Source: Vermamoeba vermiformis (Eukaryota). From it: a DNA stretch of 64,000 nt. The notes beneath the pieces were generated by a model. The model was given only the letters and a program-made list of their open reading frames with translations, had not been told where the DNA came from and did no database searches. The stretch is from positions 1-64,000 of the forward strand of contig JBEWZL010000260.1 of NCBI GenBank assembly GCA_045837725.1, in the 5' to 3' direction. The number at the start of each line of letters is the position of its first letter. Positions within the stretch are counted from its first letter, which is position 1. Made by a program: the position numbers and the translations under genes. Positions 1-64,000 of the stretch are shown one piece after another.

Positions 1-192
1 AACCCTAACCCTAACCCTAACCCTAACCCTAACCCTAACCCTAACCCTAACCCTAACCCTAACCCTAACCCTAACCCTAACCCTAACCCTAACCCTAACC
101 CTAACCCTAACCCTAACCCTAACCCTAACCCTAACCCTAACCCTAACCCTAACCCTAACCCTAACCCTAACCCTAACCCTAACCCTAACCCT
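1..192. repeat. Telomeric repeat (AACCCT)n = (TTAGGG)n, left chromosome end
   Basis: 32 perfect hexamer copies from base 1, C-rich strand on +. Confidence 0.99.
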
Positions 193-626
193 CAACAAGA
201 TAAAATATCTTGTCTGTGGTGTTGCAGTGAAAGATAAGTGTAAATTCGAAAAAATCAAAAATTCGTGGCCAAGTCCCTTCATTTTTCGAAAAATTCGAAC
301 TTTCAGCAATGTTAATAAATTTTATATGATAAATCATCTAAAATATAGACTAGACTACCCTGCAAAGGAGAGGTCTGTGAGTGTCCGTGACTCAGAGCTA
401 GAATTAACCGAAAAGTGTCGGGAACGGTGATTTGCCTGCGGCATTGCGGCATTACGACGCTGGCGCCGCAGCTACTTCGGGCCTCTGTATCTCTGCATCA
501 CTATCACCAAATGTAATGGGACTTGGTGGTACGCTCGGGCCTTCGGCCCTCGCTGCATGGAACAACTCCCGGAAATTTCGGTGAAATTTCGTTAGAGATC
601 CAGGGGCCCGAAAAGCGAAGCATAAG

Positions 627-639
627 CCCTAACCCTAAC
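627..639. repeat. Short interstitial telomeric repeat
   Basis: ccctaaccctaac in the same orientation as the terminal array. Confidence 0.7.
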
Positions 640-698
640 TCTGGGATTGCTGATACAAACCATACTTTCAATTTTACCAAGCCACAGACCTTGGTGCA

Positions 699-960
699 GA
701 CTCAGATCCAGGGATCAAATTGAGCTAACTTCAACACAGATCTTGTTTATTACTTGCATTAGCTATTATTGATTGATTAAACACTGATTCTGAAGTCAAT
801 TCTCAATTTTGACACTTCACTCTTGGCACTGACTCAGACCAAGGGATTGGATCAAGCTGACTTCAACTTAGATCTGTTATTTTCTTTATATTCACTATGA
901 TTCATTGATTAAACACTGATTCAGAGGTCAAAATCCAACTTTGGTTCTTGACTCTGACTC
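699..960. repeat. Degenerate ~130-bp subtelomeric tandem repeat, 2 copies
   Basis: gactcaga..agggat..gct.acttcaac..agatct...ttgattaaacactgattc.ga.gtcaa recurs at ~699 and ~831. Confidence 0.75.
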
Positions 961-2038
961 CTGGGATAGGGTTGTCTCCTTCTACCTAGGACTAACTTGA
1001 CATTTCAGCTTGAAACTTCAAATACACTGTTTATATAATGTTTTAACATGTTTCTGATTGATTTGGCATGGGTTTGGATCCTATCTCAAAGTTACTTAGC
1101 AGCTGATCAGGGATTCAAATTCTTGAAGTATGGATCAACTGTCGGAACAGGTCGATACTATTGTGATAAATATACATAAATATAGTAACATAAGAATATG
1201 AAAGAGATTCATCAATCCAATATCATGGCTCTGAGATCTGGAGGCTATCTGGATGCATCAAAGGCTGCAAACATGCAATCTTTGCAGATATGGCATGGAT
1301 GGGTGACAGTTCATATGAATATGCTATGATCCAAGTATGAGCTGATTCCAACATGAAGAAGCTGATATCCAGATCTGGTAAGAACTTGGCTGAAATCTGT
1401 TGCTGGATTTTGGGTGTCAGAGTCACGAGCAGATCAAGGGGTCCTATTGATAAGGTATACACAACTAATAGTAAAAACACTCTAAACCAAAATATAAATG
1501 GATTCTGTTGCAGTAATGTGTGTTCGTTCAATGAGCATCATACTTAGCCTTTGTTTTGTATGCTGAATGGACAGGTTGAAATTCTTCAAATAAAAGTTGA
1601 GATTTTATTTAGTGTTTGTCAATGACTGATGCTGCAATAACAAGTGTTGTGCTGATGACTCTAATTGATCTTTGTTGGGCTGATCCTTGTCTAATTCTCC
1701 ATCAGGCATTGCACTGAGCAGGTCTATTTTGCTACAAGAATTGGATGGCTTTAATCTTTTGATATTGGCAATAAACAATTTCTCATTGCTAGTTTCCTTT
1801 TGTTTGCTGAAATTCATTTAGGTGCTGGGCTAAGCTGTGCTTCATGTTGAATGATGTATGAGTCACTATGTAGTTAATTGCAGAGCGGGTGTAAGATTTA
1901 GCGCTGTAGTGATTACTTATTGGTTGGTGCTTGAATGATCACTAGCGGTGAAAAAATTACAGTGACCAGTCTCAGTGAATGAGTGAGTGAGCAAGATTGC
2001 GATCAGATAAGTGAGATTGCTTTCCTCCAATAGATTGT

Positions 2039-2420
2039 TTAACAATGTTGTAGCTGTTGCACTGAAATTTCAGCCACATACCTGTCTGGTGAGATCTTCA
2101 AGTTTTGGATTGGATCAACCAATCCTTGAAGCAGCAGTGAGGGCGCAATTCTACAAAAGAGCAATTCAAAGGTTGATTCCTTTGTAGATTTCTGAGCCAT
2201 GACTCTATATGCCCAACGTACAAACACTAAGTGCACATTCCAGTTGCGTTGATCTGCAATGGTGTAGCAACTTAGCATTTGCATGACAGTCTTGTTAGTC
2301 CTCCACTTGTCCATCTGTTTGAGGGTGATAGCCAGACGTGAAGATTTTATTGCAAGTGATCCAGGTGAGAAAAACTTTGCCATGATCTGACAAAAGTTGT
2401 CTTGGAGCTCCAAATTAACA
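2039..2420 (-). pseudogene. Degenerate Ty3/Gypsy integrase fragment
   Basis: YHPQTDGQVE frameshifted into TNKTVMQMLSCY..DQRNW..L.FV.WAYR...QKSTKESTFELLF, matching the integrase core C-terminal half (cf. HPQTDGLVEKFNQTLATML in the intact pol). Confidence 0.8.
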
Positions 2421-2637
2421 GATGACTTTATTCATAAGAATATTGACAATCTCCCCATCTGAGTGCAGATTGGGAAGTGCTTCTACCCAATTTGTAAGGT
2501 AATCTTGAATAACAAGTATCCACCAATACTTGTTATGTTTCTTAATATTTTATATTACATTTTGTTGTGTTTTCTGATTTTTGGGGTTTTGGTTGAAATG
2601 TGTAATAAATTCTGTTCAGCAACAACAAAAAAACAAA

Positions 2638-2955
2638 ATGCAACAAATCACTGTAAAAATGCACCTTCTAAACCCAGTGAATTACAAGAAGATAGCTCCA
2701 GAAGCAATCTTTGTTTTTTACTTTGAAGCAGATGAAGAAAAGAAAAGAAAAATCTTGCAAGCTGTATCAGGTGCAAGACCATTAGTTGCTGTGATAACTC
2801 CAAATCATCCAAAAGATAGGATTTATTACAAAGGCAAGTTGATTTTATCAGACTGGAGATTATCAATAGAGTGCCAGCTAAGAGAAGATTTGAGTGCTGC
2901 TGATGAAGTTTTGCCTTGGAACAGCCAAAAATTTGATAGAGTCGTAATAATGTAG
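2638..2955 (+). CDS. Small hypothetical protein (~105 aa); paralogous fragment at ~5340-5440
   Basis: ATG-initiated ORF; PVNYKKIAPEAIFVFYFEA resembles SVNYRKIARDDAKIFVFYFEA at 5.35 kb. Confidence 0.45.
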   Translation: MQQITVKMHLLNPVNYKKIAPEAIFVFYFEADEEKKRKILQAVSGARPLVAVITPNHPKDRIYYKGKLILSDWRLSIECQLREDLSAADEVLPWNSQKFDRVVIM

Positions 2956-3084
2956 TGACCTTAATACACAATAACTAATTAAAAACTTGCTTTTGTTAAT
3001 TGTATAAAATATGTTAAGAATTAAACTAATAAATTAGTTTAAAAAAAATCCAAACAATGCTAAGTATAATGGGTAGCAGTTAAC

Positions 3085-3620
3085 TTAGAATTCCTTTTCA
3101 GAATAGTACTGCCAATGCTTGATAAATTCTGAGGTCTGGAGCAGAGTGAAAGCATAAACTTGCCAATGGGTCAGAAAAGGTTCATACTGAGCATCATCGT
3201 GGTAGACAGCTACAAGCTGTTGTTTCTGAGGCTCTTCCAAGACATTGTAAAACCCCGTGACATCCAATGATCAGAACTTGAGAGCAGTCAATTGCCTAGT
3301 GAACCACTTGAGCTCATAAATATCTTCCCACCATCATGTGACTTTCAACGTCTCAATAATTCTGAGTTGATAGGTTTCAAACCAGGATGGGAATGATAAC
3401 AACTTGCTGCACTTGATTGAAACACCAATTAATTTTGGGGAGAGCTTAGTTGCCACTAAGACAATGTCATGGAACCTTCCCAAATTAACTAAACATAATG
3501 GTCATTTAGCATCTGAATCAGGATGAGTAGTTCAAAACACAGTTTGTTATATACCAGTTCCACCTTAGTTTATTTGAAAATTCCTGTTAGGGAACTGGTC
3601 TAAATTTGAATTAATGTACA
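3085..3620 (-). pseudogene. Decayed paralog of the F-box/LRR-like genes at 5.6-7.0 and 7.9-9.0 kb
   Basis: DVTGFYNVLE...LVAVY...FLTHWQ...EFIKHWQYYSE aligns with DIPSFYDSLE...LVAVY...FLTYWQ...EFLKHWTYCSE; upstream part broken by stops and frameshifts. Confidence 0.75.
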
Positions 3621-3959
3621 CAAATAGCTCACTAGCAACATCTGCGTTAGGAAATGATTTTGTGATGTAGAATAAAAGTTTTTTTCAATAGAGCATAGAG
3701 CAAAGAACTTTAAAAGTCTTGACTTCCAAGTGCAGAATCTGTCATGGTGAAGTGGTGACTGAGGAATAGCAGATTGAACAGCAGAACTTGTGTCAAAGGC
3801 ATCTGTAGTCATGCACACAAAAGCAAGTCCTCAAGATTGATGCTGGCAATGACAAGATGTCAGTGACATTATTGACTAGGTCGCTTAGGTGTTGTGGAAC
3901 TTGATGGAATCTGGGTTTGAGCTGTTGAATTGAATTTGAATTACATGCTTGGTACAGAA

Positions 3960-4140
3960 TGTAAAGATAGAACGTAGAAGGATAATGTGCATTGCAGCAG
4001 CAAGGGTTGCAAGGGCCATGATGTCTCACTACTTGCTGGGCCTTTAATGGATGCAATCAGTTAGTGCAACTTGTCAATGTCCCACTTGAGTCAGCGTCTT
4101 CATGAAGCATGCATTGTAGTCAGTGACAACCTCATTAATC
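3960..4140 (-). pseudogene. Possible degenerate retrotransposon gag fragment
   Basis: NEVVTDYNACF...ATLAAAM resembles the gag E.V.DY..RF / TL..A pattern; contains stops. Confidence 0.35.
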
Positions 4141-4596
4141 AGGTGTGAATGCTGTCCAAAGTGATGAAATTGAGAGTTCTGTTCAGTGGTGAGAAGTTAG
4201 CTCTGAACATTTCAAACCAATCCTGGAGTTGTAGTTGGGCCAATAACATCTCCTTTTTAGGGATCCAATGTCATAGAACTTTGAAACCCATTAACAACAT
4301 TACAATTCTTGGGAAAGAAGCATGCCAATTGATTTTCAAGAATTTCAAAGTTTCTCCAACATTTTCTGATGGTTTTGTCAAGGATTTAAAGGATCTAAGG
4401 GTTTTCCATTGATTTCCATTGAATCTCCATTGCTTCATTTGTTTCCATTAAATTCCAGAGATTTTTGGAAGGAGAGATTAACAAAAAGTTTCTAGTGGCC
4501 CTTTAGTTTATAAGGTTAGACTTTGACATAAAGAATTCCATCTGGCACAGCCCAGTAATTGAATTAACTGTCACAAAAGAAAGTTTACCTAATCTT

Positions 4597-4700
4597 CCAG
4601 GGCTGCTGAAAACAGGGAAATTTGGCAACTGAAAGCAAGTTTCCCTGTGTCAGCCAAATTTACCTGAATTTATTCATGAATTGTAATTATTCATGAACCA
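4597..4700 (+). repeat. Left copy of repeat family R1 (one 47-bp-like unit plus ATTCATGAA palindromes), inverted relative to the 45.9 and 47.3 kb copies
   Basis: ccagggctgctgaaaacagggaaatttggc...aaatttacctgaatttattcatgaattgta is the reverse complement of 45895-45996 and 47340-47441. Confidence 0.85.
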
Positions 4701-5559
4701 GAAAAAAAATTAAAGTAAAAAATAGATTTTACATTTTACTCCTCAAATGGATGATTTTCCATCTAGACATTAGCTATTTAGCCCTGGGCACAAAAAAATT
4801 CCTCCAATAGTGAAGGATACTAGGAAAAAATAATGTGTAGTGGAGCCTCAGGATGTCACCTTGTACTTTCTTGGGTTGACTTATATGCACAACCCATCAA
4901 ATCTTCACACTAAGCTAAGAAAAAATGAAGACCTCAATGGTCAAATAACAGATCAATTTTAATTCTCTTTCGTTTTTTAGCAACACTGTTGATTGAAAAT
5001 TTTATTTAAAGTTTACAACATCAACAGCAATTACATGGTTTGGGAATTGTGTAAATTAATTCATATGTGGAATACGGAGGAAAAAGGATTGGGGCCAATA
5101 GTTTAAGCAACCCCATTGAAGAAAACCGCTCGTTTATAGTGTATGGCCCATGTACTTCAAATGCAAAGCCTGAGGGGACCTGGGCAGCCAATAATCCTTC
5201 AACTCCATAACAAGTAAGTGTGATTTGTTCCATAGAGTGATTTTTTCTCTTCAGTAAATATTCCTTTTCTTTTAACGTGTAATAAAAGTTTAATCTGAAT
5301 TGTTTTTATATTTTACAAAAAATGTATCTTCTTATAATTCCGATGAATGTTCTGAATCCGTGAATTACAGGAAGATCGCTCGTGATGATGCAAAGATCTT
5401 TGTTTTTTACTTTGAAGCAAGAAAAGAAAAGAAAGGCAACATTCACATCATAGTAATTAGAATTAAAGTTATACACTATTGTGTACTGTATTTTTGTTCA
5501 ATATTCACTTATTGTTTATTGACACTTTAAGGAGATTGAACGGCAACAATGAAAATGAT

Positions 5560-6962
5560 TTAAAAATGAGTGAGCTTCTTCCAAAGCAACTCAAATTCGT
5601 AATCATAACATATATCAACTGGATGATCCTCCCAATCTCTGCATAGTTGATCAATTGCTTGAGAAGAGCAAAACAACTTTTGGGGGAAGTGTATTCTGGC
5701 AGACAGCATCGCTGCATAGAATCCAGGAATATCAACCAATGCCTGCTGCAGAGAAGGAAAGCTTCGAACAATACTAATAAGCTCATGTTTGGATCTTAGC
5801 CATTGATTTGCTCCTTTAATCTGCAAGACCCTCAGTTGCCCATATTTAGAAGGGGATGAAAGCATTGATAACGGAATTAAATTGAAGCTTGAACACCTAA
5901 TTCTGAGGCCAATTAACTGACTGCTTACATTGTGAACCATTTTCACTATTTGGTGGAAATTCACCGATCTGCTCTTGGTTTCCCAGTCAACAAATTGTAA
6001 CATTGGCAACTCTGCCAAACGAACATTTTGATCATCATACATAGAGAAACCTTCTTCAGAAGTGTGTACAACAAACAACTTGTTTAGAAATCGGGGCAAT
6101 AAAGTTAAAAATGGTTTGATGTGTCCCTCATGTCCCTTTAATGTTGCAGATGCCACATACATCCAGTTATCCAAGTAAGTCAGTCTTAAACGCTTTTTTA
6201 AACAGGGGTTTTGCCAAAATGAATATAATGTACTTACAAAGGGGCTCTGGGCTCGGAAGGATCATGTTCATGTAGAGAGCAGTAGAGGAGCTCAACCTTT
6301 TTCAATGTTGGGCACATTTTAAGACCGTAAGTAAAGCGTGACAAAGTCAGATCAACTTTGTAAAAACAGATGTGCTCCAATGATGAAAAGGGAATGTAGA
6401 GTTTTGGGGTGCAAGTAAACCAAAGTTTTTTCTGCTTGGATAGATCTCCTTTAACCTTTCCTAAAAGAATATGTCTGATCACAGCATAGCCCATCTTCTT
6501 AGAAGAGAAATCTATGGAGACTCCATGATAGTTATCCAAAATAGCAAGAACTCGGCTCATGCTGGTAGTGGAGCAGAACAGCATTGCCATCATATCTGAA
6601 GGATGTAAAAGATCACAAATTTGAACCAACACATCAATAACAATGCTTTCTAAATAGCACGTAAAAGGAAGTTTAAGGTCAAACTCCCCATCATTTGATT
6701 CAAAGCTGTCACTAGCGGATTCACTGCTAATGAAGATGTAATCAGGAACTCCTGTGTAGACTGTGGCTTGCTGTAAATATATCAGAAGAGAGTATTTTTT
6801 AAGTACATTGAAGAATTGAATTAACTGCATATTGCATACAAAGGCAATTTTAATATTTGTTAATAAAACTGGTCTAACACTAACACTATCTTCTGAAAAT
6901 GAAAGCTCATCCTGAAGGCCATCCAAATGTTGAGAACTACTATTAGCAGAATTATTCTCCAT
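5560..6962 (-). CDS. Spliced F-box-like/degenerate LRR protein
   Basis: ORFs 6234-6998 and 5560-6174; VLVQICDLLHPSDMMAMLFCS is F-box-like; clear paralog of 7902-8998 (LWFTCTP/LYLTCTP, CPTLKKVELLYC/CPKLWKVELLYC). Confidence 0.7.
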
Positions 6963-7214
6963 TAAGAGTAGTTGCTTTGGGGTCCCATAGAATGTCAAAA
7001 AACAACTTTTTCACAAAACAGCAATTTAATTAAAGTTTTAACTAAATAAAATGCATTTAGAATAGGAATTTTTACTTTCCTATCGTGAAAAAACTTGCTA
7101 ATTTTTTGTTAGTGTTCAAGCAAGGAAAATTAGGATTCTAATTTATTCAGCAGGGTAACTGGTAGAATCAACATCAATTTCATTTAAAGAGTAAAAATGC
7201 TGTGACTGGTTGCT

Positions 7215-7844
7215 CTAATCCATCCAAATACTCTCATTAGCTTCAGGATTTAAGTTGTTGCTCAGTTCCATGATACAATCATCCTCAATGTTGCTTTGAC
7301 AGCCTTCCCCTGAAGTCTTTGTTTGAAGTCTTTCCAACTGTTCCTTATCAACTACAATTTCAATCAAGAAGTGAAATTTCTGTGCACAGAAAGTAAAAGC
7401 ACCTTCATGATCCGAAAGCTCAAAGAATTTGTTCATTATACATTGTTTCTTGTCTAAGTGGTAATTAGGTTTGATTGTTGAAATTTTCAAAATCATACTG
7501 GCTATGACATGAAGCAATTCTGAAAAAAGCATCAGAATTCAGTTAAGCTGATTTATCTATTTTTACCTGATTTACAGTGTTCTTGGTCATATCCAATAAT
7601 GTTGCTAATGCAAGTCTAGAAAATGTCAAATAAGCATTTTGAGCAAGTGCCTCACCTTTAGATCATCATTGAGAATTGAGTAGTTTAGCAAATCACTGGT
7701 CCTTTGCTTAAAATTATTGATTGTTTTTCTAGGAATTGTTTCATACCTCTCTTTTTGATTTTCAGCAACTTGAAGGTAGATCTGGATAACTTCCCTTCCT
7801 TTGAACAACAAAGCAGGGCCTGGTACTGGCAAGACACTGCTCAT
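7215..7844 (-). CDS. Hypothetical spliced protein
   Basis: Adjacent ORFs 7626-7844 and 7215-7532 with splice-like signals between them; no recognised domain. Confidence 0.4.
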
Positions 7845-7901
7845 TATTTTGACTTACAATTATAATTAAAAATTTATTTGTATCTTTCCACGTAAAAATA
7901 T

Positions 7902-8998
7902 TCACCAGGAATTTTCTGAACAATAAGTCCAGTGCTTTAGAAATTCGTAGTTTTGGTACAAGGTTAATTCAAAATCTTGCCAGTATGTAAGAAAAGCATT
8001 GCGTTGACTACCATCACAGTAAACTGCTACCAAATTGGTTTTTTGGAGATCTTCCAAACTATCATAAAAACTTGGAATATCAACAGAGCAGAATCTTAGC
8101 TTTTCCAATTGCTTAGTAAACCACTTGAGATTTGCTTGTGAAAAATATCTTCCTTCGCAGCCTTTGATTTGCAACATGTCAATGTCAGCCAATTGATAAC
8201 TTTCAAGCCACCAAGGAAAGGGCATGAATTTGAGGCATTGAATAGACAGTCCAATTAATTTTGGAGACAGTTGTACAACTACTGACATAATATCATGGAA
8301 AGAAATCTCCCTGTTGCTAGTTTCCCATGAGATGTAATGAAGAAATGGACTAGTAATTGAATAGACTGAGTCATAAATTAGTGAATCCAAGCTCTCATCA
8401 ACAATTGAAAGAGATCTCAATTGTTTTGGAATCAAAGAGAGAAAAGGAAATATATTTTCAGAGCCTCCCTTGATCATCAACACAGAGAGGGATTGCCAAG
8501 GAAGACAATAATTCAAGCTAATGCAAGACTTAGTCTATTAAGTTATGATAACACAACGTACTTGCTAACAATTGGCTCCATAATTGCATTGTCATCAAAA
8601 GTGCAGTATAAGAGTTCAACTTTCCATAACTTCGGGCAATTGTTGAAGGTCAGAGCCATTCGGTACAAAGACAAATTTACTCTGTAGTAGCATAAGTGCT
8701 TTAATGAGCCAAACAATAGGGACTTTAATGGAGTACATGTTAGATAGAGCTTGGAAATCCATGAAACATCAGCTTCAACCTTCCCTTGCAATATGGGTTG
8801 AATTAGTAAGTAGCTCATTCTTAATGTTCCAATATCAATTGATGATTTGTTGTAACTATAGGAAGGAAGGACTTGCAATGCCTTCTGTAAGCAACTCTTT
8901 GAACATCTGCACAGCTTAAGAAGCTCTGCAGGCTCTAACCACTGTACCAAGGGAAGAAATATGGAGTTTAAACTTGGACAAGCCAATTTTTTGTCCAT
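7902..8998 (-). CDS. Spliced F-box-like/degenerate LRR protein
   Basis: IFLPLVQWLEPAELLKLCRCSK is an F-box-like N-terminus; two ORFs joined by a short intron near 8516-8560; paralog of the 5.6-7.0 kb gene. Confidence 0.75.
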
Positions 8999-9082
8999 AG
9001 TTCTACTGCATATACAATTTCAATTATTTGTTTTTTTATTTTAAAAAGTACTGTTTTAGAACCAAGTCACTGAAGTAAAATT

Positions 9083-9268
9083 ATGGAAAACTTACAGTTC
9101 TTGACAAAGAAAAGCCAAAATATTGAATTCTGCTATTTTCAGGAAGGCAATCGCTATTTTTGTGCACATGGGGAAGACTTAGATGACCATTGCCACATGT
9201 TATTCTACTCAGAAAGCAGTCTTCTAGAACATTGGTATGAACATCATGTTCCTAAGGACAAATGTTGA
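9083..9268 (+). CDS. Small protein with C2H2-like zinc finger
   Basis: YFC-x9-C..LF.....LLEH...HH pattern. Confidence 0.35.
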   Translation: MENLQFLTKKSQNIEFCYFQEGNRYFCAHGEDLDDHCHMLFYSESSLLEHWYEHHVPKDKC

Positions 9269-9445
9269 CATAGAAAAGCAGCATCCTTGATAAAGCTAGT
9301 TACTTGTTAAATCTGATGACGTTGAATAAAGAATTTGTTATCTAGCAGCAGAAATGATGATTTGGTTGAGTATTTCAGTTTATTGAGCTTGTTAACGGTT
9401 TGTCTTTGTTTGAACTCTGTAACTTGGAAATATCTTCCTTAATTC

Positions 9446-9871
9446 TTACAAATTAAAGTTCTTGAACAATTCCTTACAAGGTTCACAAGGACACCAGTCC
9501 CAGGAAAAAATTTCTTTTTCTTCCCAATTCCAAAATTCTGGATCCAGTGCATCCCATTCCCCAAGAGCAAAGTCCTTGAAGTCAGTAAGGGTCATTTCTG
9601 CTTGGTATGCATTTTGAGTGGACCATCTGAAATTGCCTGCATAAGATAAAACCTGAACAATACAATTCATGCCCACTTTGCTGATGATCATTCCAACATG
9701 AATTGGGGGATCATTCACATCATTTGAAAAACAGGAATTTTTTTGCTTGGGGAATACAATCATATCTTTTGTTTGCAAAGATAGAAAGAAGTCTGTTTTT
9801 GAACCTCTCTCTGCACTCAAATAAACATCTGACAAGTCAAACAATGAACTGGATGTTTCTTCTTCAATCAT
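9446..9871 (-). CDS. Hypothetical protein, 141 aa
   Basis: ATG-initiated ORF with protein-like composition; C-terminal CPCEPC. Confidence 0.5.
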   Translation of the reverse strand: MIEEETSSSLFDLSDVYLSAERGSKTDFFLSLQTKDMIVFPKQKNSCFSNDVNDPPIHVGMIISKVGMNCIVQVLSYAGNFRWSTQNAYQAEMTLTDFKDFALGEWDALDPEFWNWEEKEIFSWDWCPCEPCKELFKNFNL

Positions 9872-9881
9872 CTTTGCAATA

Positions 9882-10916
9882 TCAAATAAATGATTTATTT
9901 AAGTTTTTACAAAAGAATAAAGCCTTAAAAAACTGGTGCATTTGTAATGAAATGTTAGGAATTTTTACTTGTTTGAATATTTCAAGCCAAATTTCGTTGG
10001 GGAGGAGTGCATAGATATGATCATTCTCTATAATGTACTTCATTGCAACAAGGCAATTGATGAAATCTTGCAACTGCTTAATATGATTTCTAAGCAGAAG
10101 ATGTCTTATTACAGCATCTCCTTTAAATCCTGCTATTTTGATTTTTGTGAGTGCCGTATTAAATTTAAGAATTTCTTTAAATGGCTCAAATGAAAACAGA
10201 GGAGGGGAATTCTTGTAGAGTGGAGCATAGCCAAAAACACTAATTGAGAGAGATACCAAAGACGAGTTGATTTTGAGAGCTTCATGCACCTCATGCAAGA
10301 CACGGTTACCAGGTAGTAGATAGGGTTTAAGTACAAGTTTTTTTAATTCTTTTGCTGTCTTTAATCCAATTGCCAAATTAGAATATACATCAGGGTGAAA
10401 GTCCTCACCAATTGAGCTGCATATTATTTTTAAAGTGTTGATGTTAGAAAGCCAAAGCAACTTTGATAAGGCTTGTAATTGACTGGAATGATTTGAGTAC
10501 AGAATAGTTAGTTCCAATGCTTGCAGATTATTTAGGGAAGCTAAAATAAATTCTGCAGAAGGGACAGTTATTGTCACCTTGAGTATTGAAAAATGCTCAA
10601 TGATTTTAAGTACTCTTAAAGGATAGGGTTTTTCAGAGTGCAATCCTAAAGAAACAGTAGCCCTTTTTTTGGTTTCCAGCAGCTCTTCTATTTGGCTGCA
10701 CAAAAAATCTGTAATTGGACATAGCAAAGTAATGCAATGAATATTGAAGTTCATTTTCATTGATTCAAAAAACTCTTCCACTTCCTCCATAGAAAAATTG
10801 CCAAAATCTGTATCCAGCACAACAGAGTGAGAAAAACTGCTTTCTATGGATATCCTGCCATGAGAAATACATGATATAGTAGAAGGGCTAAGAATTATCT
10901 CTTCTGGAAAAGACAT
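9882..10916 (-). CDS. RNI-like LRR protein with C-terminal F-box-like motif
   Basis: ALKINSSLVSLSI and LKFNTALTKIKI repeats; LLPNEIWLEIFKQV near the C-terminus. Confidence 0.75.
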   Translation of the reverse strand: MSFPEEIILSPSTISCISHGRISIESSFSHSVVLDTDFGNFSMEEVEEFFESMKMNFNIHCITLLCPITDFLCSQIEELLETKKRATVSLGLHSEKPYPLRVLKIIEHFSILKVTITVPSAEFILASLNNLQALELTILYSNHSSQLQALSKLLWLSNINTLKIICSSIGEDFHPDVYSNLAIGLKTAKELKKLVLKPYLLPGNRVLHEVHEALKINSSLVSLSISVFGYAPLYKNSPPLFSFEPFKEILKFNTALTKIKIAGFKGDAVIRHLLLRNHIKQLQDFINCLVAMKYIIENDHIYALLPNEIWLEIFKQVKIPNISLQMHQFFKALFFCKNLNKSFI

Positions 10917-11200
10917 GATGACTGACTGTTATGTATATATTTTAAATTTGGAATAATTGTATTTATATAGTTCAAACAGATTCCCAGAGGCATAGTTTTA
11001 TTCTACATCAATTTTTTTAATAATTGCAATTATTGTGTATAACCCCTAAAAACAATTTAATTCTGGTTTGCAAGTAAAATGATCAATCATTTGGTTGTTG
11101 ATGAAGCTTCATTGATGGAGTTTGTAGTAAATGAAGAGAGCTATTCCTCCTCTGATGGTGTTTGAAAAAAATTGTTTAAATAATCTAATACATTTCACAG

Positions 11201-11632
11201 ATGACATGTGGGAAAAATACAACTTGCCAGAAGGAGTGTAAGTTATCAATTTCTAAGCATTCAATTAATTTAAGCAGGTTGATTTGCCAGTGTGACCCAG
11301 TTTATGGTCATTTCTATGCCATTAATAAGAAGCATAGGAATGCTCATCTCTCCCTGGATGCTTTAGCTGGAATTTATAATGTTACAATGGCTACATTGGA
11401 AGAGTTAATCAATGATAAAAAGCCATCAATTTTTTTGGGAGTACTGAGGCACATCAACAACCAGGCAGATACCAGAAAAGTAAATTTTTTTCCACTGAGA
11501 CGGATCAACAAAATGATGAAAGATATTTGCATTGAATGTGATTCTTCTAAAGCCCAAGAATTTGTCAATTCAATGCTTCCAGGTCTCAAGCTTACTCAAA
11601 ATGGTGGTCAATTATCATTGGAATATCTCTGA
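11201..11632 (+). CDS. Hypothetical protein (likely upstream exon from ~11079)
   Basis: 143-aa ORF with splice-like signals upstream; no recognised domain. Confidence 0.4.
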   Translation: MTCGKNTTCQKECKLSISKHSINLSRLICQCDPVYGHFYAINKKHRNAHLSLDALAGIYNVTMATLEELINDKKPSIFLGVLRHINNQADTRKVNFFPLRRINKMMKDICIECDSSKAQEFVNSMLPGLKLTQNGGQLSLEYL

Positions 11633-12063
11633 ATAAGGAGTATTCCAACAAATAAACGCTTTATTACAAACTTACAACTGTTTCCCCAGGCTTACAATCA
11701 ATTGATTGTAAGCCATTAAGAACAAGCTCAGCAATATTTATGTGCTCAGGCAACATGTTTAAATCTTTTTTGTGCTCTTCTGAAACCATGATAATCGCTG
11801 ACAAAAAAAAAGTTACTGTTAAAATTTGGTTGGAGATAGCAAGAAGGTAACCAACTTTTTGGGTAGAATTCATCTTCAAGCTCCATTGCAAGACCTTTAA
11901 GATGTTCAACAATCCTTTCCAGTAATCTGATTTTGCGTAAAATGTGATTGTAGATCAACCATTTACTTTGAGAATCTCCCAAAGATGTAGCCATATTGTC
12001 AAGTTTTCTTTTTGCAATCTGATTTAAAAAAAATGATATAATATTTATTTTCTAACGTGCAAA

Positions 12064-13185
12064 TTAATATTTCAGACTTCTTTTTAAGTTTTTCAGGATT
12101 TCAGCACACATTATAAACATTCGAAACATTTCTTCTGTGTGGACCTTTGATATAGGAATTTTAATAAAGCTCAATATCTTCATCCAAATTTCCAATGGAA
12201 ACCTTTTAAGGAACACAGGAAGCTTGCAAGCCATAAAACTAAGAACTTGAAGGAGTAGTTTCCATTCTTTTTGTTGATTATTTTTGTTCTTATTCAGTAA
12301 ATGAGTTATTTCGGGATTTAACATGTCCTGCCCAGCAATTGATAAAGTTGTTAAAGAATTGTTGTGTTGCAGAATGTCCAGAATTGGTCCGTTGTATAAA
12401 TCTTTGTTACAGTGCCCTTCCTCTGTTTCAATGGATAAATGATACACACTTGTGTTTTCTTTCAAAGCACTAAATAAAACCGCCATCTCATTGATGGGCG
12501 GCATTGAATTTGATCTGATACCAAGTCGCTTCACAGAACTTGTTAGAGCCACACCCATTCCCAAACTCTCCAAGGACTTGGTTCGCAAAAAACCATTGCA
12601 ATCTATAATTCTCAACTCAAATTCTTGAATACATTTGTTCTCCTTCAAGTACTCCACAATGCACCTTGCTTGAAAATCTGCATTACAGGTTATTGAAAGT
12701 TTTTTGATGTGCCTTTCCTTAGTGATTGAAGATAGGATATGCTCAGCAGCTTGAGTTTCCAACATTAAATTGTCAACTTTTGTAGATTTTTTAATTATTT
12801 GGGTAATCAAATCCACCTCCTTTTTAGAAATAGAAGCAACTGCAATGCTTTTGATGGATTGGCTAGGATGCACCATATTTCCAGTAAGGTTGGAAATGTA
12901 GTACTCTAAATTTGCATTTACACTCTTCAAGGTAAGAATTTCAATGTTAGGGTTCTTTCCTATTGAGCTGAATATGACATCAAGTTTGTCATGATCCAAG
13001 AAAGAAAGAGACTCTCCAATTACAATGCTACTAAGATCCGCACTTTTTAGACTATTGCCCAAAAGATTGGCATCAAAAGTATCTGGTAGTTGTAGTGCAT
13101 CGAAATCAAGCTCCTCCATATTGATTTCAAAGTTTGCATTTTTTAACAAAAACTGAGTTACCTCCTCTTCAGAATAAGCCTTCAT
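12064..13185 (-). CDS. RNI-like LRR protein with C-terminal F-box-like motif (paralog of 9882-10916)
   Basis: LKENTSVYHLSI and LQHNNSLTTLSI repeats; FPLEIWMKILSFIKIP aligns with LPNEIWLEIFKQVKIP. Confidence 0.75.
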   Translation of the reverse strand: MKAYSEEEVTQFLLKNANFEINMEELDFDALQLPDTFDANLLGNSLKSADLSSIVIGESLSFLDHDKLDVIFSSIGKNPNIEILTLKSVNANLEYYISNLTGNMVHPSQSIKSIAVASISKKEVDLITQIIKKSTKVDNLMLETQAAEHILSSITKERHIKKLSITCNADFQARCIVEYLKENKCIQEFELRIIDCNGFLRTKSLESLGMGVALTSSVKRLGIRSNSMPPINEMAVLFSALKENTSVYHLSIETEEGHCNKDLYNGPILDILQHNNSLTTLSIAGQDMLNPEITHLLNKNKNNQQKEWKLLLQVLSFMACKLPVFLKRFPLEIWMKILSFIKIPISKVHTEEMFRMFIMCAEILKNLKRSLKY

Positions 13186-13347
13186 AAAACAAGGTTGGAA
13201 AAGCACAACTAATACATTTTACATACAGTGTTGGAATTGCATAACCGCCTTTTTTTTATTGGCTCATAGGAATTTGAGCTAGACATTGTAGTGATGCAAT
13301 GTGTTTATATTTGTAACATTAAATATTTTTCCAAAGGAGTAGATTTT

Positions 13348-14005
13348 TTATTCTTCCAGGGAAAACTTTGGTTTTTTCTTTGCCAGAATCTCGATGTCGG
13401 AATCTGCTAAGTATTCCAACTTTCTTTTCAATGGGGATCCAGAAGGTGGATCCTTTTGACTTGAGTTGTCTTGGTGGGTTGGTTTTTCTTCTTTAAGTTT
13501 AATCTGTACCTTTTGGTCTGCATCCAGCTCTGCATAATAAGTATGAGGAGGAAGAATATCAAGTACAGTCCTAAGAGCTTTCAAGTTAGTATAAAAACAA
13601 ACTGTGACAAAACTTACTCAACATTTCTGAGCAAAGGTTCAGATGCCCAAATTGAGGGTAATGTTTTGAGTAAACAGTTGATAATTGAAACGTCAAACCA
13701 CTCAAACAATACCATATGCGGTGGGAGTCCAACTTTTGCTGCATCAACAATTCTTTTCTTACCTGTCATAATGAGAAGTTAAGGTTAATTTTCTGACAGT
13801 TTACATACTTTGCTCAGAGTACTTTTCTTTTATTTTTTCATTTAGCAGCATTGTTGAAATACCAGTCATCCTATTTATGCTTTGAGGATTCATCAGCAAC
13901 ACTTGTGATGATTCATCATACAACACTCCTTCTTTTTTAAAAAATCTACAACAGTTAGTCACTCCTTGCTTCAACCTGAAAAGTGTCTTACGTAAAAGAT
14001 GTCAT
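13348..14005 (-). CDS. Hypothetical multi-exon protein with basic NLS-like motifs
   Basis: Several short exons with GT-AG signals; last exon contains PLKRK and KKKPK. Confidence 0.35.
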
Positions 14006-14122
14006 TGTATTCATAATTTCTGCTTTTTTTTAATTTGACAGTTTATTTCTTTTTTAAATATTGATTACAAATTTTTTTTTGATTATATTGATAAATCATG
14101 GATAAAATGGACTGTTTTCTGT

Positions 14123-17100
14123 TTAATTTGAGTTGGTGTTGTAGTTGTAAAACTGCAAAGACTTTTCAATGTCACCAAGTAAGGTTGGATCACTAAGCCC
14201 ATGAGTTTCCAAAAGAAGCAATCCTCTAAATATTGTAGGTAAGCGTTAGAGCTACAATCAAATGAATTCTTACCTTAGAACTTGGTATCCAACTTTTTCA
14301 AAGATTAGCTTAGATTTATAAGCCAAAGTAATGTCTCCACTGTAATCATCATCAAAACAAAGCAAGCAATTAATTTCTTGCTCTGCATCAAGCCAACCAA
14401 GGAGAGATACTTTTCTAAAGCATTTTCTGCAAAGAATTGTTCGGTCAAAGGTATGAAGGTGCCTTTCAATTTGCATGTGCCAGTTTAGTAGGCATTTTGA
14501 TATTGGAGAGATAATCTTTTTCTGAACTTCTCCCTTCTTTCCATAAGTTTTACTATCAGATCCAAAAACAATGAATTTGACCGGATCCAAAATGGAATTT
14601 TCTGTGGAAATGAAGGATGATATTACTTTGGAGTATGTTTGAAAGTTATAGACCATCAGATGTCCTTCATATGAGTCAACCAGTTTTTCTGGAGGATGTG
14701 AAGTAAGAACATTGGGAAGTGAAAATGCTGAGCAACTCTTCCAATCAGCAGGAACCAAAATAGTATCTCCAGGAGATTGTTTTACGTACAAATGTTCTTT
14801 TAAAGTTCATTAATTCATAAGGATATTTTCTATTGTTTACCTGCAGAGTCAATGTGTTTAGAAAACTTCCACCACATCACACCTTCAAATCCAGGCAAAA
14901 GAGTAATCAGTTTGTTGGTGTACTAGAAAAATTACCATAAATTAATAAATAATGAATTCAAAAACAACATACGGTAACATTTAACTCAGTTGGCAAAAGG
15001 CAGTAACGAGTGAATTTCAATCCGATGACGGTACGACTAGCAAAACCATTAAAGAATGCATTTTTTTCAAGCAAAGCCTCTTCTGGGAATTCTCCTGGGA
15101 ATACTGTATAAGGAATGCCTGGTTTTTGCAGATCTCCCCCATAACACTCCTTAACGAAAGGAGCTGTTGTTAAACTAAGCCATTCAGATGAATAAAATGG
15201 AAATTTTGGATTGTATGAGTGGCCAACACTTCGTAATTGCAATGGAGATAGAATCGATGCTAAATTAGCTCTAAGATTTGTGTTTACCATGCCAGAAATG
15301 CTAAAATAGTTAAGTTAAACTCTGATAATATTTTGCTATATGGCTTACAATTGGAAGAGAAAATGTTGCCGATATTGATGCTGAAGTGACTTGCTGATTA
15401 TTTTCACTGGCATTTTAATCTACAATACATTAATAAACTGGCTAATAATTGACAGATAAAATACCTCACTAAGTTTTGGGGAAACTTCATATTCAGGAGC
15501 TAAAGGGATTTGGTTTGGAACTAAAGAGGTCAGCAAATCAATACGTGGCCATTGTTCAATTGTTTCTTCAGCAACAGCACATTGGATGTGTCCATGATGA
15601 ACAATTGTATGACCTGATCCCACTAAAGTATATGCTGCTGCTTCAGTTAATTGCCCTAAAAATCCAACTCTTCCAAATGTAACCAAGTGTGAAACTAATT
15701 GCCATTAACATCAATTTTTTAATGACACTGACTTACTACTTCTTATTGCAGCAAGTGTTGCCAGTCCAACGTAAGTGAAGGAGTTAAGACTAAAATAACT
15801 TCTGCACACTAGCTCGGTTATTTCTTCTAAGTGAGATTGGATAGTGCCTTGTGGAAAGTTGACAAAGACAACTGATACATATTCATGAATGATCACACAA
15901 AGGTCGTAGTCATCCTTCAACCAGTTTTTGACTTTTAGTGCTGCAGTTGGAATAATTTCTGTGTACTAGTTAGCTATTATTGCAAATGCAAGGAAACATA
16001 CCAATGACAGGTTTGTTCAAGCTTTTATACAATTCAGTAATATGTTCTCTGTCAAAAATGTAGCTTGGACCAAAGAAATTGACCACAAGACCTTCATACT
16101 GATTATGCAATGCTTCAAAATCTTGAATTGTGTTGGCAAAAAAGTAATCCGGAGTTTGTAGATCTTGAAACTCTTTGTCCAATTCCAATTCTTCTAAGAC
16201 CTTATCAACCTTTGGCTGGGTTATTCGATGATCAGGAATTTTTAGAAGTCGTGGCAAAACTACACTTTCAAATTTTTCATTTAGAGTTAATTCAGTTTGC
16301 TTGCTCCATCTCTCTTTCTTAATGCCTAAAGTTTTGATGCAAAAATCTTCGTAATGCATTAAGCCCCGAAATCTGGTGATGGATTCAATCCAGTCAGGTC
16401 TAGATGATCCATTTTCTGTAATTGTAAGTTAACAGAAGAGATACAACTAATTGTACCTTGTTCACCCACAACTTCTAATTCTTTAAATCGTACAACTTCC
16501 CCACGAACTTTTATTGGAGTACCCAAAACCTTTCGTATTGCAACTTTGGAGTTCTTGGCAAATTTAATTCCTTTAAATAATCAGTTGGAGTATTAAGTTT
16601 TGGATTTGGACGTACTCTCTTCATACCAATCCCTTGTTTGTATGATCAAAGGATCTAGTACCTTGCAGCGATCCTCATCACTAATAAATGCCACTGCAAG
16701 GTTCAGCAAAAGCTTTAAACTAAAGGGTTCTCGTCTGAAGAAATGTTTGAGTAAAAAAAAAAGAGCCTTCTGAGCACTTACTTATCCTTTAGTAATTTTT
16801 GGTGGCATGAATAAAATGAATGAAGGCTTCGCAATCTCACAAGTAAATCCTCCTCAAAATGCTTATGTAAGGTGCACAACTCCTCTGTTAAAGATTAGAT
16901 GGTTGACAATAAAGTATAGTAATCAGCTTACCAAAATTTTCAAACTTAACTGTATGTTTTAGGTCATTTTTCCACTGGGTCGCTTGACTTCCCAAAGCAA
17001 CCTTTTTATCAAACTCTCTTTTGAACTGGTGCATGAATAGAACTTTGTCTACAAAGTTTAAATCAACTGCATCCTCTTCAGCACTTTGAAGATGAAACCC

Positions 17101-17878
17101 TTTGGAGTACAATTCCTAACAATGTTCAGCTCACATTTAACCTTGTTGTCATGCTTACCTCTTTACTAGGAGCTAAAAATACTTTGATTCCACAATAGCC
17201 AAGCATTCCTTTTTCAAGCATGTGAAATAATGCAACAGCACGATGTTGACCAGCAAACACAGCATAGCAATAGGTGTCAAATGTGACATCTCTAATGATA
17301 ACAAAAGATGGTGCCCCCTGCACTGCTGACCAATATAGACTCTTTCCCATCAAACTTTTTACTTGTGAGGGAATTAACTGTCTTATGTTATGCCTATGTT
17401 AAATTGTTAAATACATTAGAAACATAGTTAATGTTACTTCTACGCTTACAGTCTTCCTTTGAACATCTGCTTGAAATCAGCAGCAGTTACACTCGACAAA
17501 AAGCAGGTTCCATCAACAAGGTGCTTCTCACAACAATAAGCTTCTAACTGAGGCAATCTGTAATGTATATGAGGGAGGTAATTTTACAAACTTAGACATT
17601 ACTTTATCACTTTTTCATGCGACTGGCAACCTAATAATTGGCATTTACCCCCTTCAATAACTGGCAAATAAGGCACCAACTCATACTGAGCTTCATTCAA
17701 TAAAAAATCCTAAAAATTGAATTGCCCTATATTAGCATTGTGCAATAAATACCTTCTTATTAATGTTACAATAAGTAATTATTTTGTATTTTTTCAGCTG
17801 AATTACTTTTTAAAAACAATAACGTCTTACCTTCTCAGTGATATTTATTGTGGAGTGCCAATTACCATCTTGATCCAT
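14123..17878 (-). CDS. Multi-exon ParB/Srx-like + degenerate JmjC + Cys-finger protein (paralog 1)
   Basis: HNIRQL...VFAGQHRAVAL (ParB-like GxxR); YVKQSPGDTILVPADWKS (JmjC C-terminal strand, His replaced); CRKC...CLLC; exons join through GT-AG introns. Confidence 0.7.
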
Positions 17879-17976
17879 TTTGTCACTTTAGATTGTGGTA
17901 TTTTGTTGGAAAAAGAAAGAAAAACTGAAGAAAAAAAAGAAGGTTTTTTTTTTATTAAACTTATTGTAGCCTTGAA

Positions 17977-18381
17977 CTATTGGGTAGACTCCACTTGATT
18001 AATCAAAACTTGCATAAATTCTTCAAATGCTTGGGCATTGTGGGTCTCTGTGGTCAGTTTCCTGCAGAAATTCAACATAATTGTTTGAGAATGATTGAAT
18101 TGCTTCTCAAAGGCTTCTATTAGGCCTTTAAAGCAACGAAGCTTTGCCAAGATACAAAACTCATCCACAGACAGTGTAAAACTGAATATTTTTGTTACAT
18201 CAACCGTTCCACAATTCTCTGAGGTTGCCAAGCCATTGTTTGGAAATAACCGTATATACCCTCTTTTGATTATGAAACCAATTGAGGGATTTTCAAATGA
18301 TAAGGGAAGTTTAGGATCAATAGCAGTATTTAGAATATTAAAAAGAGCATTTAAGCAATATATTCTTGCACTAGAGTCCAT
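17977..18381 (-). CDS. Hypothetical ~135-aa protein (tandem paralog A)
   Basis: LFNILNTAIDPKLP...SIGFIIKRG resembles the neighbour's LWDMLKNPIDSLP...SLGYAIYLG. Confidence 0.55.
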   Translation of the reverse strand: MDSSARIYCLNALFNILNTAIDPKLPLSFENPSIGFIIKRGYIRLFPNNGLATSENCGTVDVTKIFSFTLSVDEFCILAKLRCFKGLIEAFEKQFNHSQTIMLNFCRKLTTETHNAQAFEEFMQVLINQVESTQ

Positions 18382-18425
18382 GTTAGTGACGAGAAACACA
18401 GTTTAATAAATGAGTTTTATTTTTG

Positions 18426-18848
18426 TTAAATCATTTTTTTCTTCTCCAGCAATTTTTGAAGCTCAACCAATCTGCACATCACGGAGATTATTGCAGTAAT
18501 TGTCTCATCAATTTGATTTGCTAGCTTGCTCTTCACTTCGGCATTAATAAACGGATTTATGGGTCCACCAACAATATGATCAAAGCATGGCGACTCTATA
18601 ATTTTATCATAGTATGTATTACGGTCTGCTGGATCAGTATTCCCTTTTTCACCTTCAATATATTGTTGAAGGATTGGTTGAACGCATTCTGGTAGCACTC
18701 TACTGTTGCACAATTCATTAACACCAAGATATATAGCGTATCCAAGAGAATTGCAGTCAACCACATTTGATTCTGGCAAGGAATCAATTGGATTTTTAAG
18801 CATATCCCAAAGTAAATCATAAAACTTGTAGACAGGGTTGTTGTTCAT
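18426..18848 (-). CDS. Hypothetical 140-aa protein (tandem paralog B)
   Basis: ATG-initiated ORF; N-terminal similarity to 17977-18381. Confidence 0.6.
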   Translation of the reverse strand: MNNNPVYKFYDLLWDMLKNPIDSLPESNVVDCNSLGYAIYLGVNELCNSRVLPECVQPILQQYIEGEKGNTDPADRNTYYDKIIESPCFDHIVGGPINPFINAEVKSKLANQIDETITAIISVMCRLVELQKLLEKKKMI

Positions 18849-18925
18849 TTGATTTTAACACATAAAAAATGGGGTTTTCATCACTGAAATAAATCAGATT
18901 TTATTCTAAATTGTTGTGATTTTAG

Positions 18926-21900
18926 TTAACCAGTACGATTGAGATCCTGCCACAGCAAAAACAGTTCTTTTTCCGGCTTTGGGATGATATTGCCTTTTGC
19001 AGCGGAAGCTTTTTTCTCAAATAACCCAGTGGCAATGATATCCCTTTTGGTTATAGATGAATAGTGAACAGGTTTCTCATAAGATCCCCAATGTTTGGTT
19101 AAATGGTATATGCAGTGCTTCTTCAACTCTGCAGGAGAAGAAGATTTGTTTTTCTGAACCACCAAACTCACTAAATTTTCAATGAAGCTGAAGTCAATCA
19201 ATGGAATGTCAGTAAAAGGATCAAAGCATATTTGACTTCCTTCCACTGGAATTTCAATCTTTGAGTTGATAACCACTCCCCACCTAAATGTTTTTTCAGA
19301 TTTTTTCATATACTGCCAAAACGTTGTTGATCCCAAATATGGAAGGATTTTGTAATTCTGTTGGGTAATCTGCCTGGCCATTTCAACCATAATTAATTCT
19401 TTTGACAACTGAAACCTGTAGTCATTATCACTGCTTTTCCTTTTTCCATACAATTTTTCAAGTTGGGAGTTTAGTTCTGGGATTAGATTACCAACAATTT
19501 CAATCCATTTCTTGCTGTAATCCAAATCGTTTCCCAGAAAAACACTTCTCTGGGATACATTCCCAAAGGCTGCTGCAACAAAAGAGTGCGGTTTACAGGA
19601 ACCATCAATTACTCCTGTTACCGATGTAACCATACCTAAGTTGCCAGATATGCACACTTTTGAAAGTTCTTCTACTGAGCACTGAATAATTTTAGCAATG
19701 TCATTGAATAGAATATTCAAAATGTTCTTTGCCAAGATCTGTAAGAGAGGCTCATCCATGCCACTTTCCGACTTAGCTGCCCCCAAAACGTAGTTTGATC
19801 TTTGGAGGACCTTTGGCATATTATTCCATAATTTATCAGGGAAGAGAATTCGAAGAAACTTTCTGGGCAATGGTGGGGGATTCATTCCTGAAATCACATT
19901 AAACTCATCATTATCCTCATCTAATGAGTTGTTTTCAACAACACTGTTCAATTTGCAATTTAAAATTGCGTCTGATAGAACAAGGTTCTCCCCAAGAGTA
20001 AATAAGTTTGTTGTGCGCATTCTATGCCCAATTTTTGTAGCCTCAAAAAGAGCTGGGTGCTTCAAATATGATAAGAAACCACACCACATGAACAACAATG
20101 CATCTTCCAACACCATTGCTAAACGGATTAAACCTGGGTCGTAGAATGTTGCACTGAGCTGCTGGGTTTTTCCCTCTCTTATATCCAAAGATTTGCTGTA
20201 GACTTTTTTCAGGAAATCACAAATTGCGTTGAATTGAAGTTTTGCTGGTAGGACAAATTCTTTGGAGGCAACAAACTGAAAGGGCGCATACCGCATGCAT
20301 ATCTTGGGGATTCTTCCAGAAATAACCAAGTCTTCCAGATCATTTTGAAAAGATAACATCTTTTTTCCCAAATCTTCAAGCATATTATAACATTGAGTTA
20401 TGTTTTTTGCTTGCCTTAGTCTAAAAGTAACCTCCAGCCTACATCCATACACTTTCTTCTCCAAATTATTAAAGTAATGGTTCCCCTTCTCTTTTTCTAT
20501 ATCAGATAGCATGTTTTCTCTTATTTCTTTTAATTTTCTTTTGGTTGCTTCATTGAATTGGACCATTTCAGGAAAAGAAGTACCTATTCTATTGCTTGGA
20601 AATAGTAACATGGCATGTTTTGAATTTTCAAATGGCATATTATTCCTGAATTCTTTGCTTCCATTGTTGTACACCTTAACTTCAGCTACAATGCTTTGCT
20701 TTGATCGATAGCGTATCATAGCACTTTCAGTCAGAGCACTTCCCAGGTAGTAGAATCTACTGCAATTTGGATTTGGTTTTGTCATTGTTCCCAACGAGAA
20801 TATGTTTTTCAAGGGAGTATCTGTTGTGGAAAATGAGTGAACAACAGCAGGATTCCATAGAGTTGTTGTTGGAGTTTCGTTTATAGTTGACCTTATCAAA
20901 TTAGAAAAAGAATAGTGAGGAATTTTTTTGGTTTACTTGAAGTCTAGAGCCAAATCTAGATATGTTTGAACGTTCTCATTCTTCAGATCAAAAAGCAGTC
21001 CCAGAGCCTTAACATATTCTTCCAGCTCATTGCTATTTGTTACTGGGGTTTTAGTTCCAAAAACTTGAATGACAAACCATACTTTCATTCTAAACATTAA
21101 GTTATAGTCATGCAATTTTTTCTTAAAGAATTTCTAACATATTTCATACTTTTGCTGGTGACAATAATTATGAAGTGCCGCCTTTATGGAGGGAAGGATT
21201 GTGGTATTTAAATGGCAATGTGCTCCTGGAGTTCCAACTCTCCATGCTAACTTCTCTTCTTGAGGGCTATTGACAATAGGGGAGGGAATTCCTTCCTCCT
21301 TACTCAATCCTGGGCGTTTAAATTAAACTTGTGAATTTTGCATAAAAGAACTTACCATCCCAAACAACCTTTTTCCAAAAACCTTGGATTACACTTGTGT
21401 TATCATTCTGAGGTTTCAAATCAGGAAAGCAAACCCATATTTTATAATACTCATGAACATATCTAAAGAAATATTAAGCATGTTGAAGTAAATATGACAT
21501 CATACCCAAAAAGTGTGTTAACCATTCTATGTGCATAATTACCACCAAATAATACTTTTGATTTAGAAATATAGTCACTCATTTTAGGATATATTACAAT
21601 GTCCAAAGAAGTCTGAAGAAAGTTTAGGTCAGGTGAAGTGATGACAAAAGCATCAGTATCCATTTTGAATGTGCCTTTTTGACCTGATTGTCCTTCTAAA
21701 CACAAAAATTGATCAAATTTCTGCATCCATTGTAGTGAAGGATTTATTATTGTAGCATTTTCCTAGTAACAATTAAATAAAAGAAGGGATTTGTAGCAGT
21801 TACCTCAATTTTAAGCAAATTTGACCTCAAATATTGTGTGTAGACAGACGGTGGCAATTCCGTGATCTTATTTTGGAAAGCTTTCTCAAACTTCTGAGTT

Positions 21901-22350
21901 TCTGTTTTGCTATTTATATCGTAACCAGATTTTCTATTTCAAAAGTCAGTATCTCCATGGAATAAAGAAAATTACCTCTCCATTTCCTGAACCATATCAA
22001 ATATCAATTCCTTTGAGCAATCAGCACCAAAGGAATTATAGTCTACATTAATTCCCAGATTTATTTCCTCACTTTCTGATGAATCTGAAGACGAACTCAA
22101 ACCAAAGAACAAATTTTCTTCCTAGAAGCTCGAATTAAAGAATGAAAGGTTATTTAGTACGTACATCTGCCCCAACACTTGAAGACTCATTAAATGAATC
22201 GAATAAATCAATGGACTCATCAGAAGATAAATCATCAAATAAGTCTACGCTGGAATCTTCTTCCTATTTTTAATGTTAATTAAAGTTAAATCTAACTAGT
22301 AGGAATCACCTTTTCCAATTTCAACTTGCTGAACTTGTGCACCAAAGCTT
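18926..22350 (-). CDS. Large spliced protein with Rep_trans (pT181 RepC/RepD-type) initiator-like motifs; start uncertain
   Basis: In-frame splicing checked by hand (e.g. 45-nt intron 20892-20936 gives QTYLDLALDFKSTINET); ordered motifs TYLDLALDF / FYYLG / VKVYNNGSKE / GCRLEV. Confidence 0.6.
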
Positions 22351-22384
22351 CATTAGCCTATTATCCTATGTTACTTCTTTTCTT

Positions 22385-24307
22385 TCAATGAAGCAAGTAC
22401 TGCTCTGGAGAGTACCAAAAGTTTGGTTCAAATTTTTTGTCCTTCAAATTTTTAAACAACTCTTCTAATTCTTTTGCTGCAACAAATTGCTTGACTAAAA
22501 ATCTGTAGCTTAAAGAGGAAAAAAGGAGAACAGGTTTTGTTGCACATAGGTCATAAAAAAGCAAAAGCTCGCTTTTCCAATGTCTGAAAACTTGTTTGCT
22601 GTCTGTGCCAACAGATTTAATCTCTAGCAGTGTAGCAGCATCAGATAAACATAAAGAACGCTTGAATGTAAGGTTTCCCAAAGTATCCTTGAAATACTCG
22701 GCTAACTGTGCATTAATTTGAGTTAAAGATTTTTCCTTAACCACAGAGCTCATTTGCTGTGAGGATAATCTTTCAAACTGATGTTTGTTCTTGTTTTCCT
22801 CCAAAAGTTTCATTTTTTCTGAAATTTGAACTTCTTCAGTAATTCTCTTAACCTTTTCTTTCAAAAGCCATGCAATAGCAAACAATCGTAATTTTTTTGC
22901 TGCCATAATCTCTGCTTCATAATCTGCGACCTTTTCACAGATTTCAAGGATAGACGAGATGGTTTTAGCATAGGAATTATTCTTTTCAACTTCATCAATA
23001 ACTTTAACTTTTTCAGAAGAAGACTTGAAGAATTTACCAAGAATTTCTGGTATGTAAAACCAAGTTTTTGCCACCTCTTCATTAAGTTCCAATGTTCTAC
23101 CCGTCATTAATGCAGTATACAAGTGCTTTGCAAAGGTTGCAGTTGACAAAACTTGTAGCTGTCTTTTTGATAAATCAAATAAAGTCTTGCTTTCAGCCTC
23201 TCTTATTGAGTCTTCCAATGTGGAAGAAAGAAGTCCTTTTTTCTTTCCACTTATTATTTTGATAGTGGCTTGAGCTTCTGGTTGCAAATCATGGTATTTT
23301 TTGGTGTAAATATTTCCCAACGATTTAACTTTCATTAATCCCTTTTCTCTTTTCACTGATAAGAATATTCCAAATTTGGCAAAATCCTTGAGAATACTTG
23401 CTGCTAACACAGTAGCCTCTTCTGCATTTAAGTGTTCCTGACCCGATTGCTGATTTCTCCCCATAGAATTCATTTTTGAAATTTTGCTGCTGAGAATGCT
23501 GACTTTTGCTGGTTTTTGTTGATTTTCAGAAGTTGATTCCATTTCTTCTGATAAATCTTGCTCCCCTGAACCTCCTTGAAGACTCTCTTCGGCCATGTCA
23601 TCTCCAAAATCACTAGAAGATGATAGCTCAAAGCTTTCAGGAATTTCTTTTTCAGAATTATCAGGTTTAGATTTCCACTTCAAGGCATTTTCATGAATCA
23701 ACTCTTTAATAGGCCCAAAATTTTTTTTAGTTCTGCTGGAAGAATCTGATTTGAAAATTTTCTTTGGGGATTCTTCTAGTGGGAGGTCTTCTTTTTCATC
23801 TCTCTTTCTTTTCTTGTGGCCATTGTCATCTTCCCCTAAAAAACAATCCCAGTGCTTTTCACAAGTTTCAACAATATTTTTTATCGCATCAAAGTTTTGA
23901 GAAAAGCTTTGGTAAAAATGACTATCAAACTGCTTGCACATTTCAAGGTTGAAAGACCCTTTATGAACCCTTCTTTGAAATAATGCAAGCATGTAAGAAT
24001 ATACAGCGTAAAATATGATAAAATCATTTGACCAGCCAGCTCTTGACCTTAAATTTTGTTTAATCTTTTGATTTTCATTTTTATGCCCTGTTTTTATCAA
24101 CCACTCACCAAATTCTTTTTTGAAAGACAAATCCAAGCCTTTTTTATAAGAAAAAAGGCTATCAGATTTATCTTCATGTGCACAAAAAAAACAAAAACAG
24201 ATAGAAAAGATTATGTCAGTTAACTGACTTTTGTACAAGTGGTCTAAATGGGGCAAGATGCTTTGTTTACAAAAGGCTATAAACTTTTCACTTACTTTGT
24301 TATCCAT
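22385..24307 (-). CDS. Hypothetical 640-aa protein with acidic/Ser linker, HKKRKR NLS-like motif and helical C-terminal half
   Basis: Long uninterrupted ATG-initiated ORF; no domain recognised. Confidence 0.8.
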   Translation of the reverse strand: MDNKVSEKFIAFCKQSILPHLDHLYKSQLTDIIFSICFCFFCAHEDKSDSLFSYKKGLDLSFKKEFGEWLIKTGHKNENQKIKQNLRSRAGWSNDFIIFYAVYSYMLALFQRRVHKGSFNLEMCKQFDSHFYQSFSQNFDAIKNIVETCEKHWDCFLGEDDNGHKKRKRDEKEDLPLEESPKKIFKSDSSSRTKKNFGPIKELIHENALKWKSKPDNSEKEIPESFELSSSSDFGDDMAEESLQGGSGEQDLSEEMESTSENQQKPAKVSILSSKISKMNSMGRNQQSGQEHLNAEEATVLAASILKDFAKFGIFLSVKREKGLMKVKSLGNIYTKKYHDLQPEAQATIKIISGKKKGLLSSTLEDSIREAESKTLFDLSKRQLQVLSTATFAKHLYTALMTGRTLELNEEVAKTWFYIPEILGKFFKSSSEKVKVIDEVEKNNSYAKTISSILEICEKVADYEAEIMAAKKLRLFAIAWLLKEKVKRITEEVQISEKMKLLEENKNKHQFERLSSQQMSSVVKEKSLTQINAQLAEYFKDTLGNLTFKRSLCLSDAATLLEIKSVGTDSKQVFRHWKSELLLFYDLCATKPVLLFSSLSYRFLVKQFVAAKELEELFKNLKDKKFEPNFWYSPEQYLLH

Positions 24308-24535
24308 AGTATATAGGATGCACTAGAAGTGTTGTGAACAGTAGATACAAGTTTTGTTAAAAGAACAAAAATCACAAAATACATACGTTATTTTTATTTT
24401 TGGGATTTTTTTTAAACAAAAATTGGAATTTTGTTATATAGCTATTTGGATACATTAGCATTGATCAGAAATATTGCTTCATCAACATTCATTATGTTAT
24501 TGTAATCTTCCTCAGTATAGATATTCAAAATCCTA

Positions 24536-27500
24536 TTAATCCTGGAGCATATTAGCTTTGTTAACTGCATTAGAACAAGCATACCTTGCTAAGACTGTTT
24601 GGAGCTGGACTGTGTCGTTGCAAGAGTAGATTTTGAATTTATGTTTACCTTTGATTCTCCTATCTCTCCAGCAGAAGCCACAATAGATTTTTGTTGCGCA
24701 TTGGTCACACTCTTGTTTGCTGCATCCAGCATAGAAAAAGGGCATTTGTCTTTTGCAAAGCATGCAAACAGTCATGTTCTCTATTGGCCTGTATTCAAAG
24801 TCTTCTTTCCAAAGAAATTGGCAATCATCTCGAAATTTCAATATTGATTCGGCCAGAATTTTTTTCTCTTCATTTCCAAGCTTCATTAACTTATCAGGAT
24901 GATTGAATAAGTATCCCAAAATACTTTCAATCGGGATGGGATTAATAGAATAAGTAGGATACATTAGCAGAGCAGCAGGTAAGAATGTAAAAGGTAGCAC
25001 TGTCCAGCTAATAGCAGTAGTGATTGGAGATACCTGCAATTCCTCTATGTAAGTTTTTTTTGCACCTCGAACCAACTTACCTCCTTTTGTGGATATGATA
25101 TAACACAATGCCAAGTTAAGGGAGGAACCAAAATAATTTCCCCAGATTTTTGCCAATAACAATCATATTCAACACCAGCTCTATCTAACTCTGATTTGGG
25201 AATCAGTACTCCATGCATGTAATCATCACTATTTTTCTTTTCTGTAATTCGATTAGCACATTTACATTTTGTTGTTTGTTACCATTAAAAAGAGCCTTGA
25301 ACTTTTGCAAGTTTGAAACAGAATTTTTAATGAAGTACCAAAGTTTTAGTCCAGATCCAATAGAAATATTGACAGCAGGAGCACCCTACAGATAATTAGC
25401 CCTCAACATTGATCAAAATTGCAATTCTCACCAATGGGTCCATGTGAAAACCAATGCCACCAAGGTAACTGGACTTGATGATAGAAAAATTGCCCCAATT
25501 GAAGTTGTTCATCTGCAACAATGAGTTTTTCAGGGAATATTCTTCAGGAATATCATTGAGCAAAGCAGATTTTTCAACAAGCTTTAAGAACTCTTCTTCA
25601 ACGCTCTCATGATCTGTTTATTGAGTCAACAATTACTCCATGTGTATCTAATTTACTTACCTAACGAGCAAAATGGATTGAAGTGCAGCTCTTCTGGTGA
25701 TAGTTCTATGTTTTTTAGCTCAAAAACATTTGAATCCAGGTTTAGGTGGAAAACTTCAGTGCTAACGGGAAAGTCCTTCAACCTAAATTGTATTAGTGCA
25801 ATTCCTTGGGGATTATGACAAAGTTACCGATTTGTTATTGCATGTAACAAAGAGAAATGTCCTTTAGTGCATATTTTCAAGGAAGAGTTGCTGCAGGAAC
25901 TTGCATTCCAAAAAAGCGCCTCTGTTGAACATAAAGGGAGGATAGATTTTTCTGGTTCTGGTTGCTCTGCCCATTTGTTGTAATATTCTTTGTGATTGTC
26001 CTCATCAATCCAAAGTGCTTCATAGGAAATATTGTGTGAATCCATTGCACGCTGAATTTGGGAAGATTGCTCAAAATCTGGGCATAGATTTAAGACTTTT
26101 TCAGCTGACCAAACTGCCTTTTGAACCATTACCATTGCACAGAGTGTCACAACAAGGAAATTAACATTGGACAGTGCGGTGTCTTTGAAGAATGATTGTT
26201 TATACTAAGAAATTAGTTAGAATAACATGGTTTTGGTGAAAATCACATACCACATGCATTGCAAAGTAGAATAAATCTCGTAGGTCAAAATTAGTTCCTT
26301 TAAGTTTTGAGCCCCAGCAGATATGGTAGTGGCATGATTCATCAACAAAGAAACAATGCCTTTTTTGGGGTAGATGTCCCTCATATATACATTCAAGTCC
26401 AAGTGGAATAATAACTAAAGACCTTGTTAATACAAAGTTTCTAAATAAATCTGACTTACCTAGCATGCTTTGATACTCAAAGCTTGGATTGGCAAGCCAT
26501 TTTTGTGCCGTTGTATCCTCACCATAATGGTTTCTAAGGTCTAAAAAATATACTTCACTTGGCTGCCAATCCAACGCCAACACTTTAAATGCAGGTATTG
26601 ATGCTTTGCGATTCATAGCAGAGATCTTTCGAGCAAAAATTGGCATCAGCAGAGCTTCTGCATCTCTAACAACAGTTGGTAATTCACCTTCCTTGTCCTC
26701 ATAGTGCGCATCAAGTTCAATATGTAAAGACATTGTTTCTTCTGGCAAAGCATTTGAAGCATTCTGTCGAAGTATATTATTTAGCGCCTCATGAGCCGTC
26801 TTCATTCTTGACTCTTTATCTGCATTTTCATGAAGTTTAACTTGCCAGTTCCTATAGGATTCTGAGGTGGCTACAAATAAGTTAGGACATTTAATTACCT
26901 ATAAAGTGACAGTACCTTGAGCTAAGACTTTAACTTGAGCAGCCTCACTATAATTGCATCCCAGTATGTATATATCATTGATAACAAAGGGAATCATGTC
27001 TTTTTCCTCATCATTCAGTAAATTAGCTAGTTGGGTGCGACGGCAGTGGTTGCTAATTATTTGTATGGCCTTCTCTCCCAGATTCTTAGCCATAGAATAA
27101 AGTCTTGCTGTTTAAATTGTTATTCTAAGATGAATGTATTACAAGAATTCAGTTCTTACACAAGTTTAGCACCTTCTTGCCAGGAAATCTAGCTTCTAAT
27201 TCTGTTTGATTGGTTATCTCTGGGTGTTCTTTTAAAATTCTAACGCAGAATTATGAGAGATTAGGCACTAGTGAAGTCATACCTTCGAATTGCAAAAACT
27301 ACATCAATAAAAGTTTTAGGAACTTCTGAAGAATTGAAAACAGATTGTGTTTGAAGATCCTGTAGCTAGTTAATATTAAAAGAATCAAGAGTTTAATTAC
27401 CTCTACTGTAACAAATGCAAAAAGCTCAATCAACAGCGCAGACACTTGCAATTCAGCACTTGCAGAGTTTAATTCGTGAATAGCTTGAGAGCAGTGTTGA

Positions 27501-28142
27501 CCATCACTAATCCCTAAGCACAATCTTTGACTATCATTCTTTGACTCTAACACGTGACATTGAATTGGTTTTGGCATTTTGGGGTTGTTTATGATCTGAT
27601 TCTTCAAAGTGTGCACGTGCTCTTCTGAAAAAGGTCTAGAATTCACACTATAACAATTAATAAGTATTTTAATTTATCATATCTAACTTACAATACTCCT
27701 TTTATGATGGACTCCGGAACAAAAATGTTTGTCTCCAATTTTAGGTAACCTCGAACACCTTTACGCCAACAAGATTTGCAATGAGCAGTTCTAATTGGAA
27801 TAGAAGGCACTTCAATTGTTCTATATTATTTTGTGAATAATTGCCACGATGCCAAAAATTAGAACTGCATACGCTAGTCTTATGGCGTACAAGTTCAGTT
27901 TTTAAGTACTTACAAACCATCAATTTGGCCACAAGTTGAACAAAGAGTTTGGTCTGATTTCTTTATATTGCAACTTGAGTGATTGATTGGTTTCCATTGA
28001 TCCAATAAGAGCTGATGCGGATGTGAAAGCTAACAAAATATTTAACAGTAGGTAACTTTGAACCACAAAAATTTTGTTACCGTTAGCAACTTACTTTGTC
28101 ACCATTCTCAAGGCAATGCATCTCATTGTTATTATTGGCCAT
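24536..28142 (-). CDS. Multi-exon ParB/Srx-like + JmjC dioxygenase + Cys-finger protein (paralog 2)
   Basis: NSRPFSEEHVHTL...ISDGQHC (ParB-like); GIGFHMDP (~25440), GLKLWYF, QKSGEIILVPPLTWHCV (~25110), TTAISW give an intact JmjC H-x-D...H; CMLC..C....CDQC....YCGFC. Confidence 0.75.
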
Positions 28143-28717
28143 TAGAATTTGAACGTGTTGGTTTAGTTGTTGCTCCCAGGGTGGTACAAATTTTGCTAAC
28201 AATTAATGGTAACAATATATAAAATTTGGTAAGTGTAGTGTTGCCATGGATATTGGAAAAAGATGGATAGTTAGTCCTCCGCACACCGCTTTATTTATCG
28301 GGCAGAATTCCTAATAAGGAAAATTTAACAAAACATTGGGAAGTAATCTTCAGTTAATCACCAGAGTAAGCGTTGTAAGAATGAACACTATAGAAAAAAG
28401 GCCAGATAATGCTAGTAAAATGGAGGGGTATTTGGCACAGGCAAAGCTCTTAATGTAAATAATTGCGGAAAATGATAATTATGATCTTTAATTCAGAAAC
28501 TGATTGTTACTAACAAAAAACATTTAAATAGAGGCATTGATGTATATGGACTTGAATTAGAGGACAATAGACAAACAAACAAAAAGAGAAAGAATTTGAC
28601 GGATGTGAACAAACAGAAAAAAAAACAAAAAACTGTATCATAACAGTTAATAAAATAAGATTGTCTTATCCTATATATAAACATTTAACAGGTATTTTCC
28701 TACTCTACAACTTTCTA

Positions 28718-28892
28718 CCATTTTCACCTTGGAGTGGATCTAGCGTTAACAGAGAATAAGGGTAGCAGAGTGAAAATAACAGTAAGAATTAGAGTTTTGT
28801 TAACAAGCATTATTAATTCTTTGATTTAAATCCATTTCTGGCTGCTGCAATTGGCAGCAGCCATTTTCACCTCGAGGTGGATCCGGTTAACC
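28718..28892. repeat. Direct repeat pair plus hairpin at the left edge of the CpG-rich island
   Basis: ccattttcacct(tgga/cgag)gtggatc..gttaac at 28718 and 28861; tggctgctgcaattggcagcagcca at 28839-28863. Confidence 0.6.
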
Positions 28893-28992
28893 CGTAGTAC
28901 AAACATATTTTGAGGAGTTATTATAGCTAAATCATTTATTTGAAGTGATTCTTTACAAGACTATTTCATATTAGATAACTTACGGATTATTT

Positions 28993-29573
28993 CTACAAGG
29001 CAACTAATAACGGAGCCCATGAGCGAGCACTGAGAAGACTGTCCAACGCAGGATACGAACGAAAAGCACCAGCATGAACTGAAACGACTGTTGGTGGTCG
29101 GTTTCTCGCGGAAAGAAAGTCAACTTTCGATCGCGCTCTCGTTTTTCCAATCAATCCTGTATCCTGTAATAAACGATTTTCAATGCACATTACTGTATTG
29201 ATGCCATTGAGGCATTGAAACAAGTCAGTGATGTAATTAATTGCGGATGTCCACTGACCGTCATCCGGAAAATCACACGGGAGCAATCGATTTGCTCCCA
29301 CAATAGCGTATTATACTATGCGTAGAATTATCATACCTTGGCACGTGGCTTCGCAGCTCGTTGCTGTGATGCTCGTTGATGTCGATCGACTGATCTGCTG
29401 ATAATATTAACAAATAGCAATTATTGATGTCAGATCGGATGTGCAAGCAACGTAATTTGAACACGAGCAATTGATCGCTCCAATGCAATAGCAAAATATA
29501 TGGTAACGTACATTATTTGTTTGCGTAGCTGCTTCGCCAGTCTGTGCTGTGGTGCTAGGTGTTGTCGCGCCAT
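28993..29573 (-). CDS. Possible small basic spliced ORF (~100 aa)
   Basis: MARQHLAPQHRLAKQLRKQI|IRSVDRHQRASQQRAAKPRAK|DTGLIG... joins in frame via two GT-AG introns; no homology recognised. Confidence 0.25.
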
Positions 29574-29579
29574 CCAATC

Positions 29580-31330
29580 TAAAAATAACGTTAAAAATTA
29601 CGAGGGATCGAAAGCTGCGAGCACATTAAGGCCACTAATACTAATTGATAGTAACCTTTTATATTAATACTATAGTTAAATTAACATGTGCTTACCTTTC
29701 AATCATTACACTAATTTTAGTATCGAATCCGCGTTTCTCTATCATACTCATCATTTGAGGCCACCTAATCATATATTTTGTTAGAGAGAATATACTGCAA
29801 GTGTATTATGTCACAGACATCCCTGGCACTTCGTATTACTCGGAGAGGTGACCGCCACCAGATCGCCGATCGGCTATTGAACACATCAACTTGCTATTCT
29901 AAATATAAAAACGCGTTAATATGTATGTATAAATAACTAAAATGACAAAACTTACACGTAGAATTATCTCCAACAAATTTTCTTCTCGCGAATCCGTTCA
30001 ACTTACGGATCGCGTCTCTCTTTCACGTTCGCAATTTCATTCGATCTAAATGTATAAAACGTTAGTATTTATATATAGCTATCGTGGTATACTACTTACT
30101 TTGCTATCTTTGATTATTTGTGCACGTGATTTAATCGCTATCGGATTGGTGTTCTCGTCCTTGAAATTAAATTGCGGCGCTTCTTATAACTATAATAAGA
30201 ATAACATTAATACTTTACAATTGACTCAATAAACATTGTTTACTTGCTTTTAGCGCGATCGACGCGTGTGTAATCAGTTGATGGCTCGCGTGTCAGACTT
30301 CGAAAATTTTCAACTACGGGGGTCCCTGCATAAATTGAGTCAGTAATACAAATAATTATTATAGTGATTATGTATTATTTACGTAAATAAAGCTTACCTT
30401 GTAATCGCTAATTTTTGAGGATCGCGCATCCCAAGTTGCGGATTTCATTATTGTATGTCTTCATTCGATAAATCTAGTAGGATACAACGTTAGTACTTAT
30501 AACTAATAAACGTGTAAATAAACTTACACACTTTTCATTCGTTACTGCCGCGAGATTTGACCCCAGTTAGATCACGTGCACGCGATCTGTGAAATTAGAT
30601 CATAACCCTTGAAATATCCTAAAAATGCTATCAATACGTTTCAATTAATAAGTCAAATACAGTCTTGTTACCTTGTGCGCAATTGATGCGTTGTGTCAAT
30701 GGGATAACCGACAAGACGATCGACTTCGATTTGATTTAGCGTGGGATCTCGTCTGTGCAAGTCCTGCAGAAGAACAAACCGTTTGTTCTTCTGCAGGACT
30801 TGCACATTAATAACTAATAAAATAATAATTTTAAAGCATTGCACTTACTTATTTTAGCGATTGATGCATGCGCACCATCAAATTTGAAGGAAAGTTAGCC
30901 CTCGATCTGCGCGTCCTACTTATTAATAATATTATTAAATATTTATAATAATTAAATTGTATAGTATTACTTGCACTTATTATTTTGGGCTTGAGGGTTA
31001 AATAATTAGCGCGAGCAAGATCGCGAAGATGTCGCGATCAATATCGGTCTCTCCGCTTAGCGAAACAGCTTCCACATAAGATTAAACAATTAATAAAACT
31101 ATTTGCACAATTTTCAAAATTAAAAGTGGTTATCCCCAAATTGAATTGATCATTACCTCGATCTCAACGGGTTCGAGCTCTGAGCTTGGCGAGTAATTTA
31201 ATCCAAATGACTCACGCTGAACGGCCGTGGCTACCGTGGCGTCTCTCTGCTGTAAATAACTACTCACAAGAATATATTTCGACCCTTGTGGTCGATTTGT
31301 TGGCGACTGTTGCGAAATAACCACTGTGAT
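29580..31330 (-). ncRNA. Putative spliced non-coding hairpin-exon array, block A
   Basis: Regular AT-rich introns (29899-29955, 30046-30099, 30190-30243, 30326-30397, 30474-30527, 30619-30671) with GTAA donors, YTRAC-like branch points and AG; exon 29956-30045 has stops in all three frames. Confidence 0.5.
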
Positions 31331-32024
31331 TATTTTCGCATCAGCTGACCTGTGTGGAGACCCGTGGAGATTTAATTTGCTTTTATTTAACAATTATTAC
31401 AGTTTAAATGTAGTTCGTACTCGTTCTAATATTAGCAAAATCTAGATCCGTTCGTAATTGATCAGATAGACTCCGTAAATCGCTGATTGTGAAAATGTTA
31501 AGAATAACGATTTAAAATAGGTTTAATCTACTTACGTAAGTAGATCGAATCTCGATCAGTTTCTCGTAACTATTAAATTCCGTGTAATTTTAAAAATTTA
31601 AAATGGCGCATTCCTTGCGTTCTTATTGACTATTCTTATTACTATCACGCGTCCAACGCATTTTGGTAGCTTTAACACAGCAAGTACCGTATTTCCTAAT
31701 TAGGAAAACATATACGTAAGTTCGTAACCGGCCGTTACGAATATTTCACATCTTCGCATTATGTTGGGTACTATAGTTCTTTTATTATTACAGTTATATA
31801 TTTTGGCGCATGCCATTGCCAAATTAAAGCAGACGGATGTAAACAACGGATCAACGGATTACATCCGTTCTGAGATCCGGTAAGATGCTATTTTAATAAT
31901 ATTGTAATAGATATATTAGATAAACAGAAAATTTTGAACTTACATCCGTATTGATAATAATTATTTAGCAATTTTTTGGATTTGTAGTCGTTGTTTTAAT
32001 TCATTCGTTGTATTAAGAATATCT

Positions 32025-33042
32025 TTGACCGATTTCAATGAGCTTTATGAAGAAGATATTGATGAGGATATTGAAGAAGAGATTGACGAACAAATTGAGC
32101 TCAAACTGCGAAGATCTCCACGCAATCACCAACCAATACCAACAAATCGGCGAAAGGCTAAGGGACGGAAGAATGTTTGGAGATCAACTACGCTGAAAGA
32201 GATCCCTCCAAGATTCACTTCACGGACAAACGTAGATGCTATATCAGCAGCGGCACAGTATGACATAGATACGTTTACTGTCATTGACGGCAATTATCAA
32301 GTGCTTGTTCCAGGTCCTGGTTGCCCTCAAGACAGGACGTATATTAAATCAATCAAAAATGCGCTGCCCAAAAAATTGGTGGATCGAGTCACACGATCAA
32401 TTAGACATCTCAAAGACTGCAACAAAGCAGAACAAAGAGGTGACATAAATGGTTGGTCCTATCATATTGGTTCTTGGACTCCGCAAGGTGGCACAGAGAT
32501 TAGAGCCACAGCTGCCTCTTTGTCATTGAAAGGACTTGATGTCTTCAACCGCGTACTAGCAGGACAACGGGGACTTCGCGCTAGAATTGAGCGCTTGGTA
32601 CACAAACACTTTTTATTCATGTCAAGACGTTACGAAGAAGTGACCAAAGGAGATGACGATGCAGTGACTAGCGTATACCGAACAATGGCAATCAACATTG
32701 ACGGAGAGTCAAAGCCACATATTGACTCCGGTGACTACGGTGATGGACTGTGCTTAGTAATGCCTTTTGGAGAGGACTATGAAGGTATTTATTTTTCAAA
32801 GTCCCGATCTCGAATAATGAAAAACATTAGGAGGAGATTTGGTCTTTTATGAGCTTGGCTTGCGGTTTGTATTGAAACCTGGTGATGCTATATTCTTTAA
32901 GAGCAAGCAATTGCTTCACGGTAACGCCCCTGTTAAAGAGTGTCTCTCACGGCATTCGCTGACGTGCTTCACTCACAGCATTGACTTTCATCCACGATAC
33001 CAAAAAAAGGTCAAAATCAAGAATAATGCCATAATAAACTGA
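32025..33042 (+). CDS. TET/JBP-family 2OG-Fe(II) dioxygenase (start codon unresolved)
   Basis: AINIDGESKPHIDSGD (HxD); 46-nt intron 32785-32830 gives EGGDLVFYELG; LKPGDAIFFKSKQLLHGNAP (distal His); RHSLTCFTH (2OG-binding Arg). Confidence 0.85.
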
Positions 33043-33349
33043 TAGTGTATGTTTTTAGGGTGTTGACTAGCAAACTTTGGTTGGTAAAAGTGGATCTGAA
33101 AAATTGCGTTGCAAATCCAATTTTTCTGCACATTTACGATTACAATGTAACATGTTAAGCATAATGATATATTGACACATATAATAAAATTTTTTATTGA
33201 TATATAAAATGTTTCAATAACCCCACTATCCGTCAAAAACGGCACTTTGGACATTTGATCACTTTTTCAAACTCGACATCATCTTGTGTTAATAATGTGA
33301 AAGTTATTTTGTTGTTATTAAGACATCTATAATCTTTGCTTATACTTGA

Positions 33350-35290
33350 AAAAACTAGATTCTGTTCGTTGTTTGCATGATCCAGTGATTTGCAAGATCA
33401 ACGGGAAAAATGGAACAAGAAGTTGCTGCATTCTGATATTATGCTCTAAAATATGTTAAATGTAAATAATAACTCTTATATAAATAACCGTGACAACTTG
33501 CCTTAGTCATGCATTGAACTTGAGATCACTACCGAAACCGGATCAACGGTAAAATTAAACTCCTATTGATTCTAGTAACAATAACGAGTTATAAATGCAT
33601 GTAAAACTAACAATAAAACGTAAATATAATTACCAATTATGCTCTAAATTATAACTTGACGAATCGAGTTTTGTCTGATCTCGTTCCAGTTATAACTTTG
33701 TTAAAGGGTCGCGTTGAACCCTCTCAATCTATCTTCATATTAATTATATTGCAATAAATACAATTCAAACTTACCTTAGTTGTTGGAGCCATCACTAGAA
33801 ACGGAAATAACGCGCCAGATCACGTTACCAAATCCGCTCCGTGTCATTTCCTACACATTAAATTAGTATCTATGAGTTAATATATTAATAAATAAGGGGT
33901 TTTGCTTACCTTCAGAGCGATCGATGCTCTCTATATAAATTTTCTAAACGGATCGAGATGCGTCTGATCTCGATCTCGTTAATTTTACTTAGGGTTTCAG
34001 AGCGATTCCTAATTATAAAAACACGTTAGTATTACTCAATATCTAACGTTTGAATACTTACAGGGCTAGCTTTCAATCAATATATCGAAATTGTTAACGC
34101 GAGAAGATCGCGTTCCAGATCCGCTCTCGCACTTTTACAAGGCCTGAATAAACGGCTTAATATTGCATAAGTTCTATATATCTATATTAAAGGACTTACA
34201 TCACAGGAAAAAACAGCTGAAAAACCAGCCAGTAATCCACCAGTATCCTTGCCCGATCGCATCAAGCTTGAGATATTGTCGTGAGTGGCTATGAAGGTGG
34301 CGAAAGTGTGACGCGAACGAAACAAATGTAGATGTCACGTCCCGACCACCAATTGGTGGTTGAGATCTCGCGTATCGAAAGTGACTGTAACTTTCGTTTG
34401 CGCTCGATCAAATCCAAGACATTGAATTATTACTTGAAAAATTAAATTTGAATAACAAATCTCGGTCTCTGCACCGAAACCTCATCGTCGCTATCTATCG
34501 AAATGACTCGCACTGTAGCAACTTTGGAGTCGCGGCGCGTAACTTCCTGCTGTCAATAACTCCATATTTAATAATATTTCGACCTTTGTGGTCGATCTGT
34601 CATAACTTTGTTATTTAGGCAATTATATTATTGTAAAAATACTTACCTGGGTACGTTGCATCAGGCGCATCCGATCGCCTGATCAGTTGAAAATCTTGCC
34701 GGTGAGTGACAGTGAGAATGGCGAGGGCGTGACACGAACGAAGTAAATGTACCTATCGCGTTCCGACCATTGGCAGTCGGGATCTAGCACACCGACGGTA
34801 CCACAAGTTAACTTTCAAACGCGTGAATAAATTGTGATCACTGTGGAAATAAAAAGTTACTTGTTAATATATCGACTATAGTGTAATTTAATCATTTCGA
34901 CCGTATAAAATCCAGATCAAATACGAGCTCGATCGATATGGTAGAAAAATTAAATATTCAATTAAGGAGAAAATATGTTTATAAATAGTGGAGCTATTAG
35001 AAAAAAAATATTACCTTAAATTATCTCGGTCACTACACCGAGATTTGATCGCGTTTTGTTCGCGATCTTAAAGCCGCGCTGGAACGACGCTGAATGTCGT
35101 TTGGCGCGTGTTGAATATAATAACTCCTATAATAGCAATAAATCGACCCTTGTGGTCGATCTGATGCGAATCGAAGTTCGCGTCGACTTCTTCCAAATAA
35201 CTCGCGCTGAACGGCCGTTGCGACCGTGGCGCGTAACTACCGTCTGTTAATGAACAATAAATCGACCACTGTGGTCGATCTGTCTTAGTT
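33350..35290 (-). ncRNA. Putative spliced non-coding hairpin-exon array, block B, plus double-hairpin units
   Basis: Introns such as 33851-33909, 34009-34061 and 34144-34199; exon hairpins homologous to block C. Confidence 0.5.
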
Positions 35291-35837
35291 ATGAAAAATA
35301 ATTTCCTTGCGGTAGAATTGGTAACGTATGAGGTAAATTATACAATTTATATCAAAAGCAATCAAATACTCAATATTGAATATTTAGGTTCGATCCGAGC
35401 CAGTAGTTCAGAACGGATGTAAATCTAGTAACGGATATAAGACGAAATAAAAGCATTATAAATATTAAAAAGATTTCACTTAATGTTATCGAGTTTAATA
35501 TGAAACTTGTTATGACGAGTTCGAGTTAAACTTTTACCGTTTTTCTGTGATCACAGAAAACTGGCCAACGAGATTTCCCGTCACGTGCTTTCGTTGCATA
35601 TTTATGCAGTGAAAGCATGTGAATTTTGCTTACTTACCGAATAATAATCAATATGACGCAGGGAACCGTCATTTTAAAAGTTAAAATTACTCTCGTAAAT
35701 TAAAATTACGAGATACGGATCGAGCTTCGTGCCGTGTAAAATTTAAATCGTTGTTTATTTTATAATTAACATATATTAATCGGTATTTAATGGGTAATTT
35801 GAACGTTCGAGCCCGAACACGCGATCTGTGATGAAAT

Positions 35838-35971
35838 TGAAATGATTGTAAGACAAGGAGTAGGATAAGAAGACGTTTATTGTGATAGTTACAGCGCTAT
35901 TTATGCTATCGAAAGGGACATTTCCCTAACGATGCGCAATATCGTTCCAACGATATTCGCAATTCGTTACA
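35838..35971 (-). repeat. 3' LTR
   Basis: Identical to 41208-41341; preceded on the minus strand by PPT AGGAAGGGAGAA (35972-35983). Confidence 0.97.
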
Positions 35972-36016
35972 TTCTCCCTTCCTTATATTGAAGTGGTATA
36001 TATATAATAAAAATAA

Positions 36017-39000
36017 CTATTTCTTACTAAAATTGAGTCGTGTGATTTCCTTTGCGAAGCGGATGTCAAAGTGATCGAGCAGATCGGCGATGTAGGCAAG
36101 TGATTCGGCGCGAGTCTTGATCTGAGGGATTTCTTTGTCGAATTTACGAGAGAGCGAGCTGAGAACAAAGGCAGATCCAGTGCCAAGTAATTCTTTTAGC
36201 TTCTTCGAGATCTTGATGAGCGGGTAGTGAGGCATTCGCTCAATGTCGAGTTTGAGGCGGGACAATTCATCGCGCAGCAAATAAAAGGTGTCGAGAGCGG
36301 ACAATTGGCGGCGTCTGGATCGTGGTTGAACTTCGGGTTCTTCTGCGTTATAAATTTCTTCGAGAATTTCAGCAGCTGATTTTCCTTCTTCTTCGTACAA
36401 TGTCTCGGGTAATTTTTCTTCTTCAGGCTTCGTTTCGGGGGTGTCAGGAGCGATAGTTGAATTTTCAAGCAAGTGTATGTCGAGATCTTCTTCTTCTTTT
36501 TCTTCTACTTCTTCTTTAACTCTCTTCTCCTTAATTTTCGGTTGCGGCATGAGCGCTGGGTCGCGAAGAGTGACTGGCGCTAATTTCTCGATGTGAATGT
36601 GGAATCGTTGAGCGGGATCAGATTCGGATGCGATTAAATATGTCAAATTATTCAATTTTTCTATAACCTTGAAAGGGCCTTCATATCGAGGTTGAAATTT
36701 CTTCTGACCAGAGATGACTGGAATCTTCTTGTAGACGAGATCACCAATGTTGAATTCGTGAGCGGACTTTCCTTTGTCGTAATTCTTCTTCTGATGAGCG
36801 TGGGCTTTGTCGAGAGCTTTATTAGCAAGTTTGTAGGCGTCGTTGAGCTTGTAGAGCTGCTCGCGGACCCATTCGTTGAGCGTGGTCGGATCTGTATTTT
36901 TAGAACGGATCAAATCCAGATCGCAAGGCAGGCGTAAAATTCTTCCGTAAACGAGTTCTGCGGGACTATAACCAGTTGATGCTTGCATGACAGTGTTGTA
37001 AGAGAAGATGACGGCACGGAGATTTTCATCCCAATTCTTTTCGGCACGGGTGACGAACGCGGAGAGCATTGTTGCTAAAGTTTGATTAAATTTCTCAACC
37101 AAACCATCGGTTTGAGGATGATACGGCGTTGTGAATATTTTCTTCGTTTGCAAGAAGGTTGTCAGATCTTTGAGAAGTTGTGACGTGAACTGCGATCCTT
37201 TGTCTGAGAGAATTCTTGACGGAGCACCATAGCGAAAGACTACTTCGTCGAGAAGTAATTTGGCGATTGTCTGAGCTTCCATGTCGGGAACTGCGAAGGC
37301 TTCTACTAACTTCGTAAAATAATCAATAAATACTACGATGTACTTGTTGCCATTGTGCGATTTCTTGAGCGGGCCTAGAATATCGACGCCAATAACATCG
37401 AATGGAAATTTTCCTTGAACTCTTCCCATTTTTCCAAATTTGGGGTGGCGACGGAATTTTCTTTTGTTGCAGAATTCACAGCTGAGAACGTAGTTGCGGA
37501 TGTCGCGTTGCATGTTGGGCCAGTAGAATCGTTGTCGAACACGGTCTAGAGTCTTGAAAAATCCTAAATGAGCACCCATCTTAGAGTCGTGGCACAGTTG
37601 CAGGATCTGGTAGCGCATCGATAGCGGAATAACTAGTTGATACGCGGAATCAAATCTACGATTGTGAGCAGCAGGAGCGAAGCTTCTATAGACGATGTTG
37701 TCAGGACCAAGGACCAAGTCTTTGCATTCCATATAAATTCGTTGAACTTCATTCTTGTCGTCAGTGTCGAAAACTCCTTCTTTGAGATATCTGAAGTAGC
37801 GCGAGATTATCGGGTCTTCTAATTGAGCGATGTTGAGATTCTTGAGAATAGTGTCGAAAGTAGTGTCTTCATAAACAGCAGCAATATCATTTGAGCGAGC
37901 AGGAATGCGCGAGAGAGCGTCAGCGTTCGAGTGTGTTGAACCAGGGCGATGAACTATGTCGAAGTCGTAGTCTTGCAATTTCAATGACCAGCGGCAAATT
38001 CTTGAGTTCGTATCAGTCGTTTCTTTGAGCCATTTAAGCGCGATATGATCTAAAATAACAGTGAATTTTCTTCCAATTAAATAAGGTCGGAAAATTTTGC
38101 AGGCGTCCACGAAAGCAAGGCATTCTTTCTCCGTAGTTGTGTAGTTTCGTTCGGCGGCGTCCAATACGCGACTCCAGTAGGCAATGACTGAGGGCTGTTG
38201 CGGATCTTCTTGAGGCTGTTCGAGAACGGCGCCAATACCAACATCTGAGGCGTCGGTGTAGAGCACAAAGTCTTTGTTGAAGTCTGGGAAGCGTAGTACA
38301 GGCTTTGTCGTGAGTGCGAGCTTGAGACTGTTGAATGCGCGTTGTTGAGTAGACTCCCATTTAAAAATAGCTTTCTTCGATGTCAGCGATGTCAGTGGTT
38401 CGGCGATCGTTGCAAAATCAGGAATAAATCTGCGATAATAACCGGCAATACCAAGGAAACTCTTCAGTTCGGACTTGTGTTGAGGGACAGGCCAATTAAT
38501 GATAGCAGCGACTTTGTCGGGATTAGGACTGCATCCTTTTGACGAGATGATGTGGCCAAGGAACGGAATTTCTTCGAGACAAAAGTTGCATTTCTCCGGT
38601 GACAGCTTGATGTTCGCGCTGCGAAGACGATCTAGGACTGTTTGAATATTCTTGAGGTGTTCTTCAAAGTTTCGTGAGAAGATAATAATATCGTCTATGT
38701 AAACTAAGCATATTTCATAGAGCAAACCGCTAAGTACGAGATCCATCATTCGCTGAAATGTTGCTGGTGCGTTCGTTAAACCAAAAGGCATTCGTTTGAA
38801 TTGAAACAAGCCTCTGTGTGATACAAAAGCTGTTTTCTCGCGGTCGTTGACGTTCATGAGGATTTGCCAATAGCCTTTTCGTGCATCCAGTGTAGTGAAG
38901 TAAACCATGCCTGCGAGTGAATCCAGGGTGTCGTCGATACGTGGCAGGGGATAGGCGTCCTTCTTGGTAAGGGCGTTGAGCCCTCTAAAGTCGATACAAA

Positions 39001-40111
39001 AGCGAAATGTTCCGTTCTTCTTTTTGACGAGATGGACAGGCGCGGCCCATGGCGATTCAGACGGTTCTATTACGTTGTTCTTAAGCATATAATCTATCTC
39101 TTCATCAATTACGGCTTTCTGTTGTGGCGTTGTGCGTCGGAGTCGTTCTTGAACTGGCTGAGAATTCGGATCTGTCAAATTGATGTGACATTTGACGTTT
39201 GACACATTTGTCATTCCTTCGTCATTGTCGGCAAATAAATCACGGTAGTGAAACAAGACTTCTTTAAGAGCGAGTGACTGAACAGTGTTGATCTTGGACT
39301 TTCGGAACGAGTGATCCAATTTCTTGAAGAATTCTTCTTTCTGAGCGGCAGGGACTTGAGCATTGTCGACAGAAGCGATTTGACCTTGATGGTGTTGAAG
39401 GATGATGTCATCGTAGGGCACAAAGTGTCCAATTAAAGTACCAGCAGGAATAGTAACGGCGTGATATTCCATATTTAGAAATTGAACGTACATTACTCCG
39501 TTGCGGACAGCACTAAGAGTACGACCAACTGAAGCTTTGAAGAGGCGTCTGAAGCGTGTGCTAGGTTCTACTATGCCAGAGAATGAGCCACGGTTGTTTG
39601 GAAGTTGATAAGTGATTCGAGTGCGCGGATCCAAAACTAATTCTTCGTCCAAATAGAGCTTTTGATGAATTGGAGTGACTGGCGGAATATTCATGAATTG
39701 TCGTTCTTGAGTAACGGGCGAGTGCTTGGGGTCAGTGCGAAGTACGAGTTGATTGTTGTCTTGATCTAGTAACGCTTGATATTTTCTGAGGAAATCATTC
39801 CCTAGAATAAATTGCGAGCGCATATGGGGTACGATAATAATTGGTATTATCCAGGTGACCAAATTAATACGTACTGATCCATAAATTTCACCAATGTTCG
39901 GGATCGGCGTATCGTTGAGCGCTCCCAAGTTGGCGAATCGAGGTTGGAGGGGTGGTTTGTTGGGTAGGGCATTGTAGACATCGACTCTCATTAATGTGAA
40001 AGACGCTCCGGAGTCAACCAGTGCATCCACTGCAGTGTCATTAATTTCGAGACGGATGTGCGGGCGAGTGTCGGGTTTGTTGTTGTGGTCGGTCGCATTG
40101 TTCTTATCCAT
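36017..40111 (-). CDS. pol: Pol polyprotein: aspartic protease, RT, RNase H, integrase; probably entered by -1 frameshift at ~40165
   Basis: LVDSGAS; YIDD; YTDAS; H..H..C..C zinc finger; DILG / SDKGSQF / VEKFN DDE; GPF motif. Confidence 0.97.
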   Translation of the reverse strand: MDKNNATDHNNKPDTRPHIRLEINDTAVDALVDSGASFTLMRVDVYNALPNKPPLQPRFANLGALNDTPIPNIGEIYGSVRINLVTWIIPIIIVPHMRSQFILGNDFLRKYQALLDQDNNQLVLRTDPKHSPVTQERQFMNIPPVTPIHQKLYLDEELVLDPRTRITYQLPNNRGSFSGIVEPSTRFRRLFKASVGRTLSAVRNGVMYVQFLNMEYHAVTIPAGTLIGHFVPYDDIILQHHQGQIASVDNAQVPAAQKEEFFKKLDHSFRKSKINTVQSLALKEVLFHYRDLFADNDEGMTNVSNVKCHINLTDPNSQPVQERLRRTTPQQKAVIDEEIDYMLKNNVIEPSESPWAAPVHLVKKKNGTFRFCIDFRGLNALTKKDAYPLPRIDDTLDSLAGMVYFTTLDARKGYWQILMNVNDREKTAFVSHRGLFQFKRMPFGLTNAPATFQRMMDLVLSGLLYEICLVYIDDIIIFSRNFEEHLKNIQTVLDRLRSANIKLSPEKCNFCLEEIPFLGHIISSKGCSPNPDKVAAIINWPVPQHKSELKSFLGIAGYYRRFIPDFATIAEPLTSLTSKKAIFKWESTQQRAFNSLKLALTTKPVLRFPDFNKDFVLYTDASDVGIGAVLEQPQEDPQQPSVIAYWSRVLDAAERNYTTTEKECLAFVDACKIFRPYLIGRKFTVILDHIALKWLKETTDTNSRICRWSLKLQDYDFDIVHRPGSTHSNADALSRIPARSNDIAAVYEDTTFDTILKNLNIAQLEDPIISRYFRYLKEGVFDTDDKNEVQRIYMECKDLVLGPDNIVYRSFAPAAHNRRFDSAYQLVIPLSMRYQILQLCHDSKMGAHLGFFKTLDRVRQRFYWPNMQRDIRNYVLSCEFCNKRKFRRHPKFGKMGRVQGKFPFDVIGVDILGPLKKSHNGNKYIVVFIDYFTKLVEAFAVPDMEAQTIAKLLLDEVVFRYGAPSRILSDKGSQFTSQLLKDLTTFLQTKKIFTTPYHPQTDGLVEKFNQTLATMLSAFVTRAEKNWDENLRAVIFSYNTVMQASTGYSPAELVYGRILRLPCDLDLIRSKNTDPTTLNEWVREQLYKLNDAYKLANKALDKAHAHQKKNYDKGKSAHEFNIGDLVYKKIPVISGQKKFQPRYEGPFKVIEKLNNLTYLIASESDPAQRFHIHIEKLAPVTLRDPALMPQPKIKEKRVKEEVEEKEEEDLDIHLLENSTIAPDTPETKPEEEKLPETLYEEEGKSAAEILEEIYNAEEPEVQPRSRRRQLSALDTFYLLRDELSRLKLDIERMPHYPLIKISKKLKELLGTGSAFVLSSLSRKFDKEIPQIKTRAESLAYIADLLDHFDIRFAKEITRLNFSKK

Positions 40112-40161
40112 AGGCTCTAATAACTGCGCGACAACAGTTGAGCCTTGACTCTTGTCGCGTT

Positions 40162-41181
40162 CTAGTTTTCCGGACGAGATCCAGGCACAGATCTCACGTT
40201 GTTGTTGTTAGGGGCTGATTGGACATGTTGAGGAGCATAATTCATCTCGTGGACTTCGGCGATGTCGTGTGGGCGTTGACCAGGTGGTTTGTAGGGCGAG
40301 CGAGCAACATAGCGAGACGTATCTGACGGAGTTGAACTCTTCTGGGGCTGAGAAGGGGCTGATGGCGAGGTACGATAATCTTTCTTGCGAACTGTGACGT
40401 TGCGAGGATCGAAGGGCAAAGTTTCGCGTGCAGTGTCAGATGCAACGTTGCACTCGTACGAATAATGACCTTTACCACCACAAGCAAAGCAGGTGATATT
40501 GGCCGTAGAATTGGAACCGTTTTGTTGCTTACCAGAATTTTTGGATTTTTCTGGCGTTCGTTTGACATTTCTCTGTTCAGATCCGGATTTAGGTCGGAAT
40601 AACTTTCTGCGACGATCTTCGAGTTGAATGAGTTGCTGGTAGAGTTCTTCTACATTCTTGGCTTCGGGAAACGTGACCATTTGAGCTTTCCAGTCGTTGG
40701 GCAAACCTTTGAGGATCAGATCGAGTTGTTGAGATTCGCTTTTAAGATCTGAGCGGGTTGTAAGTTCCACCGCTCGATTAAAATAACTTTCAACAGTTTC
40801 GTTAAAAGTCATTCTAAAATTGAGGATTTCATCGAGACTAGCGTAGGCCTTAACTCTGAGAATGCTTGCAGAAAGATTCTCGAGAATTTTGTGCGGATCG
40901 TCAACATTGAGACACTTTTGGATGTGGTGCTTGTGAGAAGCCAATCGAGTCATCAGAGCACGTAGAAGCTCGGCAGAGTTGAGACTGAAGATTTGAACGG
41001 TGAGAGCTAGGTTGGTGAACCATTCAAAGCATTGTTGACGTTGCGTGTCAGGATCAGGAATCGGATCAACGGCAGCAATGAAACTATTGACTTTAGCAGA
41101 GTCAATATTCATATCCTCCCGCTCCTTATAAATAGGCACGTGTGACAGTTTCTTGAACGGAGAGACGAGATCTCGCTCCAT
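40162..41181 (-). CDS. gag: Gag with CCHC zinc knuckle
   Basis: ETVESYFNR...ILKGLP; CFACGGKGHYSYEC; first ATG after the PBS at 41181. Confidence 0.95.
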   Translation of the reverse strand: MERDLVSPFKKLSHVPIYKEREDMNIDSAKVNSFIAAVDPIPDPDTQRQQCFEWFTNLALTVQIFSLNSAELLRALMTRLASHKHHIQKCLNVDDPHKILENLSASILRVKAYASLDEILNFRMTFNETVESYFNRAVELTTRSDLKSESQQLDLILKGLPNDWKAQMVTFPEAKNVEELYQQLIQLEDRRRKLFRPKSGSEQRNVKRTPEKSKNSGKQQNGSNSTANITCFACGGKGHYSYECNVASDTARETLPFDPRNVTVRKKDYRTSPSAPSQPQKSSTPSDTSRYVARSPYKPPGQRPHDIAEVHEMNYAPQHVQSAPNNNNVRSVPGSRPEN

Positions 41182-41187
41182 TGTTGA

Positions 41188-41205
41188 CCGGTATGTTCGG
41201 AACCA
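41188..41205 (-). promoter_or_regulatory. Primer-binding site (TGGTTCCGAAC..., possibly tRNA-Glu type)
   Basis: TGG begins 2 nt after the 5' LTR; tRNA identity is inference. Confidence 0.75.
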
Positions 41206-41207
41206 AA

Positions 41208-41341
41208 TGAAATGATTGTAAGACAAGGAGTAGGATAAGAAGACGTTTATTGTGATAGTTACAGCGCTATTTATGCTATCGAAAGGGACATTTCCCTAAC
41301 GATGCGCAATATCGTTCCAACGATATTCGCAATTCGTTACA
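41208..41341 (-). repeat. 5' LTR
   Basis: Identical to 35838-35971. Confidence 0.97.
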
Positions 41342-41346
41342 GAAAT

Positions 41347-42400
41347 CACACGCTTCAACTGTACATCAAGGAGTTAATAATTGATTAGATATAATATAAA
41401 AGGTTAATTAACTTACCTATTGAGAGCTGGCGACTTTTGTCAGCGATCCAAGATCGCGCCAAGTCCAAAATTAACGCGTAATCGGGGTAACTGAACAATA
41501 AAAGGTTATTAGAATTATCATTAAATAAGTTATATAATGTTTATTACTTACTTCAAGAGCCTTCAGAGCTCTTCAGCAAAACTTTAACGGATCGAGATGT
41601 GTCGGATCCCGATCCGAATTATCGCGCTCAAGGGTCGCTCTGACCTTTTTCGATCTACGCTAACGTTAGCAATGATCAGTTAAGCATTATATTGCCTTAC
41701 CTCGGTCCATCAATTAGCACTGACAAGAGTGTTAACGCGCTAGATCTCGCGCCACCAAATCCACCAAAAATTCTATTAAACGATTCTAATAATAAATAAA
41801 GATGTCAGTTTATTACCATTATAATGTAAAATCAATTTTACTTACTTTTGACGCGATCGATGCGCGTCACTGAACTTACGAGAGATCGGGTTGTTAGGGT
41901 GCGCGAGACGTCTCCGGCCCCAGCTCCGTGTCATCTCCTGAACGTAAAATTGCTATCAATGAGTTACTATTCTAATATTTAAGGGGGATCACTTACCTTT
42001 AACCCAATCGATGCCCGGCAAAGAAATTTTAACGGATCGAGACTCGTCGGATCTCGATCTTGTAATTGTTCCTCTGTATTCGTTTTCAGTATTCCTAATG
42101 ATATAACGCGTTAGTAATGAACTCTGTCTAACTATAGAATTACTTACCAGTCCATTATAACAAATGTAATTGATTTGTTAACGCGAGAAGTTCGCGTTCG
42201 AGATCCGCTCTCGTTAACTATTAACACCTAAAATAAAAGTGTTAGATTGTTAAACAATAATAAAATAAACGATTTAAACTACTTACGTTTGATTCATTAC
42301 TGGGAATCGAGAGATCGGATTCGCTCTCGATCTGTAACTCGCACCAAAATTCTGACGTTCAAATTGCCTATTAAATAACGATTAATATATTATGTCAACT
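41347..42400 (-). ncRNA. Putative spliced non-coding hairpin-exon array, block C
   Basis: Seven consecutive introns (41359-41416, 41491-41551, 41655-41700, 41786-41845, 41938-41996, 42095-42147, 42228-42286), all with GTAAG donors; the two exons tested do not join into an open frame. Confidence 0.55.
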
Positions 42401-42939
42401 ATAAAATAAGCAACAATTTGAATTTTACACGAGCACGAAGCTCGATCCGTATTTCGCAATTATTTAAATTCTAACTGTAATTTTAAATTTTAAATTGACG
42501 CGTTCCCTGCGTCATATTGATTATTGTTATTAATAAAAAATAACTTACCAATTATTCTGATGCGTCCAACGCATCCGATCTCGCCATCAAGTTGCCAAAC
42601 CAACGAGCGAGCTGTGGTGATCGTCCCTGCAGCGGGACACGAACGGAAAAGGCCAGGATACCGCGAAACGACCATTGGTGGTCTGGATCTCGCGCATCGA
42701 AAGGGATTGGAACTTTCGATCGCGTTAGAAAATGGCGACGAGTTTCTGTATTGAAAATTAATCATTAATATAATGTACTATAATTAATAAAACGATATTC
42801 AGAAAAAAATCGGGTTAATTTACGACGCACTAAGCTCGATCCGATCTAATTAATTTATACTCAAAAATTTAAAAATTGAATTTATGCTATCGTAATATTA
42901 TAATAGGTGGAACTATTGTATAAAAAATATTACCTTTAA

Positions 42940-43680
42940 TAATCTCGGTCATTGCACCGAGATTCGCACGACACTAGATCGCGTTCTTAGTCTCGCTGGA
43001 ACGACGCTGAAAGTCGTTTGGCGCGTGTGTATTTATAGCAAATAACATATATAAATAACCAGATCGACCCTTGTGGCCGATCTGTTGCGACTCTTGCATT
43101 CGCTGCTGTCAATCGTCGAAATAACTCGCGCTGAACGGCCTTTGTGGCCGTGGCGCGTAACTATCTGTTGTTAATTAACAATAATAAATGAATATAACGA
43201 CCTTTGTGGTCGTTCTGTTGAATTACTGATGCGAAATAGCCCGTGCGCCATTTTCGCATCGGCTCAAATCCGCTGATCCTCCGAAAAAACTCGCGCTGGA
43301 ACGGCTCTGATGCCGCGGCGCGTTACTATCAGCTGTAAATAAACGGTAAAATAAATAACTCGACCCTTGTGGTCGATCTGTCTAAGGTTTTAAAAATAGT
43401 TTCTGAAATTGACGCGTGCGATTTTGACTTATCCGAAATAACTCGCGCTGAACGACGTTAGAGTCGTGGCGCGTCACTAACAGGTGCTAGTAATCAATAA
43501 ATAATCAATTATTCGACCCTTGTGGTCGATCTAACAATTTCGCATCTGGTTTGTTCCAAAAATAACTCGCGCTGTAACGGCTCTGATGCCGTGGCGCGTT
43601 ACTATCAATTGAAATAGCATCTAAACAATAATAATAAATCAGTTGAAAGTTCAATTTGGCCCTTGTGGTCGATCTGTCGC
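42940..43680. repeat. Tandem array of five ~125-165 bp double-hairpin units
   Basis: ctcgcgctg(g)aacgRc-N6/7-gYcg(t)ggcgcg followed by tcgaccYttgtggtcgatct; also at ~31205, 34501, 35075 and 35195. Confidence 0.9.
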
Positions 43681-44445
43681 GGACTTTAAAGAAAAATTGG
43701 CAAAAAATGCGGCGAGTAACGAGAATCTCGTTCATCTCGCGGATTTAATTTTAGATCGAGGTTCAAATCTAACCTCAAACTCAACCAAATATTAAATTTT
43801 TGTTATAATTCTTGTTATTACGTACCTTCAATGCTTCCATTGTAATTAAATGTCCACAGTTCTTCGTTGATCCGTCAATCTGACAAGACGGATCTCCGCG
43901 ACGTTTTCTTCGCCTCTTTGTCGCCGAGAATTTTTCTGGTATTTTTCCTGGTGGATAGTCGGCAGTCTGAATAATATCTAAGCAATGAATTTCCATAATG
44001 AATTTTTCAGTCAAAGTTAGCTATCCGGATCCCCTCAAGGGCCCTGGGGACCCGCCGCTATTTCCGCCTTACCTGGTCGAATCAATTTCTTATCTCATTA
44101 GGTCATATCTGGATTCATCACTGCCTCAGCTCTCATCATTGGCTTCAAGTGAAGCTGTTTGGCATCACAGCTACTGACACATTCCAAGACATGGCCTAGT
44201 GTTCACGCACTTGCATATACCAACTTGTGGACCCTGCTTGTCAGGATTTAGAGTGGGTCTTTGCACATCATGTATTCATTAATCAATGTTTGCACTCTAC
44301 AATTACACTCACCCTCAAACCAAATCCTACAGTAGTAATTAATGTATTATATTTTGAGTGAAGTTCCAGTACAAATTTTTATGAATCTCAGTAAAATAGT
44401 GCTTAGACCAGATATAATTTGCCAACAATACTTGGTAACTGCAAT

Positions 44446-44733
44446 AAATTTTGGCACCTGCTAGCAGGTTTACCAGGGCTAGTGAAAACAAGAAAATTTG
44501 GCACCTGCTAGCAGGTTTACCAGGGCTAGTGAAAACAAGAAAATTTGGCACCTGCTAGCAGGTTTACCAGGGCTAGTGAAAACAAGAAAATTTGGCACCT
44601 GCAGCAGGTTTACCAGGGCTAGTGAAAACAAGAAAACTTGGCACCTGCTAGCAGGTTTACCAGGGCTAGTGAAAACAAGAAAATTTGGCCCCTGCAGCAG
44701 GTTTACCAGGGTTACTGAAAACAAGAAAATTTT
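44446..44733 (+). repeat. R1 47-bp tandem repeat, ~6 copies, with 14-bp palindrome ACCTGCTAGCAGGT
   Basis: Unit aaaatttggcacctgctagcaggtttaccagggctagtgaaaacaag. Confidence 0.95.
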
Positions 44734-44767
44734 TGGATCCAAGTCAGATTGAAGCAATAACACAACA

Positions 44768-45679
44768 ATGGAGAGTGATGATATTGTTATTGACTTAAAT
44801 GCTTTACCAGATGACCACTGGGATATCCAACAAGAGGTGGATGGGGATGCTAATTCTGAAACAGTAAGTGTTTGGGTTTATGTGCAATTAAGCAACAAAT
44901 TAATTAATGAGAGAATTAATTATTTTTAATTAATTTTTACTTTTTTTTTGCAGTTACTTTTGGCAATGGAGCTATTTTACCAAGAGGAATGGACAAGAGT
45001 GAGCTCTCAATCCATAGCCAAATATTTTGAAGTAATCCTGCATCAATTACAAAGTTGGACTATTGTCAACCCATTCACAACAAATTTTGCAAAATATAAA
45101 GAAGATTGTGCATCATTGTGCTTGGAGCTTAGATTAGTCAGCAAATCATTCTACAATTCACAAATCTTGGTTAAACATTTTTTTGTTTCTCAGATGACCT
45201 TGAACTGCCCATTCAACATTGTGGTCAAAATTTTCAAGATACCACGTTACTTTGCCACAAATTTGTTTGAAATTGCAGCAGTAGCCCAGAGCATGAATGG
45301 TCTCATGTTGGCTTGCCTTGCTCACAATGCAAACCCACAAAAATACCAATTGGGACATGGCTTAAAGGCAATTTGGCTGAATAGGTGGATAAATGGTGCT
45401 GCTCTAGTGTATGACCACTTAATCCCTAGTGAAGATCCGGAAGCCAAACTTTGGATGGTTTCTTTGTATCGTTTGTCTGATACTCTACTTTATTTTGCTA
45501 AATCTTTGGGGAACAAATTGGACATGGATCTTGTGCATGAGTTTTTTGAGGAGGACATCAATGATTATCTGAACTCAACTATTGATACAGATGAATTCTA
45601 CACCACAACAGAAGATAACTACTATGATTATGATACGTTAATAGAGGGTATTAATTATCCTCAATTGAACTTTGATTAA
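44768..45679 (+). CDS. Hypothetical two-exon protein, F-box-like segment followed by helical repeats
   Basis: Exon 44768-44863 splices in frame to 44954; LCLELRLVSKSF is F-box-like; acidic tail. Confidence 0.6.
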
Positions 45680-45870
45680 AAATGGAGTGCCCTTTCTATC
45701 TAGCATCAAGCTACGTCTAACTTTTATAGCAAACTGTAACAGTTAATATACAATAAATAAATTACAACCTTTTATAAGTTATTGATGGGAAAAATCATTT
45801 ATTCAAACTTAACTACTTGCACCTTACGGTTGCAAATTACAGGGACAAAGTAAGATAGTAAATTTTCTGG

Positions 45871-46072
45871 TAAATTCTAATTTTGGAAATAATGATTCAT
45901 GAACATTTACAATTCATGAATAAATTCAGGTAAATTTGTGTGGATGCAGGTAAACTTGCTAGCAGTAGCCAAAATTTCATGTTTTCAACAGCCCTGGTGG
46001 ACCTGCTAGCAGGTGCCAAATTTTCATGTTTTCAATAGCCCTGGTAGACCTGCTAGCAGGTGACAAATTTCC
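45871..46072 (-). repeat. R1 inverted copy
   Basis: ATTCATGAA palindromes followed by ~2.5 reverse-complement 47-bp units. Confidence 0.9.
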
Positions 46073-47316
46073 TACTGGTAAGCCAAAATTTTTGATATTT
46101 CTCATGTAAATGAAGGATTCTTTGTGTGTTTGATATGAAAGAGAGCAAAAGCAGAGATCAAGAAACGCTCAGATCAGCTGCCCTGTTAGTGGGTGTACTA
46201 ATACTTGTTTTTTATATATTACTCTGCAACTATGCCTAAGCATGTAGCTATGAATACTCCTGGACTTGAATCAGTAGTTTTGGAATTTTATTATCAAGCA
46301 ACTATTTTTAAAACATTTATTAAATCATCAAAATTAGAAATTCAAAACTGTCTAATTGTGGTAGTTGCTCCTTAGTTTAAGTTGACCTGTAAGTCAATAG
46401 CAGATGTATCAAGCCAATCTCATTAATTTTCCAAAAACACTTTACTTGGACAAAAAATTGTCTTTTTGATTTGTAACAGCTAGTTTTTAGTGAAGTAAAA
46501 CTTTTCAACTACAACTCCAGTTTTTTTGATTGGAATGAAAATACATGATATTAGGAGCCTAACAAAGCAAATCACCATCACTTCTGTTAATTACTCCTTG
46601 GACACATGCTGGGTACCTAGGATTCTGTACGGAGAGGGTACCCTCACCACCCACTCTGTCAGCCAATGGAATTCAAGATGCTCAGAATCCTAGGTGTTTA
46701 AAATAGTAGGAAGCCAGTCATGGAATCCTAGGTGCCCAACAGGGGGCCCCTCTCCTTATGGAATTCTAGGTGCAAAGACAAGTAATACAAAGTGCCTGGA
46801 ATCCAAAGTGCCCAAAATCATAGCTGTCCAGCCTTGGTTAATGCAAAATTTCATTTGATTTCATTTGATTGCATTCGATTGCATTCGATTGAACTTCAGC
46901 TCCAGTGGCCTGGACAAGCACCACCAGCATCCTTCTTGTATCATTTGAGTTTGGCCATTATATTTACATCCTATACTGATAGTATATACTACAGGGACAT
47001 CTTATATTGCATGTTTCATCAAAATTTTAGCAGATCCAGTGAAAAAACTCCATGAATTGCAAATGTTGAATATGCACCTATGATTTAAGATTACCCATTA
47101 TTATAGTGCTTAAAGTTTAATCATCTTTAAGCAGTAGTGCATCCTTTCAAGTAAGTTTAACAATTGTAGCTAATAATATTAGCTTGATCCATCAATAAAA
47201 AATTCAAACTAACTGATAGAGGAAGTTATTATTTCAAAACAACAAGATATGTATGCCATTTGCTAATAAATGACCATTTAGAAGGTTATCTTAATCCTAC
47301 CTGAAACTTTCTTGCT

Positions 47317-47560
47317 AAATTCTAATTTAGGAAATAATGATTCATGAACATCTACAATTCATGAATAAATCAGGTAAATTTGTGTGGACATGGATGAACT
47401 TGCTACCAGTAGCCAAATTTTCCTGTTTTCAACAGCCCTGGTAAACCTGCTAGCAGGTGCCAAATTTTCCTGTTTTTGACAGCCCTGGTAGACCTGCTAG
47501 CACGTGCCAAATTTTCTTGTTTTCAACAGCCCTGGTAGACCTGCTAGCAGGTGCCAAATT
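47317..47560 (-). repeat. R1 inverted copy (direct repeat of 45871-46072)
   Basis: taaattctaattt.ggaaataatgattcatgaac... followed by ~3.5 reverse-complement units. Confidence 0.9.
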
Positions 47561-47799
47561 CAGTACATTAGTAAAAGACCTACAGGCACTTGTGTAATAG
47601 AATGAGACAATTGAAGCAGGGTTTTCCTTGATACTATTATTAGGACTCCTGAAAAACAAAAATAATCTTAACAAAATTTCTAATAAGGAATAAGAAACCG
47701 GTTCTAGAGCAAGGCAACTCTACCCTTCAATTGCTATGCTCTTACGCCTTCTCTTTTGCTTTAAAATTTATCATTACCATAAAAGGAAAAAAGGGCAAA

Positions 47800-48450
47800 A
47801 GCGTCCCCACCCAGGGGACAGTTTTCTAAAAGCATCCCCTCAGTGGGGACGCTTTTTTTAACAATGTTTTTGAAATTTTTGTTTTTTATTTGAAAAAATC
47901 AATACACAAGAAACCCTAGCAAAAATATTAGCCCTAGAGTATATATAATGCCCCCCCCCGTCCCCCTGGCGGACGGGGTCCTATTAAATAAATATACCCC
48001 CGTCCCCCTGGCGGACGGGTATCCATCAAGTATTTCAAGCCCAACATACCTGAAGCTGAACCACACAGGTCAGGTGTAAGGTAAGCACCTAGTGAGGTTG
48101 AGGCTGTGCATTAGCATTGAGTATGTACCTGATGCTGAACCTGTCAGGTTGAGGTATTTGCTACAAACCTGATGCAGGAGGTAAAGGTACATGACAGTAC
48201 GATCCCGAAGTGGATACAGCACCCCCCCGTCCGCCTGGCGGACGGGTCCTTATTAAATTAATATACCCCTGTCCCCCTGGCGGACGGGGTCCTATTAAAT
48301 AAATATACCCCCGTCCGCCAGGTGGACGGGTATCCATCAATTGTATAACTGGGTATACCTCAAGCTGAACCTTGCAGGTTAGGTACTATTTACTTTCCCA
48401 GTGTAGCATGGGTTGATAACGTGCCCCCGTCCCCCTGGCGGACGGGGTCA
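47800..48450. repeat. Cluster of GC-rich hairpin repeats (CCCCGTCCCCCTGGCGGACGGGG x6)
   Basis: Copies near 47956, 47997, 48224, 48267, 48308 and 48424, interspersed with acct.a.gctgaacc...caggt motifs. Confidence 0.9.
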
Positions 48451-49134
48451 GTTATCAACTAAGGTACCAATTTCCCAGTATACAGGCTACTCCAAACATC
48501 TTGTTTATTTAATGTCACATACATTGGCCATGGGTGGCGGCTGATTTGTACAAATGTTTGATTGGCCTCTGTGGCTGACTTGCCTCACACCCAACCGCAG
48601 CCCCACCAGCCCTAACCCTAAAGGGTATATAATAGCAGAGGCAGTGCTAAGTGTTTGAGTCGACTCAAAAAAAACAAAAATAAAATGCTGCGGACGCCAG
48701 GAGTTGAACCTGCGCTGGTCAGAAATTCCGACCAAAAGTTTGAGTCGACTCAAAAAAAATTCAATTCGGGCCCCACGAGTTTACCGTTTTTATGCAAGCA
48801 GCGTGTACGAATTGTGGTGAGTGCAATTTCTGCAACGCCTTGCTCGTGGCCTTGATTTTGAGACGATCTGCGTCGATGTAGAAGAACAGGGTCTTAAAAT
48901 TCCGGGCACTGTTTAAAAAATACAATTAAAATTGTTACATATTATATTGAATTATTAAAAGGTAATAAGCCATAAATAATGATTTTTTTAAAAAAAATAA
49001 ATCCGATCAAGGACTTATCTGAGCATTGCTTTCGCGCTCAAATTATAAATCGTGCGTATAAAATTATTACGTGTAATTTTTTTTACTATGCAAAGACTTG
49101 TGGTAATCTTGCTGAAAGATACGCAGCAATAAAA

Positions 49135-50640
49135 ATGTCAAAATTTGACGGAATTACGTGTCATCGGAGACAAGATTCCGTAAATAACTCGAATTCCGTA
49201 AAAACGCGTCTGGCGGGTAAGTGATTTACCAATTTAACCTCCTACATTGCTGACGAAACACCACAGCCCACAGAAACGCGCAATTACTTGTCATCCACGG
49301 TAGCTAATGTTTACGAACCCGTTTTCAAATGCTTTTCAAGGTAAAATTAGTATAATTTAGCATATTTTTAAATTTTAACAATATTTTTAATGAAAAAAAA
49401 AAACCAATTAACTACTCGCTTAATTACATCCTCGTTATTAATCCTGCGCATAAAAAATTCACTTGCTTAAACACAAAAATATTAAATTATTATTTTAAAA
49501 GCAGCAAAAACTGCTGGGCAGCAATACACGTAAGTTACGATCCACAAAAAAGCGCTTTTAACTTACTGGTTGGATGTCTTAGGGATAATAATTTGTTGCA
49601 CTACCAGAGGATGCATTCCCATATTCATCCTGTTACTTGCACGGGTCATTTGGAAGACTGTAATTGCCGATCTGAAGCACCACTAAATTGTTTACCGGGC
49701 CAACCCGGCAATGAGATTCAAAGTACAACAAGCAAACTCAAAGCACTAATGGTTTGTTTTGTGTTGTTTGAGTGCGAATGTAATTTTAATAAAATCATTT
49801 CAGCCAGTCGCCTCGCAAGTCTTTGCACAAACTCCAAGCATTAAAGGTATAATTCCTTTTTAGTTATACAGCCATACTAATGCCATGCACAGAAATTCCT
49901 TATCTCCAAGAACAGGATCCAGGATCAAATTTCAGCAACAGAATTTTATGTTGTAGCAGAAAGAATTTGCAATACATCAGTCAATTAAAGAGTACTTTGG
50001 GCATGTCTTTGCAAATTTTTGACTTAGCTTGGTAAGCTCATGTCTGAGTGTCAATTAACCTCTAACTCTAATTGTCCAGGAGCAATGACGAGTTCAAAGA
50101 GCTGCATCCAAATTACTTGTCTTCAAATACACACATCCCAGTATGTAGTAATGTTAATAATAAGAATTAATAGTAATTCTTTTTGCAGGTATCCTTCAGT
50201 AGCTTATTTGCACAGTCAGTAATGAGCATTTATGAAGCTCTAAAAGCTGATGCAATGGGTTTTGACATGGTGAAATTGACCTCCCATGTCAATCCCTTAA
50301 TGGACACTCAGTTTGTTGATTGCAAACATTGGTTGAAGGTATGTTGTTGGAATTTATTGCTTTTTTTTAACAATATTTCTAGCTAGATCAACCTGGCTTT
50401 ATGTTATCGCAATCTGAAGCTGCTCTCCACTATTACATTTTGCCTTATTATTGGTATTTGCTGTATTGCTCTCCTAAAGCCCTTGACAAACTCTGGCTTG
50501 CTTTGCTCCAACAAAAGTCTATTCTGCTTGTGGATGATTGCTCAAATTTTGATGCAAGCCAATCTTGCCCCCTTTTATCACACACAATTTTAATCAAAAT
50601 ATACTTGTTAAAACAGTTTGATTACATAAATTCTCCTGAT
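49135..50640 (+). CDS. Multi-exon hypothetical protein (ends uncertain)
   Basis: Five internal exons between 49582 and 50338 splice in frame through GT-AG introns; no domain recognised. Confidence 0.5.
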
Positions 50641-50850
50641 TAGAATATCTTTGGCCTTTATAATTTGCTAAACTTAACTTAGTTTTCTCAAAGCATGTCA
50701 AGGTGTCCATGGCTTTGCAGATACCTTCTTAATGATGGAGTCAAATCCCCCTCATGTCATCAGGTATCTGCAAAGCCATGGACACCTTGCATCACTTTTG
50801 TTTATATGCATTTTTGCAACAACTGCAGACTTCATTTTGTGATGGTATTG

Positions 50851-51080
50851 TCCCTGCTGTGCGGATGGGCATCCGTGCTGTGCAGACAGCTGTCCCTGCT
50901 GTGCGGACAGGCATCCATGCTGTGCGGACGGGCGTCCGTGCTGTGTGGATGGGCGTCCCTGCTGTGTGGACAGGCATCTGTGCTGTGCGGACGGGCGTCC
51001 GTGCGGTGTGGACAGGTGTCCGTGCTGTGCGGACAGGCATCCGTGCTGTGCGGATGGGCGTCCGTGCTGTGCGGATGGGT
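50851..51080. repeat. 21-bp minisatellite, ~11 copies (gtccgtgctgtgcggacgggc)
   Basis: Tandem units with an internal GTCCG...CGGAC dyad and many CG>TG/CA variants. Confidence 0.95.
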
Positions 51081-51364
51081 GTGAAGTTGCCAAGGCATAA
51101 AAAAATTCACCCTTGGCTACAAAAAAACTGTAAAATGCTAACCCCAACATGATATATAACCCTAGACCCTATATAAATAAGGGAAGGACCAAACCTTACG
51201 ATGATTACAATGCAGAACCAGAAGTCTATTGTTAAGCCTCATTTCTCTAAATCTACCATCCACAATTCTACCTTTGTAAATCAAAGACAGGCAGAAGACA
51301 CACTCCACAAAGACTAGCAGCAAACTAAAGGATGGCCTAGCAGTATACAAGAAGTATGTACAAT

Positions 51365-54287
51365 TTATTGAATGATACACTTTCCTTCACGAGAGTCATC
51401 CCCTGAAAGCTGTTTTGAAAGCCCAATTACCTCTGTCTTGTGGGGCCATCTATGCTTTTCAATCCAATTTCTATGGGAATCTGACTGATGTTAATAAAAT
51501 AAATTGTATTTTGTTTCTTACCTGAAAGATTGTCTAGAATCTCCTTTTTTCCTTCATAAGTAACATGATTAACAGCAAGCCAATGCAAGCAGAATTTAAC
51601 AAGCTGATTTCCATTGTGCTGGTGGGCAAAGTTCAACACCTCCACAATGATTTCAGGGTTGTCTTCTGGACCAAGATTTGATGCCACAAATTGCTCACAT
51701 AGGGTTGTTAATCTGATCAAGCCATATTTGTTGGAAAGAAGCAATAAATCTGCCACGTTGTTGCTTGTTATAATACTACTTGTGTTAGCTTGCAGAAGCG
51801 GGTACAACATTAATCTAACTTACCATTGATCTGTGTACAAATAATTTACAAATTGTTGAAATGCATCGCAGCAGATGTCAGAAATCGTAATCGAATTGCT
51901 TTTGTTTTCGATAAATTCTCCGGTGAACATCGCGTTGAAATAAGAACTATTAATTGTCAATATATAAGGAGCCAGTACTATAAAGATATAGACATACCAC
52001 CGTGAAGCGAGAATGACTTTGTGCGCTCGTATTTCTTTGTTCTCTACGTTGAACACAATATCGGTCCAAAGTTCAGTCGCCAGAAAATACTTTTGTAGCG
52101 AGTTTTTCTTTTCGTCATCGAAGAACGTTTTGATGGAAGTGTTCAACATCTCCGCGCCAATCCACACGTTTAAACAGTACTCGGCCAGCTTGCTGCAATG
52201 ATATAAAGCTGCCGTGGCCGCAATATCCTTGAGTTCACTCGAGTGCTGTCGAAAATGGTCGTCTAACTTCACACCGTAAAGAAATTTCACGAGCAATGCG
52301 AATGTGTCGTACTTGGCCTTGTTGACAACTACGGTTGTTATTCCGTTCTCTTGCGTCACTTCACCAAAGAGTTCATCGAGATCAATCTCGTCTGACTTAA
52401 TGTGACGTATCCGGCCTACAATTGGAAATGATTAGACACGCTTCTCGTGCTGAACGGGCTTACTTTCAGTTCCTCTGCGAAGACGACGAGGTTTCAACGC
52501 TTCGAATCGAGGACTCAACACTTCATTCTTTGACGCCTTCAATGTTGTACTTTCACTGGATCGCAGCGAGTTGAAGCTGTAACTGCTTGCAGGACTGCTG
52601 CTAGGGCTATTGTTCATCTCATTCTCTTGCTCTTCTTTGGTATCGAAAAGTATTTCGCGATTTGTATAATACCCTGGTAGATGTCCATTGCTGTCAGGGC
52701 CGTTGTTATTGTTTGAACTGTTGTCCCGAGGCGAGTCAACCGGCGACACTTTCTTGGGCGAACCAGAAAGAACTTCGAGTGAGGGTATTTTTTTTGAATT
52801 GCGTGATTTACGCACTGAGCAGTGATTAGCACTTTATGAGCAATTAAAGATTGATTGAACTTACCATCGCTACCGTGACGAGACCGCCGCTTGTCAAGAG
52901 CGTCCTGAGCACCTCCGTCGCTTTTACTTTTCTGTTTTAATAGCTCAGTAACGAGTTTCCGGTGGAATCAAGTCTTTACCTTTAACGCCCTCTTGCGGAG
53001 CGTGAATGAAGTATCTCCCATGAACAGCAATCTCATCACTTCGGCTGACGAACACAACAACACCTTGTGTGCCCATAGCTTTCTATCGTCGCTTTTGAAT
53101 GTGAAACACACGTCCGCGAGCTCTTTTTTGTTGAATAACGCTATCCAGTCTGAAAGATACGACGACTCGGCCAGGTCGATTTTCGGATAGGGCGGGGGCT
53201 GTGGTATCAACGAACTGACTAACAACTTCCGCTTGCTCTTCTTTTTCGGTGTTAGTGTGCGCATAAGAACCACGCGAACAGCTTCGTCGATCACTTCCCT
53301 CATTCCTGAGCCGATTAGCGAAAGCCGAGTCGAGATAGAAAGAACTCACCAAAGCAATTCAGCGCACTGTTTTCCAAGTACTTGAAGGCACCGATCTCGT
53401 ACGCAAGTTTTAACCCCTACCAACTGCGTTTAACATCGCCAAAACACGACCGTTCATTTACTCACGTCTTCGTACGATACAGGCGCTTGACCACGAGCTC
53501 GCATAGCCTCGATGACTTCAGGGTCTGTGCGCACTACGAATTGGTTAGTTATTTGTTTGACTCGCGCGATGACTTACTCTCCATGTTATTTCCGACGAGC
53601 AAAAACGGCGTGTCGGGACAATGGTGCGTTATTTCTATTAATAGCAGTAAGTAACTGACAAAATAGGCGCACTTTTCATTGCTTACCTCTCCACCATTTC
53701 GTCTTGATATTCGCCAGGGACGAAGGGTGGCCGATCGAGAACATGAGGAGAAAAACCTGTGGAACTGTTAGTTACTATTTAAGGAACTCGTGCTTACGTA
53801 CATCCGCTTGAGGATAAGCTAACGAACGCAATCTATCGTACTCTTCTTGGCCTATCAATTACGTTAGCAACAATAAAATTGTGATCTGATCGGATCTGAT
53901 TTACCTGCAGTATCCCAAAGCCCTAAACGTATCATAAATAATATCTCAGTATTTTCACGAATTAGTAATACGTTTACAAACCTAAATTGACCTGTTCAAA
54001 TTTATAATAAATTAATAATCGAAATTTAAATTACAATTAATTTGGCATGACTCACCCGGTGCCCCTCAACCTCTACTTCCGTGGAAAAATTATCGAAAAC
54101 CGTGGGAACGTATTCGCCTAATAAGTATTAACGAAAAGAAATTTCCGTTGTAATATTTAATTCAATTACCTGGTGGCTTATTGGTCATATATGCCAGTAA
54201 AAATTGGGATTTTTGAGCGCAATTATCGCCTACAACGACGCATTTTATGCTTAGCTCAATACCAAGATTCACCTGCACCCGTTCCAT
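51365..54287 (-). CDS. RhoBTB/RacA-like protein: Rho-type domain, two BTB domains, C-terminal domain and CaaX
   Basis: IKCVVVGD, YVPTVFDN, LWDTAGQEEYDRLR; ADVCF..WAHKVLLC; TDIVFNVE..IRAHKVILASR; HRWP; ends CIIQ*. Confidence 0.9.
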
Positions 54288-54496
54288 CTGGTTCCAAATC
54301 CAAGCTTTAGGCTGCACGTTTCTTTATTGGCGTTGTACTAATTAATTAAAACGCTTTCCCCATGTTCGTGGTGTATAATCCAAACTACAAAAAAAAATCA
54401 GGCAAAAATGATTCCGTGTCCGTAATCAAAGAATCTTGCGCTGGAACAACATTACGTCACAATATTCATACCAAACACCGGCATTCAAGTCATAAA

Positions 54497-55541
54497 ATGA
54501 AACGTAGTACTTCTGCAAGATCCCCTGCGAAGGATGAGCCAAAAACAAAGCGATCTAAAATTGAAACCGCGCAAAATGGTGAGTGCACGTTGAAAATTAC
54601 GTGCTTTAGTTTTACTATAAATTATATATCACAATGCTTGAAATATTACATGTTCAATCATGATTTTCTGAACGCGCCAAAAATTATTATTGAAAATTTA
54701 AACGACCGAACTGCAGTTATTTCTATTATTATCACCATAATCAAACAGCAAAAATTATTGCAATATTCGTATTAATTTATTTTCGAGCAGAACAAATGGA
54801 GATCGACGAACCCAATGCTGTAACTGCACCCGTGGCTCCGTCCACAGTGCTTTCTATTGGCCACCCCGCACCTCACTTCACTGCCGAAGCAGTCAGCGCG
54901 TCAGGAGAGTTCGTAAACATCTCGCTGTCAGATTACAAAGGAAAATATCTTGTGTTATTCTTCTACCCGCTCGACTTCACTTTCGTTTGCCCCACGGAAA
55001 TCATTGCTTTTTCAGAGAGTATCAACAAGTTTAAAGAATTGAATTGCGAAGTCCTTGGGGTCTCCGTGGACAGTAAATACTCTCATCTGGCTTGGATCAA
55101 CACACCCAGGAAACAAGTAAGTAGAATTCTTAGCACTACATAATATTATTAACTTATTGAGCCAATAAGGGTGGCGTTGGTGCTTTGAACATCCCCTTAC
55201 TCGCGGATTTGAACAAAGAAGTTTCAAAAACTTACAACGCACTCTACAAAAATACTGGGCATACATTACGAGCACTATTTATTATAGGAAGTGATGCAAA
55301 TCAAACATTGCGCCATATTACAATGAATGAGCCTCCCGTTGGTCGATCAGTTGGTACGTGTTAAACGACTACCTACAAAACTCCCTAATTGCGACGTTCA
55401 GATGAGGTATTGCGACTCGTACAGGCCTTCCAATTTAATGATGTTCACGGCGAAGTATGTCCCGCGAACTGGACTCCGGGAGCTAAAACGATCCAGCCCG
55501 ATCCAAAAGGAAAACTAAGTTATTTTGAAAATTTGGCATAA
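54497..55541 (+). CDS. Typical 2-Cys peroxiredoxin (AhpC/Prx1) with N-terminal extension
   Basis: [27 protein letters not shown]; three introns. Confidence 0.95.
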
Positions 55542-55625
55542 ATAATAATTAATCATCTATTTATTTACAAATCCGCTATATGGGGATACTATATTATATT
55601 TTCTAGTCATAGAAACACGAAAATT

Positions 55626-57556
55626 TTAGACTTGAGCTGACGGAATGCATTCAACTTCAGTCTCGAAGTAAGCGATCAAAAACAGCGCCACGAAGCCAAC
55701 CAACAAGCCAGCCAACTGCTGAATGACCCAAATGATCTTAACTTTCTCCTTGTTGAGTTCAGGCAACAACTCGGAGAGGCCGATGTACAAGAAGCCACCG
55801 CCAGTCACCGACAAGATCCACTTGTCCGCGTCCGAATGACCAACAGCCAAGCCAATAACAGTACCAATGATGGCTGTAACGGCAGAGGCGAAGTTAAACA
55901 GCAGCGCATGAACACGTGTGAAACCCGCACGTCGAAGCAGCGCGTAATCGCCTAACTCTTGTGGGATCTCGTGGAACAACACAGCCAAAGTAGTCGCCAA
56001 TCCAACCGAGTTGCCTAAGGCATTAAGTTAGTAAATATTCTTTTTACATTTATCTAACCGTTATCGTACTTGTAGCCCAGGCAGCACCCAAAGCAAGTCC
56101 ATCCGTGAAGTTGTGGATAGCGTCAGCAGCCAAATTCAACCAACCGTATGGCTTAATGCTGCGTAAGTACTCTTTCTTAGTTTGATGATGATGATGATCG
56201 TGCTTGTGATCATCGCCCTCGCTGCTGGTCTCCGAGTGCGCGTGCTTCTTTTCGGGGTCCTCTTCATCGCGGGTGTGTTTATGACCGTGTGAATCTTCAT
56301 CTTCTTCGTGGTCACTTTCAAAACCATGCGAGTGATGGTGCTAAATGATTGTCAGTATCCTGAATAATGGCACTATCCGCAGCTCGACACTTACACCCGT
56401 GAGTTTGGTGATGACTTTTTCAAGAATGAAGAAAAAGAGGATACTGCCGCAGACAACCACAGCAGGAATTAAGTAATTAAGCTTTTCTTGTAGATGGTCG
56501 CGCGTTTTTTCTTCGGTTGTCGAGCTGTGACTGTGGATGCCAAAAACTTCAGGAAGGATGTGCATCACCGCATCGCCAATGATAGAACCCGAAGCAAATC
56601 CAATCAAAATACGAAAGAGAATCTAAAAGATAAGGTCAGTCGAATTAACTTGGGGAATGTGATGTCGAACGCACCGCGCCAGATTTGGTTCCTTTTTTGA
56701 GCGGAAGCAATAAAACACCCAAGAACGAAAGGGCACTAATACCAACAGCAGATACGATTCCATAAGCCCACTTCGAAACGTTAGTCTTGTGCCACAAACA
56801 AAAAAAAGCACTTACGCTTTCGGTCACGCGATCTCCGCAAGGAGGCAACTCTTCGCTGACCGGTGCGAAGCAACCCTTTAGAACAACTATTTAGACTGCA
56901 TTTTTTCCATGTTATCGTTCCAAGAGACGTACCTCAAGTCGCATCAAAAACATCTCATTTACTGCCATCTGAGTGGTAGATTCGTTGAGGCTTCCCGAAG
57001 CTTCCGAAAGCTCTAAGAATATGGCCTCCACGGTCTCGCAGTGAACAGTTTCATTGGTAGTCTGAAGCGTAGACGCCAAATTTCTCTTTAACTGCACGAT
57101 CAATTGTTAGTTATCACCATGAGAAAAGAGTTTTAATCCCACCTGACTGGTAACCTCTCTCTTTTTATGGCTATGTTCGTGTGAATGTTCATTATCAGCC
57201 TCCTAAAAAAGAATGCTGTCAAATTCCGTTTGATCAAAAAACGCTGATATTTATTTGTTCGCTTTCGAGATACTTACGCCCGCAAATACTGCCCAAAGCT
57301 CTTCAAACTCTTCTTCTTGGAGAAGCTCGTCTTCATTAACGTCAAACATGTGAATAATTTCGTGGATGGGATCGTGCGCGTGCTCATCTTGTAGCAAGGA
57401 AAGAGCTGCGGAAAATGTTAAAAAAAAAGAAACTTTATAAATTAACATAAATTTATAGTGCTTACTGTTTCTTTTTGCTGTCGCATCTTCAAGAGAAAGA
57501 GCAAACTGGAAGAGTAACGCGATCAAAGCGCAAAACAATACAAGCCTGCGAATCAT
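55626..57556 (-). CDS. ZIP/SLC39 (LIV-1-like) metal transporter
   Basis: Signal peptide MIRRLVLFCALIALL; GDAVMHILP; His-rich loop; HNFTDGLALG; HEIPQELGD. Confidence 0.93.
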
Positions 57557-58194
57557 TGTAAGTCGATTGGTCCCTGGTGAGTGGCCCTGATAGGTCCTGG
57601 TTGATAGAAGCAAATGGAAGCCCTGGAAAGAAACCAGGGAGCAGAACCCTGGTCGAAAAATCCTTCGCAAAATCATCCCTGATAGATTGTCTCGGAAAAT
57701 GTTGTCGCATTAATCAATGTGTGAAATATTGACAACATTGATGAATACATTGGCGCCGTTTGTGGAAGGTAACCGCCGAGTTGCATCCGCGGTGATAGAT
57801 CGTTGTCGTCGATGCGTAAGCAAGCAAAGCTTATTTTGGATCTAAATACTCGTGGGAGTAATTCTTAAAAAATTTGTTTAATGCGAGTCCGCGTTTCCTC
57901 AATGAAACAGTGAAGAGAAAACGAGAAGTCAATCTTAGATTTGGCCAATCCGTTTCGGTACTTGCCAAACCAGCGCCCAGCTGAAAAAGGTACCAATATT
58001 TTTTACGACGTGTTACTATTGTCCCAAGTTGCTAGCAATAACGCTCACAAAAAAGTCAAGTTTTTCAGTTTTATCACCATTTTATTTGAAAATTATCCAT
58101 TTCGAAGTTATTTTCCTCGACAGTTTCGACCATGTTTGGTCGATATTTTTTGTAAGGGTAAAACACAGCAGCGTGTCTTTGAGCGGATGTAGAG

Positions 58195-60030
58195 ATGGAC
58201 GCTAAAAGTTTTGAGGAGTTTCCGATCGAGATTGCAGCAATGGTAAACTTTGTCATCATACCGTCGTGCACAACACTCTCCCTAATGTTTAAAAAACCAT
58301 TGTTCTAATAATATTGTATTTTAGATACTATCAAATTTGGATGCGGAAGATCTGGGACGATTTAGCTGCATTAGCAAGTTATCGAAAGCAGTCTGCGATT
58401 CTCCATCTATATGGAAAAGAATTTATCAACAAAGATGGATTGAACACAACAGCGACGAAGAAAGCGTCAATTGGAAGCAAAAATATCAAGATCGAGGTAA
58501 GAAAAGCTCTCTAACAAACAAATTTACTATTGCTTAATTTTTCTGCGCTTTCAGTACTAACATTTTTCTAATTCTCGTTGGTCTGGTTCAATAATCAATT
58601 ATCACTTTTTCAAATAAATTCTCGAGAACCGAAACTAAAATCTTTTTGGCAGTGCAAACTATCAGGCCTTTAACGCGAATCCTAGCTCGAGAAGATAATT
58701 CACTTTTGACCGCTTTGTTTCAAGTAGTCAATCAGAAATCGAATTCATTTTCAGAACGAAGAGAGTTGATGGACTCTGTAGCTTGCCTGCTCGAGGCCGA
58801 TTACAAAATGCCGCACGTTCTCAACAACACTCTTTCAATTGAAATGAACCAATTGGCAAAGACAGGCGCAAGTAAGTACGGCATTTACACCCTCAAAACG
58901 GCTCTAACCTGTCATATTCAGCGGTGTCAATGCGAGGAACAACATTATCTGGAGATCTATTTTATAGCTACGCGAACTTAATTAGCGGCCCTTATTTGAA
59001 ATCTACGTTTGAAGGCATTGTGCGAGAAATTTGTGACAGAAAGGAGTCTCTAGAAGTGAGTATTTAGAAACATTCCGTTCGTCAGGTACTAACGTGAATA
59101 GCTTGATGCTCGGTATATGAGATCAACAGACAATAGACAGCGACACGTCTATCTGATAAAGAAGATAATTAAAAAGATTCTCCACCGACTGCACGTGACG
59201 GCGCATCAGTTCCCAATGTATGACCACATTATCACTTACTTGTTCTGACACATTTTAATAGACAGCTTCGTGCCGTAGTGGCGCGCATGACCGAGCTACT
59301 GCGCGAGCTTCGACCTGAAAACGCTGATCATCGCATTCAAGAAGAGACCAACTTTATCATTCAAAAATTTATCTTGCCGTCCTTTATTCACCCCGAGGGC
59401 TACGGCATTGTTGCAGGTATGCAATAGAATAGTACTTTGATCGTTATTGATTGTCTAACAGAAGAAGATCCGTCGTTGCACAGTCGACGAAAGCTCATTG
59501 TTGTAGCTGTAGTTCTTGCTAAAGTCTGTAGTGAAACAGAATTTTGCGAAGTAGAGCAAGACTACATGATACTTAACGACTTCATCTTCGACAAGGAAAA
59601 CATTGATACAAAACGAAGATTTATAGATGGCTTAAGTGTAAGTCCCAGACGTGGGTAATACCTGTAACTAACAAAGTGCTAGGTGTTCGACAAATCGCTG
59701 CTAGAAGATAGATCTCGCGTCGGAGCATTAAAAGTCGAGGATTGCGACAAAGCACTCGCTCGATTGGTGCAATTTTGCGCAGTAAACATGGAGGATATCG
59801 ATAGAGAGTGGTCCATCAGAACGACTGATCAGAATGTAAGTTCTCCGGCGAGTGCCCGCGTGCATCGACTAACCTTGTTATTGTAGCGCACAGTGATCCG
59901 TGAGTTCCGAAATGCAGTGCAAGCAGCGAAGAAAGCTATTGATGGCGGTTCGATCAGAAGACCCAACAAAATGCAGCGTGTCATTAACCGAACGTGCACG
60001 AGAAACGTTTGTAAGTGTACTTTAATGTAG
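58195..60030 (+). CDS. F-box + RasGAP-like protein with C-terminal CaaX
   Basis: FPIEIAAM|ILSNLDAEDLGRFSCISK...WKRIY (F-box); MRGTT finger-like motif, KFILPSFIHPEGYGIV, RRKLIVVAVVLAK; ends CKCTLM*. Confidence 0.8.
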
Positions 60031-60182
60031 TGAACTATTTATTTAATGACATCGCATTACCTTTGATCTACAACATTATAACTATAATCTATAATATTAT
60101 TCATATTGCTCTGCAAATTGTTTCCGCCATCTGCTTGCGCGGTCGAATGGAGAGGGTTTGGGACCGGTTGCGTGGAAGCTAG

Positions 60183-61100
60183 TCAGTTGGTCCTTGATTT
60201 GTTCAACAAGGGTTTATCCTCCTCAATTGCTGCATTGGCAAATAGCGCATCACGAGTCGGCTGTTGGAACTCCTTGGGCGGCAAGAAGATAGCATTGCTG
60301 CGTGAGTGTGCACCGATTTCTTTCAACGTGTCGTAGTACTGAGTTGTCAGAATCAGTTGCATGACTGTTTGGGGATCAACGCCATTGATGTTTTCTGAAA
60401 ACTCGTGCACTGTTTCCTGCAAACCATTGACGATGGCACGACGAGCAGCGGCCAAACCTTTGCCTGGTAACATGATATGTGAGCTTCAGTACTTAGCGAG
60501 TAGCATAATGAACTTACCTGCAAGCTCACGGGCTTCAGCTTCGGCTTCAGCTTCTTTAATTTTGATGATTTTGTTGGCGTCGGCCTTGGCAATAGCAGCA
60601 GCACGTTGTCGCTCGGCAGTGTTGATATCGTTCATGGCAGCCTTAACCTCTTTGCCAGGCTCAATGTCTAAGATGAGCACTTTGACGATCTCGTAGCCAA
60701 ATTGGCTCATCTCTTTTGCGAGTTCTTCTTGGATCAGCACTGCAAGCTTGTGCTTCTTCTTCATCAGCTTGTCCAGATCTTTGTCGGGAACTTTATCACG
60801 AACGGAATCGACGATGTAGGCTTTGACTTGACCATCTACATCTTCGAGAGAATAGAAAGCCTCGTAGACTTTAGTTTTATCAACTCTGAACTGCACTTCG
60901 ATATTGATAGTCACGAAAACTTTGTCGTTTGTGGTGGATTCGACAACTACGTGCAATTGGCGAGTTCGGACACTGATAGTTTTCACTTTGACGATGCCAC
61001 ACGGGAAACAAAGGCAGCCAGGCTGTTCGATGCTTTGAAACTTGCCGAATCTCTCGCTGATGCCGAGAGTAGACTCCTCAATAGACATGCAGCAGCCCAT
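60183..61100 (-). CDS. SPFH/Band-7 protein, HIR-like
   Basis: MGCC acylation start; ERFGKF; AMNDINTAERQRAAA; LILTTQYYDTLKEIG; one intron near 60465-60517. Confidence 0.93.
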
Positions 61101-61487
61101 TTTTTGTGTAGTTGTGGTTATTGTCGTTGTTGTGAATTTAATTGATGTTTAACAGGGTTTTTTATGGATTAAAAACGCGAAAAACGGAAAAAAGAAAAAA
61201 AAACACCCATTCGAATATCGGTGGATAATTCATGCCACTAAATTTGGATGCAAATTTAATACGATATATTACCCGAGCTGAGTTCACGCGCTGCGCGGAT
61301 GTAGATCAGGTGTGTCAGGTTACGCTGCTACGGTGGCCACCCGCCAGTCGAATATTGCTTCACGAACTAGGGGTTGCGTGCTGTGTTGCGCACTACTGTG
61401 GGTGCGTGTGACAACTGCTGTTGTTTGAATGAACATTTGATTATTTATCTTGCGCCTGTGCGGCAGACACCACAAACACAACCAACA

Positions 61488-61967
61488 ATGTCCTTTGAGA
61501 ACGTAGTTGGCGGAAAATTAAAGCTTAAAGGAGTTGGCGATGTAAAGAAAGATAAAAAAAAACGAAAGAGGAAAGATGTTGCAGAAGATGCCGAGGAAAA
61601 AGAAGCGAAGAAGCAAAAATTAGAAGATGGCGCGAGTTCTCCTCCCGTATCCAAGCCTAAAAAGACAGCTGCTGAATTGGCATATGAGGAAAAGCAACGA
61701 GAACGAGTAAGTTAAAAAGGGTTCCTCGCTTCAAAAAATTAGTAGAATTATTTCGCTGCGATACAAAGTGCTTTAAATTGTCTGAGACCCATTAGACGTG
61801 CAAATTCATTGCCTGGTAAATTTACGTGACTAATCCATTGCTTACAGCTGCGAGAAAAGGCCAACAAAATGTCCTCAAAGTCGCATAGACAAAAAATTGA
61901 AGAATATAATGACAAATTGTCGAAAGAAACAGAACATTATGACATTCCTAAAGTTGGTCCTGGATGA
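61488..61967 (+). CDS. FAM32A-like (DUF1754) small basic protein
   Basis: VVGGKLKLKG; KTAAELAYEE; SHRQKIEEYN..L....EHYDIPKVGPG*. Confidence 0.9.
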
Positions 61968-62395
61968 GATTCGTTACCGTGCGTGCTATTTGTAAATAAA
62001 ACACTTTTTGGCCTAAGTTATATCGCCTCGTATTTATACCGCGTTTCCACCGCTTGCAAACTGTGCGGAGAGTTGACCCTTGGCGCGGAAAGCCAAAAAG
62101 CGCTGCCGTAACGAACTTTTTTTGTGCACCTCAACCCGCAACAATAACACAGTGATGTTATTATTATTATTGTAACATATTGTATATAAGCAAAAGGTAA
62201 TGCCAATATGCTCCTTTACGTAGATTTAGAATCTATAAGAGAATTTTATCGATCAATTTTTAATTTCGTTTCTAATCCATAAGAATTATCGATAATAGTT
62301 TCTCGTTGAACGTTTTATAGATGCACATATTTATTATATTTTTACAATTTCTTATGCGAATTTTTACAGAAACGAGATTGGTGAGCACATCTAAC

Positions 62396-64000
62396 ATGGC
62401 AGCGCTAACAATGCAACCACCACAAATTATACATGATCCTACTATCAAGGAATATGTAGAAGAGGCTACTGCTGCGAAGAAAATTGGGCTGATCAAGTTC
62501 GGCTTGATGTCAGGTGTTGACGTTATGAAGCTATCACACATACAGATTGTGAACAATATTTTATATCAACATCCCACACGAAATCCCATGCCTTACGGTA
62601 AGCTATTTTCCATTGTCATACCGAGATCGCGATCGAACTAAACGGTCGTCATTAGGTCCTCTCGACACACGGCTTGGCACTTCCTCGAAGAAAATGGACT
62701 GCACGACTTGCGGTGAAAAATTAGATCTCTGCGCGGGTCACTATGGATTTATTAACCTCGAGTTACCTTGCTTTCACGTTGGCTACATGCGGTTCATAAT
62801 GAACACCTTGTCAACGGTCTGTAAAACTTGCAGTCGCATTCTGTTCGATGAAGACGAACGCGCCAAGTGGCTTAAACAAGTACGCAACCCTCGCTTGGAC
62901 AATATTCAACGCGGCGAGCTGGGGAAAAGAATTTTGAAAGCTGCGAAGAAAAAAACAATTTGCGATTACTGCGGTGCCTTTAACGGTGATATCAAGAAAG
63001 TCTCCGCGTTGAAGTTGATTCACAAGAAATTCAAGACGAAGGCATCAGCGGGAGAAAAAGAAGCGTGGGAACAAGAGTTCAGCGAGGCTATTCAATATAA
63101 CCCAGAAATTGCCACTTACTTGAGCAAAACCAGCGAAGACTTGAGTCCTATCCGCGTTATGAAGGTACCTTTAGAGAGTTTTAGTGCCTGCAAATGACTA
63201 ATTTATCCCGCGTAGATCTTCGAACGAATTTCTGCCGAAGACTGTGAACTGCTGTGCATGGATGCGCATGTGGCAAGACCTGAATGGTTGCTTATTCAAC
63301 AATTGCTCGTGCCCCCTGCGTGCATTCGTCCTTCCGTGCACATGGATGCAATCGGCGGTAGCAACGAAGACGACTTGACAATGAAGCTGCAAGAAATTGT
63401 GACGATGAATAACAGTATTAAGAAAGACATGGAAAAGGGAACTACGATTAATCAGCTCATGGAGAAGTGGGACTACGTGCAGAACTTGGTAGCGGCCTAC
63501 ATCAACTCCGAGTATCCTGGTCAACCGCCTCAAATGGCAAACAAGAAATCAATCCGTGGTCTCGCACAGAGATTGAAAGGCAAACAAGGTCGTTTCCGTG
63601 GTCATTTGTCTGGCAAGCGTGTCGACTTCTCAGCGCGTACCGTCATTTCTCCCGACCCCAACTTGCGTATTAATCAGGTACGTGGAGTCAATAATAAGAT
63701 AGCGGTGCAAGTACTAATTGTACCTTAGGTTGGTATGCCTCAACACGTCGCTAAGATTATGACCTATCCCGAGCGTGTGTTTAAGCATAACATTGATAAG
63801 CTGCGCAAACTTGTGCTGAACGGCCACGATGAATACCCTGGCGCTCGTTTTGTGGAAGGCAAGGACGGCACAAAGAAGTTCTTGAAGTTCGTCCCTGACC
63901 GCAAGAAACTCGCCGCTGATCTGCAAGAAGGTGACGTTGTCGAGCGACATATTATGGACGGCGACGTTGTGTTATTCAACCGACAGCCTTCATTGCACAG
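62396..64000 (+). CDS. RPC1: RNA polymerase III largest subunit, 5' part (runs off the window)
   Basis: CTTC......[59 protein letters not shown]. Confidence 0.93.

Follow-up and report, generated by a model that had tools for sequence, protein, structure and literature searches.

Two highly diverged gene copies with a putative ParB-like module and an intact or degenerate JmjC-type domain near a telomere of Vermamoeba vermiformis

What do two genes encode that lie near a chromosome end of Vermamoeba vermiformis and each appear to join a ParB/Srx-like module to a JmjC-type domain, and do they descend from one gene? The window analysed here is a stretch of 64,000 nucleotides (contig JBEWZL010000260.1, positions 1 to 64,000). 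The two genes, here called copy 1 and copy 2, are both located 14-28 kb from the telomere, on either side of a third gene. A first-pass annotation described them as paralogs with reciprocal loss of catalytic motifs, and the motif states are as it gave them: copy 1 has GQHR and lacks the JmjC catalytic residues, copy 2 has all of these but carries GQHC. We suggest, as a reading with somewhat better than even chances, that the two genes are very diverged duplicates of one lineage-specific gene with a ParB-like/JmjC ancestor, copy 2 being likely active and copy 1 non-catalytic.

Copy 1 is described by a gene model at 14043..17878 on the minus strand, with ~1017 codons in 16-18 exons, and copy 2 by one at 24442..28142, also on the minus strand, with ~1000 codons in 14-15 exons. 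The start positions given in the first-pass annotation, 17878 and 28142, are the start codons of both models. The 3' ends are uncertain. Copy 1 stops at 14270 without the last intron and at 14083 or 14043 in two models, which also differ in their exons at 15300-15700, and copy 2 ends at 24536 (without the last intron) or 24442. A length-maximising splice model scored 2652 for copy 1 and 2747 for copy 2 on the minus strand, compared with 1391-1735 for eight shuffles per region and with 1836 (copy 1) and 1622 (copy 2) on the plus strand; the algorithm is also able to join the three genes in a single path. Each model contains 13-17 introns of the GT-AG type, 35-93 nt long, with GTA at 28 of 30 donors and YAG at 27 of 30 acceptors. 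From the ParB-like to the JmjC part no gap between neighbouring exons exceeds 63 nt, and the models predict that both parts are encoded on one transcript per gene.

Copy 2 is predicted to carry a KDM-type JmjC domain in which the catalytic set is complete, and a Cys-rich tail after it; the JmjC assignment is well supported. The JmjC core (25081..25613, minus strand) is found on three exons. In brief, exon 25613-25432 encodes HMD at 25438-25446 (FHMD at 25438-25449), exon 25385-25283 encodes an Asn within 25362-25373 and a Lys within 25332-25352, and exon 25241-25081 encodes WHCV, with the distal His, at 25102-25113. After splicing these residues read H726-x-D728-x7-N-x7-K with the distal His at +83, which completes the Fe(II) triad and places the 2-oxoglutarate-binding Asn and Lys at +10 and +18. 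The corresponding residues of KDM4A, as numbered in PMC6010108, are His188/Glu190/Asn198/Lys206, with His276 at +88. The spacing from His to Lys is thus that of the KDM4A residue numbers, and it supports the catalytic pattern apart from the Pfam match, since it comes from the two upstream exons. The pattern H.[DE].{7}N.{7}K occurs once in the copy 2 protein, is visible only after removal of the predicted intron, and was also obtained in 98 of 5000 shuffles of that protein.

The Pfam match itself, JmjC (PF02373) on the ORF 25045-25278, has an E-value of 2.3e-4 and 22.0 bits against a cutoff of 24, a score that covers one exon's ORF only (profile positions 65-103 of 114) of a domain spanning four exons. 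It is the sole near-threshold Pfam match, and together with the residue spacing it bears out the earlier proposal of an intact JmjC with FHMD and WHCV in place. A PDB sequence search with the WHCV exon returned only cupin rows (E 0.6-1.1). The C-terminal exon (24585..25033, minus strand) encodes the Cys-rich finger, from CMLC at 24755-24766 to CGFC at 24671-24682, and zinc-finger Pfam rows on this part are sub-threshold (E 0.033-0.3). Copy 2 resembles the JmjC demethylases of the KDM4/KDM5 type (PF02373) in having the Fe-ligand and 2-oxoglutarate Asn/Lys spacing of KDM4A and a Cys-rich segment after the barrel. It differs from them in lacking JmjN, PHD, Tudor and ARID domains, in scoring under the Pfam cutoff, in its ParB-like N-terminus, and in a middle part without relatives.

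The counterpart in copy 1 is a degenerate JmjC-like block with CxxC pairs (14274..15300, minus strand; exons 15300-14973, 14922-14841 and 14796-14274). IGLKFTRY is encoded at 15003-15026, VPADWKS at 14735-14755, QSPGDTILVP at 14750-14779, CRKC at 14420-14431 and CLLC at 14357-14368. When the catalytic positions are placed via the introns shared with copy 2, the Fe ligands are replaced by E-x-N and the distal His by Lys, and the last block falls short of its copy 2 counterpart by 29 codons. A JmjC without Fe ligands had been proposed here; the expected residues are indeed absent, but no JmjC profile gave a row for copy 1 at E up to 10. The relation to the JmjC of copy 2 is based on intron phases and the motif Q-x-x-G-D/E-x-I-L-V-P. 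By this placement copy 1 appears to have lost all five catalytic JmjC positions and 29 barrel codons, and would be a non-catalytic relative, that is a regulator, a scaffold or a decaying copy.

The two copies share ancestry, and the evidence is in the positions and phases of their introns. Ten collinear introns have equal phase in both copies, a number reached by none of 4000 random sets; one intron pair in the ParB region of copy 2 was placed by hand after copy 1 had been inspected, and the unedited automatic model gives a collinear chain of nine (P 0.0005). The first exon is 48 nt long in both copies. Comparison of the sequences gave nothing relevant with tblastx, a best E of 0.28 with blastp, alignment z-scores of -0.5 to 0.8 and a z of 1.0 in a diagonal-band test, and the motif coincidences shared by the copies score no higher than the best chance diagonal matches. 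The paralogy claimed earlier thus stands on intron order and phase, not on measurable sequence similarity. Ten matching introns without detectable similarity indicate very old or fast-evolving duplicates, and the fact that both frames are still open after this loss of similarity argues for constraint. As this pair illustrates, common ancestry can be proved from the positions of introns once all sequence similarity has vanished.

Both copies are orphans and are silent in the available RNA data. In word searches among longer proteins, none of the 347 candidates for the 232-aa copy 2 exon reached an E of 1e-3, and none of the 363 for the 178-aa copy 1 exon an E of 0.01. HMMER found no match to the 232-aa exon among 1,835,955,588 representatives, and in viral contigs the ParB exon of copy 2 had 31 pattern matches, of which none was confirmed. 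PDB sequence searches of the remaining exons (E up to 10), NCBIfam (E up to 10) and PADLOC gave nothing relevant. From three RNA runs (at most two samples, one study), with ~13 million records read each, 94, 112 and 32 reads aligned, and 90, 111 and 32 of these overlapped the stretch only in part, at A-rich tracts. Depth over both gene bodies was zero in all three runs, which had no housekeeping-gene positive control and in which strain divergence is not excluded. None of the sequence runs listed as containing the stretch is on record as RNA. An RNA-seq check of the exon structure had been proposed; the gene models join the ParB-like and JmjC exons, and RNA depth over them was zero.

Such silence would be expected if both copies and the middle orphan were relics with no present function, either decaying subtelomeric duplicates or the remains of an old insertion, with copy 2 merely looking intact. 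The lack of relatives in any search would fit, as would the loss of the catalytic residues and 29 codons from copy 1. The disagreement of the copy 1 models near 15300-15700 could hide a frameshift, and broken frames can be rescued by a splice model that maximises length. Against this, open frames of ~1000 codons, the GTA donors and the tight intron lengths have persisted despite divergence past detectable similarity, in copy 2 the five catalytic positions are all present and exactly spaced, and the zero depth comes from the runs without a positive control. We consider silent relics unlikely, and continue with the reading of two diverged duplicates of which copy 2 is probably active.

The N-terminal module is more difficult to assign. 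In copy 1 the ParB-like exon (17159..17393, minus strand) is 235 nt long, is entered in phase 2 and left in phase 0, and encodes AGQHR at 17240-17254. The ParB/DndB-like exon of copy 2 (27401..27647, minus strand) is 247 nt long, has the same phases, and encodes DGQHC at 27491-27505. Both motifs are thus found at the positions given earlier. Among 26,876 residues in 261 six-frame ORFs of at least 60 aa in the window, GQH occurs only twice, at residues 142 and 147 of these genes. For the N-terminal exon of copy 2, the PHROG that ranks first is phrog_1033, a 'ParB-like partition protein' (E 0.0017 and 19.2 bits over residues 10-79 in a 95-aa ORF, spanning DGQHC). In Pfam, DndB ranks first (residues 53-78, E 0.083, 12.4 bits where the cutoff is 29.1); both rows are far under the curated cutoffs. 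ParB_N itself gave no Pfam row for either copy, and the copy 1 exon had no HMM match in Pfam, NCBIfam, PHROGs or PADLOC and none in PDB sequences. A match of the GQH-bearing exons to ParB profiles is weak and borderline for copy 2 and absent for copy 1.

Protein-language-model neighbours of the copy 1 exon include clusters of ParB_N (11% of cluster members) and DUF6551, at 0.92-0.93, and the Atlas neighbours of the copy 2 exon include ParB_N (11%) and DUF6551 (93%), at 0.91-0.92. Neighbours without any family make up 19 of 30 for copy 1 and 24 of 30 for copy 2. For the copy 1 module the support consists of these neighbours and the exon structure common with copy 2. AlphaFold2 gave a pLDDT of 47.3 for the copy 1 ParB ORF alone and 48.3 for the copy 2 exon with a two-row alignment. 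The latter, low-confidence model has the order strand-helix-strand-strand-helix, which we take to be that of the ParB/Srx core, and GQH opens its second helix. Foldseek with this model (pLDDT 48.3) returned no matches at E up to 0.001. A likeness of the same exon to RelE/NMT1 folds was discarded, as its best Foldseek E of 1.5 is meaningless at that pLDDT.

It is also conceivable that GQH and the weak ParB rows are chance, that another small domain is encoded by the N-terminal exon, and that the products of both genes are chromatin proteins with JmjC and zinc-finger parts but no ParB fold. No ParB-family match was found in Pfam at E up to 1 or in NCBIfam or PDB sequences at E up to 10, copy 1 matches in no library, the exon folds had a pLDDT of 47-48 and the fold search returned noise, and the ParB_N label applies to just 11% of the members of neighbouring Atlas clusters, most neighbours having no family. 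Yet the family expected beforehand is the top row for copy 2 in two independent libraries, in both cases over DGQHC, and ParB_N is among the neighbours of two exons that have no detectable similarity to each other. The order of strands and helices in the low-confidence model, with its GQH at the start of the second helix, points the same way. We therefore regard a protein without ParB fold as quite unlikely. The copy 2 N-terminal exon appears to lean, as a borderline case, to a ParB/DndB fold, and we infer a ParB fold for the module. The HTH and C-terminal dimerisation domains of canonical ParB, and its ParA partner, gave no Pfam rows on any exon ORF, which indicates that these are not partition proteins.

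The G-x-x-R motif is nucleotide-binding in the ParB/Srx fold, and its Arg is present in copy 1 (AGQHR) and absent from copy 2 (DGQHC). In phage 5mYOX176 with ParB176, the one such pair that has been studied, mutation of the conserved NTP-binding residues of ParB176 did not abolish its role, according to PMC13229309. The absence of the Arg from copy 2 thus need not imply that its module is dead or that it depends on a partner.

The gene between the copies (17977..24461, minus strand; start at 24461 or at the ATG at 24307) is an orphan of ~1900 codons in 14 exons. It had been called Rep-like, a label we could not uphold: eight ORFs searched in Pfam, and the two large exons in PHROGs and PADLOC, gave no Rep, Helitron, helicase or other family, and a word search with its 668-aa exon (7999 candidates) gave no relatives. 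Nothing around the trio pointed to a mobile element: we did not find flanking or terminal repeats, or a second copy within the window. A link to Starships through the label DUF3723, carried by 31% of the members of one Atlas cluster, was dropped, as there is no Pfam DUF3723 row; the function of DUF3723 is called unknown in Table 2 of the Starship paper (PMC9156397). An ORF at 31938-32852, considered as TET/JBP-like, is unsupported in Pfam, NCBIfam and PDB.

These findings bear on the model of the first-pass annotation, in which the copies are sub-functionalised partners forming a DNA-loading anti-silencing heterodimer that serves a flanked, Rep-encoding mobile element. The reciprocal motif states are real, and all three genes lie close together on the same strand, the middle gene being separated from copy 1 by ~100 nt. 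JmjC anti-silencing factors also exist: Epe1 of S. pombe, DMM-1 of Neurospora and IBM1 of Arabidopsis are reportedly JmjC proteins by which heterochromatin is kept within bounds, and in some of them catalytic residues are altered. However, the middle gene matches no Rep, Helitron or other family and has no relatives, and no terminal repeats bracket the trio, which has no other copy in the window. Given the phage ParB mutants that keep their role (PMC13229309), reciprocal loss does not imply mutual dependence. We find this heterodimer highly improbable. Under our preferred reading of a diverged pair, Epe1, DMM-1 and IBM1 may instead be a model for what copy 1, being catalytically dead, might do close to a telomere; we know of no such protein with a ParB-like module.

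For the diverged duplicates we propose an ancestral protein of ~1000 residues that would have consisted of a short Cys knuckle, a ParB/DndB-like module, a middle part of ~450 residues, a KDM-type JmjC Fe(II)/2-oxoglutarate oxygenase and a Cys-rich finger. Copy 2, which retains the full catalytic set, is most likely an active oxygenase as judged from its residues, and its ParB-like module and zinc knuckles may tether the oxygenase to DNA or chromatin, or switch it on there. Its action would presumably be nuclear and DNA-directed. In a more specific version, which we hold to be decidedly unlikely, copy 2 would be an Fe(II)/2-oxoglutarate oxygenase of a eukaryote that is directed to DNA, where its built-in ParB-like module would open or mark dsDNA for the JmjC barrel. 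At chromosome ends it would then oxidise either a base of the DNA or a protein bound to it, and the dead copy 1 would act as its regulator.

The closest functional precedent is the phage ParB-dependent DNA dioxygenases. In 5mYOX176 with ParB176, a ParB-fold protein and an Fe(II)/2-oxoglutarate dioxygenase act on thymine in dsDNA, as reported in PMC13229309. Unlike the copies, that system has two separate proteins and a TET/JBP-family oxygenase, whereas here the model gives one polypeptide with a JmjC barrel, in an intron-bearing eukaryote and known from sequence alone. If the specific version is true, copy 2 would be a fused, JmjC-based counterpart of these thymine dioxygenases.

ParB-fold modules are now viewed as general NTP switches fused to many enzymes, and in 2026 one was found to activate a phage DNA dioxygenase. 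In a 2025 survey (PMC12704722) the ParB-CTPase fold is presented as a modular unit that binds NTP and is joined to lineage-specific domains, with DndB-like and DUF6551-bearing proteins named, DUF6551 as a fusion partner in phages, and sulfiredoxin as the most common eukaryotic representative. DndB and DUF6551 are the families touched by our searches; the copies differ from such fusions and from canonical ParB in that no HTH or dimerisation domain was detected. JmjC, cupin, dioxygenase and demethylase have no mention in the main text and six supplementary files of PMC12704722, and we found no paper describing a ParB-JmjC fusion. The weight of the present case is limited by the orphan status of the genes, their silence in RNA data, the borderline ParB assignment and a fusion that comes from a computed gene model. 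If true, a eukaryotic fusion of ParB-like and JmjC parts would add a new architecture to both families and offer, as a candidate that can be tested, an oxygenase targeted to DNA or chromatin. A eukaryotic case of a ParB-derived module joined to a nucleic-acid-modifying enzyme is on record in PMC4738411, in which chlorophytes and chytrids have Dam-type adenine methyltransferases with a fused ParB-HTH, traced to phage loci; there it is the HTH part that is joined to a methyltransferase, whereas here the N-terminal nucleotide-binding part would be joined to an oxygenase.

Copies 1 and 2, two genes that the first-pass annotation had described as ParB/Srx-JmjC paralogs, were modelled with a simple dynamic programme in which coding length is maximised over GT-AG introns. 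Copy 1 runs on the minus strand from an ATG at 17878 down to 14043-14270 (approximately 1017 codons, 16-18 exons), and copy 2 on the same strand from an ATG at 28142 down to 24442-24536 (approximately 1000 codons, 14-15 exons). The annotation had named the same two start codons, and every motif it reported is found at its place. The minus-strand models score 2652 for the copy 1 region and 2747 for the copy 2 region, against 1391-1735 for eight shuffles per region and 1836 and 1622 for the plus strand; random sequence requires 23-27 introns, the real loci 14-16 exons. The introns are 35-93 nt long, with GTA at 28 of 30 donors and YAG at 27 of 30 acceptors. The same programme can also chain copy 2, the gene between the copies and copy 1 into a single path of 4113 codons, and the gene borders are thus inferred. 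The models support two separate genes, because both open with a 48-nt ATG exon. Copy 1 is uncertain at approximately 15300-15700, where its two models disagree, as are the 3' ends of both copies.

RNA-seq did not confirm the exon structure, since depth is zero across both genes. Three runs with the same species label (approximately 13 million records per run, about 47% of each) were mapped on 13000-32900. They placed 94, 112 and 32 reads there, of which 90, 111 and 32 lie only partly on the stretch, and depth is zero across 14328-17647 and 24952-28271 in all three. Both copies look silent in the sampled runs, on a stretch that holds no housekeeping gene as positive control. The reads touching the region pile up on A-rich tracts at 24182-24199 and 28611-28632 and run into poly(A). 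The false joints between these two tracts are a low-complexity artefact and not splicing.

The JmjC domain of copy 2 is supported by two lines of evidence, which are independent because they lie on different exons. Pfam JmjC matches the ORF at 25045-25278 with E 2.3e-4 and 22.0 bits (cutoff 24), covering profile positions 65-103 of 114. In the two upstream exons, with predicted introns removed, we find H726-x-D-x7-N-x7-K, and the His of WHCV follows at +83 from the first His. In KDM4A, iron is reported to be bound by His188, Glu190 and His276 and 2-oxoglutarate by Asn198 and Lys206 (PMC6010108); the offsets there are +2, +10, +18 and +88, compared with +2, +10, +18 and +83 in copy 2. Shuffling the copy 2 protein 5000 times yields the H-x-D-x7-N-x7-K pattern in 98 cases. 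The pattern spans an exon junction and so supports the splice model as well. A PDB sequence search with the JmjC exon gave weak cupin rows only (E 0.6-1.1). At the level of sequence we regard the JmjC domain of copy 2 as well supported, its fold and oxygenase activity excepted.

The N-terminal module of copy 2 is plausibly ParB/DndB-like, given its profile rows and its language-model neighbours. With the ORF trimmed to 95 residues, the top PHROG is phrog_1033, "ParB-like partition protein" (E 0.0017, 19.2 bits, residues 10-79), and the top Pfam row is DndB (E 0.083, residues 53-78). Both span DGQHC at residues 57-61. The exon of copy 1 gave no row in Pfam, PHROGs or PADLOC. Searches with both copies found no ParB family in Pfam (E up to 1), NCBIfam or PDB sequences (E up to 10). 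In a protein-language-model look-up, with the exons queried separately, both adjoin clusters with ParB_N on 11% of members, and also DUF6551 clusters (neighbour scores 0.91-0.93); 19 of 30 and 24 of 30 neighbours of the two exons carry no family. Among phage proteins, the ParB-CTPase fold is reported to have DUF6551 as a partner, and sulfiredoxin is described as the most common eukaryotic representative of that fold (PMC12704722). Folding gave no help, as the exons were predicted with low confidence (pLDDT 47.3 and 48.3) and a fold search of the result returned noise. The ParB/DndB-like assignment of copy 1 rests on its kinship with copy 2.

The two copies are paralogous by gene structure, but sequence comparison detects no similarity between them. 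A tblastx search gave nothing relevant, and blastp gave a best E of 0.28. Local and global alignments of the whole proteins and of both domain regions have z-scores of -0.5 to 0.8, in a main-diagonal test (z 1.0) 51 of 300 shuffles did equally well, and the best hhalign matches are the motifs already reported (E 0.55 and 0.1). The 5' exons measure 48, 107, 108, 235 and 184 nt in copy 1 (the 48-nt first exon from one of two models) and 48, 116, 129, 247 and 77+80 nt in copy 2, with equal phases. A simple count finds 6 same-phase intron pairs where 1.36 would be expected (P 0.0006). Up to 10 same-phase pairs can be chained collinearly, a length that 0 of 4000 random sets reached. One copy 2 intron pair was placed by hand after copy 1 had been inspected; the unedited automatic model, which is independent of that pair, gives a chain of 9 (P 0.0005). 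A stricter offset rule gives chains of 7 and 6 pairs (P 0.0013 and 0.0035). In the 26,876 residues of the six-frame ORFs, GQH is found only twice, once in each model (residues 142 and 147). A CxxC knuckle at the C-terminus of copy 1 (14411-14482) resembles one at the N-terminus of copy 2 (27740-27808; both places estimated from residue numbers), sharing R-T-x-x-C-x-x-C-x-R-K ... G-x-L with 10 of 24 residues identical, which is not significant (blastp E 0.28, hhalign E 0.1).

When the copies are aligned on their shared introns, E-L-N in copy 1 stands opposite HMD of copy 2 and W-K-S opposite WHC, and the 2-oxoglutarate Asn and Lys positions are also lost. Between the phase-1 intron and the final phase-2 intron, copy 1 has 523 nt compared with 161+449 nt in copy 2, which makes it 29 codons shorter, directly before a Q-x-x-G-D/E-x-ILVP strand. 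Pfam gave no JmjC profile match in copy 1. As the catalytic positions are replaced and 29 codons are missing, its block appears to be a JmjC-derived region without catalytic equipment. The reciprocal motif pattern noted earlier is real, and alone is no argument for the heterodimer proposed from it.

We suggest that copy 2 most probably encodes an active demethylase-type Fe(II)/2-oxoglutarate oxygenase that also carries zinc knuckles and a module for handling nucleotides or DNA. Its N-terminal module may direct the enzyme to DNA or chromatin, or license it to act there, with a histone, some other protein or a base as possible substrate. Copy 1 would be either a relative that lacks catalysis or a gene in decay. 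As an analogy, one subclass of phage thymine dioxygenases is reported to require a ParB-like protein on double-stranded DNA, a role unaffected by mutation of its conserved NTP-binding residues (PMC13229309), and ParB-derived modules fused to DNA methyltransferases are reported from chlorophytes and chytrids (PMC4738411). We found no paper describing a fusion of ParB and JmjC. Copy 2 would bring together two kinds that are already known, ParB-fold fusions and JmjC oxygenases, on computational and partly borderline support.

The gene between the copies (17977-24461, minus strand) was modelled at approximately 1900 codons. It had been called Rep-like, a label that found no match: no Rep, Helitron or other family was found by Pfam on 8 ORFs or by PHROGs and PADLOC on two large exons, and a word search gave no relatives. 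The three proteins show no likeness to each other or to anything else in the window, and no repeats bracketing the three genes were found. Nothing in these results points to a Rep or a mobile element at this locus.

The window is a eukaryotic chromosome end, since it opens with a perfect (AACCCT)n telomere repeat (1 to approximately 190), has a G+C content of 34-45% and contains intron-split genes. Both copies sit 14-28 kb from this end, and between 5.5 and 28 kb almost every long open frame is on the minus strand. Four or five orphan genes in a row at 5560-13218 (minus strand) have, by eye, a middle part resembling leucine-rich repeats and, towards the C-terminus, an F-box-like motif. A Pfam search gave no significant rows for them; the run appears to be a subtelomeric gene family.

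A single-exon ORF of 304 aa at 31938-32852 (plus strand) carries an H-x-D motif reminiscent of TET/JBP. Searches of Pfam, NCBIfam and PDB sequences did not support its reading as a TET/JBP dioxygenase; the only row is a PHROG of unknown function (E 0.0085), and RNA depth is zero. An LTR retrotransposon at 35835-41341 (minus strand), which accounts for a rise in G+C at 36-42 kb, has 137-nt terminal repeats (35835-35971 and 41205-41341) that are 99% identical, and looks young. It encodes gag-like and pol ORFs of 377 and 1396 aa; the former has a CCHC knuckle, and protease, RT and integrase motifs can be seen by eye in the latter. Dispersed short repeats of one family, with a conserved palindromic core TCGACC...GGTCGA, lie on either side of it (31199-31299, 34495-35305 and 43040-43699), and the segments 34945-35111 and 42864-43028, approximately 7.9 kb apart, are 73-93% alike. 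A foldback-like repeat at 44416-47564 has arrays of a 47-nt unit as inverted arms (e.g. 44450-44601 and 47407-47558, 90% complementary) that enclose a 249-aa orphan ORF (44930-45679); a related fragment lies in inverted orientation at 4587-4700. A 21-nt tandem repeat with at least 9 copies (50834-51103), open in several frames on both strands, adjoins a BTB-domain gene at 51820-52431 (Pfam BTB, E 2.6e-21).

Follow-up and report, generated by a model that had tools for sequence, protein, structure and literature searches.

In the basidiomycete Cryptococcus, a genome defence system based on stalled spliceosomes uses the quality of the introns in repeat transcripts to decide whether these enter the RNAi pathway. 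In fission yeast, intron-containing non-coding RNAs transcribed from repeats are coupled to silencing: as described in the available excerpts of two studies, transcription of the dg, dh and cenH repeats is driven by a CCAAT-binding factor, and the production of siRNA is dependent on the spliceosome (PMC11696164, PMC5322907). The available part of a further report proposes that TET genes carried by transposable elements help these to evade methylation (Kojima 2025, PMC12730594).

The window considered here is a 64,000 nucleotide stretch of contig JBEWZL010000260.1, in which an earlier note had described three blocks of regularly spliced, non-coding, hairpin-bearing exons around a TET/JBP gene. 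A literature search found no paper on such arrays. The tentative explanation given here is that the blocks, which lie within a CpG-rich island, are diverged paralogous copies of a transcription unit rich in introns and without protein-coding capacity, comparable to a lncRNA gene and forming a repeat family.

Organisation and splice signals of the array

The minus strand of positions 28984-35834 and 41342-44090 consists of 29 GC-richer exon-like segments alternating with AT-rich intron-like spacers. The block pattern originally noted is evident, but the blocks are not separate: judged by their sequences they constitute a single array on the minus strand, in which three or more diverged paralogous units follow one another in tandem, split by a young Ty3/gypsy retrotransposon (35838-41341). 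Unit C (41342-44090) comprises five tandem promoter-like modules followed by exons C0 to C8 and the start of C9 (43030-42934, 42745-42549, 42367-42287, 42227-42148, 42094-41997, 41937-41846, 41785-41701, 41654-41552, 41490-41417 and 41358-41342). Its tail, on the far side of the retrotransposon (35640-35834, minus strand), contains the remainder of C9 and an inverted copy of an element from intron 1 (35640-35806, 85% identical to 42355-42528). Unit B (33600-35305, minus strand) is a paralogue of unit C in which the module and E1 part is duplicated internally, with exons at 35111-35015, 34840-34647, 34412-34200, 34143-34062, 34008-33910, 33850-33775 and 33728-33634. Unit A (28984-31350, minus strand) has one module and 13 exon-like segments (31249-31157, 31068-30977, 30918-30849, 30798-30672, 30618-30528, 30473-30398, 30325-30244, 30189-30100, 30045-29956, 29898-29840, 29764-29696, 29397-29337 and 29163-28984), and ends in a truncated further unit. 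Exons are 59-127 nt long, or 180-213 nt when of the E1 type. Units B and C share 72.5-75.5% identity across both exons and introns; a separate count put overall identity at 68% for the exons and 66% for the introns, such that the conservation formerly ascribed to the exons as a whole is confined to the CpG and hairpin cores described below.

The upstream module, approximately 110-130 nt of sequence comprising a hairpin, an AT-rich stretch and a two-tier hairpin, is present in nine minus-strand copies detected by a covariance model (R1). Five are arranged in tandem upstream of unit C (42974-43678; individually 43550-43678, 43426-43535, 43274-43382, 43109-43219 and 42974-43086, scoring 79.9-118.2 bits), two lie upstream of unit B (35068-35284; 97.3 and 76.9 bits), one is found within unit B (34491-34601; 105.7 bits) and one precedes unit A (31195-31301; 94.1 bits), around 450 bp from the modelled start of the divergent TET/JBP gene. 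Such a model had been suggested as a check on conserved structure: it recovers the copies, and three of the 14 pairs in the consensus structure display compensatory changes.

A strict intron pattern (GTAAG, 20-70 nt, a branch-like YTRAY and YAG) occurs 17 times on the minus strand of the array, with six instances in block A, four in B and seven in C, and not once on the plus strand. Shuffled sequences contained means of 0.85, 0.49 and 0.47 respectively, and the observed count was reached in none of 300 shuffles of each block; outside the island, the density of the pattern is 0.55-0.57 per kb per strand. The alternation of GC-richer segments with AT-rich introns bearing canonical signals is borne out by GC contents of 46.5% and 25.8%, and of the 24 spacers examined, 18 fall within 46-72 nt while six measure 75, 88 and 173-188 nt. 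The lengths match those of the organism's real introns, which are 51-56 nt in an RNA polymerase gene and 46 nt in the TET/JBP gene. Between the orthologous introns of units B and C, donors are kept at 6/6 and 5/6 positions and acceptors at 3/3 and 2/3, with the introns as a whole 72-73% identical. The run of consecutive GTAAG donors seen in block C exists, although eight, rather than seven, would be used (42548 to 41416), and one more is internal. The array therefore has the canonical, one-strand splice signals and organism-typical intron lengths of a spliced lncRNA gene.

Coding capacity and expression

The same features might instead be left by dead copies of an intron-rich, protein-coding subtelomeric gene family, an improbable origin for the array. 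The organism's ordinary genes are intron-dense, with eight matches to the pattern between 51.5 and 54.1 kb, for instance; seven of the nine exons in unit C are open, the longest ORF of the unit after intron removal is 97-109 aa, and the same frame is open through the E1-type exon in two of its four copies. However, exons with at least one open frame (13/29) are as frequent as expected by chance (12.6), and unit B has none among seven. Automatic intron removal produced longest ORFs of 76-109 aa across the arrays, compared with 460 and 291 aa in two control coding regions treated identically; taken over both ORF counts, the longest spliced ORFs are 46-109 aa. The ten longest array ORFs had no Pfam match at an E-value of 0.1 or below, a word-index protein search found no homologue, and an exhaustive search returned only two borderline matches, both artefacts involving repeat proteins; the continuous protein homologue that would have identified the segments as pseudogene exons was thus sought and not found by these three methods. 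The E1-type exon (42549-42745, minus strand; other copies at 34647-34840, 34200-34412 and 28984-29163) likewise lacked any credible protein relative in these searches. Its four copies align in conserved blocks, with indels whose lengths are not divisible by three and which break the frame, and three of them have a CCAAT within a small hairpin, internal to the exon, where no promoter is mapped. Loss of frame with intact splice signals runs counter to decay from a coding ancestor, within which conserved CpG palindromes and an excess of exonic hairpins would also be unexpected. The two earlier examples of closed frames are borne out: 29956-30045 contains stops in all three frames, and the sole open frame of 42367-42287, frame 1, leads into a closed frame of 42227-42148. 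By these sequence statistics, the description of the segments as non-protein-coding and intron-bearing stands.

Three ordinary RNA-seq runs with the same species label, from each of which around 13 million records were read, contributed 7, 24 and 6 reads to the 14.4 kb locus, none with at least 99% identity, in a survey without a positive control. Of these 37 reads, 33 were only partial matches, and none spanned a junction in these runs. At 95-99% identity, reads align with hairpin and E1 cores and then continue into dissimilar sequence, which shows that transcribed paralogues are present elsewhere. As there were neither near-identical reads nor junctions, the transcription and splicing of this locus remain predictions; of the regular splicing originally described, it is the strand-specific signals (17 against 0) that have been substantiated, and not the splicing itself, for which the predicted junctions were absent from the three runs, again in the absence of a positive control.

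Hairpins, palindromes and the surrounding island

The 29 exons contain 25 perfect stems of 6 bp or more, approximately fivefold more than the 4.9 averaged over 200 shuffles (maximum 12), whereas introns are not enriched (16 against 10.1 expected). Folding z-scores fall below -2 in nine of the 29 exons, and are around zero in exons A5-A10 of unit A, which are not hairpin-rich. Stems are mostly 5-11 bp long, the single exception being a 23 bp near-perfect hairpin (30754-30806, minus strand) at the start of exon A3, which has a z-score of -5.84; this hairpin weakly matches a miRNA model, at 27.4 bits relative to a gathering score of 90. The hairpins named in the earlier note are present where it placed them, as found through motif families D7 and D12 and through folding, but they recur because whole units are paralogues, and the alignment of units B and C runs against their having been reused with variable flanks.

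In the exons of units B and C, CpG positions are conserved at 80% (83/104), other G/C positions at 59% (82/138) and A/T positions at 67%, and the CpG-rich palindrome cores are better kept than their surroundings. GATCGA occurs 34 times against an expected 6.6 (4.6 per kb, compared with 0.2 per kb elsewhere), and together with related cores is over-represented 5-fold in both orientations; several palindromes centre on a self-complementary hexamer. On this pattern of conservation, the putative hairpins are conserved CpG palindromes around a GATCGA core. The minus strand is the more stably folding in 15 of the 29 exons, the summed folding energies of the module hairpins are -133.3 on the minus and -138.7 on the plus strand, and single stem mismatches of the G.U type number three and five respectively; none of these counts favours the minus strand, which leaves room for the hairpins to be palindromes of the DNA.

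The earlier note had supposed that the array served as precursor to small or guide RNAs, or as an RNA scaffold, directing the neighbouring TET/JBP enzyme, a proposal that gained no support and is now highly improbable. It would account for the proximity of gene and array, with unit A divergent from the gene and the nearest module some 450 bp from its modelled start codon, and for the density of hairpins, including the 23 bp example, and of CpG, which occurs once every 10 nt or so in the exons of unit C. Set against these are the stems themselves, which mostly fall below the approximately 20 bp criterion for small RNA precursors. Stems of 5-11 bp are too short for Dicer-type processing, and no RNA-guided TET/JBP enzyme is known. 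Across the whole window there was no Rfam match at the gathering score, and between 29000 and 44000 sub-threshold matches were at chance level; snoRNA and miRNA families were absent from introns and exons, and a tRNA search found none. No strand-specific RNA signature was found, the three RNA-seq runs, which had no positive control, gave no sign of expression at the locus, and the adjacency of array and gene is that of one locus, in an island also holding a retrotransposon.

This CpG-rich island extends over 15 kb (28984-44090), encompassing the array, the TET/JBP gene and the nested LTR retrotransposon. The observed/expected CpG ratio is 1.17-1.82 in its parts and 0.26 (2001-28900) and 0.15 (44091-48000) in its flanks, where that of TpG/CpA is 1.26-1.32, and its edge is sharp in CpG content. 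The composition indicates that the island was spared the loss of CpG undergone by the subtelomere around it, near the chromosome end, and suggests that it has long been free of methylation and is not a silenced repeat.

The TET/JBP-family 2OG-Fe(II) dioxygenase gene (31761-33042, plus strand) has predicted exons at 31761-31879, 32018-32784 and 32831-33042, the first of which, with the start codon, is a gene model only. Its single-exon translation, P0001, had no Pfam match alone, but shares 53-55% identity with P0002 and P0003, and P0003 (55% identical, and spanning both halves) matches PF12851 at 44.1 bits, above the cut-off of 34.9; the third and last exon matches the C-terminus of P0003 with 68% identity. 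Its atlas neighbours carry Tet_JBP and are mostly from Basidiomycota. Through P0003, the gene is assigned by homology to the TET/JBP dioxygenases. Its orientation is divergent relative to unit A and convergent relative to unit B, which do flank it as described; block C does not, being 8 kb away, with 5.5 kb of this distance occupied by the retrotransposon. The gene is a neighbour of the array in the same island, and no more than a putative partner. The nested element (35838-41341, minus strand), young and intact-looking, is inserted in exon C9, with LTRs identical at 136 of the 137 positions compared and a 5 bp target duplication on both sides that joins 41342 to about 35832; the LTR pair, the duplication, a gag with a zinc knuckle and a pol with RVT_1, RNase H, integrase and protease domains identify it by sequence as Ty3/gypsy.

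Much of this would also suit a repeat acting at the level of DNA, the array being internal or subterminal sequence of a TET/JBP-carrying DNA transposon or other mobile island, with palindromes that bind a transposase or regulator and splice-like signals that are relics or unused. This is unlikely, albeit consistent with the 5-fold enrichment of GATCGA-type cores in both orientations, their self-complementary centres, the structure's lack of strand asymmetry, the silence of the locus in the three RNA-seq runs (which lacked a positive control), the paralogues elsewhere and the sharp CpG boundary. In Basidiomycota and Pezizomycetes, TET/JBP genes are found in numerous lineages of DNA transposon, according to the part of the source available (PMC12730594), but that text contains neither 'hairpin' nor 'subterminal', 'tandem' only once, in a reference title, and 'palindromic' once, in stating that there are none at TET gene borders. 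No inverted repeats of at least 30 nt were found at the ends of the island, nor any target duplication, and its two borders shared only chance-level short matches, in comparisons whose power is limited by there being a single copy. The island, outside of the retrotransposon, contained no transposase domain, and no helicase-sized ORF, such as a Helitron would carry, was found. A DNA-level repeat also leaves unexplained the 17 splice signals against 0, maintained between paralogues that have diverged by 27%, and the restriction of the hairpin excess to exon-like segments.

Proposed role and comparison with known systems

If the array is instead a family of lncRNA-type units, RNA polymerase II would initiate at the tandem upstream modules and the spliceosome would excise 8-11 short consensus introns, giving a mature RNA of around 0.9-1 kb with no reading frame and CpG-rich, palindrome-bearing exons. 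The role most likely to be served, by analogy with known repeat transcripts, would be in cis, in chromatin and the RNA surveillance of repeats. Dense near-consensus introns would either feed a repeat-silencing pathway or let the transcript escape it, and escape is favoured because it is more consistent with the unmethylated state. A bolder and quite improbable extension is that the units and the TET/JBP gene constitute a self-protecting island free of methylation, in which hairpin RNA, efficiently spliced from its many introns, or CpG-palindromic DNA acts with the local dioxygenase to keep the 15 kb unmethylated within a subtelomere heavily decayed in CpG, at its boldest through the RNA scaffolding or tethering the enzyme in cis. 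Were the units transcribed and spliced, they would constitute an unusual fungal non-coding gene family, in which selection would be seen on splice signals and CpG palindromes and on no reading frame, and a concrete locus at which to study the part played by introns and cytosine demethylation when fungal repeats enter or evade silencing; were they not, the array would be only an odd repeat within a mobile island.

Multi-exon lncRNA genes, including the hosts of snoRNAs and miRNAs, resemble the array in having canonical introns, no frame and promoter-like upstream sequence. Unlike these hosts, it has no snoRNA or miRNA family in its introns or exons, and its exons are short, CpG-rich and hairpin-dense, within units that are tandemly duplicated and preceded by tandem modules. 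With the TET/JBP transposons it shares the presence of a TET/JBP gene among repeats, in an organism that is probably a basidiomycete, and the CpG-rich state of the island fits the proposed escape from methylation, as far as the available text describes it (PMC12730594). By contrast, the surroundings of the TET/JBP gene next to the array yielded no transposase, no terminal repeats and no target duplication, and that portion of the report mentions neither hairpins nor exon arrays.

The dg, dh and cenH units of fission yeast, as represented in the excerpts cited above, resemble the putative transcription units of the array in being repeat-family, non-coding, one-strand and multi-intron and in lying in repeat-rich chromosome regions, and the CCAAT kept in three of the four E1-type exons, if exon-internal, may recall the factor driving yeast transcription. 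However, the yeast introns are cryptic and weak, whereas the signals of the array are near-consensus and dense, and its CpG-rich island suggests an unmethylated history rather than a silenced repeat. The contrast with Cryptococcus is of the same kind: the splice signals of the array appear optimal, which predicts escape from RNAi of the Cryptococcus type rather than capture by it.

A paralogous array near a chromosome end

Thirty-two perfect hexamer telomere repeat units occupy positions 1-192, identifying the window as a chromosome end and placing the array 29-44 kb from it. The window is sharply divided by composition into a CpG-rich island at 28984-44090, whose parts all have a CpG observed/expected ratio of 1.17-1.82, and CpG-depleted flanks, with ratios of 0.26 (2001-28900) and 0.15 (44091-48000) and a TpG/CpA excess of 1.26-1.32; the housekeeping part at 52-64 kb has a ratio of 1.21. 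The depleted regions, which include large minus-strand ORFs at 5560-26898 (for instance of 645 and 668 aa) lacking significant Pfam matches, resemble ancient, methylated repeats or genes particular to the lineage. Short palindromic repeats also occur more widely at this chromosome end: a 47-nt tandem repeat with a 12-16-nt palindrome in each unit forms three arrays (44442-44732, comprising 6.2 copies with 95% match, 45949-46071 and 47397-47560), and GC-rich palindromic tandem repeats are found at 48224-48331 (42-nt unit) and 50850-51079 (21/63-nt units).

The island was described in an earlier note as containing three blocks flanking a TET/JBP gene, built from a few hairpins reused with variable flanks. 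A single array of paralogues on the minus strand is the better description, consisting of units A (28984-31350), B (33600-35305) and C (41342-44090, with a tail at 35640-35834) and broken by a retrotransposon. Units B and C match at 72.5% identity (33836-34129 against 41923-42213) and 75.5% identity (34945-35260 against 42864-43184), introns included, with orthologous introns identical at 39/54 and 43/59 positions and their donors and acceptors almost fully retained; judged by these alignments, the blocks are related by paralogy and do not draw independently on common hairpins. The interrupting sequence is a minus-strand Ty3/gypsy LTR retrotransposon (35838-41341) with an LTR pair, a 5-bp target duplication, open gag and pol, and a CpG observed/expected ratio of 1.28. 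Its LTRs are identical at 136/137 compared positions, and it looks recently active. It inserted within an exon-like segment, and block C consequently resumes at ~35832.

Each unit is headed by promoter-like modules of ~110-130 nt, in which an AT-rich stretch separates a small hairpin from a two-tier one: five tandem copies precede unit C, two precede B, one lies within B and one precedes A. A covariance model built from this module (R1) recovered every one of the nine copies with scores of 76.9-118.2 bits, each on the minus strand. Compensatory changes were few, affecting just 3/14 pairs. Scanning the window with R1 produced only palindromic echoes beyond the nine training copies, and none outside the island. 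Readings of the modules as rDNA spacer, spliced leader or Pol III small RNA were set aside, there being no rRNA or snRNA family matches and a terminal run of at least 5 T in just 2/9 modules. A 19-base hairpin core retrieved 13 metagenome contigs of 51-71% GC, which share just 21-26 bases and hence are chance matches unrelated to the array. Eight of these 13 contigs have ~70% GC, such that the matched word may belong to a conserved part of some bacterial gene.

Comparison of the copies indicates that the array is evolving through module duplication, with some hairpins retained across copies, some shifted in register and some unique to one copy. A 174-nt piece of the first long intron of unit C (42355-42528) recurs inverted at 35640-35806 with 85% identity, and could be a small mobile or duplicated segment of more recent origin. 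Its copies are more alike than the units themselves (72-75%).

Splice signals, coding capacity and expression

A strict donor, branch point and acceptor pattern occurs 6, 4 and 7 times on the minus strand of blocks A, B and C, and not once on the plus strand. Shuffled sequences gave means of 0.85, 0.49 and 0.47, the observed counts being reached in 0/300 shuffles per block; outside the island, the pattern occurs at a background rate of 0.55-0.57 per kb per strand. The regular minus-strand splice-like pattern reported previously is real and statistically strong (17 minus against 0 plus). Defined by coordinates, the array comprises 29 exon-like segments and 24 intervening spacers of < 200 nt, of which 18 are 46-72 nt long and the remainder 75, 88 and 173-188 nt; GC content is 46.5% in these predicted exons and 25.8% in the predicted introns. 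Other coding regions of the window show the organism's genes to be intron-dense, with short introns. For instance, an RNA polymerase large-subunit gene fragment (62400-64000, plus strand) is interrupted by three introns, 51-56 nt long, and a GATC/CGCG-rich stretch lies in one of them.

The proposal that the exons are non-coding is upheld by open frames at chance frequency (13/29 exons with one or more open frames, where shuffles predict 12.6, and 0/7 in unit B) and by the lack of credible protein relatives. After automatic intron removal, the longest ORFs in the arrays were 76-109 aa, whereas two coding regions of the window used as controls gave 460 and 291 aa. The ten longest ORFs had no Pfam match at an E-value of 0.1 or below; the longest own-strand ORF of unit C found no homologue in a word-index protein search, and an exhaustive search returned only two borderline matches, both to repeat proteins. 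The ~200-nt E1 exon type, present in four copies, combines conserved blocks with frame-breaking indels. That the array consists of decayed pseudogenes seems improbable. Rfam searches, at gathering and permissive thresholds, and tRNA searches found nothing. A telomerase RNA was also rejected as a candidate, the 8-nt template-like words in two exons being at chance level.

Three raw-read RNA-seq runs, tied to the window by species label only, were aligned to 29400-43800. They yielded just 7, 24 and 6 reads and no junctions, in a comparison that included no control gene; in these label-matched samples the array locus, including the TET gene, was silent. All matching reads fell into the 95-99% identity class and 33/37 matched only partially. 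Some matched the E1 core and a hairpin core before continuing into unlike sequence, which shows very low-level transcription of paralogues elsewhere.

Hairpins and CpG positions

The 30-32, 34-36 and 42-44 kb bins contain 9, 11 and 11 perfect stems of 7 bp or longer, where shuffles average 1.6-2.0; the other 29 bins of the window have 0-6. One hairpin, at 30754-30806, reaches a 23-bp stem. Stems of at least 6 bp are concentrated in the exons (25 against 4.9 expected, with a maximum of 12 in 200 shuffles), while the introns show no enrichment (16 against 10.1). Exon fold z averages -1.33 and falls below -2 in 9/29, and exons A5-A10 are ordinary.

The earlier claim that conservation lies in the exons does not hold overall, as well-aligned B/C columns show 68% identity in exons and 66% identity in introns, but does hold for CpG positions, which are conserved at 80% in exons (83/104) and 44% in introns (7/16). 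Within exons, other G/C positions are conserved at 59% (82/138) and A/T at 67%; in the upstream modules, 88% (23/26) of CpG positions are kept. Unit C exons contain one CpG per ~10 nt (observed/expected 1.68), and GATCGA and related words are ~5-fold over-represented (34 against 6.6 expected), at 4.6 per kb compared with 0.2 elsewhere. CpG-rich palindromes are thus preserved within the island, while its flanks have been stripped of the greater part of their CpGs.

Folding energies favour the minus strand in just 15/29 exons, the summed energies of nine module hairpins are -133.3 (minus) and -138.7 (plus), and single stem mismatches of the G.U type number 3 on the minus strand and 5 on the plus. 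A minus-strand origin of the module stems, suggested by five wobble pairs picked out by eye, was dropped because neither the free energies nor the systematic mismatch count shows a strand bias. The sole argument for RNA-level hairpins is an indirect one, the hairpin excess in segments that splicing would keep. The precursor of guide or small RNAs proposed in the earlier note is a very improbable reading. A tentative preference goes instead to a non-coding transcription unit of a repeat family, dense in introns and represented by three or more diverged copies in tandem.

The TET/JBP gene and known repeat transcripts

The TET/JBP-type gene lies on the plus strand inside the island. P0001, translated from its long exon, shares 53-55% identity with two database proteins, one of which, P0003, extends across the intron position and reaches 44.1 bits for PF12851 (cut-off 34.9); the exon following the 46-nt intron shares 68% identity with the P0003 C-terminus. 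A tentative gene model supplies a first exon whose start codon is at 31761. Directly before its donor site, this modelled exon (31790-31880, plus strand) has a hairpin with a 10-bp stem resembling the opposite-strand array exons. A scan with the protein found no metagenomic relatives, and its nearest atlas clusters suggest, as a lead only, that the organism is a basidiomycete. An unlikely rival reading takes the array for repeat DNA belonging to a mobile element that carries the TET gene. Many transposon lineages of Basidiomycota carry TET/JBP genes (PMC12730594), but no transposon termini were found at the island borders and no transposase in the island. A link between the array and the TET gene is unproven.

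Under the preferred reading, a spliced repeat-family transcription unit, the array would be transcribed and spliced, and any mechanism beyond that is one we infer. No account of arrays like this one emerged from a literature search. In Cryptococcus, repeat transcripts with poor introns are channelled into RNAi. Repeat transcripts of fission yeast, driven by a CCAAT-binding factor, contain multiple introns that siRNA production requires (PMC11696164, PMC5322907). Evasion of silencing fits the present array better than its nucleation, given the near-consensus introns, the CpG-rich and apparently never-methylated state, and the TET/JBP gene within the island.
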